Source: Clostridia bacterium
GTDB taxonomy: Bacteria; Bacillota; Clostridia; Oscillospirales; CAG-272
Direction of reading: 5' to 3'
Length of the DNA: 50,306 nucleotides
Assembly (NCBI GenBank): GCA_017454525.1
Contig: JAFTCT010000104.1
Location: forward strand, 1 to 50,306
Shown here piece by piece: positions 1 through 50,306 of this stretch (position 1 is its first letter; the number at the start of each line of letters is the position of its first letter). Position numbers and translations under genes: made by a program. The notes below the pieces were generated by a model, which searched no databases, was not told where the DNA came from, and saw only the letters and a list, made by a program, of their open reading frames with translations.

Positions 1-104
1 CACGCCTCGGTTTTGTCATATTGTTAGACAATAAGCGTTCGCCTGTCCGGACAAAACCGCAAAAGTCGCGCAAAACGGACGGGATCCCGACCATCCGTTT
101 TGCG

Positions 105-139
105 GGGGCTGCTCATTTGCAGGCAAATGAAACAGCCCC
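105..139. repeat. REP-like palindrome, copy 1 (GGGGCTGCTCATTTGC-AG-GCAAATGAAACAGCCCC)
   Basis: Imperfect inverted repeat; same family as 32350-32394 and 39946-39989. Flanked by further hairpins at 8-59, 69-104 and 156-180. Confidence 0.75.
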
Positions 140-187
140 TTGTTTTTTTGTTTTGGGGGCTTTCTTAACGCGACAGCCCCGTTTTTT

Positions 188-2671
188 TCAGGTCGCAGAC
201 GCGAGATAATCGAGCAGCATCGTGACGTCGCGGATCGTGAGACGTCCGTTCCTGTCGGGGTCGACGGGCAGCGTGCCGCCGTCGGAAAGCGCGTCCAGTA
301 AAGCGGCGACGTCGTCGATCGTCACGCTGCCCGAGCCGTCGGCGTCATAGTCTGCGGGATCGGCGGGCTCGTCATTGATATCGGTGAAAAGCGCGGCGTC
401 AAAGGCGTCGTTATAGTTCGATCTGTGCGCTGCCTTTAAGAATTCTTCCTTTGTCTGATCGGTCAGGACGACCTTCTGAAGACAGCCGCAGGAATACACG
501 GCGCCCTGAGCGATCGCGCGGATCTTGTGGCGGAAGACGATCGTACAGACCGGCGAATAGGAGAAGGCGTCGACGCCGAGCGTCGCGACGTCCTTGCCGC
601 AGTCGATGCAGGAGAGTTCCGAGAACTGCGAGAAGGCGCGCGCCCCGACCGTGGTGATGCCGTCTCCGATGACCAGTTTCGTGACTTCCTCCGAATACTG
701 CGCCCAGGGCGCGGAGAAAGCGTCTGCAAAGTTCGGGATCGCGCCGCTGCCGGTGACGGTCAGCACGCCGTCGTGCAGCGACCACGCGCCTTTTTTCCAG
801 GTGCCTTCGGCGCGCACCGACGGATCCTCCGTTTCCGCGGCGGAAACCGCGGCGTTTTTATAGTTCTCGTTCCCCTCTTTTACGGACGCCGCCGCAAGGA
901 AGTCCTCGGCGGTCTGTCCCGTGACCGTGACGGTCTCGATCCCCGCCGAAGCGGACACCGTTCCCTTGCCGACCGTCGAGACGGGTCCCGCGAAAGCGAT
1001 CGATTTCAAGGAGGGATCGCTCGAGAACGCGCCGTCGCCGACGGCTCTCACGTCCTTGCCGCAGAGGACCGCCGCCAGTTCCGGAAGGTGCGAGAACGCG
1101 CCGGCGCCGACGGAGGTGACGCCGTTCTCGATCACGACCTTGGTGATCTGATCGGAAAGGCTCTCCCAGGGTCTGTCGGCCGCGTCGTCGGCGTAGCTGT
1201 CCATCGCGCCCTTGCCCCACACGGTCAGCGTGCCGTAGAAGAAGTTCCAGCCGCCGCCGCTCCAGGTCCCGCCGCGTTCCGGCTCGAGAAGATAACTCTT
1301 GTTCGTCCGGTAACCGATCTCGTCGCCGATATCCGAGAGGATCGAGACCGTCTGTCCGTTCTTTTTCAGTTCGATCTTCTCAAGGGTCGTGACGGCGTTC
1401 TGCTTCATGCCGGTCACGTTGATCCCCCAGATATAATCGTCGGGGGATTTGCCTGCAGGGAGTCTGCCGATCAGTCCGTCGAATCCGACCGTGATGACGC
1501 CGGTCGCGATACCGCTCTTCTTTCCCTTATAGTTGAGCGTCAGTTCCTTCGAACAGTTCGGTCTGTGCCGCCAGTAGGTGAACATATAGGGCTGATAATA
1601 GACGGTCGATCCGGTCGCGCGGTCCCTGCCGGTCAGCGTGACTGACAGTGCGTCGCGGTCGGAAGACGTCGCGGTGATCTCGGCGCAGAGACCGGTTTCG
1701 CCGATCTGAAGGCCGGTCTTCCAGTCGAGGAATACCACCTGGTCCATCGTCCAGGTGCGGTTTGAAGCGTTCAGCGCGGGGAATTCCGACTGATCCTTGC
1801 CGTTGAAGGCGTCGTACATCATCCAGATGTATCCGTCGTTATACCAGCCGGTGCCCCAGGAATTGGCGAGTTTGAAAGCGCCCTTCAGCGTCACGCCGTT
1901 CTTTTTGCAGGTGATGCTGTCGTCGTAACCGACGATCGAAACCTGGTGACCGCCGCTCATCTCGCCCGTGGAATAGGCGATGGCGACCTCTCCCGCCTTG
2001 CCGTACGTGCCGGTGTCGGCAAGAGCGACGGGCGGTTCGTTGACCCAGGCGCTGGGATAGCCGCCGGTGACCACGACGTTGCCGTCGCGCAGCGCCGTCT
2101 TGATGCGTTCGATCAGCGCTTTGCCTGTCTGCGACGAGGTGACTTTGTAATCGGGGCAGACCGAATTGATCCAGATCTGATCGTAGGCCTTTACTCTGAA
2201 ATTACGCGCGTCGGTCCAGACGCCGGGCGTCGCGCCCCAGTCCTTGGCGAGCATGTTGTCGTAGGCATAGCCCGTCGGACCGCCCGAAAAGGGCATCACG
2301 TCCTGCGTGGGGCAGCCCTGCTCCTTTAAGATCTCATAGACCCACGCCGTGCCGGCGCCCGCGAGATTGTACGTGAAGCGGGGCGAGAAGCAGTATCTCG
2401 GATCGCCGCTCGAGGGATTCCAGTCGATCGAGGGATCGATACTGTGCAGATAGCGCGAAACGGCGTTGGTGAACTGCATATAGGTGATCGACATCGACGC
2501 GCAGCAGCCGACCTGCCCCTGATTGCCGATCGGCGGCAGGTGGACGGTCGTCGTCAGATCGACGGCGTCGGGCAGACCGTCCGCGTAGACGCCCGCCCCG
2601 AAGGGCAGAACGCCGGTGAACGTGAAAACCGTGAAGAGGATCGCCAGAACGGCGGAAAGCGCTTTTTTCAT
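188..2671 (-). CDS. Secreted papain-like (C1A-type) cysteine peptidase with two BspA-type LRR modules and a C-terminal dockerin
   Basis: Start reassigned to MKKALSAVLAILF (signal peptide, GAGG upstream). Motifs NQGQVGCCAS, GGHQVSIVGYDD and ANSWG give Gln/Cys/His/Asn. LRRs GVTSVGAGAF and GITTVGARAF; duplicated Ca-loop/helix DADGSGSVTIDDV...DPDRNGRLTIRDV. Confidence 0.85.
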   Translation of the reverse strand: MKKALSAVLAILFTVFTFTGVLPFGAGVYADGLPDAVDLTTTVHLPPIGNQGQVGCCASMSITYMQFTNAVSRYLHSIDPSIDWNPSSGDPRYCFSPRFTYNLAGAGTAWVYEILKEQGCPTQDVMPFSGGPTGYAYDNMLAKDWGATPGVWTDARNFRVKAYDQIWINSVCPDYKVTSSQTGKALIERIKTALRDGNVVVTGGYPSAWVNEPPVALADTGTYGKAGEVAIAYSTGEMSGGHQVSIVGYDDSITCKKNGVTLKGAFKLANSWGTGWYNDGYIWMMYDAFNGKDQSEFPALNASNRTWTMDQVVFLDWKTGLQIGETGLCAEITATSSDRDALSVTLTGRDRATGSTVYYQPYMFTYWRHRPNCSKELTLNYKGKKSGIATGVITVGFDGLIGRLPAGKSPDDYIWGINVTGMKQNAVTTLEKIELKKNGQTVSILSDIGDEIGYRTNKSYLLEPERGGTWSGGGWNFFYGTLTVWGKGAMDSYADDAADRPWESLSDQITKVVIENGVTSVGAGAFSHLPELAAVLCGKDVRAVGDGAFSSDPSLKSIAFAGPVSTVGKGTVSASAGIETVTVTGQTAEDFLAAASVKEGNENYKNAAVSAAETEDPSVRAEGTWKKGAWSLHDGVLTVTGSGAIPNFADAFSAPWAQYSEEVTKLVIGDGITTVGARAFSQFSELSCIDCGKDVATLGVDAFSYSPVCTIVFRHKIRAIAQGAVYSCGCLQKVVLTDQTKEEFLKAAHRSNYNDAFDAALFTDINDEPADPADYDADGSGSVTIDDVAALLDALSDGGTLPVDPDRNGRLTIRDVTMLLDYLASAT

Positions 2672-2687
2672 ATCCTGACCTCTTTTT

Positions 2688-2927
2688 TCAATCGGCAAGA
2701 ACGGTCACGCGGTTGCTGAAGAGTTCGGTAAAGAAGTCGACGATCCAGGCGATGAAGTTGCCGACGCCGGTCACCAGGCAGAGGATGCCGATGATCAGGG
2801 TGACGACGTTCTTCGTCTCCACGAAACGGATGATGCGGTATACGCCGCTGATGACGTAGCCGAAGAAGAACTGAAGAATGAGTTTGACGATCTTCGGAAG
2901 GGATTCGTACTGTTCGGTGATTTTCAT
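2688..2927 (-). CDS. Small (79 aa) hydrophobic membrane protein
   Basis: C-terminal part of ORF 2688..3731. GGAGG RBS before ATG 2927; hydrophobic segments; stop 16 nt before the peptidase start. Confidence 0.75.
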   Translation of the reverse strand: MKITEQYESLPKIVKLILQFFFGYVISGVYRIIRFVETKNVVTLIIGILCLVTGVGNFIAWIVDFFTELFSNRVTVLAD

Positions 2928-2967
2928 GCGGTTTTCCTCCTTTGTCCTGAACAGAAACTGTAACGGA

Positions 2968-2996
2968 ATTCTAACACTTTTTTGAAGAATTGTCAA
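2968..2996 (-). promoter_or_regulatory. SigA-type promoter for the small membrane protein/peptidase pair
   Basis: TTGACA-17 nt-TAGAAT with extended TG on the minus strand. Confidence 0.65.
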
Positions 2997-3015
2997 GGGA
3001 GAATGGGAAAAGATA

Positions 3016-3044
3016 TTGACTTTATCGGGGAAGTGTAGTACAAT
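3016..3044 (+). promoter_or_regulatory. SigA-type promoter for serC-serA
   Basis: TTGACT-17 nt-TACAAT upstream of a GGAGG RBS. Confidence 0.65.
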
Positions 3045-3086
3045 ACATTCAAATAAACCCCAAACTGTTTTCGGAGGTAAAAAGTC

Positions 3087-4178
3087 ATGGGCAGAGTTTA
3101 TAATTTTTCGGCAGGTCCGTCGATGCTTCCCGTGGAAGTGCTTGAGAAGTGCGCTTCTCAGATGATGGACTATGAAGGTTCCGGTATGTCGGTGATGGAG
3201 ATGAGCCACCGCTCTCCCGTCTACGACAAGATCATCAAGGACGCGGAGGCAGCCCTTCGCAGAGTGATGAGCATTCCCGACAACTACAAGGTGCTCTTCA
3301 TCCAGGGCGGCGCGTCGCAGGTCTTCGCGAGCGTTCCGCTCAACCTGCTGCCGGTCGGCGGCACGGCGGACTATATCGTCTCCGGCTCCTTCTCGGGCAA
3401 GGCGTACAAGGAAGGTCTCAAATACGGCGCCGTCCGTGAAGTCGCCACGTCGAAAGCCGACAACTTCACGTACGTTCCCTACGTATCGAGAGAACAGTTC
3501 AATCCCGAAGCCGCCTACGTGCATATCTGCTATAACAATACCATTTACGGCACGAAATTCCATTACGTGCCCGACACCGGCGATATCCCGCTGGTCGCCG
3601 ATATGTCCTCCTGCATCCTTTCCGAGCCGGTCGACGTGACGAAATTCGGCGTGATCTACGCGGGCGCGCAGAAGAATATGGCGCCCGCCGGTCTGACCGT
3701 CGTCATCGTTCGCGAGGACCTTCTGGGTCACGCGCGTCCCGAATGCCCCACGATGCTCGACTGGAAGATCGCCGCGGACAACGGATCGATGTACAATACG
3801 CCTCCGACCTACCCGATCTACGTCGCCGGCCTCGTGTTCGACTGGATCGAAAACACCGTGGGCGGTCTTCAGAAGATGTACGAGCGCAACAAGGCGAAAG
3901 CCGACCTGCTGTACGACTATCTCGACAGCCAGGACTACTACAAGGTCGTCGTGCGGAAGGAGAACCGTTCAATGATGAACGTCACCTTCAATTCGGGAGA
4001 TCCCGATATCGACGCCAAGTTCGCCAAGGAATCGAAGGCCGCAGGCATGACCAACCTCAAGGGTCACCGCTCCACCGGCGGTATGCGCGCGTCGATCTAC
4101 AACGCGATGCCGATCGAAGGCGTGAAGTACCTCATCGAGTTCATGAAGAAGTTCGCCGCCGAGAACCCCAAGAAGTAA
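3087..4178 (+). CDS. serC: Phosphoserine aminotransferase
   Basis: YNFSAGPS, MEMSHRS, GAQKN (PLP Lys), NTPP, GHRSTGGMRASIYNA. Confidence 0.97.
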   Translation: MGRVYNFSAGPSMLPVEVLEKCASQMMDYEGSGMSVMEMSHRSPVYDKIIKDAEAALRRVMSIPDNYKVLFIQGGASQVFASVPLNLLPVGGTADYIVSGSFSGKAYKEGLKYGAVREVATSKADNFTYVPYVSREQFNPEAAYVHICYNNTIYGTKFHYVPDTGDIPLVADMSSCILSEPVDVTKFGVIYAGAQKNMAPAGLTVVIVREDLLGHARPECPTMLDWKIAADNGSMYNTPPTYPIYVAGLVFDWIENTVGGLQKMYERNKAKADLLYDYLDSQDYYKVVVRKENRSMMNVTFNSGDPDIDAKFAKESKAAGMTNLKGHRSTGGMRASIYNAMPIEGVKYLIEFMKKFAAENPKK

Positions 4179-4252
4179 CCGAAACAGAGAATGAAGACCC
4201 GGGCGGCAGATCGTAAGAAATGCCGCCCGCAATAACGAAAGGATCACGCAAA

Positions 4253-5392
4253 ATGAAAAATATACTTTTGATGAACAAGATCGCCAAGTGCGGCACCGCG
4301 CTCTTCTCCTCCGATTATACCGTTTCCGATTCCGTCGCTTCGCCCGCCGGCATCATGGTGCGTTCGGCTTCGCTGCTCGACGCGCAGTTCGATCCTTCCC
4401 TTGAAGCGATCGCAAGAGCGGGCGCGGGCGTGAACAATATCCCCTGCGACCGCTGCGCGGAAGAGGGGATCGTCGTCTTCAACACCCCCGGCGCCAACGC
4501 CAACGCCGTCAAGGAACTCGCTCTCTGCGCGCTCTTCCTCGCGTCCCGCGACGTCGTGGGCGGCGTCAACTGGGCGTCCACGCTCACGGGGCACGAGCTC
4601 GGCGTCGCCAAAGCCGTTGAGAAGGGCAAATCGGCGTTCGGCGGAAACGAGATCATGGGCAAGACCCTCGGCATCATCGGACTGGGCGCGATCGGCAGAC
4701 TGCTCGCCAACGCCGCCGTGGCGCTTGGCATGAAGGTCGTCGGGTGCGATCCCTACCTTTCGGAAGCAGCCGCAAAGCAGCTCGATCCGTCGGTCGAACG
4801 CCTCGGGACCTTCGAGGACGTCTACGCCGCTTCCGATTACGTCACGCTCCACGTCCCGGCAACGCCCGAGACCAAGGGCATGATCAACGCCGCGAGCATC
4901 GCGAAGATGAAGGACGGCGTGAAGATCCTCAATCTCGCGCGCGCGGACCTCGTCAACGCTTCGGATCTCAAAGCGGCGCTCGCCGAAGGAAAAGTCAAAA
5001 AGTACGTCACCGACTTCCCGACGGAAGAGACGATCAACGTGCCGGGTATCGTCGCGATCCCCCACCTCGGCGCCTCCTCCGAAGAAGCGGAGGACAACTG
5101 CGCCGTCATGGCGGCAAAGGAACTCATCGACTTCCTTGAAAACGGCAATATCAGAAACAGCGTCAACTATCCCGCCGTGTCCGCGCCCAGAGCGGGCAAG
5201 TTCCGCGTCTGCGTGCTTGCCGCCGCTGACGCGGAATGCGCGAAGATCGCCGCCCTCGTGCCCGGCGCGAAAGCGTCCGCCTTCGCGGCGAAGAAATCGG
5301 CGTACGTCATCGTCGATACCGACGCCGATCCCGCGCCCGCGCTCGACGCGATCAGAGCGCTGCCGGGCGTGCGCAGAGTGCTGGTGAAATGA
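4253..5392 (+). CDS. serA: D-3-phosphoglycerate dehydrogenase
   Basis: ARAGAGVNNI, NTPGANANAV, GLGAIG Rossmann motif, PHLGAS; adjacent to serC. Start set at MKNILL after AAGGA. Confidence 0.93.
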   Translation: MKNILLMNKIAKCGTALFSSDYTVSDSVASPAGIMVRSASLLDAQFDPSLEAIARAGAGVNNIPCDRCAEEGIVVFNTPGANANAVKELALCALFLASRDVVGGVNWASTLTGHELGVAKAVEKGKSAFGGNEIMGKTLGIIGLGAIGRLLANAAVALGMKVVGCDPYLSEAAAKQLDPSVERLGTFEDVYAASDYVTLHVPATPETKGMINAASIAKMKDGVKILNLARADLVNASDLKAALAEGKVKKYVTDFPTEETINVPGIVAIPHLGASSEEAEDNCAVMAAKELIDFLENGNIRNSVNYPAVSAPRAGKFRVCVLAAADAECAKIAALVPGAKASAFAAKKSAYVIVDTDADPAPALDAIRALPGVRRVLVK

Positions 5393-5443
5393 TCCGCTGA
5401 ATGTCCGCGGCGAACGCCGGGCGGAGTTTTTTAACGCCGCGGG

Positions 5444-6718
5444 TCATACGGGCGGCGCCTCGCCCGGAAAACCCGCCGAGTCGTCGAAGTTTCCGGGGCG
5501 CAGCCGGTGCCCCAGCGGGTGGTCGGCGGTGAGATCGGGATGCATGAAGCAGAGCGCGCCGCCGATGATCTGTATGCCGTAGCGGGCGCGCAGGGCGTCG
5601 ACGGTCTTTTCGAGCTGCTCTCTTCTGGCGGTGACGGCCGAGTCGTCCAAAAAGGAGAGCTGCATTGAGGAGGAGGGGACGAGCTGCTGCGCGGTGACGC
5701 CGAAGCCGCGGTAGGAGGCGCCGGGATCGCGGACGCGCAGGAAGAGGGGATACGCGGTCTCGAAGAGGCGGGAAGCGAGTTCCGTGCTTTCGGCAAGCTG
5801 CGCGCGGAAGGAGCGGAAGGAGAGGTCGGTGAAGCGCAGGTGGAGCGTGAGCGTCCTGCATCTCATACCGTGGCGGCGCAGGCGCGTGGCGACGCTGTCG
5901 CAGAGCATATACAGCACGGTGCGCGCCTCGTCCGGATCGTGGACGTCGCGCGGGCAGGTGACGGTATTGCCGACGCTTTCGGGCGGGCGGCGATAGGAGT
6001 CGTGGGCGACGGGGGTCGGATCGACGCCGCAGGCGCGCTCGCGCAGCGTCAGTCCCGGTTTTCCGAAATACTTTCCCAGAACGGCGGGGTCGGCATTCGC
6101 GATCCCGCCGATCGTGTCGATGCCGAAAATGCGGAGTTTTTCCGCGGTGGATCTGCCCACGAAGAGCATATCCTCGACCGGCAGCGGCCAGAGAAGTTCT
6201 CTGAAATTTTCGCGGGTGACGTGCGTCGAGGCGTCGGGCTTTTTGTAATCGCTGCCCATTTTTGCAAAGAATTTATTGAAGGAGATCCCGGCGGAGACGG
6301 TCAGACCGAGTTCGCTGCGCGCCAGCGCCCGCAGTTCGTTTGCGATCTTCACGCCGTCGCCCGCAAGGGAAGCGCTTTCGCTGACGTCCAGCCAGCATTC
6401 GTCGATGCCGAAACTCTCGATGCGGTCGGTGTAGCGGCGGTAGAAATCGCGCATGGCATTTGAATAGACGGTGTATTTGCCGTAATGCGCGGGCAGGAGG
6501 ATCAGCCCGCGGCATTTCGCCCGCGCGGTGACGATCGGCTCGCCGGTTTTGACGCCCGATCTTTTGGCGATATCGTTCTTCGCCAGTATGATGCCGTGCC
6601 GCTTTTCGGGGTCGCCGCAGACGGCGACGGGGCGCGCTTTCAGGTCGGGCCTGCTCAGACATTCCACGGAAGCGAAAAAGTTGTTGAGGTCGCAGTGCAG
6701 GATCGTGCGCTCTTCCAC
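5444..6718 (-). CDS. dinB: DNA polymerase IV (Y-family)
   Basis: ILHCDLNNFFASVE, FGIDECWLD, AKMGSDYKKPD. GTG start after AAGGAGG; LexA boxes upstream. Confidence 0.95.
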   Translation of the reverse strand: MEERTILHCDLNNFFASVECLSRPDLKARPVAVCGDPEKRHGIILAKNDIAKRSGVKTGEPIVTARAKCRGLILLPAHYGKYTVYSNAMRDFYRRYTDRIESFGIDECWLDVSESASLAGDGVKIANELRALARSELGLTVSAGISFNKFFAKMGSDYKKPDASTHVTRENFRELLWPLPVEDMLFVGRSTAEKLRIFGIDTIGGIANADPAVLGKYFGKPGLTLRERACGVDPTPVAHDSYRRPPESVGNTVTCPRDVHDPDEARTVLYMLCDSVATRLRRHGMRCRTLTLHLRFTDLSFRSFRAQLAESTELASRLFETAYPLFLRVRDPGASYRGFGVTAQQLVPSSSMQLSFLDDSAVTARREQLEKTVDALRARYGIQIIGGALCFMHPDLTADHPLGHRLRPGNFDDSAGFPGEAPPV

Positions 6719-6743
6719 CGGCGCTCCCTCCTTTCCGGAAAAA

Positions 6744-6792
6744 CGAACAAATGTTCTGTTATCAGTATAGCACGGGAACAAACGTTTGTCAA
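6744..6792 (-). promoter_or_regulatory. dinB promoter with two Gram-positive LexA (SOS) boxes
   Basis: TTGACA (6792-6787)-17 nt-TATACT (6769-6764). CGAACAAATGTTCT at 6744-6757 and GAACAAACGTTT at 6776-6787 match GAAC-N4-GTTC. Confidence 0.85.
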
Positions 6793-6845
6793 CAGGAAAA
6801 GAAAAAATATTTTGGCAGAAGAAAGCGCAAAGCGCGCAAAACCTG

Positions 6846-6874
6846 TTGCACAAAAATGAAAAGAATGGTATAAT
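6846..6874 (+). promoter_or_regulatory. SigA-type promoter for dut-HAD
   Basis: TTGCAC-17 nt-TATAAT with extended TG. Confidence 0.6.
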
Positions 6875-6929
6875 GAAAAAGACGGGCGGTCCTTCGCCCG
6901 GCAAATCCTATTTGAAAGAGAGCGCACAA

Positions 6930-7370
6930 ATGGAGAAGGTGTTCGTCAAAATACTGCGCGAAGGCGCGACGCTTCCGCGCTATGCAAACGGCTTTGCCGC
7001 GGGGGCGGATCTCTACGCCTGCCTTGAAAACGAACTGACGGTCATGCCCGGAGAGACCGTCAAGGTGCCGACCGGGATCGCCGTCGAACTGCCGCTGAAC
7101 ACCGTGGGACTGATCTGCGCCCGCTCGGGTCTGGCGGTGAAGAAGGGACTTGCGCCCGCCAACAAGGTCGGGGTGATCGACTGCGATTACCGCGGCGAGA
7201 TCCTCGTCGCGATCTACAATCAGAGCGCGTCGCCGCAGAGCATCCTGCCGGGCGAGCGCGTTGCGCAGATGATCGTCGCGCCCTATATCCCCGCGGTATT
7301 CGAAACGCGGGACGAACTCTCCGCGACCGATCGCGGCGAGGGGGGCTTCGGCTCCACGGGCAGAACATGA
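6930..7370 (+). CDS. dut: dUTP diphosphatase
   Basis: AGADL, RSGLA, GVIDCDYRGEI, ERVAQ, RGEGGFGSTG (motifs I-V). Confidence 0.96.
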   Translation: MEKVFVKILREGATLPRYANGFAAGADLYACLENELTVMPGETVKVPTGIAVELPLNTVGLICARSGLAVKKGLAPANKVGVIDCDYRGEILVAIYNQSASPQSILPGERVAQMIVAPYIPAVFETRDELSATDRGEGGFGSTGRT

Positions 7371-8092
7371 GGGCGTGGTTTTTCGATCTGGACGGGACGC
7401 TCTATATCGACGGCGGCATATCCGACGCCTGCCGCGGCGCTTTGGAAGCCCTGCGCGCGGCGGGCGACGCCGTGATCCTCAACACCGGGCGCTCCCCCGG
7501 CTTTCTGCCGGAGGGCGTGCGGGACGATCCGGTCTTCGACGGGATGATCTGCGGCTCGGTCTACGTTACCCTGAAGGGTGAAGAGCTGCTGAACAAGTCG
7601 CTGTCCTTGAAGATCCTCGAAAACGTGGCGGCATGGGCGAAACGCACCGGGAAGACCGCCGTGTTCGAGGGGCTGTACGAGAATTTCTCCCTCAACGGCG
7701 CGCTGCCCGACGCCTCTGAGATCTTTACGCGCCCGACGCTTCCGCCGATCACGAAGATCACGATGTGGTGCGACCCGGAGAACGTCCCTCAAAAGGATTT
7801 CCCGGGCCTGCGCATCCTGCATTTCCCGACCTATGCCGAAGGGATCCTCGCGGGCTACGACAAGAGCACAGGGATGCAGATGATCCTCGATAAACTCGGC
7901 TTGCAAAGATCGAACGCCGTCGCCTTCGGCGACAGCGAAAACGACCGCGATATGCTGCTCTACGCCGGAAAAGCCGTCTGTATGCGCACGGCGCCGCGCG
8001 ATTTTGACGGTTTCTGCGTGTACAGATGCAAGGAGAAGGACGGCGTTCCGGAGGGGATCGGCGTACTTTTCCCGCGCCTTTGCGGCGATTGA
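7367..8092 (+). CDS. Cof-type HAD hydrolase
   Basis: FDLDGTL, NTGR, K, FGDSENDRDML motifs; ATGA overlap with dut. Confidence 0.9.
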   Translation: MRAWFFDLDGTLYIDGGISDACRGALEALRAAGDAVILNTGRSPGFLPEGVRDDPVFDGMICGSVYVTLKGEELLNKSLSLKILENVAAWAKRTGKTAVFEGLYENFSLNGALPDASEIFTRPTLPPITKITMWCDPENVPQKDFPGLRILHFPTYAEGILAGYDKSTGMQMILDKLGLQRSNAVAFGDSENDRDMLLYAGKAVCMRTAPRDFDGFCVYRCKEKDGVPEGIGVLFPRLCGD

Positions 8093-8116
8093 CCGTTTTT
8101 TGAAACGTTTTACAGG

Positions 8117-8164
8117 AAAACAGGGCGTTCTGACCGGCGAAAGCCGTTCGGAACGTCCTGTTTT
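8117..8164. terminator. Bidirectional terminator between the convergent HAD and spoIIE genes
   Basis: AAAACAGGGCGTTCTGACCGGC-GAAA-GCCGTTCGGAACGTCCTGTTTT imperfect hairpin with A/T tails. Confidence 0.7.
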
Positions 8165-10419
8165 CATTCGTTTTCCGCGAGGATGTCGATCACGCAGGCG
8201 GTGCGGTCGTCCTGGCGGCACGCCGAGCGCGCGAGCATCCCGTTTGCCGCGGACCGCGGATCGTTCCCGAGAGTGCCGTCGAGAAGGTCGGTCAGCCAGG
8301 GCGCGCTCTCGATCTCCTCGGAAACGCCGTCGCTCTGCAGGATCACGCGGTCGCCGGGCTTCAGCCGGACGGCGACCTCTTCGACCTGAAGTTCCTTGAC
8401 GGCGCCGGCGGGCACGCCGGGGCGGCGGACGAGGAAGGTGTTGTCGCCGCGCAGGACGAGAGAGGCGCAGGCGCCGCACTTGTAAAAGGACGCCTGTCCC
8501 GAGAAAAGATCGAGGCGGAAGAGATCGACGGTACAGGGACACTCCCGGTTCATGGACAGAAGGAAGGCGTTAAGGAAGCAGACCGCTCCCTCGGGGGAGG
8601 AACCGCAGGAAAGCAGATCCTCAAGGAATTCCGAGGAGGCGTTTGAAACCGAATGCGCTTCCTCGCCGCTGCCGGTGCCGTCGCAGATCAGCGCGTAGAA
8701 ATATCCGTCGTAAGAAAAGGAGCGGCAGACGTCGCCGTTTTCTTTTTCCCCCTCCTTTTTTTCGGTCGCGAAGGCGCAGTCGGCGCGCAGCGCGCGCACC
8801 GCGCGCAGGGTCAGCGTCACGCCCTCCGCGCCGTTCTTCAGCAGCGGGACGCCGAAGCGGACGCCCGCCTCGCCGAAAACGCGTCTGAGAGTCTCGACGG
8901 CGCCGTTGACCGCCGCTTCGTCGATCCCCCCGACGGCGCAGACGATCTGCCGCTTCCCCTTGACCGAAAGGGAGGCGTAGGGAACGCCCAGATCCTCGAG
9001 CGCGCTTCTGAAGCGCGCGCATTCCTTCAAATTGTCCTCCTCCGCTTCGCGCGCGCGGGCGTTCCGGTCGTCAAGCAGCCGGGAGACGCCGTCAAAACAG
9101 TCGGAAAACGTGGGGAGGCGGTCGCTCTCGCGCATCCGGCGAAGCTTTTTGGCGTACGCGCCGTTCACGGTATTGCAGAAGATCTGCCGTTTTGAACAGA
9201 AGGGCAGCTTCACGCCGCCTTCCGCGTCGATCTTTCCGTTCTCTTTCAGTTCTTCAAGCAGGCGCAGCCGGTACTCCTCCTTTTCAAAGCAGCGGGCGGT
9301 ACAGTCGCGGCAGACGTCTGAGACGGAGGCGTCGAGGATGCATTCCAGCGCGTCGGGCGAAGGGCGCGCGAGGGCTTGGGAAAAGGCGCGCGCGTCCTTG
9401 GACAGTTTCTGAATGCGCGCTCCGATCCCGTCGTTTTCCTCTTGCGGCGTTTCTTTGTTTTGCCTGGCGCGCGGGGCGGCGGCGCGGAGGTACCGCGCGA
9501 CCGGCAGACTGAGCATCGCTCCGCCGACAAGGTCGGGCAGAACGTAGAGGAACGCCGAGGAGCCGCGGTCGTAGAACGCCCAGCCGAAGCCGCACAGTAC
9601 GCCGAGCCATGGCGCCAAAGTCCTGCTGTACCGGTAAAAGAGCGCGCTGATCCCGCCGACGAGCGCGAGCATGATCACCGCGTCTCTGCCGCAGGCGGCG
9701 CCGAGGAGCAGACCGAGCGCGCCCATGGACAGCACGTCCACCTTGCCCGCGAGGATCAGCAGGATCGCCGTCGCAAGGAGGACGTCGGGCGAAAAGCCGA
9801 AGAGCGAGAGCGAGGAAGCGCTGTATACGACGCAGAAGAGAAGGGAAGCGAAGGCGGCTTTCTTATAGAGATAACGGACGCCCTGCCCCCGTGACGTTCC
9901 GCAGAAGAGAAAGGCGAACACGCCCGAGGACGAAAGATAAACGAGCAGCGCAAAGAGCGAATGGAGGGTGAAGCGCTCGGCGATACAGCCGTATGCGCCC
10001 GGGATGAATGAGGCGATCACGGCGCCTGAAACGCGCAGTGCGATCTTCTCCCCTTTTTTTATCGCGCTTCGTTTCTTTCCGTTTTTCGGTCTGCTTGTCA
10101 GGCGGATCGCCGCCATCGCGGTATAAAGTGCGATGAACAGGACCGATAAGGGCGCGGGCAGAAAGAGCGCGCCGACGACGCAGCCGCCCCACAGAGCGGG
10201 GAGCGCGCGGTCGCATCCCGCAAGAAGCGCGATCGCGAAGGGATAGGCGCCGAAAAGAAAGGGGCCGCGCGCAAGCAGAAAACCGGTGACGGCGAAGAGC
10301 GCCGCCTCTCCTATTTTTTTATAGTCCCGTTCTCTGAACGGGGCGAGGATACGGTCTGTCAGTTCCCTGAGATACAGCGGAAAACGGCTTTTTTCGCCGC
10401 CGAAACGTCGGTCGTCCAT
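8164..10419 (-). CDS. spoIIE: Stage II sporulation protein E (membrane PP2C phosphatase)
   Basis: Multi-TM N-terminus, Cys-containing central region (VCRDCTARC) and C-terminal PP2C motifs GD, LICDGTGSG, TVDL, SDGV, DD. The sigF operon is in the same window. Confidence 0.82.
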   Translation of the reverse strand: MDDRRFGGEKSRFPLYLRELTDRILAPFRERDYKKIGEAALFAVTGFLLARGPFLFGAYPFAIALLAGCDRALPALWGGCVVGALFLPAPLSVLFIALYTAMAAIRLTSRPKNGKKRSAIKKGEKIALRVSGAVIASFIPGAYGCIAERFTLHSLFALLVYLSSSGVFAFLFCGTSRGQGVRYLYKKAAFASLLFCVVYSASSLSLFGFSPDVLLATAILLILAGKVDVLSMGALGLLLGAACGRDAVIMLALVGGISALFYRYSRTLAPWLGVLCGFGWAFYDRGSSAFLYVLPDLVGGAMLSLPVARYLRAAAPRARQNKETPQEENDGIGARIQKLSKDARAFSQALARPSPDALECILDASVSDVCRDCTARCFEKEEYRLRLLEELKENGKIDAEGGVKLPFCSKRQIFCNTVNGAYAKKLRRMRESDRLPTFSDCFDGVSRLLDDRNARAREAEEDNLKECARFRSALEDLGVPYASLSVKGKRQIVCAVGGIDEAAVNGAVETLRRVFGEAGVRFGVPLLKNGAEGVTLTLRAVRALRADCAFATEKKEGEKENGDVCRSFSYDGYFYALICDGTGSGEEAHSVSNASSEFLEDLLSCGSSPEGAVCFLNAFLLSMNRECPCTVDLFRLDLFSGQASFYKCGACASLVLRGDNTFLVRRPGVPAGAVKELQVEEVAVRLKPGDRVILQSDGVSEEIESAPWLTDLLDGTLGNDPRSAANGMLARSACRQDDRTACVIDILAENE

Positions 10420-10452
10420 GTTTTTGCGCTTCCTTCCTTTTTGCTTTTTATC

Positions 10453-10486
10453 ATTATAGCAAAAAAGACCGCGCGCTTTTTGTCAA
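10453..10486 (-). promoter_or_regulatory. Putative spoIIE promoter with a 22-nt spacer
   Basis: TTGACA (10486-10481) and TATAAT (10458-10453) are 22 nt apart; TGTCAAA (1 mismatch to the 0A box TGNCGAA) overlaps the -35. Confidence 0.6.
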
Positions 10487-10496
10487 AAGCGCGCGG
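10461..10496 (-). terminator. Intrinsic terminator of the 10543..13116 gene
   Basis: 12-bp perfect stem CCGCGCGCTTTT/AAAAGCGCGCGG followed by TCTTTTTT on the minus strand. Confidence 0.7.
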
Positions 10497-10542
10497 CAGG
10501 AAACAGAATGCGGTTATTTTGTTTTTGCGGTCACCCGCCGGC

Positions 10543-13116
10543 TCATCCGACGGTGTAGATGATGGTGTTCGCGGTATGGAGCGTCTTGGAAACGCCGTCC
10601 GCGTCGACCGTCACGTGCTGGAAGGCGATAAGGTAATCGCCTGCTTCGGTGATGGCGGGCAGGGTAACGGAATACGCTTTGTTCTCGGGCGTGACCGTCT
10701 GGGTGACGATCGGCTCTTTGGCGCCCAGTTTGGTGACGGTGACTGTGATCTCGGTGATCTTCTTGGTCGTCAGCGTCCCGCTGACCGCGATGCCGTCCGC
10801 GGTCGCTTCCGCCTTGGCGGTGATCGGGTTCACTTCGGTGAATTCGGGAACGATGTTCCACTTCATCGCGTCGGTGAGCTCGCTGCCGACTTCCTTGATG
10901 ACGATCTTGTCCTCGTCATTGACGGCGAGAGCGAAGTATTTGCCTTCGGGACTTCTGAGGTAGAAGGAAACGGTGCCGTCCTCGTTGTAGGAGATGCCCC
11001 AGAACTGAGTGGCGAAGCAGGAGCCGGGATTGTCGATCGAGCCCGCGCTCTCGGCGTTGAACTGCGCGGTGTTGCCGTCGTTGAACTGTCCCTTGGTGAC
11101 GTCGAGCACCTTGGTGTACTTGTCGGTGCTTTCCTTGAGCCAGAGTTTATATCTGTCAAGCGCCGTGGAGTAGGTGATGTAGAATTTGTACGCTTCCTTG
11201 GACTTGTTCGTGTCGCCGGTCTTGAGCAGCATTCCGCGGTCGTTGATCATGAATTTGCCGGTCTTGACGTTCGTGAAGGTGTAGAAGGTCCCGATGATGA
11301 CGTCCTTCGCTGCCGTTTTGCCGAAGTTGAAGGAGTACCAGACCTCGCTCTCGGCGACCGATTCGCCCTTGGGCATCGTGAAGGTGCGGACGACCTCGCC
11401 GTTGCTGTTCTTGATCACGATGCTCTTGACGGTCACGGGGTTCTTCAGGTCTCTCGAGACGACTCTGACCGTGTAGTCGAAGTCTTCGTAGCTCGTTCCC
11501 TCGGGCAGTCCGGTGAGCAGTCTCTCAAACGAAATGGTGTAGTAACCGTCGACCGCTTTGCCGTTTTTGGTGCCGGTCGGGTTGAAGAACTCGTAGTTTG
11601 AGGCCTTATCGACGGTCTTGTCGTTGTTCTTGCTGTTCAGACCGTAGGTCGCAAAACCGTTCCAGTGGACGTGATAGGTCTGATACGCCTCGATCCTCGA
11701 GGTCCTGCCGAAGGCGTCGGTTTTGGTCATTTCGATCGAGAAGGCGCCGCGGTTCGCGGTTTCGAGTTCGACTTCCGCGTAGAGCTGAGGTTTCTGGTCG
11801 GTGATGTCGCGGTCCCAGTAGATGAACGAGAAGACGTCGAATACCACGCCTCTCTTATCCTTTTCGGGATCGTCCAGAACGAAGGCGCTTTCGCCCTCTT
11901 CATTCTTCTGCGGGTTGAAGGTGTTGAGGGAGTCGTACATGACCCACGCGAAGCCGTCTTTTCCCCACTTCTTGTTGCCTGCGTTGCAGACGAGGAAGGC
12001 GCCGGTGGTGGTCACGCCGTGGCTCTCGAAGGAGATCTCGTCGTCGTAGCCGACGATGCAGACCTGATACGCCGTTTTGGTGTAGCTGTCGGAAAGCTCG
12101 AGCGCGAACGCGATGACGGTGTCGCCCGCTTTGCCGTCGCTGCCGGTATCGGCGGGCAGGGTCTCTTCCTGCCAGCCCTGGATGATGCCCTGGGCGACGA
12201 CGACGTTGCCGGTAACGATCGCGTCCTTGATCTTCTTCAGCAGTTTCTGTCCGTTTTCGCTTTCGGTGATCTCGATGCCGCCGGTCTTGGGATCATAATA
12301 ACCGGTGGTGACGACGGTGTTGTCGCGGTTGCTGGTGTTGATGTATTCGTACTGGATCAGTCTGTATTTGAGGGCTTCCTCGCCGATGCCCTTATCGACC
12401 TTCCAGCCGGTGGTCTGCGTCTGGTAGACGTTGTTCTTCTTGACGACGGGGATCTTCAGAGCGCTTCTTGCGTAGTCGTCCTTCGCGATCGTCAGACAGC
12501 CGTTATCCCTTAAGATATCGTAAGTCGCCTGTAAACTGCGCGCGTACTGCCCCGTGTATTTCGCGGAGAAGCAGGAGGAAAAGTCTGTCGCGGGCTTCCA
12601 TACGAGAGAAGGATCCTTGTTGGTCGCATAGCGCGCGACGGCGTTGGTGTACTGCATATAGGTCACGGCGTCGGAGGCGGGATTGATGATGTCCTTGCCG
12701 TTGTCGATGTCGTCCGCGTAGTTGTCGCTCGAGCGTTCGGTCGGAGCGGGGAGGAAGTCGCCGACGAGCGAAGCGTGCGTGGGCAGTTCTTCCGCTTCGG
12801 TGTGTTCCGTCTTGACGTACGGACGTTTGACGCTGCCGAAGAATTCGGGAACGTCGGTGTACGGACCGGGCGCTTCGGTTTCTTTTTCCGTCGGCGTGGT
12901 CGGCGCGACCGTGGGATCGGGCGTGTCGGTCGTGGGCGCGGCGGTCTCTTTGGTCGAAGGATCGTTCGACGGCGTCGGCTGTGCGGCGGTCGTCGTTTCG
13001 GCGCCTTTGCTCGGCGTGGGCGTCGGCGTCGGCGTGCTGTTTCCGCTGCAGGCGGTGAGCAGGATCGCGCTGCCGATCATGATCGCCGTCAGAACGAGTG
13101 CAAGGATTCTTTTCAT
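10543..13116 (-). CDS. Lipoprotein: catalytically dead papain-like domain plus ricin-type beta-trefoil
   Basis: Lipobox LTAC and PT-rich linker. Homologous to its neighbours (VTYMQYTNAVARY, QVCIVGYDD, WVMYD) but has Cys->Pro and His->Tyr. C-terminal YTFTNVKTGK...VLDV...QFW...KWNI. Confidence 0.8.
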   Translation of the reverse strand: MKRILALVLTAIMIGSAILLTACSGNSTPTPTPTPSKGAETTTAAQPTPSNDPSTKETAAPTTDTPDPTVAPTTPTEKETEAPGPYTDVPEFFGSVKRPYVKTEHTEAEELPTHASLVGDFLPAPTERSSDNYADDIDNGKDIINPASDAVTYMQYTNAVARYATNKDPSLVWKPATDFSSCFSAKYTGQYARSLQATYDILRDNGCLTIAKDDYARSALKIPVVKKNNVYQTQTTGWKVDKGIGEEALKYRLIQYEYINTSNRDNTVVTTGYYDPKTGGIEITESENGQKLLKKIKDAIVTGNVVVAQGIIQGWQEETLPADTGSDGKAGDTVIAFALELSDSYTKTAYQVCIVGYDDEISFESHGVTTTGAFLVCNAGNKKWGKDGFAWVMYDSLNTFNPQKNEEGESAFVLDDPEKDKRGVVFDVFSFIYWDRDITDQKPQLYAEVELETANRGAFSIEMTKTDAFGRTSRIEAYQTYHVHWNGFATYGLNSKNNDKTVDKASNYEFFNPTGTKNGKAVDGYYTISFERLLTGLPEGTSYEDFDYTVRVVSRDLKNPVTVKSIVIKNSNGEVVRTFTMPKGESVAESEVWYSFNFGKTAAKDVIIGTFYTFTNVKTGKFMINDRGMLLKTGDTNKSKEAYKFYITYSTALDRYKLWLKESTDKYTKVLDVTKGQFNDGNTAQFNAESAGSIDNPGSCFATQFWGISYNEDGTVSFYLRSPEGKYFALAVNDEDKIVIKEVGSELTDAMKWNIVPEFTEVNPITAKAEATADGIAVSGTLTTKKITEITVTVTKLGAKEPIVTQTVTPENKAYSVTLPAITEAGDYLIAFQHVTVDADGVSKTLHTANTIIYTVG

Positions 13117-13187
13117 TGTGGTACCCCCTGTGTTTATTCTTTTTTCCCATGCGACGGGATGATATTATCCCATTAAGGGCTGATAAC

Positions 13188-13233
13188 AGTATAGAGCAAA
13201 ATTCCGCAAAAGTCAAGACCTTTGCGGAATTTT
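13188..13233 (-). promoter_or_regulatory. SigA-type promoter with a near-perfect 36-bp palindrome centred on the -35
   Basis: TTGACT (13216-13211)-17 nt-TATACT (13193-13188); arms AAAATTCCGCAAA/TTTGCGGAATTTT at 13198-13210 and 13221-13233. Confidence 0.65.
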
Positions 13234-13276
13234 CATGGAAAGGCGTCGATTTTTATCCCTTTTTTCGCGCGCGTTT

Positions 13277-14068
13277 TCAAAGCGGGGTTTCAAGGAAGCG
13301 CTCCATACGGAGCATCACGTCGGGATCCGTCGAACTGCTCTCCAGCACGGTCCGCCCGCGCTTTTCTTTGTCGGGAGAAATGAGGGAGCACTCCTCCAGA
13401 CGGTGTTTCAGCTGCCGCGCCGTGCCTTCCGCGCCGTCGTAGAAATCCACGGTGCCGCCGAAGATCCGGCTGATCACCGGACGGGCGAAAGGGAAGTGCG
13501 TACAGCCCAGCACGATACAGTCGGGCGCCGCCGACGGGGCAACGAGCCAGGGCGCGAGGATCTCGCGCAGGCGCCGCTCGGTCTTTTCTTCCGGCAGACC
13601 CTCCTCGACGAGCCTGACAAGATCGGGGCAGGGCAGCAGATCGAAATCCGCCTCGTCTGAAAGCGACTGCATCAGCGCTCTGAATTTCTCGAGATGCAGC
13701 GTCATTTCGGTCGCCATGATCAGCACGTGCGGACGGGGCGCGGAGAGCGCCGCGGGCTTGATCGCCGGCTCCATGCCGATCACCGGCACGTCGGGAAAGC
13801 GCGCGCGCAGCGTTTCCGCCGCCGCGGCGGTCGCGGTGTTGCAGGCGATGACCAGCGCCTTGGCGCCGCGCGCGAGAAGATGATCGGCGATCGCGTTCGC
13901 ACGCGCCGTCACCTCTTCGCGCGTTTTGCCGCCGTAAGGCGCGTAGGCGTTGTCGCCGTAGTAGAGGAAATCCTCGTGCGGGAGGAGCGCGCGCAGACGG
14001 ATGAGGACGCTGATCCCGCCGCAGCCGGAATCGAATACGCCGACCGGGTTCTCACATCTGCCGTTCAC
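13277..14068 (-). CDS. murI: Glutamate racemase
   Basis: GVFDSGCGG, PYG, IACNTAT, LGCTHFP (both catalytic Cys). GTG start after AAAGGAG. Confidence 0.95.
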   Translation of the reverse strand: MNGRCENPVGVFDSGCGGISVLIRLRALLPHEDFLYYGDNAYAPYGGKTREEVTARANAIADHLLARGAKALVIACNTATAAAAETLRARFPDVPVIGMEPAIKPAALSAPRPHVLIMATEMTLHLEKFRALMQSLSDEADFDLLPCPDLVRLVEEGLPEEKTERRLREILAPWLVAPSAAPDCIVLGCTHFPFARPVISRIFGGTVDFYDGAEGTARQLKHRLEECSLISPDKEKRGRTVLESSSTDPDVMLRMERFLETPL

Positions 14069-14105
14069 CGTGTCACGCTCCTTTCCTTTTTTCCTTTTCT
14101 TTCGG

Positions 14106-16934
14106 TCACATGACGGTGCACACCGTCTGCGTTCCGTAGGGTTTTCCGTCCAGCTCGCTCGTGAAAATGTAGATGCCCGACGCAAGCTTCAGATCAACGA
14201 CGGCGCTCCCGTTTTCGGGCGTGACGGTCACGGTCTTTTCCACGGTGCCGTCGTTTTTGCGCACCGTCAGGGCGATCTCGCCGCCCGTGTATTTGTCGGG
14301 CGTGCGGACGGTGACGTGCGCGCCGTTTTCATCCTGACTGACCGAGGTGCTCAGGCGCACCGGGGTCACCGCTTCGAGGATCCAGCGGTCCTCGTCTGAG
14401 CCGTTGTCCTTGTGCAGGGTAAAATTGTTCTTGTCCGAGCCGAAGACCAGCGTCGGATCGCCGTGCGAGCGGACGGTAAAGGTGCCGTCCCCGTTGACCG
14501 TCAGATCGAACGCCTGGAAAGCGCGCTCGCCGGGTTTGTTGAGCTGCGTCTTCACACCGTCCTTCAGGTCGGTGCCGTTGATATCGAGAACGTACTTGTC
14601 TCTGAAGTCCCAGAAGCGGAAAACGCCTTCCGTCTTGTCGTATTTGATCGTGAAGACGCCCATTTCGTTTTCGTTGACCTTGCCGGAGTCGTACGCAAAG
14701 GTCATTTTGTTCTTGGCGAGCGTCAGAAGTTTGCCGGTGCCGGCGTTGCGCAGGCGGAAGGTGCCGGTGCCCACGTAACTTTCGGTCTCTCCGCCGAGGT
14801 CGAAAACGTATCTGTAGGAGGCGTTGTCGACCAGCTCCTCCGTCATGCCGGTCACGACGCTGCTGAGAACGTTTCCGCTCTCGTCCAGCAGCTTCAGACT
14901 CTTGAGCACCGCGCCGGTGCCGCGCACCGTCACGCCCCACTTGAAGTCCTCGGGGTCGGTGCTGAACTGCGAGAGCAGCGGTTCATAGCTGCAGGCGAAG
15001 AAGCCGGTCTCGGGCACGGTCGGATTGCTCTTGCCCGAGAAGGACAGGCGTTCGCCCTCTTCCAGACTGAGCCCCGGAAGGATCTCCTCCTTGGTGCGCA
15101 TGACGGAGAACGCGGGTTCGTAACTGTCCTGCAGGCCGTTTTTGTCGGTGCGCGTCAGCGTAATGGAGAGGGGCTGGCGGTCGGTCATCGAGACCTCCGC
15201 TTCAACGATCAGTTTCGGAAGTCCCACGGCGATATCCTTATCCCAGTAGGTCCAGCTGAAGCGGTAGATCGTGCCGGTGCGCTCATAACTGCCGCCGTAT
15301 TTGATCGCCGTGGCGATCATGCCGGAGAAGGAGCCGTCCTCGTTTTTGTCGTAGGTCCCGTCAACGTAGAAGAGCGCTCTGTCGGTTTCCGCGGGAAGGG
15401 GACCGACGGAAAACTGGGTGCCGTCGGCGGAGGCGTCGAGATTGAGGAACAGATCCTCCGCGCCCTCCTTCATGATCAGCACCTTGCCGGCGCGCGTATC
15501 CGCGGGCTTGGGATCCCCGTCGGTGGGCACCGGTTCGGGCAGGACCTTCTCTGCGGGGATGAGCGCGACTCTGAATAGCGGATCGGGCTCGTCTGTCAGC
15601 ACTCTTTTGCCGTCGGCAAAGGAGAAGTATTTCGTGCCGCTCTGCAGGTAGTAAAGGGGATAGGTCTCTTCCTTATAGGTCGTTTCGCCCGCGGGGATGA
15701 AGCGGACGGAGATGTCGTTCTTCAGGGCGCTGAGCGGATTGATCAGCCTGCCGTCCCCGAGCGAGAGCGCGTAGGAGCCGGAATAGAACTGCGGAACGTT
15801 GAACAGTCCGTGTTCGGACACCTTGTTGAAGGCGTCGTACATCATAAAGACGTTGCCGTCGTTGCACCATCTGCCCCAGGAATTGCGGATGAGGAAGGCG
15901 CCCTTCATCGTCACGCCGTCGACCGTCACGGTGATGTCGTCGTCGTAGCCGATGACCGTCACGCAGTGGTTCCCGCTGTCGTCGCCGTCATAGGGTTCCT
16001 CCCTTATGACCTTGAAGCCGTTCCAGATCACGCTGTCGCCCGCTTTGGCGAGCGTTCCGGCGCCCTTTTTGGTAATGGTGGTATATCTCCAGTAGGAGGA
16101 CCAGCCGCTGAGCACGACGGCGTTTCCGCGCACGAGCGCGTCCTTGGTCTTGTCGATCAGTCCCCTGCCGTAGTCGTTAGTCGTCAGCTGTCCCTGATTG
16201 GTCGCGATGAACTCGTTCTCCTCGTAGCCGGTGAGACGGAAGTTCAGCGCGTCGATCATATTGCCTTCCTTGACGTCCCAGCTGCGGGATTTCGGATCGC
16301 GCACGTCGGAGGGACCCCAGTAGTCGCCCGAGGCGACGTTCTTTTTGGTCACGCAGACGCTCATCGGCAGACAGCCGTTGTCCATGAGGACGCGGTAGGC
16401 GTAGGAGGTGCCGGCGCCCGCGAAATTATAGGTGTATTTGGGCGAGAACTGGCATTTCGGGTCCTTGGAAGGATCCCAGTTGCTCTCGGGATAGTAATGA
16501 TTCATGTACTGCGAAACGGCGACGGTGAACTGCATATAGGTCACCGCTTCCGAAGAGCAGCTGCCGATCGAGCCCTGATCGTCGGGCTTGGGGACGTGCT
16601 TGGTCCCGAGAAGCGAGAACGAGGCGGGAAAACCGACGTCCGGCGTTTCGGTCGGCGTGGGCGTCGGTTCGGGCGTGGGGGTCGGCGTCGGCGTTTCGGT
16701 CGGCGTCGGCGTCTCTGTCGGCGTCGGCGTGCCTGTCGGGACCGGCGTTTCGGTCGGGGCAGACGTTTCGGTCGGCGTCGGCGTTTCTGTCGGCGCGGCG
16801 GTCGGGGTCGTTTCGGCGGACGCCGTTTCTGTCGGCGTCGGCGCGTCGGTCGGAACGTTCACGGTGCCGGCGCAGGATGCGAGCAGCGGCAGCGTGAGGA
16901 TCAGAGCGACGAAAAGGGCGATGATCTTTTTCAA
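14106..16934 (-). CDS. Lipoprotein: PT stalk, papain-like (C1A-type) peptidase with inserted domain, ricin-type beta-trefoil
   Basis: TTG start with GGAGG RBS; lipobox LASC; DQGSIGSCSS, GNHCVTVIGYDD, IRNSWG; C-terminal FRLRNAGTGK...YVLDING...DRWIL. Confidence 0.85.
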   Translation of the reverse strand: MKKIIALFVALILTLPLLASCAGTVNVPTDAPTPTETASAETTPTAAPTETPTPTETSAPTETPVPTGTPTPTETPTPTETPTPTPTPEPTPTPTETPDVGFPASFSLLGTKHVPKPDDQGSIGSCSSEAVTYMQFTVAVSQYMNHYYPESNWDPSKDPKCQFSPKYTYNFAGAGTSYAYRVLMDNGCLPMSVCVTKKNVASGDYWGPSDVRDPKSRSWDVKEGNMIDALNFRLTGYEENEFIATNQGQLTTNDYGRGLIDKTKDALVRGNAVVLSGWSSYWRYTTITKKGAGTLAKAGDSVIWNGFKVIREEPYDGDDSGNHCVTVIGYDDDITVTVDGVTMKGAFLIRNSWGRWCNDGNVFMMYDAFNKVSEHGLFNVPQFYSGSYALSLGDGRLINPLSALKNDISVRFIPAGETTYKEETYPLYYLQSGTKYFSFADGKRVLTDEPDPLFRVALIPAEKVLPEPVPTDGDPKPADTRAGKVLIMKEGAEDLFLNLDASADGTQFSVGPLPAETDRALFYVDGTYDKNEDGSFSGMIATAIKYGGSYERTGTIYRFSWTYWDKDIAVGLPKLIVEAEVSMTDRQPLSITLTRTDKNGLQDSYEPAFSVMRTKEEILPGLSLEEGERLSFSGKSNPTVPETGFFACSYEPLLSQFSTDPEDFKWGVTVRGTGAVLKSLKLLDESGNVLSSVVTGMTEELVDNASYRYVFDLGGETESYVGTGTFRLRNAGTGKLLTLAKNKMTFAYDSGKVNENEMGVFTIKYDKTEGVFRFWDFRDKYVLDINGTDLKDGVKTQLNKPGERAFQAFDLTVNGDGTFTVRSHGDPTLVFGSDKNNFTLHKDNGSDEDRWILEAVTPVRLSTSVSQDENGAHVTVRTPDKYTGGEIALTVRKNDGTVEKTVTVTPENGSAVVDLKLASGIYIFTSELDGKPYGTQTVCTVM
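16640..16850 (-). repeat. Pro/Thr-rich (PTETPT) low-complexity linker repeat
   Basis: Repeated CCGACCGAAACG/CCGACG units. Analogous linkers at about 12870-13035 and 19505-19690. Confidence 0.8.
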
Positions 16935-16978
16935 AATAATGTCCTCCGGAAACAGGTATTTCGTGCGTGTGCGGCGTT

Positions 16979-19774
16979 TCAGTATCCGATCGTTCTGGCG
17001 ACCTGGAGACCTATGGCGTATCCTTCGCGCGTGACCGTGAAGAGATAGGTCCCTTTTTCGAGGTCCAGGACGAATTCGGTCGGTTCCTCTTTCAGTTCTC
17101 CCGAGAGAGTCCTGACGATCCTGCCGTCCGACGCGATCTTCAGTTCGAAGACGCCGCTCTTGTATTTCGGCGTCGAGGCGACGGTGACGACGGTTTTGCC
17201 GTTTTCTTCGCGTACCGAAACGGGACGTTCCACGCCGCTCGCGTCGCGGGCGTACCAGCGCAGTCCGTCGCTCCCGTCATCCTTGAAGACGCCGAACTTC
17301 TCGTCCTTGTACCCCAGTACGTATTCGGGCGCGTTCTTCAGCGCGAAGCGGATCTTTCCGTCTTCGCCGCGCGAGAAGGTCCAGCCCTGATAGTTTCTTG
17401 TCTTGCCCAGCAGGTTGAAGCGGACGCCGTTTCCGTCCGTGGGCGCGCCCGAGCCGGCGATATCCAGAACGTATTTCTGCGAGTAATTCATGATCGTGTA
17501 GGCGCCCCGGGTCTGATTATAGGTCACGGTGAAGTCGCGCGCGAACACGTCGTCGATCTTTCTGCCGTTGTCCCAGGCAAAGGTCATGTTGTTGGTCGCG
17601 AGCGACAGCGTTTTGCCGGTCTGGGCGTTTGTGAGGTTGTACGTTCCGTCGCCGAAGAGAGAACGCTCGCCCTTGCCGCTGCCCAGAGCGAAATAGAGCG
17701 TTCTGCCGCTCTTCAGACCGCCTTCGTTCTCGTCCGGCTTGACGCTTGCGATGATATTTTTGTTCTTGTCGACCAGCCGCAGTTCCAGCAGACGCGCGGT
17801 ACTGCCGCGCAGGGTGATCCCCCAGGAGAAATCGTCGATCGTATGATCGTCGTTGAACTGAAGCAGCTTATCGTAGCTGAAGGCGAACCAGCCGCTCTCG
17901 CTCTCCGTGGGGTCGGTCTTGCCCGAGAAGGAGAGCTTCTGTCCCTCCGTGCCGAGATCGGGGCGGGCGCCCTCGTTATAGCGCACGTCCATCATCGCGG
18001 GGATCGCGGTGGTGGTGAAGCCCTCTTTGTCGGTGCGCAGAAGGGTGATGTACAGGTTGTCGCGGCTGAGGATCTCGACGTTCACCTCGACCATCAGTTC
18101 GGGCAGACCGACCGAGATGTCCTTATCCCAGTAGACGAAACCGAGCGTGCCGCAGGCGTCGCAGCGGTTGTAATGCGTGACCTTCTCCTCGTTTGAGCAG
18201 AGCATCGCCCTGAAGGAGCCGTCCTCCAGAGCGGTCCTGCCGCCGAGGATAAAGGTGCAGTTCCTTACCGAGTCGGGGGTCGCGACGAGCGAGGGGGAAG
18301 AGCCGCTTGTCAGGTCCGAGCAGAGATATTTTCCTTCTCCCGACGCGTTCGCGGCGTAGAGCAGCCAGCCCTCGGATTTATCCTCCGGGAAGATATCCGC
18401 CTTGGGAATGAGGGCGAACACGCTGTGTTCTCCGGGGGTGGACGCCTTTCTTGCCATCGTTCTGCCGAAGTCGTTGTACACGAACCAGACGCCGTCGACC
18501 GGCTCGCAGATCGTATAGAGCGGATAGGTCTTTCCGTCGATCTCGGTCTCTCCCGCGGGATCGAAACGGAGGAAGGGGTTGACGTTCGTGTTGGGCATCC
18601 CGTATTCGGAGATGAGCGACGCGAAGGCGTTGCGCGCGGGCAGAAGCGCCATGCGCGTACTGTTGTATTCCTTGACGTTGAGTTCGGGGTAAACGGAGGT
18701 GTTGTTCATGGCGTCGTACATCATCCAGACGTTTCCGCTGTTCTTCCAGTCTCCCCAGGAATTGCGCACGAGGAAGGCGCCGCGCATCGTGACGCCGTTG
18801 ACCGTGACCTCGGCGTTGTCGTCGTAGCCGATGATGGCGACGCAGTGTCCGCCGGGATCGTCGGTGCCCGAGGCTCTCGCGCGGCTGCACCACAGTACGT
18901 ACTCGCCCTTCTTTGCAATGTCGCCGCTCTTCGTGATCTGCGCGTTCGACTCCCAGTAGCTGCTGGAGCCGGTGATGGCGACGGCGTTGCCGCGTGCGAC
19001 GGCGTCCTTGACGCGCAGAAGCAGTTTGTTGTTTCCGGAGGCGGTGAACAGCTGTCCGCCGGTATGGACTTCCTCAAAGTTCTTTAAGCGGTACATCATC
19101 GCGTCGATGAGCTGCCCTTCTCCGAGATCCCACGAACGGGTCTTCTCGGAAAAGAGGTTGGACGCGCCGTAGAAGCGCGTGGGATCGTAGGGCTCGAACT
19201 TGTCGTACACGCACTCGCTCATCGGCAGGGCGCCGTGATCCATGAGTACGCGGTAGCACATTTCGGTGTTGCCCATCGTGTAGTTATAGGTGAATTTCGC
19301 CGAAAAGGTCTTGGAGACGTCGCCCGAAGAGGGATCCCAGTCGATGCCGGGGAAATTGTGATTCATATACTGCGAGACGGCGACGGTGAACTGCGTGAAG
19401 GTCACGCCTTCGGAGGTGCAGGAGCCGATGCCGCCCTGATTGTCGACCAGCGGAAGATGCTTTGTGCCGACCAGCGTATAGGAGGAGGGCAGATCGTCAT
19501 AATCCGGTTCGGGAGTGGGGGTCGGTTCGGGCGTCGGCGTGGGCGTCGGCGTGGGAGTCGGCGTGGACGTCGGCACGGGGGTCGTTGCGGGCGTCGGCGT
19601 TTCTGCCGTCGGCGTGTCGACAGCCGTCGGATCTTCCGTCGGCGCGGGCGCCGTCGTGTCGGTCGCCGACGGAACAGTCGGCGTTCCGGCGGGAATATCC
19701 TCGTTCGCCGCGCACGCGGCGAGAACGGGAAGGATCAGAATGAAACATACGATGAGGGAAATGATCCTTTTCAA
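16979..19774 (-). CDS. Lipoprotein: PT stalk, papain-like (C1A-type) peptidase with inserted domain, ricin-type beta-trefoil
   Basis: TTG start with AAGGAGG RBS; lipobox LAAC; NQGGIGSCTS, GGHCVAIIGYDD, VRNSWG; C-terminal YNLTNAQTGK...YVLDIAG...QGW...LRWY. Confidence 0.85.
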   Translation of the reverse strand: MKRIISLIVCFILILPVLAACAANEDIPAGTPTVPSATDTTAPAPTEDPTAVDTPTAETPTPATTPVPTSTPTPTPTPTPTPEPTPTPEPDYDDLPSSYTLVGTKHLPLVDNQGGIGSCTSEGVTFTQFTVAVSQYMNHNFPGIDWDPSSGDVSKTFSAKFTYNYTMGNTEMCYRVLMDHGALPMSECVYDKFEPYDPTRFYGASNLFSEKTRSWDLGEGQLIDAMMYRLKNFEEVHTGGQLFTASGNNKLLLRVKDAVARGNAVAITGSSSYWESNAQITKSGDIAKKGEYVLWCSRARASGTDDPGGHCVAIIGYDDNAEVTVNGVTMRGAFLVRNSWGDWKNSGNVWMMYDAMNNTSVYPELNVKEYNSTRMALLPARNAFASLISEYGMPNTNVNPFLRFDPAGETEIDGKTYPLYTICEPVDGVWFVYNDFGRTMARKASTPGEHSVFALIPKADIFPEDKSEGWLLYAANASGEGKYLCSDLTSGSSPSLVATPDSVRNCTFILGGRTALEDGSFRAMLCSNEEKVTHYNRCDACGTLGFVYWDKDISVGLPELMVEVNVEILSRDNLYITLLRTDKEGFTTTAIPAMMDVRYNEGARPDLGTEGQKLSFSGKTDPTESESGWFAFSYDKLLQFNDDHTIDDFSWGITLRGSTARLLELRLVDKNKNIIASVKPDENEGGLKSGRTLYFALGSGKGERSLFGDGTYNLTNAQTGKTLSLATNNMTFAWDNGRKIDDVFARDFTVTYNQTRGAYTIMNYSQKYVLDIAGSGAPTDGNGVRFNLLGKTRNYQGWTFSRGEDGKIRFALKNAPEYVLGYKDEKFGVFKDDGSDGLRWYARDASGVERPVSVREENGKTVVTVASTPKYKSGVFELKIASDGRIVRTLSGELKEEPTEFVLDLEKGTYLFTVTREGYAIGLQVARTIGY

Positions 19775-19835
19775 AGCGATTGCCTCCTTTATGTATACGG
19801 CACGTCATACGTTCTGACGTGATCGCTGTTTTTGA

Positions 19836-21677
19836 TTATTCGAAACGGGCTTTTCTGAAAGGCGACGTGATCGCAGAGAGAACGTTCATGCCGCCGTCGC
19901 ACAGAGACGCTTCCGTGACGGTCGCTCTGCCGCTTCTGCCCTTGCGCAGTTCCAGACCCCAGATATAGTCGTCGAAAGCGCCGTTCCTGCCGCCGTAGAG
20001 CGGTTCGAGCGAGAAGGCGAGTTCTCCTTCGCAGGCGCCTCCGTCAAGGATCCCGTCGAAGTTCATATAGTCGCCCTTTTTGCGTTCGCCGAAGAAAGGA
20101 CGGCTGTTATTGTAACGGAACATCGCCGGCAGAAATTTGCGAACATGTCCGCTTTTTTTGCTTCTGCGCGTGACGTAGATCCTGAAGCAGTCGCGGTCGG
20201 TCGCGCTGACCGTGCATCTGACGTAGCGCTCGGGCATACCGATCGCCACGTCTTTGTGCCGGTCGATGAAGCAGAACTGATCGAGCGTCCAGATCCTTTC
20301 GGATCGCGCGTCCTTTCCGGCGGCGATCGTCAGACGGCCGTCAAAACCCGAGGGAGAATAGCTGTCGAGCAGCCAGGATTTTGCCTCGGGATAGCGCGCG
20401 CCGTTGTGCGTGGCGAGACTGCAGTCCCTGCCGGAGGCGGTAAAACTCACGCCCGCGTCCAGCACGCAGAACCCTCCGGGCGCCCCTTCCTTGTCGACCG
20501 CGTAGATCCAGTAACTGCCGCGGTATTCCTCTTTTTCATATTGTTTGTCCACGCCGGGGAAGGCGACGATCTCTTCGTACGGTACCGGCACGAAGCGGCG
20601 CGCGCCGTCCTCTGTCAGCGTGACCGCCCGGTCCTTGGCTTCGGGCGCGTAGGTGAGATATTTGCCGGTCGACGGATCGCAGATCCTGAACGCCGGATAC
20701 TCCTTTCCTTCAACGGTAAAGGAGCCGTCGCGGATGAAGCGCAGCGTCTGATTTTCCTTTGTCAGGGAGGGCGGGAACATCTTCGGCTTGTCCGCGGGCG
20801 TGAGGTGCATCGGTCCCGAGTAGAGTGCCGGATCGTTGAGGGCGCCGTATTCCGAAACGGTGTTGACCGCGTCGTACATCATCCAGACAAGACCGCCGTT
20901 CATCCAGCCGTCGCCGTAGGAATTGGCGATAAGGAAGGCGCCCTGCAGACGCACGCCGGCAAACTGCGCGGTGATCCCGTCGTCGTAGCCGACGATCGTC
21001 ACCTGATGTCCGCCCCCTCCGTTTCCCGCGGCGGCAACGCAGACGCGCTCGCCCTTTTTTCCGAGGTTTCCGCATCCGGTGACGTCGGTATAGACCCATC
21101 TGCCCAGGTAGCCGCCGGTCACGACCGCTTCGCCCGCGACGATCGCCTCCTTGATCCGCGCGAGCAGCGCCCGTCCCTCGGGGGAGGTCGTGAGTTTTTC
21201 GTTATAGGGCGGCTTCGTGAACCAGCGCTGATCGAATCCCTTCAGGCGGTAACGCAGCGCTTTCTCCATCTGTCCTTTTTTCACGAGAAAGGAGGTCGAG
21301 GCGGGGCAGCGCTTTCCGTCCCTGTCGCGCGGGATCGAGCCGCCGAGTACGCCCGGGCGTCCGGTATCGGCTTTTTCGAAGATCCCCTCGGTCTGCGGCA
21401 GCGCGCCGTGGAACGTCAGGAACTCGTAGACCCAGGCGGTGCCCGGTCCGACGATGTTGTAGGAATACTTCGGCGTGAAGGCGTCCCCGAAATTGTCGCG
21501 GGGGCAGAAATCCGACGCGGGATCCTTCTCGTGGATCAGCCGTGAAACGGCGTTTGAAAACTGATTGCGCATGATCGCCTGCGACGCGCAGGAGCCGATC
21601 GCGCCCTGATTGTCAACGGGCGGGAAGTGGGTGTCGCCCCAGATCGACGCGTAGGATGGCAGGGTCTGTTCTTTCAT
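19836..21677 (-). CDS. Papain-like (C1A-type) peptidase without a signal peptide
   Basis: Start MKEQTLP after GGAGG; NQGAIGSCAS, GGHQVTIVGYDD, ANSYG. No hydrophobic N-terminus and no C-terminal ricin domain. Confidence 0.85.
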   Translation of the reverse strand: MKEQTLPSYASIWGDTHFPPVDNQGAIGSCASQAIMRNQFSNAVSRLIHEKDPASDFCPRDNFGDAFTPKYSYNIVGPGTAWVYEFLTFHGALPQTEGIFEKADTGRPGVLGGSIPRDRDGKRCPASTSFLVKKGQMEKALRYRLKGFDQRWFTKPPYNEKLTTSPEGRALLARIKEAIVAGEAVVTGGYLGRWVYTDVTGCGNLGKKGERVCVAAAGNGGGGHQVTIVGYDDGITAQFAGVRLQGAFLIANSYGDGWMNGGLVWMMYDAVNTVSEYGALNDPALYSGPMHLTPADKPKMFPPSLTKENQTLRFIRDGSFTVEGKEYPAFRICDPSTGKYLTYAPEAKDRAVTLTEDGARRFVPVPYEEIVAFPGVDKQYEKEEYRGSYWIYAVDKEGAPGGFCVLDAGVSFTASGRDCSLATHNGARYPEAKSWLLDSYSPSGFDGRLTIAAGKDARSERIWTLDQFCFIDRHKDVAIGMPERYVRCTVSATDRDCFRIYVTRRSKKSGHVRKFLPAMFRYNNSRPFFGERKKGDYMNFDGILDGGACEGELAFSLEPLYGGRNGAFDDYIWGLELRKGRSGRATVTEASLCDGGMNVLSAITSPFRKARFE

Positions 21678-21712
21678 TTCTACGTCCTCCGAACTCATAA
21701 ACTACCACTTTA

Positions 21713-21741
21713 ATTATACTATACACCATATGAAAAGTCAA
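21713..21741 (-). promoter_or_regulatory. SigA-type promoter of the putative peptidase-peptidase-peptidase-murI operon
   Basis: TTGACT-17 nt-TATAAT on the minus strand; downstream intergenic gaps are only 61, 44 and 37 nt. Confidence 0.7.
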
Positions 21742-21813
21742 GTGGAATTCGCAATTCGCCTTATCAAATTCGCACCGGCGGTTCTGTTAAAACGCCGGGC
21801 TTCCCGCCGCTTT

Positions 21814-22590
21814 TCATCCCAGCGCCACGTCGAGCGACATCATGGCGATAAAGCCGGCGATAAAGAGCAGCGCGCCGTTCTTCTTTCCGGCGCTTCTGCC
21901 GATCTCCGGCAGAAGCTCGCATGCGGCGACGCAGATCATCGCGCCCGCGGCGAAGGAGAGCGTATAGGGCAGGATCGCGCCGACGAACGACGTGAGCAGC
22001 AGCGTCAGCGCGGCGCCGGCTGGCTCGACCGCGCCCGACAGCACGCCGTATACGAACGATCTGCCTTTTCCCACGCCGCACGCCGCGGCGGGCAGGGATA
22101 CGATCGCGCCCTCCGGGATATTCTGCAGCGCGATCCCCAGAGAGAGAGCGAAGGCGCCGGAGGCGGCGACGGCGTTTCCGTTCAGCACGCCCGCCCACAG
22201 GACGCCGACCGCCATGCCTTCCGGCAGATTGTGCACCGTTACCGCCCAGATCAGCAGCGCCGTTCTCTTTTTTCCGGAGGGAAGCGCGTCGATGCGCTTC
22301 GACAGTCCCGGGAGCAGTCTGTCGAGCAGGAGGCAGAAGAGCGCGCCCGCGGTCACGCCGAGCGCCGGCGGCAGGAACTGCGGAAGAAACGACGTTTCCG
22401 CGCGCTCGATCGCCGGAAGCAGAAGCGACCAGACGGAAGCCGCGAGCATCACGCCGGCGGCGAACGCCGAGAGGGCGCCTTCCGCGTCGCCCGCCCTGTC
22501 CTTTTTTTTGAAAAACACCGCGGCGGCGCCCGCCGCCGTTCCGAAGAACGGAATGAGGATCCCGCACACCGCTTGCAGTTCTGTAGTCAA
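21814..22590 (-). CDS. ZIP family (ZupT/GufA-like) metal transporter
   Basis: AAGVMLAASVWSLL, HNLPEGMAVG, QNIPEG, FAAGAM..V...ELLPE; multiple TM segments. Confidence 0.92.
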   Translation of the reverse strand: MTTELQAVCGILIPFFGTAAGAAAVFFKKKDRAGDAEGALSAFAAGVMLAASVWSLLLPAIERAETSFLPQFLPPALGVTAGALFCLLLDRLLPGLSKRIDALPSGKKRTALLIWAVTVHNLPEGMAVGVLWAGVLNGNAVAASGAFALSLGIALQNIPEGAIVSLPAAACGVGKGRSFVYGVLSGAVEPAGAALTLLLTSFVGAILPYTLSFAAGAMICVAACELLPEIGRSAGKKNGALLFIAGFIAMMSLDVALG

Positions 22591-22762
22591 TTCGGTTATT
22601 TCCTTTCATTTTTATGACCGTGTGCGACGCACACTGCTAACAGTGTATGAAAAGAAGGCGCGCGCGGTCAGCGCCCGCGGCGCAAAGATCGCTCGCACGG
22701 TAAATTTCCCGCGCCGTGATATCCCGCGCCGGGAATCATATCCGCGGGCTTCAGACGGCGTC

Positions 22763-22826
22763 TTTTGCCCGGAGCAAATGATTTTGCCCGGAGCAAAAGA
22801 TTTTGCCCGGAGAAAAAGATTTTGCC
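22763..22826 (+). repeat. 3.4 tandem copies of a 19-bp quasi-palindromic unit abutting the GH89 -35 box
   Basis: TTTTGCCCGGAGCAAATGA / TTTTGCCCGGAGCAAAAGA / TTTTGCCCGGAGAAAAAGA / TTTTGCC. Confidence 0.85.
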
Positions 22827-22855
22827 TTGACAATCCGTTCGTTTTCGGCTACAAT
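22827..22855 (+). promoter_or_regulatory. SigA-type promoter for the secreted GH89
   Basis: TTGACA-17 nt-TACAAT. Confidence 0.7.
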
Positions 22856-22918
22856 GATGCTGCGGGGTCCGGTCGAAGACGCCCGCGGGCGGGCGTGTCG
22901 CCCGGGAAAGGAAATGAC

Positions 22919-25900
22919 ATGAACGGAAAAGTGAAACTCCTGTCGCTTCTCGTTTCGTTTTTGATGATCTTTGAAGCGGCGTCGATCGTTCTGCCGTCTG
23001 CGGCGGCGGTCGTATCCAACGTGGCGCAGGGAAAGAGCGTCAGCGGTCCCGGCAGTGGTCTTGCCAATGCCGTTGACGGCGATATCGGCTCCTTCTGGGA
23101 CGGCGGCGTCTGCCCCTGCGCGCTCACCGTCGACCTCGGAGAGGTGTACGACCTTCAGAGGATCACGCTGGTGACCTATTACGACGGTTCGCGCGCCTAT
23201 ACCTTTCAGATCTCGGTCTCGCTTGACGGCGAGAATTACGAGCTTTACGGCGCAAAGACCGACGGCGCCGTCAGCACTGCCGACGGCACGACTTATGTGA
23301 AGGACGTTTCCGCCCGTTACGTGAAGGCGGAGATCCTTTCGAATACCGCGAATCCCTCCGGTCATATCAACGAGATCTTCGTGTACGGCGCAAGGCAGGG
23401 CGCCGACGATACCGATCCGGGCGACCCCTCGAACGTCGCCTACGGCAAGCCGACGCGTTCGAGCAGTACGACGGGCGACAGCAGCGCCGTGACCGACGGA
23501 AACGACGCGACCTACTGGACGGGCAGGGATTTTCCCGCCTACGTCGACGTCGATCTGATGGACAACTACGCGCTGGAGCGCGTGAAGATCGTCATGCCCT
23601 CGGGCGCGTGGAGTTACGATCTCTACGGATCGATTGACGGGGTGTCCTTTGACAAGCTCGCTTCGCACGGCTATACGCAGGTGAAGTCCGGCGGCGACGT
23701 TTATGAGGTCGGCGGGGTCTACCGTATCCTGCGCGTCAACGTGACGACCTCCTCCTCGGGCCTGGGCGGAAACAGCCGCGTTTCGGAGGTCCGCGCATAC
23801 GGCGCGCTCTCCCCGACGCAGGTCGTCCCCACGCGCGAAAAAATGACCTTTACCGACTATCGCGCCTGGCTATCCGACCGGTACGGCGTGACGGTCGGCG
23901 AAAACTACGATATCTCCGAGACCTTCACCGACAAGGACACCTATGAGGCGCTTTACGGCATCGTTGAGCGGCTGCTCGGCGGCGAATACAGAGACTGGTT
24001 CGTCTTTGAGAAATGCCTCGACGATCTCGCGTTCGATCACTACGCTGTAACGACCGAAAATGGAAAAACGAAAATCGAGGGCAACAACGGCTCCTCCATG
24101 GCGGTCGGTCTCAACGCCTTCCTCAAGAAATACTGCGGCGTGCACATCTCCCAGCAGACGGCGAACGTGACCATGCCCGAAACGATGCCGGTCGTCGCCG
24201 GTTCGCTGACCGGCTCCTCGCCCTATGACGTGCGCTACGCCTACAACTACTGCACGCTCTCCTATACTATGCCGTTTTACGGCTTCGACGAATGGCAGAG
24301 GGAACTGGACTATCTCGCGCTTTCGGGCGTGAATCTGATCCTCGATACCACCGCGACCGAAGCGCTGTGGGTCTCTTATCTTCAGAAATTCGGCTATAAC
24401 GCCGACGACGCGAAGAATTTCGTTTCGGGCTACGCATACAAAGCGTGGTGGCTGATGGGCAATCTGGAGGGCTACGGCGGCAGCGTTTCCGATCAGTGGA
24501 TCCTCGACACGCTTGAACTGGCGCGCGTCAATCAGCGTTTCATGACGGTTCTGGGGATCGAGCCCTGCCTTCAGGGCTTCATGGGCACGCTGCCCACGAC
24601 CTTTGAGAAGATCGCCGGACCGGTCTTGTCCGAAAAGGGCTACGACGATATTTCGGAGTACATGGTCGCGCAGGGCGGCTGGTCGGGCTTCACCCGTCCC
24701 CCGCTGCTCAAGACCACGTACGACGGCTACGAAGAACTGGCGAACACCTTCTACGATACGCAGAAGGCGCTTTACGGCGATATCACGCACTACTACGCAG
24801 GAGATCTCGCGCATGAGGGCGGCGTGATCCCCGCGGATCTGTCGCGCAGCGAGATGTCGGGCGAGATCCTGCGCCACATGACCGAAAACGACGACAGGGC
24901 GGTCTGGGTCATCCAGTGCTGGTGGGGCAACCCCGAAAAGGCGGTGCTCGACGGCTTCGGCGCCGAAAACAGAGCAAGTCACCTGCTGGTGCTCGATCTG
25001 AACGCCACGATCTCCGCCAACTACGGCAACACCTCCACCTGGGGCGGCAGGGAATGGAACGGCTCGGGGTGGGTCTTCTGTATGCTCGACAACTTCGGCG
25101 GGCGCCCGGGCGTACACGGCGAACTGGAATTCATGAAGGACGAGATCCTCAGGGCGTACAATGATTCCGAACACTTGAAGGGGATCGGTCTTGTTTCCGA
25201 GGGCACGCAGATGAACCCGGTGGTGCAGGAGCTGCTCTGGGATATGGCGTGGCGCACCGAGGATTTCGATATGACCGAATGGCTGCACGCCTACGCCGCG
25301 CGCAGATACGGCGCGGAAAACGAAAATCTCAACGCCGCGTGGGACATCCTCCTCGAAACGGCTTACGGCTACGCCGGACCGCACGATTTCAATACCAATA
25401 CCATTCTCAATATGCTGCCCTCGTTCAGCCCCTCCTCGATCTCTGGCAGCACGACGGTCGATTACGACGCCGACGCCTTTGAGGAAGCGGTCGACCTGTT
25501 CATGGGCGAATTTGAGACCTTCAAGAATAAGGAAACGTATATTTACGACGCTGTGGACCTGCTCAAGCAGCTGCTGTCCAACAGCATGACGCTCTATTTC
25601 AACACCTTCGTCGCGGCGCGCGCCGAGGGTGAGCCCGAAGCCGCCGCGGATATGGCGGAGAAATTCATGGACGCTGTGCTGATCATGGACGAGGTCTGCG
25701 AATATGAGATCGACAGCACGATCGGCGAATGGGTCGGACGCATCGACCGCTTTATTTCCGATGACCGCACGGGCGCCTACGACGACTATTCGGTCGATAC
25801 GATGCGCTTCAACGCCAAGGCGATCATCACCGCCTGGTGCAGCAAGATCCTGCACGCCTACGCGTACCGGCAGTATTCCGGACAGATCAGGGATTACAAC

Positions 25901-27898
25901 TACGTGATGTGGTCGTCCTTCTTTGACGCGGTGCTTGACGGCGAAACGCCGCCGTCAAACCGCGAGTATTTCCTTGACGCCTGGGAGTTCGTTCTCTCCG
26001 ATAAGGAGTACCCCGACGCCGCTGCGCCGGCGGAAGGCGACGGGACGCATCGCGGACTGCCCGCGATCTACGGGGAGATCACCGAAAAATATCTGCGCGC
26101 CAACGCCGCGGTGCTTGAAAGCGTCTCCGCCAACGTCGCGCTGCGCGGCACGCCTTATGCCAAGAACGCGCAGTCGACCTATCCCGTTTCACGCCTGAAC
26201 GACGGCGATCTGAACGGTCTGTGGGTGGGCACCTCGAACGCCTTCCCGACCTACGCCGGCATCACGCTCGACGCGCAGTATCCGGTGCACGAGGTGGTCG
26301 TCACGGCGGAGACCAGGGCGAACGCCGGCGCCGATATCATGCAGTACGAGATCCAGGCGCTGCAGAACGGGAGTTTCGTGACCGTCGCAAAGGCGCAGAG
26401 TTACGATCCCGAGAGCGGCACCTATACCGTGACGGTGCGCTTCAGCGAGCCGGTGGTCACTTCCGATATCCGCGTGAACATGGTCTCGGTCGCCGCGGGC
26501 AGCCAGATCTGGCCGGCGCTTGCCGAGATCCGGATCATGAGCTACAACGGTCTGGTTTTCGTGGGCGAAAATATGGGCTCCGTCACGAAGGGCGAACTGT
26601 CGGGCGTGCCGGAGGGCACGACGGCGGGCGAGCTTCTCGGGGCTTTCCGCGCCGAGAACGGCGAGATCTCGGTCGTGGATGAAGACGGCGAAGAACTGCC
26701 GCCCGACGGCGAGGTGACGGTCGGAACGCGCGTGATCCTGACGGATAACGGCGAGACCGTAGACGAGATCGTCGTCGTGAGCGTCGTTTCGGAACCGCAG
26801 AAGCAGGTTTACAATCTGTCGGGTCTTCGCTACGGCAGCGGTATGGAGAACTGGGTCAACAGCCCCAATAATCCCCTGGGAGCGGGCAAGGCGCCGGGCG
26901 TGACCGAGATCCTCTTCGGCGTCAGTCTTACGGGGCAGGTGACGTCGGGTACCCTCTACGGGCTCTATACGAACAGGCAGAACGTCGACTGGACGCTGTA
27001 CGTCACCGACGAGAACGGCGTGATCTCCGAAAAGCACATCGCGCCGGCGACGGTGTTTCAGACGGCTTCAAGCAACTATTTCTTCCGCTTCGAGCCCTGC
27101 CTTGCTTCCGACGTTTTCGTTCCGGCGCCCGGTACGAACTACAAGATCGATCTGAAGATCGAAACGGCGGACGCGATCTATTACGTCACGGGCGATACGA
27201 ACGGTTACAGTCTCTCGACCTTCCCGGTGAAAGCCGACGGCACCTATTACGACGCCTCCGCGTTCATCGATTATCCGGTGGCGCTGACCGTAAAGCCGGC
27301 ATACGACCAGATCGAGAACACTTACGGCAAGACCTGGTTCGTCGTCACGGTGAACGCCGGAAAAGTCAACGATCTCTTCTACGACCGCTGCAGGAACGGC
27401 TCGGTCGCTCTGAAGGTCGCCGTCAGGGACGAGACGGGACTGGTGACCTACGTCATCGACCGGTACTTCTTCGACGATCCGAACGGCTACGAGACCTACG
27501 CGACCTCCTTCATGCGCTTCGCGCCCTGCGAATACGGCTTCGAGCCGGTCGCCGGTCACGTCTATACGATTACGCTGGAAGGATACGAGGACGGGGAACT
27601 GCACTATGCGGGACAGAGCGAGAAGGGCGCCTTCTGCCGCACCAACGGCAATTTCGCGTCGAACGGTCCGATCCTGCCCGAGACGCCGGCACATTCCTGC
27701 ACGGTCGTCGCCGACGCGCCTTCGGGCGACCTCAACGGCGACGGCGAACTGACCATCGAGGACGTCACGGCGCTCTTGGATCTTCTGTCGGTCGGCAGAT
27801 TCGACGCGGCGGGCGACCTTGACGGCAATGAGGAGCTGACCATCGAGGACGTCACGGCGCTTCTCGATATCCTGGCGGGCGCCGCGCAGGGAACGTAA
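22919..27898 (+). CDS. Secreted multimodular GH89 alpha-N-acetylglucosaminidase (2x CBM32/F5-8 type, GH89, CBM32-like, two unknown repeats, dockerin)
   Basis: True start MNGKVKLLSLLV (signal peptide, GAAAGGA RBS). RYAYNYCTLSY, WQRELDYLALSGVN, WWLMGNL, HEGG and GLVSEG catalytic-Glu motifs; NVAQGK..AVDG..W discoidin modules; GDLNGDGELTIEDV duplicated. Confidence 0.9.
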   Translation: MNGKVKLLSLLVSFLMIFEAASIVLPSAAAVVSNVAQGKSVSGPGSGLANAVDGDIGSFWDGGVCPCALTVDLGEVYDLQRITLVTYYDGSRAYTFQISVSLDGENYELYGAKTDGAVSTADGTTYVKDVSARYVKAEILSNTANPSGHINEIFVYGARQGADDTDPGDPSNVAYGKPTRSSSTTGDSSAVTDGNDATYWTGRDFPAYVDVDLMDNYALERVKIVMPSGAWSYDLYGSIDGVSFDKLASHGYTQVKSGGDVYEVGGVYRILRVNVTTSSSGLGGNSRVSEVRAYGALSPTQVVPTREKMTFTDYRAWLSDRYGVTVGENYDISETFTDKDTYEALYGIVERLLGGEYRDWFVFEKCLDDLAFDHYAVTTENGKTKIEGNNGSSMAVGLNAFLKKYCGVHISQQTANVTMPETMPVVAGSLTGSSPYDVRYAYNYCTLSYTMPFYGFDEWQRELDYLALSGVNLILDTTATEALWVSYLQKFGYNADDAKNFVSGYAYKAWWLMGNLEGYGGSVSDQWILDTLELARVNQRFMTVLGIEPCLQGFMGTLPTTFEKIAGPVLSEKGYDDISEYMVAQGGWSGFTRPPLLKTTYDGYEELANTFYDTQKALYGDITHYYAGDLAHEGGVIPADLSRSEMSGEILRHMTENDDRAVWVIQCWWGNPEKAVLDGFGAENRASHLLVLDLNATISANYGNTSTWGGREWNGSGWVFCMLDNFGGRPGVHGELEFMKDEILRAYNDSEHLKGIGLVSEGTQMNPVVQELLWDMAWRTEDFDMTEWLHAYAARRYGAENENLNAAWDILLETAYGYAGPHDFNTNTILNMLPSFSPSSISGSTTVDYDADAFEEAVDLFMGEFETFKNKETYIYDAVDLLKQLLSNSMTLYFNTFVAARAEGEPEAAADMAEKFMDAVLIMDEVCEYEIDSTIGEWVGRIDRFISDDRTGAYDDYSVDTMRFNAKAIITAWCSKILHAYAYRQYSGQIRDYNYVMWSSFFDAVLDGETPPSNREYFLDAWEFVLSDKEYPDAAAPAEGDGTHRGLPAIYGEITEKYLRANAAVLESVSANVALRGTPYAKNAQSTYPVSRLNDGDLNGLWVGTSNAFPTYAGITLDAQYPVHEVVVTAETRANAGADIMQYEIQALQNGSFVTVAKAQSYDPESGTYTVTVRFSEPVVTSDIRVNMVSVAAGSQIWPALAEIRIMSYNGLVFVGENMGSVTKGELSGVPEGTTAGELLGAFRAENGEISVVDEDGEELPPDGEVTVGTRVILTDNGETVDEIVVVSVVSEPQKQVYNLSGLRYGSGMENWVNSPNNPLGAGKAPGVTEILFGVSLTGQVTSGTLYGLYTNRQNVDWTLYVTDENGVISEKHIAPATVFQTASSNYFFRFEPCLASDVFVPAPGTNYKIDLKIETADAIYYVTGDTNGYSLSTFPVKADGTYYDASAFIDYPVALTVKPAYDQIENTYGKTWFVVTVNAGKVNDLFYDRCRNGSVALKVAVRDETGLVTYVIDRYFFDDPNGYETYATSFMRFAPCEYGFEPVAGHVYTITLEGYEDGELHYAGQSEKGAFCRTNGNFASNGPILPETPAHSCTVVADAPSGDLNGDGELTIEDVTALLDLLSVGRFDAAGDLDGNEELTIEDVTALLDILAGAAQGT

Positions 27899-27945
27899 AG
27901 TTCTTCCAAATAGAACGGTAAAGAACCCCGATTATAAAAAAACAC

Positions 27946-27974
27946 TTGACAAAAGCGAAAACACCCTGTATAAT
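27946..27974 (+). promoter_or_regulatory. SigA promoter for the valS leader
   Basis: Perfect TTGACA-17 nt-TATAAT. Confidence 0.8.
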
Positions 27975-27979
27975 AGCAA

Positions 27980-28241
27980 ACTGTAAGCGGCTTGCCGCTT
28001 ATGGACGCACGGAAGAGAAGGAGTAGCGGAAAAGCGCGGCGAAAGAGAGGGACGGACGGTGAAAAGTCCTGCCGGCGGCGTTCGTGAAGGTCGTCTCGGA
28101 GCGTCGGGAAGAGCGTTCCGTTCAGTCGGAACGGGTAGAACCCGCGGGTAAGCCCGACACAGCTGTAAGAGTGCCCCGAAGGGGGAAAACAGGTGGTACC
28201 GCGCCTCCGGCGTCCTGTCAAAAGGACGCCGGAGTTTTTTT
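27980..28241 (+). ncRNA. T-box riboswitch leader of valS
   Basis: T-box AGGTGGTACCGCG at 28191-28203; stem I AGTA/AGAGA/GGTGAA motifs; candidate Val specifier GTC at 28090-28092; terminator CTCCGGCGTCCT-GTCAAA-AGGACGCCGGAG-T7. Confidence 0.9.
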
Positions 28242-28276
28242 ACGAACGACGCATTCAGATAAAGGAGAAAGACGGT

Positions 28277-30904
28277 ATGAAAGAACTGGAAAAGACCTAC
28301 GATCCTTCACAGATAGAGGACCGTTTGTACGCCGAATGGACGGCGCGCGGCTATTTCGCGCCGAACAGACCCGGCAAACCGACCTATACGATCGTGATCC
28401 CGCCGCCAAACATCACGGGACAGCTGCACATGGGACACGCGCTCGACAACACCCTGCAGGATATCCTTATCCGCTACAAGAGGATGCAGGGTTACGACAC
28501 GCTGTGGCTCCCCGGCACCGACCACGCCTCGATCGCGACCGAGGCGAAGATCGTCGAGGCGATGCGCAAGGAAGGACTGACCAAGGAGGACCTGGGCAGA
28601 GAGAAATTCCTGGAGCGCGCCTGGGACTGGAGAAAGAAATACGGCGGCAGGATCGTTTCGCAGCTGAAAAAAATGGGATCGTCCTGCGACTGGGACCGCG
28701 AGCGCTTCACGCTTGACGAGGGCTGCTCGAAGGCGGTCAAGGAGGTGTTCGTCCGCCTTTACGAAAAGGGACTGATCTACCGCGGCGAGCGCATCATCAA
28801 CTGGTGCCCGCACTGCAGGACCTCCATTTCGAACGCCGAAGTGAACTATGAGGAGCAGAAGAGCCATTTCTGGCATATCCGTTATCCGCTGGTCGGTGGG
28901 GAAGGGTATCTGGAGGTGGCGACCACCCGTCCCGAAACGCTGCTCGGCGATACCGCGATCGCCGTCAACCCGGCGGACGAACGCTATAAGCACCTCATCG
29001 GTTCCTACTGCGTGCTGCCGCTCGTCGGACGCCGCATCCCGATCGTCGGCGACGAACACGCCCAACTCGACAAGGGGACCGGCTGCGTGAAGATCACGCC
29101 CGCGCACGACCCCAACGACTTCGAGGTCGGCAGACGCTGCCGCCTTCCGATGGAGGTCTGCCTCACGCCCGACGCGAAGATCACCGACAACTATCCGAAA
29201 TACGCCGGCATGGACCGCTACGAGGCGCGCAAAGCCATCGTGAAGGATCTGGAGGAGGGCGGATATCTCGTTTCGATCGAGGATCTGACGCACGAGGTCG
29301 GCACCTGCTACCGCTGCGGCACGACCATTGAGCCGATGATCTCTCTGCAGTGGTTCGTGCGCATGGAGCCGCTCGCGAAGCCGGCGGTCGAAGCGGTGCG
29401 CGAGGGAAAGACGAGATTCGTGCCCGACCGTTTCTCCAAGAACTATTTCCACTGGATGGAAAACACGCAGGACTGGTGCATCTCCCGTCAGCTCTGGTGG
29501 GGACACCGCATCCCGGCGTTCTACTGCGACGACTGCGGAGAAGTGAAAGTGACCAAGGAACCCTCCTGCCTCTGCCCGAAGTGCAAAAAGGAGATGCGCC
29601 AGGATCCCGACACGCTCGACACCTGGTTCTCCTCGGCGCTCTGGCCCTTCTCAACGCTCGGCTGGCCGGATGAAACGGAGGATCTGAAGCGTTTTTATCC
29701 GACGCAGACGCTGGTCACCGGCTACGACATCATCACTTTCTGGGTCTCGCGCATGATCTTCTCTGCGCTCGAGTACACCGGGCAGACGCCTTTCGACACG
29801 GTGCTGATCCACGGGCTCGTGCGCGACGCGCAGGGCAGAAAAATGTCGAAATCGCTCGGAAACGGCATTGATCCGCTCGAGATCATCGACAAATACGGCG
29901 CCGACGCGCTCCGGTTCGCGCTCGCGACCGGCAACAGCCCCGGCAACGATATGCGCTTCTCCGACGAGAAGATCGAGGCGGCGCGCAATTTCAACAACAA
30001 GATCTGGAACGCCGCGCGGTTCGTGATGATGAACCTCGATATCGGTCAGGTCGAACTTCCCCCCGCAGAAAAACTGGAGACCGAGGATAAATGGATCCTT
30101 TCGCGCTGCAATGCGATCGCGGGCGAGGTCTGCGAGAACCTGGACAAATACGAACTCGGCGTGGCGCTGGCGAAGCTCTACGACTTCCTCTGGAGCGAAT
30201 TCTGCGACTGGTATATCGAACTGCTCAAGCCGCGTTTCGCCGACAAGGGCAGCGCGTCCAACGTCGTCGCGCAGAACGTTATCGCATACGTCCTGCGGCA
30301 GACGCTGAAACTGCTGCATCCCTTCATGCCCTTCATCACCGAGGAGATCTGCGCGCATCTGCCGCAGATGAAGGGAAAAGCCGAGGAGAGCATCATGGTC
30401 TCCGATTATCCGGCGTTCGATCCGGCGCTGTCCTTCCCCGAGGACGAAGAGCGCATGGAGAAGCTCATCGACCTGATCCGCGCGATCCGCAACCGCAGAG
30501 CGGAAATGAACGTGCCGCCCTCCAAGAAGGCGCATCTGACCGTCGTTTCCGACCGCCCCGATCTTTACGGGGAGAAGACGACGAAGTTCTTTTTGAAACT
30601 CGCCTACTGCGCCGACGTGACCTACGCATCCTCCTTTGAGGGAGAGAATACCGTGCAGGTGGTCGCAGGCAGCGCCGTCGGGTATATGCCGCTCGGCGAT
30701 CTGGTCGATCTTGAAAAGGAAAAGAAGCGTCTGGAGAGTGAGAAGGAGCGCGTCGAAAACGAGATCAGACGCATCGAAGCAAAACTCGCAAACGAAGGAT
30801 TTGTTTCCAAAGCGCCCGCGGCGGTGGTCGAGGGCGAGCGCGCGAAACTCGTAAAGTATAAGGAAACGCTCGGAAAACTGAACGAGGCGATCGCAAAAAT
30901 ATAA
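28277..30904 (+). CDS. valS: Valyl-tRNA synthetase
   Basis: PPPNITGQLHMGH, DWCISRQLWWGH, KMSKS, C-terminal coiled coil with FVSKAP. Confidence 0.98.
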   Translation: MKELEKTYDPSQIEDRLYAEWTARGYFAPNRPGKPTYTIVIPPPNITGQLHMGHALDNTLQDILIRYKRMQGYDTLWLPGTDHASIATEAKIVEAMRKEGLTKEDLGREKFLERAWDWRKKYGGRIVSQLKKMGSSCDWDRERFTLDEGCSKAVKEVFVRLYEKGLIYRGERIINWCPHCRTSISNAEVNYEEQKSHFWHIRYPLVGGEGYLEVATTRPETLLGDTAIAVNPADERYKHLIGSYCVLPLVGRRIPIVGDEHAQLDKGTGCVKITPAHDPNDFEVGRRCRLPMEVCLTPDAKITDNYPKYAGMDRYEARKAIVKDLEEGGYLVSIEDLTHEVGTCYRCGTTIEPMISLQWFVRMEPLAKPAVEAVREGKTRFVPDRFSKNYFHWMENTQDWCISRQLWWGHRIPAFYCDDCGEVKVTKEPSCLCPKCKKEMRQDPDTLDTWFSSALWPFSTLGWPDETEDLKRFYPTQTLVTGYDIITFWVSRMIFSALEYTGQTPFDTVLIHGLVRDAQGRKMSKSLGNGIDPLEIIDKYGADALRFALATGNSPGNDMRFSDEKIEAARNFNNKIWNAARFVMMNLDIGQVELPPAEKLETEDKWILSRCNAIAGEVCENLDKYELGVALAKLYDFLWSEFCDWYIELLKPRFADKGSASNVVAQNVIAYVLRQTLKLLHPFMPFITEEICAHLPQMKGKAEESIMVSDYPAFDPALSFPEDEERMEKLIDLIRAIRNRRAEMNVPPSKKAHLTVVSDRPDLYGEKTTKFFLKLAYCADVTYASSFEGENTVQVVAGSAVGYMPLGDLVDLEKEKKRLESEKERVENEIRRIEAKLANEGFVSKAPAAVVEGERAKLVKYKETLGKLNEAIAKI

Positions 30905-31010
30905 CCGTCGGAAAGCCCCGGCAGAGCCGGAACGCTGTTTCACCTTCTTTTTCGCTTCCCTGCGGGGAGCGTAACGGCGGACTTTTGTCCGGAGATGATC
31001 GGAGGTCAAT

Positions 31011-32311
31011 ATGGAAACAGATAAGCGTTCCCCGGCGGAAACCGACCGCGGGATCGGAATGCAAAACGAAAACGGACGCGCAGAGGAGTCGTATGCCGCC
31101 GCCGTCAGGGTGATGAACGCCGCAAACTCCGAAGTGGGCTTCAGATCCGCCGCGAAGATGTTCGGCGAGGCGGGCGGCTTCCGCGACGCCGCGGCGCTCG
31201 GGAAGCACTGTCTGGAGCAGGCGGAGAATTGCCGCAGGGACGCGATCTACGACGCCGCAAAGGCGCAGATGGCAGAGGAAACGCTCAGCGGTTTCGACGC
31301 GGCTGCGCGCGGGTTTTCGTCGATCCCCGGCTGGAAGGACGCAGATGAACTTCTGCCGGTGTGCAGAGAGGGATTCGTAAAACTCAAAAAAGAGAAAGAC
31401 GCCCTTTACGCGGAGAAGAAGCGCAAAGAGGAGGAGGACCGGAAACGCTGCGCAAAGCGCAGGAAAAGGATGAAGGTCCTTCTTGCCGCCGCCGTCATAG
31501 CGATGATCGCTCTGATCGCCTTTCTCTTCGTATGGCAGTACGCGATCCTGCCCGGGGTGCGGTATGATTCCGCCGTGGAGTTGTACAGAGCGGGCGAATT
31601 CGAAGAGGCGAGATCGGCGTTCCTTGAACTCAAAGGATACGGCGACAGCAGGGAATGGGTCAGAACGTGCATCGCCGCGATCAAGGACCGGAAATATTCC
31701 GACGCGGTGAAGATGTTTGAGGACGGCAGATTTGAGGATGCCAAGGCGGTCTTTACAGGTCTGGAGGACTACAGAGACAGCAGATCGTACGCCATCCGGT
31801 GCAACGACAGACTGCTGGAGCAGACGTACACCGTCCAGATGAGCGCTCTGAAAGACGCCGCGGTCGGGTCTTACGTGAAATATGGCTGAACGAGGTCTTC
31901 TTCTTCGACGCGTTCGGAATGGGTCACAGAGGAGTGATCGCCGCGTCCGCCGTGACGGCGGACAAAAACCCGGAATATGATACGCCCGCCGGCAGGGACA
32001 CCGTGGATCGCGTTTTCCTGTTGAGCGCCGACGAGGCAGCGCGGTATTTTGCAAACGACGAGGCGCGGATGTGCATGCCGACGGAATACGCGATCGTGCA
32101 GAGAGCGTGGAAAGACGTTGAGCATATCGACTACCCGACAGGGGTCTTCACGACCTGCTGGTGGTGGCTGCGCACACCCGGCAGCACGTCCGAACGGACG
32201 GCGCGCGTCCGCAGCGACGGCTCGATAGACTGCGAGGGCAGCGTGTCCTATCATCTCTACGACGCGGTCCGTCCCGCTGTGTGGATCTACGTCGGCAAAG
32301 CGGCGGGATAG
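31011..32311 (+). pseudogene. TPR-like/TM protein with a C-terminal DUF6273-like domain, split by an internal deletion/frameshift near 31883-31889
   Basis: ORF 31011..31889 (GWKDA, GYGDS, DYRDS repeats, TM) stops at ...VGSYVKYG*. An overlapping frame continues WLNEVFF...DRVFLLSADEA...WWWLRTPG...VRPAVW with no RBS/start of its own. Confidence 0.65.
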
Positions 32312-32349
32312 CACCGTACCTCATAAGATAGCATTGAACCCATAAAAAA

Positions 32350-32394
32350 GGGGGGTGTTTCATTTGGCGTATTTGCGTCAAATGAAACAGCCCC
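32350..32394. repeat. REP-like palindrome, copy 2
   Basis: GGGGGGTGTTTCATTTGGCGTATTTGCGTCAAATGAAACAGCCCC with A/T-rich flanks. Confidence 0.8.
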
Positions 32395-32563
32395 ATTTTT
32401 TTATTTTTCATCGCCGTTTTCCGACAGTTTTCCCGCGCGGGCGGGTATATTCTGTATACGGAAGGCGCGCCGGCGGGGCGCGCCCAAAAAAAAGGCGAAC
32501 TTCGGATGAACGGTATGCGCGGGGAGTATTCGGAGACCGCCGGAAAAAGAAAGGACAGAGAAA

Positions 32564-32923
32564 ATGCAGCAGGCAGCAGTATCGACCAGTTACTCGGCGG
32601 GCGTTCTGTCCGTCAGACTGACGGGAGAAATCGACCACCATTCGGCGGCGTCGGTTCGTGAAACGATCGACCGGGACCTCTATACCTACGCGCCGCGGAC
32701 CATAAAACTGATGCTCGGCGGCGTTGAGTTCATGGACAGTTCGGGCATCGGGCTGATCCTGGGACGCTATACCCGCCTGAAAGAAAGGGAAGCGGTCCTG
32801 TTGATCGAAGATCCGACCCCTCAGGTCGAAAGAATCTTAGTCATGGCGGGGATCGACCGTCTGATCCGCATCGTCCGGACGAACGGCGCGCCCGACAGAA
32901 AGAAAGGAGTGAGAAAGTCGTGA
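32564..32923 (+). CDS. spoIIAA: Anti-sigma F factor antagonist
   Basis: LTGEIDHH, FMDSSGIGLILGRY (phosphorylated Ser motif); operon order. Confidence 0.92.
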   Translation: MQQAAVSTSYSAGVLSVRLTGEIDHHSAASVRETIDRDLYTYAPRTIKLMLGGVEFMDSSGIGLILGRYTRLKEREAVLLIEDPTPQVERILVMAGIDRLIRIVRTNGAPDRKKGVRKS

Positions 32924-33348
32924 TCAATCCGGATCATCAGTTTGAACTTGAATTCGACGCGCGTTCGGAGAACGAGGCGTTTGCAAGGCAGTGCGTGTCG
33001 GGTTTCCTTCTGCGCTTCGATCCGACGGTATCCGAACTTGCCGATCTGCGCACGGCGGTTTCGGAAGCGGTGACGAATTCGGTCGTCCACGCCTACAGGA
33101 ATTCCGGCAAGGGAAAGATTTACATCAGCGTGCGCACCTATCAGAGAAAGGTCGTGATCCGCGTCAAGGATTTCGGCTGCGGAATGGAGGACCCGGAACT
33201 GTGCCGTCAGCCGCTTTACACGACCGATCCCACGGGGGAACGCGGCGGCATGGGCTTTGCCATTATGGAGAGCTTCACCGACAGGGTAAAGGTCAAGACG
33301 GCGCCGGGCAAGGGCACGACGGTCACGCTGATCAAAAATCTTTCGTGA
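32920..33348 (+). CDS. spoIIAB: Anti-sigma F factor kinase
   Basis: SENEAFAR, TAVSEAVTNSVVHAY, GMGFAIMESFTD, PGKGTTV. Confidence 0.94.
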   Translation: MINPDHQFELEFDARSENEAFARQCVSGFLLRFDPTVSELADLRTAVSEAVTNSVVHAYRNSGKGKIYISVRTYQRKVVIRVKDFGCGMEDPELCRQPLYTTDPTGERGGMGFAIMESFTDRVKVKTAPGKGTTVTLIKNLS

Positions 33349-33363
33349 GGGAAGTGCCGGAAA

Positions 33364-34080
33364 ATGTCAGAAAACGCGCGTAATATGGAACTTCTGTACC
33401 GGGTGCGCTCCGGGGAACCGGGCGCGCTCGACGAGTTCAGCGCGGAAAACATGGGGCTCGTGCGCAGTATCGCTCTGCGATTTACCGGCCGCGGGATCGA
33501 ATACGAGGATCTCGTTCAGATCGGCTGTATCGGCATGATCAAGGCGGCGAAGAACTTCGATTTCTCCTTCAATACCGCCTTTTCCACCTACGCCGTCCCG
33601 CACATCGCGGGGGAGATCCGGAGATTTCTGCGCGACGACGGTCCGGTCAAGGTCTCGCGCACGCTCAGACGGCTCGGCAGCGAAATGATGCGCGCGCGCG
33701 AGGAGTTCATCAAGGAAAAGGGGCGCGAACCGCGCATATCGGAACTGTCGGAGGTCCTCGGATGCAGCGAAGAGGATCTGGTAAGGGCAAGCGAGGCGGC
33801 GCGCCCCGTGCGCTCGATCTACGAGAGCGCCGCGGGCGACGACGAAGGGGCGCTGATCGACCTGATCCCCGAAAACGACAGCGCTCTGGAGGCGCTGACC
33901 GACCGTCTGGCACTGCGCCAGGCGATCGCGGCGCTGCCCGAAATGCAGAGGAAGATCATCATTCTGCGCTACTATAAGGACCTTTCCCAGGAAGCGACCG
34001 GCAGAGTCCTCGGCATCTCGCAGGTCAAGGTATCGCGGGAGGAGAAGAAGATCCTCGGAGAATTGAGAAAATCATTATAG
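33364..34080 (+). CDS. sigF: Forespore sigma factor F
   Basis: EYEDLVQIGCIGMIKA, FSTYAVP..GEIRRFLRDDGPVKVSR, GISQVKVSREEKKIL; follows spoIIAA-AB. Confidence 0.92.
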   Translation: MSENARNMELLYRVRSGEPGALDEFSAENMGLVRSIALRFTGRGIEYEDLVQIGCIGMIKAAKNFDFSFNTAFSTYAVPHIAGEIRRFLRDDGPVKVSRTLRRLGSEMMRAREEFIKEKGREPRISELSEVLGCSEEDLVRASEAARPVRSIYESAAGDDEGALIDLIPENDSALEALTDRLALRQAIAALPEMQRKIIILRYYKDLSQEATGRVLGISQVKVSREEKKILGELRKSL

Positions 34081-34093
34081 AGGTCCCCTATAG

Positions 34094-34138
34094 AATACCC
34101 GCGGTAAAAGCGCGAAACTGCGCCATCCCGCGGGTATT
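34094..34138. terminator. Hairpin between the convergent sigF and mnmA genes
   Basis: AATACCCGCGG ... CCGCGGGTATT inverted repeat. Confidence 0.5.
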
Positions 34139-34197
34139 TCCGTTTTTGTTCTGCCGGACCGGTTATTTGAGAGGAAATCCGACAAGTGTTTTCAAAC

Positions 34198-35277
34198 CTA
34201 TGCGATGATCACGCCGCCGCCCAGCACCGTATCGCCGTCGTAAAAGACCGCCGCCTGACCGGGCGTGACCGCTCTCTGCGGTTCCGAAAAGCGCACCTCC
34301 GCCCCGCCGTTTCCGTCGGGCGTGACGGCGGCTCTCTGCGCCTTGTGGCGGTAGCGGATCTTGACGTCGGCTTCAAAGGGACCGGCGGGCGGATTCGGGG
34401 AGATGAAATGAAGATCGTGAAGGCGCGCAGAAGACGTGAACAGATCTTCGTTTTCCGCGAGAACGATCTCGTTCGTTTCCGGCAGGATCGCCTTGACGTA
34501 GAGGGGGACGTCGGTCACGAGCCCCAGTCCCTTGTGCTGACCGACCGTATAGTAAACGATCCCCTTGTGCCGCCCCAGAACGTTGCCCTGTCCGTCGATA
34601 AAATTGCCCTTTTCGATCTCCTTGCCGGTATGCTCTCTGATGAATTCGGCGTATTTGCCGTCGGGCACGAAGCAGATGTCCTGACTGTCGGGCTTGCGGG
34701 CGTTGACGAAGCCGTGTTCCTCCGCGATCCTCCGCGTTTCCTCCTTGGTCATTTTGCCGAGCGGGAAGAGGACGTGCGCGAGCTGCTCCTGCGTGAGCCG
34801 GTAGAGAACGTAACTCTGATCCTTCTTGTCGTCCGTCGCTTTTTTGAGCGTGTATTCGCCGTTTTCGAAAACGACCCGCGCGTAGTGTCCGGTGACGATC
34901 CTGTCGCAGCCGAGCGCCAGCGCGCGCTCGAAGAGAAGGTCGAATTTCAGATGCTTGTTGCATTCGATGCAGGGATTGGGCGTCATGCCGCAGAGATAGC
35001 ATCCGATAAAATGACGAACGACCTTATCTTCGAATTCTTTTGTGAAATTGAAAACGTAAAAGGGAATGCCGATGCGCGCGGCTGCCGCGCGCGCGTCCTC
35101 GGCGTCGTCGAGCGTGCAGCAGGAGCGCGCGCCCGACGGCGTTTCTTCGCTTTCACGCAGCTTCATCATGCAGCCGATGCAGTCGCAGCCCGCTTCCTTC
35201 GTGAGCAGCGCCGCGACGCTGCTGTCCACCCCTCCGCTCATGGCGATGAGGGCTTTTTTCGTCTTTTCGTTTCCCAT
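34198..35277 (-). CDS. mnmA: tRNA-specific 2-thiouridylase (possible alternative start at 35364)
   Basis: AMSGGVDSS, TPNPCIECN, TGHYAR, KDQSY, DSQDICF, YTVGQHKGL, AVTPGQAAVFY. Confidence 0.95.
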   Translation of the reverse strand: MGNEKTKKALIAMSGGVDSSVAALLTKEAGCDCIGCMMKLRESEETPSGARSCCTLDDAEDARAAAARIGIPFYVFNFTKEFEDKVVRHFIGCYLCGMTPNPCIECNKHLKFDLLFERALALGCDRIVTGHYARVVFENGEYTLKKATDDKKDQSYVLYRLTQEQLAHVLFPLGKMTKEETRRIAEEHGFVNARKPDSQDICFVPDGKYAEFIREHTGKEIEKGNFIDGQGNVLGRHKGIVYYTVGQHKGLGLVTDVPLYVKAILPETNEIVLAENEDLFTSSARLHDLHFISPNPPAGPFEADVKIRYRHKAQRAAVTPDGNGGAEVRFSEPQRAVTPGQAAVFYDGDTVLGGGVIIA

Positions 35278-35389
35278 AGTCAGCCCCTGCGCGCTCCGGC
35301 GCGCCACGCCCGAAAAAACGCCCTCTGAGGCGAAATACCCTTCGTATACGTCGATCACTTTCATGATTCCGTCCTCCTGTTCTTCTTCC

Positions 35390-35504
35390 ATTGTAGCGCA
35401 GAAGCGCGGAAAAGTCAAGAAGGTTGAGAAGCTTTTTCTTTGTTCCCGACGCGCGGCTATTTCTTTGTTCTCTGCTTGACAACCGCCGCCGTTCGCGCTA
35501 TAAT
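35390..35504. promoter_or_regulatory. Divergent SigA promoters for mnmA (-) and malQ (+)
   Basis: Minus: TTGACT(35418-35413)-17-TACAAT(35395-35390). Plus: TTGACA(35476-35481)-17-TATAAT(35499-35504). Confidence 0.75.
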
Positions 35505-35544
35505 ATATCCGTAGTAATACGCTATGGAAAGGAAGATTTCTGTA

Positions 35545-37002
35545 ATGATCGAACGTTCATCGGGCGTGCTCGCGCACGTGACCATGCTGCCGGGGCCCTA
35601 CGGCTGCGGCACCTTCGGCAGGGAAGCCGAACAATTCGTGGATCTGCTTTCGGAATGCGGCTTTACATACTGGCAGGTACTGCCGTTCTCGCATCCCGAG
35701 AGCGAGAACAGTCCCTATACCGCCTATTCGGCGTTCGCCTTCAATCCGCTGCTCATCGACCCGGGCATGCTCTTTGAGGTGGGGATGCTCGACGACGCCG
35801 AGGAGCGCGAAGCGCGCTGTAACGGTTCGCATTATACCGTCGATTTCGAGGAGGTCAAGAGACTGCGCAGCGCGGCGCTTCACCGCGCGTACGCCCGCAT
35901 AACGCCCGAGATCGGACGGCAGGTCAAGCGCTTCGTGAAGGAGGAGGAATACTGGCTGCCCGATTACGCCCGGTTCATGGACTGCAAGAAGGGAAAGGGC
36001 GACGGCGCGCGCGTCGGGTACTACGAGTTCGTGCAGTGGGTCGCGCACAGTCAGTGGCGGCATCTCAAAAAATACGCGAACGACCGGGGCGTGAAGATCT
36101 TCGGCGATATGCCGATCTATCTCTCCGCCGATTCCTCCGACGTATGGGCGCATCCCGAATACTTCCTTCTGGACGGCGAGCGCCGTCCCGAGGCGGTCGC
36201 CGGCGTGCCGCCCGACTATTTCTCTGCCGACGGACAGTTGTGGGGCAATCCGCTCTACGACTACGGCGCGATGGAGAAGGACGGGTACGAGTGGTGGATG
36301 CGGCGCATCGGGAAGTCGCTTAGTGACTTCGACGCCGTGCGCATCGACCATTTCAGGGGCTTTTCGCGCTTCTGGGCGGTGCCTTACGGGGCGAAGACCG
36401 CGCGCGAGGGCAAATGGATGAAGGGGCCCGGCATGAAGCTCTTCCGGCGGGTGAAGGAGCGCTTCCCCGACGGCAATATCATCGGCGAGGATCTCGGCGT
36501 GCTCGACGAGGCGGCGTACCGCTTCTTCCGTCAGGCGGGCTATCCCGGGATGCGCGTGCTGCAGTTCGCCTTCGGCAAGGGCGGCGATATGCACCGTCCG
36601 CACAACTACGCCGGGAAGACCGTCGCCTATACCGGCACGCACGACAACGACACCTTCCTCGGCCGCTTCTTCGAGATCGGCGAAGAGGAGAAGGACTTCA
36701 TGTGCCGCTATCTCGGCGTCGATAAAAACATCTGCTACGCGGGCGGACCCTACGCCCCCCTCTGCCGCGCGGCGGCGCGCGCCCTCTGGCAGTCGCAGGC
36801 GGTCCTAACCGTCTTGCCCTATCAGGATCTGATGGGCTGGGGCAACGATACCCGCATGAACCGTCCGGGCATTCCGACCGGATGCTGGAACGTGCGCATC
36901 ACCCCCGAGAGCGAGAGAGAACTCGACCGCGCGTTCTGGGCGCGGCTCAACCGCGACTTTGACAGAGACGGGAAAAAAGCCGGAAACGGAAAAAAGGAAT
37001 GA
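35545..37002 (+). CDS. malQ: 4-alpha-glucanotransferase (GH77)
   Basis: RSSGVL, WQVLP, GDMPIY, GVPPDYFS..GQLWGNP, RIDHFRG, IGEDLG, YTGTHDND. Confidence 0.95.
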   Translation: MIERSSGVLAHVTMLPGPYGCGTFGREAEQFVDLLSECGFTYWQVLPFSHPESENSPYTAYSAFAFNPLLIDPGMLFEVGMLDDAEEREARCNGSHYTVDFEEVKRLRSAALHRAYARITPEIGRQVKRFVKEEEYWLPDYARFMDCKKGKGDGARVGYYEFVQWVAHSQWRHLKKYANDRGVKIFGDMPIYLSADSSDVWAHPEYFLLDGERRPEAVAGVPPDYFSADGQLWGNPLYDYGAMEKDGYEWWMRRIGKSLSDFDAVRIDHFRGFSRFWAVPYGAKTAREGKWMKGPGMKLFRRVKERFPDGNIIGEDLGVLDEAAYRFFRQAGYPGMRVLQFAFGKGGDMHRPHNYAGKTVAYTGTHDNDTFLGRFFEIGEEEKDFMCRYLGVDKNICYAGGPYAPLCRAAARALWQSQAVLTVLPYQDLMGWGNDTRMNRPGIPTGCWNVRITPESERELDRAFWARLNRDFDRDGKKAGNGKKE

Positions 37003-37035
37003 TCCCCGGGGATCGCACATAGAAACGGAGGTCGT

Positions 37036-39876
37036 ATGAAAAGGATCGTGAAAGCGGCGTCGCTCATGCTGGCGCTGTGGCTGACGCTGTGCGGCGCCGC
37101 CGTGTTCTCTCTTGCCGCGTCGGCGGCGGAGTCTTTTATCTGGGACGAGGACAGGGAGGAGATCACGGTATTGAAAAACGTCGGGGGCAGTTATAACGGG
37201 GATACCGATACCTTCCCCTGGGCTGCCTACCGAAAAAGAGTCAGAAGAGTGCGGTTCGCCGACGCCGTGACGTCGGTCTCCTCCGCGGCGTTCTCCTCCT
37301 GCACGGCGCTGGAGGAGGTCGTGACGGGCAAGAACACGACGGCGTTCGGCGGCGACGCCTTTGCGTACTGCCCCTGCCTTGCGTCGATCGTTTTCTCCTG
37401 TCCCGTCGCGCGGATCGGGCAGGGAACGGTCTACGGGACCGATCTCTGGAACGTCACGCTCACCGACCAGACCAAAGAGGAATTCCTCGAGATCGCGGCG
37501 AAATCCCCCTATAACGACGGCTACGCCGACGAATGCGTGACCTATACGCTGGTGCGCACCGTCCCCTACGAGGCGTCCGGCGACGAGATGACGCTGCTGA
37601 CCGATCTGAACAAAACAAGCGCAAGCGACTATCCCTGGTACGGGGAGAAGGAAAAGACCGTGCGTCTGCGCGTGGCGGAGGGCGTGACGTCGATCGGCGC
37701 GCACGCCTTCGACGGCTTCGACCGGCTCGAGGAGGTGCTTCTGCCCTCGACGCTCACGGCGCTGGGCGACTATTGCTTTGCGAACTGCGCCTCGCTTGAA
37801 CGCATCCGCTTCGACGCGCCGGTGAAGACGGTCGGCGAGGGGACGGTTTGCGGGAGCGACGCGATCCGGTCGATCGTTCTGGAGGGACAGAGCGAAAGGT
37901 CCTTCAAGACGGTCGCGGCGCGGAAAAAATGGAACCTGGAGTCCAACGGCGGTGTGAGGACCGGATACGACCTTGCGTCGTACAGCGTCATGCATACCGG
38001 CGGGAAATGGGCGGGGATCGACGCGCTGACCGCTGCGGGCGAAAAAACGCGCGCCTGCGATATCGGCAAGAACGGTTACGTTTCCATTGACGACGTGACG
38101 AAACTGCTCAACGATCTCGCCGGCGCGGATCTGACCTGGGCGGGCGTGTACGACGACGCGAACGGCGACGGCGCGACCGATATCGGGGACGTGACGGCGG
38201 TACTGGATTTCCTGTCCGCCGGCTGTATGCATTCGCTGACAAAGGTCGACCGCGCCGAAGCGACCTGCAGCAAAGAAGGACATAAATCCTATTACGCCTG
38301 CGCCTACTGCGGCGAAGCGCTCACCGGGATAACCGTTCTTCAAAAGAAGCGTCACACGCCGACGGTTGAGCACACGGTGCTTCCGACCTGCGTTTCGAGC
38401 GGACACACGAAGGGCGAGACCTGCGCGGTGTGCGGAGAGGTGCTGACCGAAAAACAGATCCTGCCCGCCGACGGGATCCATACGCCCGAGGTCGATCCCG
38501 CAAGGAGCGCCGACTGCACGCACGACGGTCTTTCCGCCGGCAGTCACTGCGCCGTCTGCGGCGTAGTGCTGACCCCGCAGAGGGTCGTGGAAGAAAATCA
38601 CGGCGGGCACAGTTTTGAGGGCGGCGTCTGCAAGAAGTGCGGGCTGTCCGAGGAGGAGGCGGCGCACGCCGACGATCCCGTTCCGTACAGCGGGGTGCTG
38701 ACCGCGCTTGAAAACGGGCGCGCGCCCGGTATGCCCGACGGGGTGAATCCCGCGGTCATCGGCGGGAAATTCACGGTATTCTTCGATTTTGCGTTCAAAA
38801 ACGCGGGACTGGATCTCGCCGACGGAACAAAGATCAGCTATACGCTCATAAAGAACGGCGACAGTACAAGCGGCGTCGGGACGCTCGACAGCGGCGACGC
38901 GCGCATCCGGAACAGCTGCGGCTATATCGGCGTGAGTTTCCCCGTGAGCGTGCGCTGCGCCACCGGCGACCGGCTGACGGCGGAGTGCGCCTTCACCGAC
39001 CGGAACGGGAAAGCGTATTCGTTCAAAGGCTCCTTTACCGTCACGCTTCCGATGTGCGGCGTGGACACCTCGCTTTTCGTCGATCTTGCCGACGACGGCA
39101 TCTCGACGGTGATCGACGGATATGAGATCAGACAGTCCGGCGTCGTCGGTCAGAAGAGCTATCAGTTTACGATCCGGCTCGACAAATGGGCGGGCAACAC
39201 CTCGCCCGCGCAGATCGCGGTGTGCTCGAAACTCTTCTTTGACGTCTACCCGAGGATGCACGACCGCTTCGGCGAAAAGGGGAACAGCCCGCTGTCCGTC
39301 GTGCTGGCGATCGAAAACGAGGGCTACGGGATCGCGGCGACCTCCGGCAGTTTCGTGCATATCCACGACAACTGGTTAAAGGAGCATCCGCTCGATTTCG
39401 ACTGCCTGACCCACGAATACGCCCACGTCATACAGAACGGATGGAACGGCAGGTATCTTGAAACGAGCAACTATATAGAGCATTTCGCGGACGTCTGCCG
39501 CTATCTCTACGCCTTTGACGGAGGATCGGTCAACGACCGCGGATGGGGTCTTTCGACGGTCCGCTCTCAGGGCGACCGTATGAGCGCCGTGCGCTTCCAT
39601 CTCTGGTACGATTACTTCTATTCCACGCGAGACAACGATCTGCTATTAAAGTTCTTCGACGTCTGCCGGAACGGATGGATCCGCTCCGGCAGCTGGGACA
39701 GAGCCTGGGCGGAGATCTTCCGCGGCTCCGCTCTGGAGGGCAAGAGCATCGACGAGATCTTTGAAATGTATAGGTCTTCGGATTTCGCGCGTCTGAGCAC
39801 GCTTGCGCAGGTCGACGGCGCGTCCAAGCTGCAGGAGCGCTACGGCGTGAGGGAGAAAGCCTCAGAAATTTCATAA
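37036..39876 (+). CDS. Secreted modular protein: 2 BspA-type LRR modules, internal dockerin, Cys/His repeats, C-terminal BSP-type HExxH metallopeptidase
   Basis: Signal peptide; GVTSIGAHAF LRRs; DIGKNGYVSIDDV...DANGDGATDIGDV; H..TC...G...CxxCG repeats; THEYAHVIQ...IEHFADVCR. Confidence 0.8.
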   Translation: MKRIVKAASLMLALWLTLCGAAVFSLAASAAESFIWDEDREEITVLKNVGGSYNGDTDTFPWAAYRKRVRRVRFADAVTSVSSAAFSSCTALEEVVTGKNTTAFGGDAFAYCPCLASIVFSCPVARIGQGTVYGTDLWNVTLTDQTKEEFLEIAAKSPYNDGYADECVTYTLVRTVPYEASGDEMTLLTDLNKTSASDYPWYGEKEKTVRLRVAEGVTSIGAHAFDGFDRLEEVLLPSTLTALGDYCFANCASLERIRFDAPVKTVGEGTVCGSDAIRSIVLEGQSERSFKTVAARKKWNLESNGGVRTGYDLASYSVMHTGGKWAGIDALTAAGEKTRACDIGKNGYVSIDDVTKLLNDLAGADLTWAGVYDDANGDGATDIGDVTAVLDFLSAGCMHSLTKVDRAEATCSKEGHKSYYACAYCGEALTGITVLQKKRHTPTVEHTVLPTCVSSGHTKGETCAVCGEVLTEKQILPADGIHTPEVDPARSADCTHDGLSAGSHCAVCGVVLTPQRVVEENHGGHSFEGGVCKKCGLSEEEAAHADDPVPYSGVLTALENGRAPGMPDGVNPAVIGGKFTVFFDFAFKNAGLDLADGTKISYTLIKNGDSTSGVGTLDSGDARIRNSCGYIGVSFPVSVRCATGDRLTAECAFTDRNGKAYSFKGSFTVTLPMCGVDTSLFVDLADDGISTVIDGYEIRQSGVVGQKSYQFTIRLDKWAGNTSPAQIAVCSKLFFDVYPRMHDRFGEKGNSPLSVVLAIENEGYGIAATSGSFVHIHDNWLKEHPLDFDCLTHEYAHVIQNGWNGRYLETSNYIEHFADVCRYLYAFDGGSVNDRGWGLSTVRSQGDRMSAVRFHLWYDYFYSTRDNDLLLKFFDVCRNGWIRSGSWDRAWAEIFRGSALEGKSIDEIFEMYRSSDFARLSTLAQVDGASKLQERYGVREKASEIS

Positions 39877-39945
39877 CGCCCGGCAGGTCAGAATAAACGG
39901 ACGCGGGGGCTGCGGGCGGCGGAATACATAAATAAAAACATCGAC

Positions 39946-39989
39946 GGGGGTGTTTCATCCGGCGCAAATGCGCCAAATGAAACACCCCC
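39946..39989. repeat. REP-like palindrome, copy 3
   Basis: GGGGGTGTTTCATCCGGCGCAAATGCGCCAAATGAAACACCCCC; its reverse complement nearly matches copy 2. Confidence 0.8.
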
Positions 39990-40031
39990 TCATATACTGT
40001 TAGGGAAGTTCAAAAGAAAGGACGAAACGCA

Positions 40032-40277
40032 ATGAAACAAGAAAACGGAAGCGGTTTACGGCGCTTTTGCGTGATCGCCATGCCCTCCCTGACCTACGCC
40101 CTGCAGGGCGAAGCGCTGCTCGGCGGCGCGGGTTTTCCGCTGAGCGTGATCAAACTGCCCGCGGGCGCGACGAAAAAGGGCTGTTCCTACGGACTGCAGG
40201 TCGAATGCCGCAGGCTCGAGGAGGCGGTGCGGAGACTCGAAGCGAGGGGGATCCGGCACGGCGAACTCATCAGATAG
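40032..40277 (+). CDS. Small DUF3343-like protein
   Basis: 81 aa; SLTYA...L.....VIKLP....GCSYGL pattern; AAAGGA RBS; directly upstream of the desulfurase. Confidence 0.65.
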   Translation: MKQENGSGLRRFCVIAMPSLTYALQGEALLGGAGFPLSVIKLPAGATKKGCSYGLQVECRRLEEAVRRLEARGIRHGELIR

Positions 40278-40288
40278 GAGAAATGCCG

Positions 40289-41437
40289 ATGATCTATCTT
40301 GACAGCGCGGCAACGAGTTTTCACCGACCGCCGGAAGTGAAAAAAGCGCTTGAGGCGGCGCTGTCAATGGGCAATCCCGGGCGGGGCGGGCACCGCGCCG
40401 CCATGGAGGCGGCGAAGGCGCTGTACGGCGCGCGCGAGGCGTTTGCCGCGCATTTCGGCGCTTCGCCCGAGCGGGTGTGCTTCTTTTACAACGCGACCAC
40501 GGCGCTCAATACCGCCGTCAAAACGCTTTTGCCGAAGGGCGGACGGCTGCTTCTTTCCGATATGGAGCACAACGCCCTGCGCCGTCCGGCGCTGGCGCTG
40601 AAGAAGGCGGGCGTGACGGTCGACAGATTTAACGGGTACGGAAGCGAAGAGGAGATCGAAAAGAGTTTTTCGGAAGCGCTGAAAAAGAAACCCGACCTTG
40701 CGGCGTTTCTGCACGTCTCGAATATCTGTCCGCAGACCCTGCCTGTAAAAAAACTCTGCGCGCTCGCGCGGCGCGCGGGGGTCATGACGGTGATCGACTG
40801 CGCGCAGAGCGGCGGGCATCTGAAACTGGATCTGAACGCTGTCGGCGCCGACGGGTTCGTCTTTCCGTCCCACAAGGGACTGTGGGGCGTTCCCGGCGCC
40901 GGGATCCTGGTCGCGGGCGAAAGGGCGGCGGCGCTCTTCGAGAGGGCGGGCACGCTCATGGAGGGCGGCAGCGGGATGCATTCCTTCGAAGAGGGGATGC
41001 CGGCGCTGCTCCCCGAACGGCTTGAATGGGGCACGCCCGCGCTGCCGGCGATCCTCTCCGCCTCGGCGGGCCTGAAGGCGGTGTCTGAGATCGGGGAAGA
41101 GGAGATCGCCGGGAAGATCTCTAAGCTTGCGCGGCAGACCGCGGAGGGGATCGCCTCGATCAGGGGACTGCGCCTGCGGGGCATGGAGGGAACGCCGGGC
41201 GAATGCGGACCGCTGCTCTTCACCTGCGGAGGCGGCGAAAGCGCTCTGGCGCAGCGGCTGTACGACGAGGGGATCTGCCTTCGGGAGGGATACCATTGCG
41301 CGCCCTGGGCGCACGAAACGGTCGGAACGGAAAAAACGGGCGGTCTGCGCGTGAGTTTTTCGTATTTCAGCACGAAAAAAGAGATCGCCCGGTTCCTGTG
41401 GATCCTGAACCGGGCGGTCGAAAGCGGCGTGAATTGA
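40289..41437 (+). CDS. Cysteine desulfurase-family PLP enzyme (class V aminotransferase)
   Basis: MIYLDSAAT, GNPGRGGH, DCAQSGG, PSHKGL (PLP Lys), REGYHCAP (catalytic Cys). Confidence 0.92.
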   Translation: MIYLDSAATSFHRPPEVKKALEAALSMGNPGRGGHRAAMEAAKALYGAREAFAAHFGASPERVCFFYNATTALNTAVKTLLPKGGRLLLSDMEHNALRRPALALKKAGVTVDRFNGYGSEEEIEKSFSEALKKKPDLAAFLHVSNICPQTLPVKKLCALARRAGVMTVIDCAQSGGHLKLDLNAVGADGFVFPSHKGLWGVPGAGILVAGERAAALFERAGTLMEGGSGMHSFEEGMPALLPERLEWGTPALPAILSASAGLKAVSEIGEEEIAGKISKLARQTAEGIASIRGLRLRGMEGTPGECGPLLFTCGGGESALAQRLYDEGICLREGYHCAPWAHETVGTEKTGGLRVSFSYFSTKKEIARFLWILNRAVESGVN

Positions 41438-41463
41438 TCGGGGAACGCTATACCGGCGCCCGG

Positions 41464-43053
41464 TCACGAGCCCTCGCCGAAGAGGAGCGCCAGAACGTAC
41501 TCCGCGCCGAGACCGGCGACGCCGTCGGGATCGGAGAAAGCGGCGCCCGACGTGTCGAAACGGAAGAAGCCCGCGTTGTCGGCGCTGACGTCGCAGTACA
41601 GCGAGGGGCTGCAGAGGCGGACGGGATAGCGCGCATACCATGCGGGGAAAAACTGCGCCGTATACAGATCCGCCAGACGGAAGGCGTCGCAGTCCTCGCT
41701 TGTTCCGATCGCGGAGAGCTGGACGCCGCCTCCTCGAAGCCCTTCGCGGCTGTCGCCGACCGTGCTGTGGAGGATCACGGCGCTGCCGTCCGGGCAAAGT
41801 CCCAGACAGATGTACACGTGTCCCTTGATACTGACGATATCGCCGGGGCGCAGCGCGTCTTTGTAATTCTCAGGGGTCAGAGCGGTCGAAAAAGTGCCCA
41901 GACCCTGTTCCGACAACCGTTTCGCATAGGCGGTGGAGGGGGAGATGTATCCCTCTTCGCCGCTTTTCTCGTGCAGCGTGTTGTAGAGCGCCCAGGAGAG
42001 GAAGCCCGAGCAGTCGAGCCCCGCGTAGCCGTATTCGTTATACGCGCCGAAAGGATAGTAGCTGTGAGAGGCGTCGGCGTTCTTATACTCGTAACGCGCG
42101 TCGTTCTGACAGAAGAAATCGATCCAGGACTGCGCCAGTCCCGTACTGCAGGCGGCGCGCGCGGGACCGGCGTCCTGCCAGTCCCAGCCGCCGCCGTAAA
42201 CGTACAGTACGGCGCCTGCCGGCATGAGCGCGGTCCGCAGGAAGTTGGTCAGCGTTCTGACGCCCGGCATCCCGCCGACAGGCGGGATATAGACCGCCGG
42301 CGCGTCGGTAAGATAGCCGCAGGAGGCGTTTTCGGGCAGATAGAGCGCGTCACCGTCGCGGGGGGAGGAGCATTCCACGGCGGCGCCGCCCGGTTGAGAA
42401 ACGATCCTGTACAGCGTTTTGCCGTCGATCGGCGGGCGCCGTCCGCCGACGGTGAGCGTGCAGTTCTCTCCTTCGCAGACGCCGATAAAGGAGGCGGATG
42501 AAACGGGATTCAGGGCGGTTACAACGCCGTCCCCGATATAAAGATCGTAAATTTTTCCTTCCTCAAGGAGATTCTGAAGGGCGTAGGTCGGTCTGCCCGC
42601 GGCGTCGGCGGTGCGCGCAAGCGCCAGACGGCGTTCGGTACCTTCCGAAAAGAAGCGGTAGAGAAAGTCGTCCTTGTGCGCGCCGTCGACCCCCTCCTCG
42701 CCGTAGCGGTCTACGCCGAGATATACGGCGGTCACGGGCTTTTCACCGGGTTGCGTGAGCGTTTCCGTCGGCTCCGCCGACGTTGCAGAGGGCGACGGGA
42801 CGCTCGCCGTTCCGGTCGGGACCGGAACGTCTGTCGGCTCTTCCGGCGTCTGAGAGGGCGCGTCGGATGAGGACGGGACGGGAACGGACGTCGGAACGGC
42901 AAAAGAGGAAGTTCCCGCCGTTTGCCCGGAGGGAGAAGAGGCGTCCGGAAGGGAAGAGGACGCCGTCTCGCCGGAGGGCGTACGCGCGCAGGAAACGGCG
43001 GTGAGGATCAGCGCCGCGGTCAGGAGCAATAGGATCATTTTACACACTTTCAT
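41464..43053 (-). CDS. Lipoprotein with an S/P/T-rich linker and an NlpC/P60-type cysteine peptidase domain
   Basis: Lipobox AVSC; YVYGGG, GLDCSGFLSW, PGDIV...GHVYI, ILHS. Confidence 0.8.
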   Translation of the reverse strand: MKVCKMILLLLTAALILTAVSCARTPSGETASSSLPDASSPSGQTAGTSSFAVPTSVPVPSSSDAPSQTPEEPTDVPVPTGTASVPSPSATSAEPTETLTQPGEKPVTAVYLGVDRYGEEGVDGAHKDDFLYRFFSEGTERRLALARTADAAGRPTYALQNLLEEGKIYDLYIGDGVVTALNPVSSASFIGVCEGENCTLTVGGRRPPIDGKTLYRIVSQPGGAAVECSSPRDGDALYLPENASCGYLTDAPAVYIPPVGGMPGVRTLTNFLRTALMPAGAVLYVYGGGWDWQDAGPARAACSTGLAQSWIDFFCQNDARYEYKNADASHSYYPFGAYNEYGYAGLDCSGFLSWALYNTLHEKSGEEGYISPSTAYAKRLSEQGLGTFSTALTPENYKDALRPGDIVSIKGHVYICLGLCPDGSAVILHSTVGDSREGLRGGGVQLSAIGTSEDCDAFRLADLYTAQFFPAWYARYPVRLCSPSLYCDVSADNAGFFRFDTSGAAFSDPDGVAGLGAEYVLALLFGEGS

Positions 43054-43074
43054 ATGGTTTTTCCTTTTTATAGT

Positions 43075-45222
43075 TCAGTTCATCGTGTTTTTTGTGATCG
43101 AGAAGAGCTTCATCATCCGCGCGTCGGTCGCGGGATGATCCTTGAGATCGGGATCCTGTTCAAGGAGCGCCTTTGCGGCTCTGACCGCCTGATCGGGCAT
43201 CGCTGAGTCGGTACAGAACGAAGCGATCCGGAAGGAGAATTCGCCGCTCTGGCGCGTCTGCCCGCCTGACGCCGTCGGGAAAAAGTCGCCCGGTCCGCGC
43301 AGTTTTAAGTCCTCGTTTGCGATCTCCAGTCCCTTTTCGGTCATGCAGATCGTCTTCAGGCGACGGGCGGCGGGCGAGTCGGGGGAGGCGTCGGAGACCA
43401 GTACGCAGTAGGACTGCGCGCTGCCTCTGCCGACGCGGCCGCGCAGCTGGTGGAGCTGCGCGAGTCCGAAGCGCTCGGCGTTTTCAACGACCATCAGCGT
43501 GGCGTTCGGGACGTTGACGCCGACTTCGATCACCGTCGTGGAAACGAGGATCTGTATCTCTCCCGCGGCGAACGCCTTCATGACGGCGTCCTTATCCTTT
43601 GCCTTCATCTTTCCGTGGACGAATCCGACGCGCAGGTCGGGCAGGGCCTTCTGAAGTTCTTCTGAAAAATTGACCGCCGCTTTCATCGGAATGGGAGAAA
43701 GCGCCTTATCGCCGGGCACGAAAGAGAGCGGGACGACGTTGTCGTTCTGCGGGTCGCCGTCATCCTCCTCTTCGCTGACCGCCGGGCAGACGACGTAGGT
43801 CTGGTGACCCTCCGACGCCTGCTTCCTCATGAAGGCGGTCAGACGGTCGGCGTATCCGCTGTCGACCGTATAGGTCTTCACGCTCCGTCTGCCGGGCGGC
43901 AGTTCGTCTATATAGGAGATATCGAGCCCGTTATAGAGGATCAGCGCAAGGGTGCGCGGGATCGGCGTGGCGGTCATGACGAGGGTGTGGACCTCCTCGC
44001 CCTTGCCCGAAAGAGCGGAGCGCTGATTGACGCCGAAGCGGTGCTGCTCGTCTGCGATGACCAGGGCGAGATCGTCAAAGACGGTGTCCTCGGTCAGAAG
44101 CGCGTGGGTGCCGATCACGAGATCGACCCCGTGCCCGGCAAGAGCGGCGCGCACCTTCTTTTTTTCGGAGGCGGAGAGCGCCCCCGTGAGCAGTGCGGTC
44201 TTATATCCGCGCTTCTCAAAGAGCGGCGCGAGCGCGGAAAAGTGCTGATTGGCGAGTATTTCGGTCGGGACCATCAGCGCCGCCTGCTTTCCGTTCTGCA
44301 GGGCGATCTCGATCGCGCCCGCGGCGCATACCGTTTTGCCCGAGCCGACGTCGCCGCAGATCAGCCGCGTCATCGGACGGGCACCGGTCATATCGTGATA
44401 GATCTCGCGCAGCGTTTTTTTCTGGGCGCCGGTCAGTTCATAGGGAAGAAGCGCGATAAAGGGCTTCAGATCGGCCTTGCCCAGGACCGCTTCGGGCGGG
44501 AGGGGGGCTCTTTTTTCGCTCTTTTGCATCCCGAGCGAAAAGAGGAAGAGTTCTTCGAAGATGAAGCGTCTGCGGGCGCCGTCGATATCCTTGTAGGTCT
44601 GCGGAAAATGAATGCCGCGCAGCGCGTCGGCAAAGCCCTCGAGACGGTACTCCCTCAGAACGGATCCGGGCAGGGGATCACAGAGCAGATCGGCGTAGCT
44701 GAGCGCCTCCGCGACGGTCTGGGAAATGAATTTCTGCGACAGACCCTTCGTCGTGGGGTAGACGGTACGGAATTCCGGCAGCACCCTGCCTTCGCCCGAG
44801 AGTTCATAATCGGGGGAGGTCAGCGTGAAGCGCCCGCCGTTCTTTTCCACTCTCCCCCAGAACCGGAAAACGGCGCCGGGAAGGAAGACGTCCTTGAGAT
44901 AGGGCTGATTGAAGAAGGTGATCACGCACTTTCCGCTGTCGTCGAACGCCGTGAAGCGCGTCATGATCCTGCTCCCCTTGAGGCGCACCGAAGTCGGGAC
45001 GGAGCCGACGGTCAGAAGCGTGGCGCAGCTCATGGGCATCATCGACGCTTCGCCGAGCAGACAGATATCCCCGCGGTTCTGATAGCCGCGCGGGAAATGG
45101 TAGAGAAGATCCCCGACGGTCTTCACGCCGAGACTTGAAAACTGCTGCGCTTTGACCTTTCCGATCCCCGGCAGAACGGTGAGCGGCTGTGAAATATAAT
45201 TCTCTTTCGTGAAGATCGCCAT
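43075..45222 (-). CDS. recG: ATP-dependent DNA helicase RecG
   Basis: GDVGSGKT, DEQHRFGV, MTATPIPRT, TTVIEVGV, QLHQLRGRVGRG, RGPGDF. Confidence 0.96.
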   Translation of the reverse strand: MAIFTKENYISQPLTVLPGIGKVKAQQFSSLGVKTVGDLLYHFPRGYQNRGDICLLGEASMMPMSCATLLTVGSVPTSVRLKGSRIMTRFTAFDDSGKCVITFFNQPYLKDVFLPGAVFRFWGRVEKNGGRFTLTSPDYELSGEGRVLPEFRTVYPTTKGLSQKFISQTVAEALSYADLLCDPLPGSVLREYRLEGFADALRGIHFPQTYKDIDGARRRFIFEELFLFSLGMQKSEKRAPLPPEAVLGKADLKPFIALLPYELTGAQKKTLREIYHDMTGARPMTRLICGDVGSGKTVCAAGAIEIALQNGKQAALMVPTEILANQHFSALAPLFEKRGYKTALLTGALSASEKKKVRAALAGHGVDLVIGTHALLTEDTVFDDLALVIADEQHRFGVNQRSALSGKGEEVHTLVMTATPIPRTLALILYNGLDISYIDELPPGRRSVKTYTVDSGYADRLTAFMRKQASEGHQTYVVCPAVSEEEDDGDPQNDNVVPLSFVPGDKALSPIPMKAAVNFSEELQKALPDLRVGFVHGKMKAKDKDAVMKAFAAGEIQILVSTTVIEVGVNVPNATLMVVENAERFGLAQLHQLRGRVGRGSAQSYCVLVSDASPDSPAARRLKTICMTEKGLEIANEDLKLRGPGDFFPTASGGQTRQSGEFSFRIASFCTDSAMPDQAVRAAKALLEQDPDLKDHPATDARMMKLFSITKNTMN

Positions 45223-45255
45223 CGGAAGCTCCTCTCTTCTGTAATTCATATATGC

Positions 45256-45321
45256 ATCATATCATATTTTGAGAAGTTTTTCAAGAAGGTACTTGTTCTT
45301 TTATGCAAATTATGGTACAAT
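45256..45321. promoter_or_regulatory. Divergent promoters for recG (-) and the second GH89 (+)
   Basis: Minus: TTGAAA-17-TATGAT. Plus: TTGTTC-17-TACAAT with extended TG. Confidence 0.5.
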
Positions 45322-45367
45322 AACGCATAAAGTGACGCCGGCGGAGCCGGCGGTTCGGAGGATTATC

Positions 45368-48300
45368 ATGGCGGAATTACGGAATGTTGCAAGAAACAAG
45401 AGGATCAACGCGCTCGGATCGAACGTCAGCGCGATCACCGACGGCATATCCGACCGGAACGTTCACTGGGACGGCGGGCCCGCGCCCGCTTCGGCGACCG
45501 TCGACCTCGGCGCGATCTATATCGTCTCGTCGGCGAAGCTGGTGACGTATTACGGCGATGAGCGCGCCTATCAGTTCGAGGTCTACGCCGGATGCAAAAG
45601 CGGGCGTATGGCGAAGGTCTACGAGCAGAAGGAGGACGTCGAGGCGACCGCCGACGGCTATTCCTTCTCCTTTGAGCCGGTCGCGGCGCGTTACGTGAAG
45701 GTCGTGATGACCCACAACACCGCCAATCCCTCGGTACATATCGCGGAACTCGAAGTGTACGGCGAATTCCTGCGCGACGCGGCGGAGGACGAAACGGTAA
45801 AGGAGTATACGGACCGCGAGAACATCGCCTATATGAAGCCGACGCGCGCGAACATCAACGACGCCTTCTCGTCGCTCGTGACCGACGGCGACCCCGAGAG
45901 CTGCTGGCTGGGCGAACTCTATCCGCGGTTCGTGGACGTTGACCTCGAGGAGAACTATTTCCTTGACCGCGTGGCGCTGGTCGCACCGGCGTTCGCAGAA
46001 TTTGAATACGCCGTCTATCATTCGCTTGACGGCGTGAATTTCGAGAAGAGCGGACGCGTGAAGACGAAGCCGACGAGAAGAACGGTGACGCTGGAAATGA
46101 ACGGCGTGAAGGCGCGGGTGATCCGCGTGATGACGGTCGGCACCTCCCAGGGAGCGTGCGGCGCTTCCGCGCTCTGTCAGGTCAAGGCGTACGGAAAGAA
46201 AGCCGGCGGAAAGATCGTCAGAACGAGAAAGACCATAGAATTCACGACTTATGACGCGTGGCTTGCCCGCCGCGAGGGCGTCGACCTTACGGCGCTCAAA
46301 GACAAAAAAGGGAACTATAAGATCACCGACACCTATACCGCCGCCGACACCGTGAAGGCGCTGGAGGGGCTGATCACCCGCGTTCTGGGAAAGAAGTATA
46401 TCAAGTGGTTCGTTTTCGATATCGACCGCGCGGCGAAGGAGAACTATTACGAGCTGTCCGAAAAGGACGGGAAGATCGTGATCAGGGCGGATTGCGGCGT
46501 TTCGGCGGCGACGGGACTCAATCATTACCTCAAATACTTCTGCCGCGTGCAGGTCACGCAGCAGACCAAACAGGTGAAGATGCCCGAGCGCGCGCCGCAC
46601 GTTGCCGAAAAAATCTTTTGCCGGGCGAACTACCCCGTGCGTTACGCTTACAACTACTGTACGCTCTCCTATACGATGCCCTATTTCGGATATGAGAAAT
46701 GGCAGAGAGAACTCGACTGGCTGATGCTTTCGGGCGTGAACCTGATCCTGGATCTGACCGGCACCGAGGCACTCTGGGTCTCCTATCTGCAGAAACTCGG
46801 CTATACCGCCGACGAAGCGAAGGACTACGTTTGCGGCTACACCTATAAGGCGTGGTGGCTGATGGGCAACCTCGAGGGCTACGGAGGCCCCGTCGCCGAC
46901 GCGTGGGTCAGGGATATGCTCGAAATGGCGCGCGTAAATCAGCGCTATATGACGGTGATGGGCGCGCAGCCGGCGCTGCAGACCTTTGTCGGCGCGATGC
47001 CCGAGACCTTCGCGGAAAAAGCGAACGCGCATCTGAAGAGCAGGGGCTATCCCGACGTCGGACCGTTCATGGCGCCGCAGGGGCTCTGGGCGGGCGGCTT
47101 TATCCGTCCCAACGTTCTGAAAACGACGTATAAAGGATACTCCTATCTCGCGAAACTCTTTTACGATACGCAGGACGAGATCTACGGACAGGTCTCCGAT
47201 TACTATTGCGGCGACGTCTGCCACGAGGGCGGCATCGTCCCCGCGGATCTCTCCAAGCCCGAGATGTCGGCAAAGATCCTCTTTGAGCTTCTGAGAGCCG
47301 ACAAAAACGCCGTCTGGATGCTGCAGGGCTGGTGGTCCAACCCGATGAAGGAAGTGCTCGACGGCTTCGGCGACAGGAAGGAGGACCATATCATCATTCT
47401 CGACCTCGCCGCGCTCGCCAACCCCAAATGGACCGACAGGAAGACCTGGGACGGCGTTGAGTTCGGCGGCACGCCCTGGATCTACTGTTCGCTCTCCAAC
47501 TACGGCGGCAGGACGGGTATGCACGGAAAACTGAGGAAGATGGCGGAACTGATGACCGCCGCGCGCAAGGAAGCGCGGTACATGAAGGGCATCGGCATCA
47601 CGCCCGAGGGCACGAACGACAACCCCGTGGCGTACGACCTCTTCTGGGAAATGGCGTGGAGGAGCGAGGCGCCCGACATCGGTCTGTGGCTCTATGAGTA
47701 TATCGCACGCCGCTACGGTTCCTGCACGAAGAAGGACTTTGAGGCGTGGAAGATCTTCGAGAAAACAGTCTACGGCGCCGACACCTACGACGGCACGACC
47801 AAGAACAACGTCGTAAACGAGAACGCCTGCCTGCGCATGGGCTACTGCGAGGGCGGCTACTTCAAGATCAGATACGACCGCGACCTCTTTGAAAAGGGCG
47901 TTTACGCCTTTATGGAGAATTACGGGGCGCACAAGGACCGGCAAGGGTATATTTACGATACGGTCGACTTGCTGCGTATGACGCTGACGGTCGCCTGCGA
48001 CGACTATTTCGAGGTCCTCAAGCGTTCGCGCGCGGTGCGCGACAGAAAGACCTTTGCCGAGTATTCGGCGAAGTATCTCAAGGCGATGAAACTCATCACC
48101 GAACTCTGCACCTACAATGAGGACGAACTGCTCGGCAACTGGATCGGGCGGGGCATCGACATCACTACCGACGACCGCACCGGCGAATACGCCGGCTTTG
48201 ACCGCGATATGATGACGCTTGACGCCAAGATCCTTCTGACCTCCTGGGCGTCCTCGCCGATCACGAACTACGCCGCAAGGCAGTTCGACGGCGTGATGGA

Positions 48301-48640
48301 GGACTACTTCTACAGAATGTGGAAGAAACTCCTGCGGCGCGTGAACGAGGCGCTCGAGTCAAAAAAGCCCGCGCCGGAGAAACTGGGCGCCGAGTGCTTC
48401 AGGATCGGCTGGGATTTCGTTCTGTCCGAGAAGGAGTATCGCCGCCGCGCGGCGTCGCCCGAGGGGGAAGGGCAGGACAGAGGCTTGCAGCGCATCTGGA
48501 AGGACGTGCAGAAGCACATGGGCAACCGGGACGCGATTGGCAAGGCGATCGCCCGTCTCGACAGACAGATAGAAAAAGCGAAGATCAAAGCGGCGGAAGC
48601 CGAGGTTTCCGAGAGCATCGCCGCGACGATCGAACACTGA
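45368..48640 (+). CDS. GH89 alpha-N-acetylglucosaminidase with 2 N-terminal CBM32-like modules; no signal peptide or dockerin
   Basis: Start MAELRNVA after GGAGG; RYAYNYCTLSYTMP, WWLMGNLEGYGG, HEGG, GITPEG; collinear with the 22919 enzyme. Confidence 0.9.
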   Translation: MAELRNVARNKRINALGSNVSAITDGISDRNVHWDGGPAPASATVDLGAIYIVSSAKLVTYYGDERAYQFEVYAGCKSGRMAKVYEQKEDVEATADGYSFSFEPVAARYVKVVMTHNTANPSVHIAELEVYGEFLRDAAEDETVKEYTDRENIAYMKPTRANINDAFSSLVTDGDPESCWLGELYPRFVDVDLEENYFLDRVALVAPAFAEFEYAVYHSLDGVNFEKSGRVKTKPTRRTVTLEMNGVKARVIRVMTVGTSQGACGASALCQVKAYGKKAGGKIVRTRKTIEFTTYDAWLARREGVDLTALKDKKGNYKITDTYTAADTVKALEGLITRVLGKKYIKWFVFDIDRAAKENYYELSEKDGKIVIRADCGVSAATGLNHYLKYFCRVQVTQQTKQVKMPERAPHVAEKIFCRANYPVRYAYNYCTLSYTMPYFGYEKWQRELDWLMLSGVNLILDLTGTEALWVSYLQKLGYTADEAKDYVCGYTYKAWWLMGNLEGYGGPVADAWVRDMLEMARVNQRYMTVMGAQPALQTFVGAMPETFAEKANAHLKSRGYPDVGPFMAPQGLWAGGFIRPNVLKTTYKGYSYLAKLFYDTQDEIYGQVSDYYCGDVCHEGGIVPADLSKPEMSAKILFELLRADKNAVWMLQGWWSNPMKEVLDGFGDRKEDHIIILDLAALANPKWTDRKTWDGVEFGGTPWIYCSLSNYGGRTGMHGKLRKMAELMTAARKEARYMKGIGITPEGTNDNPVAYDLFWEMAWRSEAPDIGLWLYEYIARRYGSCTKKDFEAWKIFEKTVYGADTYDGTTKNNVVNENACLRMGYCEGGYFKIRYDRDLFEKGVYAFMENYGAHKDRQGYIYDTVDLLRMTLTVACDDYFEVLKRSRAVRDRKTFAEYSAKYLKAMKLITELCTYNEDELLGNWIGRGIDITTDDRTGEYAGFDRDMMTLDAKILLTSWASSPITNYAARQFDGVMEDYFYRMWKKLLRRVNEALESKKPAPEKLGAECFRIGWDFVLSEKEYRRRAASPEGEGQDRGLQRIWKDVQKHMGNRDAIGKAIARLDRQIEKAKIKAAEAEVSESIAATIEH

Positions 48641-48652
48641 AAGGAGAACCGC

Positions 48653-49630
48653 ATGGATAATTTCACGATCTACAAGAAAACGCTCTGCTTTTCTGTCAGA
48701 AAACTGTTCTTCGACCTATTGATGATGGTGCTGATCGCGGTGTTCTGCGTCGGCGGCTTCCTCATCGCCGACAAAACCTGGGACAGAGGATTGATCGGGC
48801 TCGGCGCGGGACTGGTCATCGGCGCGATCATCGCGGGGATTCTGACGCATTTCATGGGCTATATCTACAAAGCGGCGCAGATCGCCATGATGACGCGCGC
48901 CGTATCGGAGGGGGATCTGCCCGACGACGTTTACGCGGAGGGAAAGAAAGCCGTCAAGGAACGCTTTCTGACCGTTGCGGTGTTCTTTGCCGTGACCTCG
49001 GCGATCAAGGGCATCTTCAATCAGATCGGCAGAGGGATCACGGCGCTGGGCGGCGCCGTCGGCGGCGATACCGGACGCGGGATCGGATCAGCGATCTCGA
49101 CGGCGATCCAGATCGTCGTCTCCTATCTCTGCGACTGCTGTCTCGGCTGGGTCTTCTACCGCAAGGATAAGGGATCCGTCCGCGCGACCCTCGAGGGCGC
49201 GGTGCTCTTCTTCAGGCATGGTAAGACGCTGATCAGGAACGTCGGAAGGATCTTCGGGATCGGTCTTCTCTCCCTTCTTGTGATCGGCGGCGCCTTCTTC
49301 GGACTGTCCTACTTCATTTTCACCTTCTTCGGCGGCGCCTTTACGGAACTGGGCATAACGGTCCTTGAAACGGGCGCGCGTCTTGATATGAATATTCCCG
49401 CGTGGGCGGGCGAGGCGAACAACCTGATGCTGATCGTCGCCGGGATCGTCGGATTCACCGTCTGGAGTTTCATCCATTCGAATTTCATCCGTCCCTTCAT
49501 CCTGACGGGCGTTCTGCGCAACTATATCGCCTCGGGCATGAACGACGTCCCGACCGAGGACTCCTTCAGGATCCTTGACGGCAAATCCTCGAAATTCGCC
49601 AAACTTCACGCCGAAGCGGAAAAAGCCTGA
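48653..49630 (+). CDS. Multi-pass membrane protein of unknown function
   Basis: AAGGAG RBS; starts 12 nt after the GH89 stop; several hydrophobic helices. Confidence 0.8.
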   Translation: MDNFTIYKKTLCFSVRKLFFDLLMMVLIAVFCVGGFLIADKTWDRGLIGLGAGLVIGAIIAGILTHFMGYIYKAAQIAMMTRAVSEGDLPDDVYAEGKKAVKERFLTVAVFFAVTSAIKGIFNQIGRGITALGGAVGGDTGRGIGSAISTAIQIVVSYLCDCCLGWVFYRKDKGSVRATLEGAVLFFRHGKTLIRNVGRIFGIGLLSLLVIGGAFFGLSYFIFTFFGGAFTELGITVLETGARLDMNIPAWAGEANNLMLIVAGIVGFTVWSFIHSNFIRPFILTGVLRNYIASGMNDVPTEDSFRILDGKSSKFAKLHAEAEKA

Positions 49631-49641
49631 ACCGACCGGAC

Positions 49642-49683
49642 AAAAAGCAGACTGACGGAAAAATCCTTCAGCCTGCTTTTTTT
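49642..49683 (+). terminator. Intrinsic terminator
   Basis: AAAAAGCAGACTGA...TCAGCCTGC followed by a T run. Confidence 0.7.
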
Positions 49684-49974
49684 CATAATTTCGATATTAT
49701 TGAATTCACCCACCTATTCTTTTGTTTGACAATACCACGGCGGTTCCGGTGAGCAGAAGCAACGGAATCATGTATAACCACGCAGACTGACTGGCTTGGA
49801 TCAGCGCGACGTTCCCGGAAAAGAATGCAGATAGGTCGGTCGGCAGGAAAGAAAAGCCGAAACTGCGCGCCTACGTGACCGGCAGAGCGGAGGTCCTTAA
49901 ATAGGAGTTTTCCGATCTTTTGGGTCTTTCGGGAGAAGAACAGCACAAGTATTTTGACTGAACTTTCAAAACTG

Positions 49975-50012
49975 CAAAACCGGCAAACGGCTGAAACTGT
50001 TTGCCGGTTTTG
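49975..50012. terminator. Strong hairpin (terminator-like)
   Basis: CAAAACCGGCAAAC...GTTTGCCGGTTTTG, perfect 14-bp stem. Confidence 0.5.
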
Positions 50013-50020
50013 TATTCTGT

Positions 50021-50176
50021 CCGGAGGCGCATTCCGGGGCACGAGGTACGACCCGGAGGCGCTTTTGGGGATACAAGGTACGACCCGGGGGCGCTTTTTG
50101 AGATACAAAGTACGCCCGGGGGCGCTTTTCGAGATACAAAGTACGCCCGGGGGCGCTTTTCGAGAAAAGCGTCCCC
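50021..50176. repeat. Tandem repeat, about 5 x 31-32 bp, ending in a hairpin
   Basis: Units CCGG(A/G)GGCGCTTTT(C/T/G)GAGATACAAAGTACG(A)C starting at 50021, 50053, 50085, 50116 and 50147; no unique spacers. Confidence 0.85.
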
Positions 50177-50306
50177 GTACCCCCGCAAAAGCTTTCCTGC
50201 TGTGGAAATGAAATGTAATGCTTTCGATTTGCCGCGCGCGGACTGCGTCCTCCAAAAGCCGCCCTGCGGCTTTTTCCCGACCGGATCGGGGATATCCCGT
50301 TCCAAA

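Follow-up and report, generated by a model that had tools for sequence, protein, structure and literature searches.

The locus raises the question of why a bacterial genome of 2.35 Mb would keep a row of papain-like genes whose products appear destined for different sides of the membrane, one of them lacking catalytic residues, and what such a set of proteins does. The window, i.e., the whole stretch of 50,306 nucleotides that was analyzed, contains four co-oriented paralogs (A to D) and a fifth (E), all on the minus strand; position and strand of all five open reading frames agree with an earlier note on this DNA. The genes and their domains are as follows.

19836..21677, minus strand: paralog D, 613 aa, no signal peptide, QCHN core
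20304-20813, minus strand: nested beta-trefoil of D
19839-20303, minus strand: last papain strand and sandwich of D
16979..19774, minus strand: paralog C, lipoprotein (LAAC), 70-aa Pro/Thr stalk, B-like architecture
14106..16934, minus strand: paralog B, lipoprotein (LASC), active-type core, nested and C-terminal trefoils, Ig-like end
16641-16871, minus strand: Pro/Thr stalk of B, 77 aa
15780-16640, minus strand: core of B, QCHN intact
15291-15779, minus strand: nested beta-trefoil of B
14802-15290, minus strand: last papain strand and sandwich of B
14379-14801, minus strand: second trefoil of B, ricin-like, below the Pfam cut-off
13277..14068, minus strand: murI, glutamate racemase (Asp_Glu_race, E-value 1.1e-18), between B and A
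10543..13116, minus strand: paralog A, lipoprotein (LTAC), 84-aa stalk, dead papain-like domain, sandwich, trefoil-like region, Ig-like end
11881-12795, minus strand: catalytically dead papain-like domain of A (G-P-Y-N)
188..2671, minus strand: paralog E, signal peptide, QCHN core, sandwich, two BspA-type LRR_5 blocks, dockerin-like tail

The reading favored here, to which we assign a probability of about 60%, is that a divergent branch of papain (C1) peptidases, devoid of propeptides, has expanded specifically in a lineage of uncultured herbivore-gut Clostridia, where its members would serve as surface-bound or secreted nutrient proteases. It draws on the observed paralogy, fold, catalytic residues, architecture, and conserved gene order and types. 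A profile search of the same genome raised the number of copies from the five counted earlier to seven, with two extra copies (F and G) on other contigs and matches well above chance (E-values of 1e-97 to 4e-140). Full-length identity to B is 43% for C, 35% for D, 29% for E (which starts at ATG 2671), and 31% for A; within the very divergent papain-family (C1) core common to all paralogs, the corresponding values are 51, 42, 40, and 33%. An assembly chimera of repeats was ruled out, as all four junctions (A–murI, murI–B, B–C, and C–D) are spanned by independent contigs assembled from metagenomes of other studies.

In Pfam searches, paralog E alone among A to E passes the Peptidase_C1 cut-off (PF00112; 27.9 versus 20.7 bits), and only with its His region. 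A to D gave no Peptidase_C1 match at an E-value ≤0.01, none of the paralogs matched the C1B profile PF03051 at that threshold, and an NCBIfam scan of the paralogs returned low-complexity stalk matches only. A structural model of D (pLDDT 86.8) retrieved 187 Foldseek matches at an E-value ≤0.001, with C1 enzymes at the top, and VIA structural alignment with papain-family structures yielded Z-scores of 15.6–17.2 over 194–229 residues. The best matches in both sequence and structure are Lpg2622 from Legionella pneumophila (PDB 6a0n/6a0q; PDB profile E-value 8.9e-8; Z 17.2, 229 aa, 3.2 Å) and xylellain from Xylella fastidiosa (PDB 3ois; profile E-value 3.7e-6; Z 16.7); both share with the paralogs the papain fold and the order of Gln, Cys, His, and Asn. 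The papain-like assignment and residue order proposed earlier are thereby borne out. Both relatives are only 18–23% identical to the paralogs, consistent with the earlier suggestion that these stand apart from characterized subfamilies; their solved chains are single-domain (267–329 residues) and lack the nested trefoil, family sandwich, lipoprotein stalk, and paralog array described here.

The catalytic columns read Q-C-H-N in B, C, D, E, F, and G, and G-P-Y-N in A. Among 33 paralogs aligned from 8 genomes, the Q-C-H-N/D set is intact in 29 (26 QCHN, 3 QCHD) and broken only in A and its three orthologs. As the earlier note had it, the residue after the catalytic cysteine is not tryptophan; it is S in B, T in C, and A in both D and E, and the alignment places a residue other than Trp at this position in Lpg2622 as well. 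An N-terminal inhibitory propeptide is typical of C1A enzymes, if not universal, and Lpg2622 has an N-terminal prodomain. In D (start at 21677), the catalytic cysteine is found at residue ~30, and in A, B, C, and E its column follows the stalk or signal peptide by ~25 residues. There is therefore no room for a propeptide in any copy, which extends to the whole set an absence previously noticed in the signal-less and dockerin-type copies.

In B, C, and D, an extra beta-trefoil is nested within the papain fold, in the loop preceding its last strand. This module was missing from the earlier domain list, which had correctly named the lipobox, stalk, and ricin-like part of B and C. In the D model, papain alignments cover residues 11 to ~485, and residues 296–465 form the trefoil (Z 12.0). 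Compared on its own, the insert (model residues 1–153) matches many trefoils with Z-scores of 10–12 and rmsd values of 2.2–3.7 Å over 99–125 residues, numerous toxins and lectins with such modules among them; fungal trefoil cysteine protease inhibitors (cocaprin, Z 11.7; macrocypin, 10.4; clitocypin, 10.0) match about as well as lectins do. Against RicinB_lectin_2 (PF14200), the C-terminal trefoil scores 21.9 bits in B and 24.6 bits in C, both below the cut-off of 25.6, and in B-type copies any relationship between this trefoil and the nested one is remote (hhalign probability 21%). Pfam searches with the insert-plus-sandwich segments of 21 members returned single chance-level rows only. A trefoil fold, here as judged from a model, is no proof of sugar binding.

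In papain, a residue flooring the S2 pocket lies on the last strand. One might imagine, as a speculation that we regard as very unlikely, that the nested trefoil is a built-in gate replacing the propeptide, and that the cluster, together with the GH89 enzymes of this genome, is dedicated to harvesting mucin-type glycoproteins capped with alpha-GlcNAc in the hindgut of herbivores. Until a glycan is engaged, the trefoil would keep the cleft closed or unproductive, so that B and C would be glycan-gated, D would be safely latent in the cytoplasm, and A would be receptor-like. Between species, the trefoil of D is far better conserved (46–52% identity) than that of B-type copies (20–31%).

A beta-sandwich is common to all copies and was found only in this papain-like family; a search among longer proteins gave 9 matches, every one from the family itself. 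The best structural atlas row (TM 0.60) is a Bacillota cluster that itself contains Peptidase_C1. With the sandwich as query, a PDB profile search returned one chance row and no Cwp84, Foldseek found nothing at an E-value ≤0.001 (the weak rows, at 0.01–0.07, being the alpha-toxin C-terminal domain), and atlas feature scores of 0.75–0.76 were under the lead level.

Lipoboxes occupy residues 20–23 of A (LTAC), B (LASC), C (LAAC), and F (LASC), each preceded by a hydrophobic stretch, and were called by inspection rather than with a predictor; the general motif is [LVI][ASTVI][GAS]C. In A, B, and C, stalks of 70–84 residues with 44–68% Pro+Thr follow. B and C are predicted to be lipid-anchored on the outer face of the membrane, where stalks of 70–77 residues would reach past the wall and carry, in order, the papain fold with a trefoil before its last strand, the sandwich, the second trefoil, and the Ig-like end. 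E and G probably represent secreted forms. LRR_5 scores 61.9 bits in E, and Dockerin_1 (PF00404, cut-off 22.9 bits) scores 13.3 bits in E, below the cut-off, and 26.6 bits in G, above it; the genome contains one ORF with two cohesins, and its 19 dockerin matches are spread over 18 ORFs. The systematic differences in targeting pointed out earlier are present and are kept across species, rather than being accidents of one genome. With dN/dS values of 0.20–0.29, the surface copies are under purifying rather than diversifying selection overall. Most likely, B and C cleave extracellular proteins, probably glycoproteins, for nutrition.

Paralog A has lost Gln, Cys, and His altogether. Its lipobox and missing catalytic residues had been recognized before; its own stalk and C-terminal trefoil-like region had been overlooked. 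Judged by sequence, A is a member of a conserved pseudoenzyme clade: the dead copies are monophyletic in the tree (support 100/99), Q, C, and H are absent in 11 of the 21 closest clusters aligned (24 returned; A included), and the histidine is replaced by tyrosine in 10 of these 11. Between species, the pseudoprotease domain is 40–49% identical, and murI of the same species 51–54%. Open reading frames of 771–857 codons (770–856 aa) in four species, together with 10 further dead clusters, rule out a decaying pseudogene. In three species, an active gene sits at the position of A instead. A papain fold without the catalytic cysteine is also seen in a seed protein of Pachyrhizus erosus (PDB 2b1m; Z 16.6, among the best matches), but that protein is a single-domain plant protein, whereas the dead domain of A is part of a bacterial lipoprotein, in a clade beside active sisters. 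Having lost catalysis and apparently remaining under selection, A probably binds substrate or a surface as a non-cutting partner.

Paralog D has no hydrophobic leader. Its start at ATG 21677 has GGAGG 8 nt upstream, whereas ATG 21698 lacks a ribosome-binding site, and in 29/30 orthologs the catalytic cysteine lies at residue 27–61 with no hydrophobic leader; the ribosome-binding-site placement and the orthologs rule out a start-codon artifact as the cause of the missing signal. D also differs from the six exported copies in its pI (8.4 versus 4.7–5.1) and has the lowest dN/dS of the cluster, 0.11. Bleomycin hydrolase and PepC (C1B) are cytoplasmic aminopeptidases without signal peptide or propeptide. 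D resembles them in lacking both, yet it groups with the exported paralogs and carries their trefoil and sandwich. Presumably cytoplasmic and the most constrained copy, D probably acts on intracellular peptides. In a purely extracellular system, a trefoil-bearing enzyme of the papain type that stays in the cytoplasm would be a misfit. Directly after D, a paralog of 900–980 aa follows in 9 of 11 assessable loci, with a lipobox in 8 of the 9 (the N-terminus being unclear at locus L017); in genome G002, D lies 15 kb away.

Putative control elements lie in the gaps around these genes.

21713..21741, minus strand: sigma-70-like promoter match, TTGACT-17-TATAAT, 11/12, between the ZIP transporter stop and D; pattern only
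13188..13216, minus strand: sigma-70-like promoter match, 10/12, in the murI–A gap; pattern only
10468..10497, minus strand: terminator-like hairpin, 13-bp stem and T run, 46 nt past the A stop; consensus pattern only

The number of promoter-like sites overall, 4, is not above the shuffled expectation of 2.4 (sd 1.4), although the promoter- and terminator-like sites fall precisely in the expected gaps. Rfam gave no match in the window at gathering thresholds, and one chance row for the two upstream gaps. murI starts at GTG 14068, preceded by AGGAG, 37 nt past the stop of B. D, C, B, and murI probably form one transcription unit from the sigma-70-like promoter at 21741-21713, with A downstream under a promoter-like site of its own and followed by what would be a strong terminator; co-transcription is suggested here by the arrangement of the sequence.

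The match to glutamate racemase is the only one in the genome, and murI is embedded in the cluster in 6/6 relatives of the genus. The earlier picture of an array wrapped around murI is weakened, as it applies to the window's genus alone; other genera keep the D–lipoprotein pair without murI, and on these grounds a general partnership of murI with the papain-like family was ruled out. The placement of a sole racemase inside the operon could nevertheless point to a role at the cell wall, in which the lipoprotein peptidases would process wall components or surface proteins of the bacterium itself and the association with murI would have its explanation there. The model for such envelope maturation would be Clostridioides difficile Cwp84, which matures the S-layer precursor. 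According to PMC4089489, this Clostridial surface C1 peptidase has a beta-sandwich after the catalytic domain that deepens the active-site groove, and the layout in PDB 4d59, a catalytic domain followed by a contacting beta-sandwich, resembles the protease and sandwich found here. The sequence likeness, however, is limited to the His region (profile E-value 0.005), and Cwp84 is not among the best 50 VIA structural rows. Its propeptide, which is cleaved off, and its repeats for binding the cell wall have no counterpart in the window paralogs, which gave no Pfam match to CWB2 repeats. Furthermore, other sampled genomes of the order build walls too, and the tight family was not found in them; murI is absent where other genera retain the pair; and seven copies with trefoils and dockerin resemble substrate foraging rather than a single maturation step. 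Envelope maturation is thus unlikely, and nutrient proteolysis remains the preferred reading.

The family was proposed to be lineage-specific, and its distribution agrees. All 6/6 relatives in genus g1 have 6–7 matches each, and the tight subfamily extends to one other genus, two in total, while a sample of 400 further genomes of the order yielded no match (E-value ≤1e-40); some 59 full-core representatives score >190 bits, followed by a score gap. Wider kin, at 120–160 bits, are secreted, multidomain, dockerin-bearing Peptidase_C1 proteins of Clostridia. Among 15 examined, PF00112 is listed in 13, its cut-off is passed by 11, and a dockerin is present in 8; further domains include LRR_5, Big_2, CBM_25, and Kelch. 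These kin have the secreted dockerin/LRR style of E and G, whereas stalked lipoproteins, copies without a signal, dead copies, and a trefoil nested in the core were seen only in the tight subfamily. Within it, clustering is conserved in relatives, a point on which the earlier note had made its proposal depend, and each paralog type forms its own clade across species.

Such separate clades, the D–lipoprotein pair in 9/11 assessable loci, and a dead clade kept under constraint could also mean that A, B, C, and D assemble into one machine or act in a fixed relay in which each is required by the others, in line with the multi-component system proposed in the earlier note. Copy number and order vary, however (an active gene at the A position; genomes G002 and G014, the latter with four copies only), and A has a promoter-like site of its own, so that obligate interdependence appears quite unlikely. 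Least likely of all, in our estimate, is a role as weaponry, in which lectin-guided surface proteases would attack the envelopes of rival microbes or protozoa. Toxins and lectins do share beta-trefoil modules in the fold matches, and in B-type copies the trefoil exposed at the surface has changed quickly between species (20–31% identity, versus 53–60% for the core), as in an arms race. Yet the dN/dS of the surface copies speaks for purifying selection overall, neither the cluster nor its flanks contain immunity-like or secretion-system genes, and the wider kin are borne by dockerins, typical of polymer degradation.

The idea of glycoprotein substrates, put forward earlier, is indirectly supported by co-occurrence of the papain-like family with expanded GH89. 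The genome holds 5 copies of these alpha-N-acetylglucosaminidases, and GH89 is found in 7/7 relatives with the peptidase family as opposed to 1/23 without it, although these relatives amount to just one or two independent lineages with the association. Adjacency to GH89 is not conserved, and the flanks differ between genomes; GH89 as a divergent neighbor of D was ruled out, given the ZIP transporter gene between them and the unconserved flanks.

If the nutrient-protease reading holds and host or dietary glycoproteins are cut, the family would represent a way in which uncultured Clostridia of the hindgut forage for protein, and its active, dead, and cytoplasmic members would provide a natural series for studying how the papain fold is controlled without prodomains. 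A 2023 survey of papain-like peptidases assigns prokaryotes mostly one C1A peptidase and occasionally up to three, and leaves multidomain bacterial forms unanalyzed (PMC10380794); seven copies in 2.35 Mb, conserved across a deep genus, exceed that range. In the literature searched, there was no account for bacterial C1 enzymes of propeptide absence, a nested lectin-fold domain, a lipid-anchored Pro/Thr stalk, a conserved pseudoprotease clade, or a conserved and presumably cytoplasmic member. As a minor observation, one relative carries the source name “C1 family peptidase.”

The core shared by the window's five papain-like paralogs (A to E) is real, as the earlier note had claimed: the proteins align over 284 positions with 33–51% identity to B, and the core motifs listed there were found in them. 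The count of five holds for the window, but the genome total is seven, since a profile of the five cores matched seven places in it (E 1e-97 to 4e-140). The additional copies, on other contigs, are F, a 768-aa lipoprotein with a stalk (a Pro/Thr-rich linker behind the lipobox) and a C-terminal trefoil, and G, a secreted 829-aa protein with a dockerin above the Pfam cut-off. The source is a 2.35 Mb metagenome-assembled genome (93% complete, 140 contigs); the window has a G+C content of about 60% and also carries SpoIIE, a sigma factor, valyl-tRNA synthetase and RecG. The paralogs and murI are arranged as follows, the first five lines in transcription order:

19836-21677, minus strand, D
16979-19774, minus strand, C
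14106-16934, minus strand, B
13277-14068, minus strand, murI
10543-13116, minus strand, A
188-2671, minus strand, E, the fifth paralog

Intergenic gaps are 61 nt (D–C), 44 nt (C–B), 37 nt (B–murI) and 160 nt (murI–A). D starts at ATG 21677 with GGAGG upstream, and murI at GTG 14068, preceded by AGGAG. As pattern matches only, the top promoter-like sites lie directly upstream of D (11/12) and A (10/12), and a terminator-like hairpin with a 13-bp stem lies downstream of A; the overall count of promoter-like sites was no higher than the shuffled expectation. D, C, B and murI are probably co-transcribed, with A behind its own promoter-like site; no RNA run was present among the 22 runs listed for the locus. 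An assembly chimera was rejected as the origin of the array, because the A–murI, murI–B, B–C and C–D junctions are bridged by independent gut-metagenome contigs from other studies at 97–99% identity. Those assemblies have their break points in the Pro/Thr-stalk repeats (13011-13035, 16641-16853 and 19515-19600; periods of 6 to 54 nt), where the three lipoprotein genes are broken or cross-joined, and a 6-nt deletion at 16678 differs between strains, so that stalk length is variable.

The plus strand across from the peptidase genes has long ORFs (10441-11601, 14412-15578, 15810-17048, 16967-18196 and 20145-21545), which were rejected as genes: they are shadow frames typical of 60% G+C DNA, with Arg/Gly/Val-rich, nonsense-like translations. 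Two neighboring features are:

21814-22590, minus strand, ZIP-family metal transporter gene, upstream of D and between D and a GH89 gene
37036-39876, plus strand, BspA-type LRR protein of 946 aa (LRR_5, 80.9 bits) without peptidase domain

A GH89 ORF of 1968 aa, listed from GTG 21992, overlaps the ZIP gene on the opposite strand; because that gene occupies 21814-22590, the true start of the GH89 frame must lie beyond 22590. In the relative G003, too, a ZIP gene (L007:161-949) lies ahead of D. The repeat type of the LRR protein is that of the tail of E.

Among the five window copies, Pfam detected Peptidase_C1 in E only (27.9 bits, His region), the other four not reaching the cut-off, and an NCBIfam search of the window paralogs gave no useful match. 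A profile search of solved structures recovered Lpg2622 (8.9e-8), xylellain (3.7e-6), Cwp84 (0.005) and, via the His–Asn region, many cathepsins. D was modeled with AlphaFold from 30 orthologs (pLDDT 86.8, pTM 0.83), and the model gave 187 Foldseek matches at E ≤ 0.001 with C1 peptidases at the top; in VIA, Lpg2622 was best (Z 17.2, 229 residues, 3.2 Å), and the next 49 rows (Z 15.6–16.7) held xylellain, a dead papain-fold seed protein, mite allergens, cathepsins and others. Judged by modeled fold and catalytic order, the window paralogs belong to the papain family (C1). Q-C-H-N is the catalytic set of B, C, D, E, F and G. Two earlier observations were borne out: A is catalytically degenerate, its columns reading G-P-Y-N with Gln, Cys and His lost; and the Trp after the Cys is replaced, by S, T, A or V. 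The missing propeptide, noted before for the signal-less and dockerin copies, extends to all of them: none leaves enough space for the one typical of C1A. In three species, a lipoprotein gene downstream of murI has its catalytic Asn replaced by Asp:

L003:5258-7957, Asp-bearing lipoprotein sub-type
L004:4473-7223, Asp-bearing lipoprotein sub-type
L008:3939-6665, Asp-bearing lipoprotein sub-type

This distinct sub-type keeps Gln, Cys and His and lacks the Trp that normally follows the Asn position (RDSYAN).

In B, C and D, the 160–170 residues behind the core adopt a beta-trefoil fold in the structure search (Z 12.0; more than 100 chains at Z ≥ 8, nearly all trefoils). VIA alignments extend the papain fold over residues 11 to about 485 of the D model, so the trefoil (296-465) is an insertion within it, and the strongly conserved motif R.W.LDQF.F.YWD.D forms the last papain-fold strand. 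Consistent with that placement, the segment has pLDDT <50 when modeled without the protease domain and is ordered in the full model. The next domain, a conserved beta-sandwich of about 155–175 residues, is present in 7/7 copies; neither Pfam nor PDB gave a sequence match to it, its fold rows were only weak, and in the searches made it was seen only in this family. In A, B, C and F a trefoil-like region comes next, toward the C-terminus, with ricin matches slightly under the cut-off in B and C; the proteins then close with an Ig-like stretch of about 88 residues.

The nearest solved relatives, Lpg2622 and xylellain, are short single-domain enzymes with 18–23% identity to the window family. Cwp84 (PMC4089489) is similar in its surface location and in the sandwich after the protease, but differs in having a propeptide and wall-binding repeats. 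A 2023 papain survey, which left multidomain forms out of the analysis, gives mostly one C1A gene per prokaryotic genome, with a maximum of three (PMC10380794). We regard the subfamily as a variant within the known papain family; the literature searched contained no description of it.

A profile was searched exhaustively against 1.84 billion representative proteins: 5826 reached E ≤ 0.001, of which 1140 reached E ≤ 1e-10 and 97 reached E ≤ 1e-30. Some 59 representatives with the full core exceed 190 bits, and the next scores drop to about 150; that tier consists of secreted multidomain Peptidase_C1 proteins (PF00112 in 13 and dockerin in 8 of 15 examined). Close homologs, as opposed to this wider kin, occur in 6/6 genomes of the window's genus (6–7 matches each) and in a second genus of its taxonomic family (4 matches); they were found in 0/23 other relatives and, at E ≤ 1e-40, in 0/400 further genomes sampled from the order. 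The habitat, going by record titles and run labels, is the gut of herbivores.

In a maximum-likelihood tree built from 33 cores, the A type and the D type (100/100) each form a clade, as do the dockerin type E/G and the lipoprotein type B/C/F. The window's dead copy groups with those of G002, G003 and G006 in a single clade (100/99) with active sisters alongside, and in three other species A's position holds an active gene. A global collection search gave 24 closest clusters to A, of which 21 were aligned; Gln, Cys and His are all missing in 11 (A included), with Tyr at the His position in 10. Eight of the 11 show a lipobox, the remaining three having a cut-off N-terminus. The dead domain, at 40–49% identity between species, is better conserved than the rest of these proteins (same species pairs: active cores 53–60%, murI 51–54%). 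Debris was rejected as an explanation of A on this conservation and on the persistence of the dead clade across species; A is a retained pseudoenzyme.

D is signal-less, as proposed: among about 36 near-full-length homologs (576–643 aa), 29 were aligned with D, and in 29 of the 30 sequences the Cys lies at residue 27–61 with no hydrophobic leader, the 30th being truncated. Compared between two closely related species, D is the most constrained gene of the cluster (92% identity; dN/dS 0.11 versus 0.18–0.29 for the others). Its trefoil conservation is 46–52%, compared with 20–31% in B-type copies, and its pI is basic (8.4), against 4.7–5.1 for the six acidic exported copies. In 9/11 assessable loci from species-representative genomes D is directly followed by a 900–980 aa paralog, lipobox-bearing in eight of the nine (the N-terminus in L017 is ambiguous). 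Six of 12 D loci came from genomes already counted; the order recurred in 4/5 new loci.

The genome has five GH89 alpha-N-acetylglucosaminidase (NAGLU) genes, large and with F5/8-type-C modules; no GH20 or GH29 gene was found in it. It also encodes a protein with two cohesins, and dockerin matches fall in 18 of its ORFs (19 matches in total); together they make up a small scaffold system resembling a cellulosome, where G, and perhaps E, could dock.

about 22600-27898, plus strand, GH89 gene
45269-48640, plus strand, GH89 gene
contigs C93, C121 and C39, other GH89 genes
C106:1163-2182, plus strand, two-cohesin and dockerin frame of 403 aa

Among 30 relatives, GH89 occurs in 7/7 with the peptidase family and 1/23 without it, a co-occurrence that counts as one or two events because kin are not independent. 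The pattern suggests specialization on alpha-GlcNAc-capped glycans; GH89 enzymes that have been characterized strip the alpha-1,4-GlcNAc caps from gastric-type mucin (PMC13096917).

In the model we favor, at a probability of roughly 0.6 for the whole, A, B, C and F would be surface-tethered papain-type proteins, and E and G secreted or scaffold-bound endopeptidases, that harvest extracellular protein, probably glycoprotein. The trefoils would be targeting modules near the cleft, A a non-cutting binding partner or receptor, and D an intracellular enzyme for peptide substrates. Of this, the data establish paralogy, fold, catalytic residues, the layout of the domains and their conservation; anchoring, co-transcription, the substrates and what A and D do are inferred. 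The earlier note went further in proposing that the paralogs would work together as one multi-component system, which is a hypothesis at this stage. That the nested trefoil gates the protease, replacing the propeptide, we consider improbable.

The cluster had been described as wrapped around murI, the sole glutamate racemase found in the genome. This arrangement holds in 6/6 genus relatives but not in other genera that keep the D–lipoprotein pair, and flanking genes vary between genomes. A cell-wall role may lie behind the link; we read it as genus-level synteny, a housekeeping gene carried in an operon, which is no evidence on function. In the close species pair G001/G004, murI has 70% amino acid identity and dS 1.68 (L003:7997-8788 versus L004:7248-8051), whereas the peptidase genes around it are less diverged (77–92%, dS 0.47–0.84), which hints at a different history or recombination for the embedded murI.
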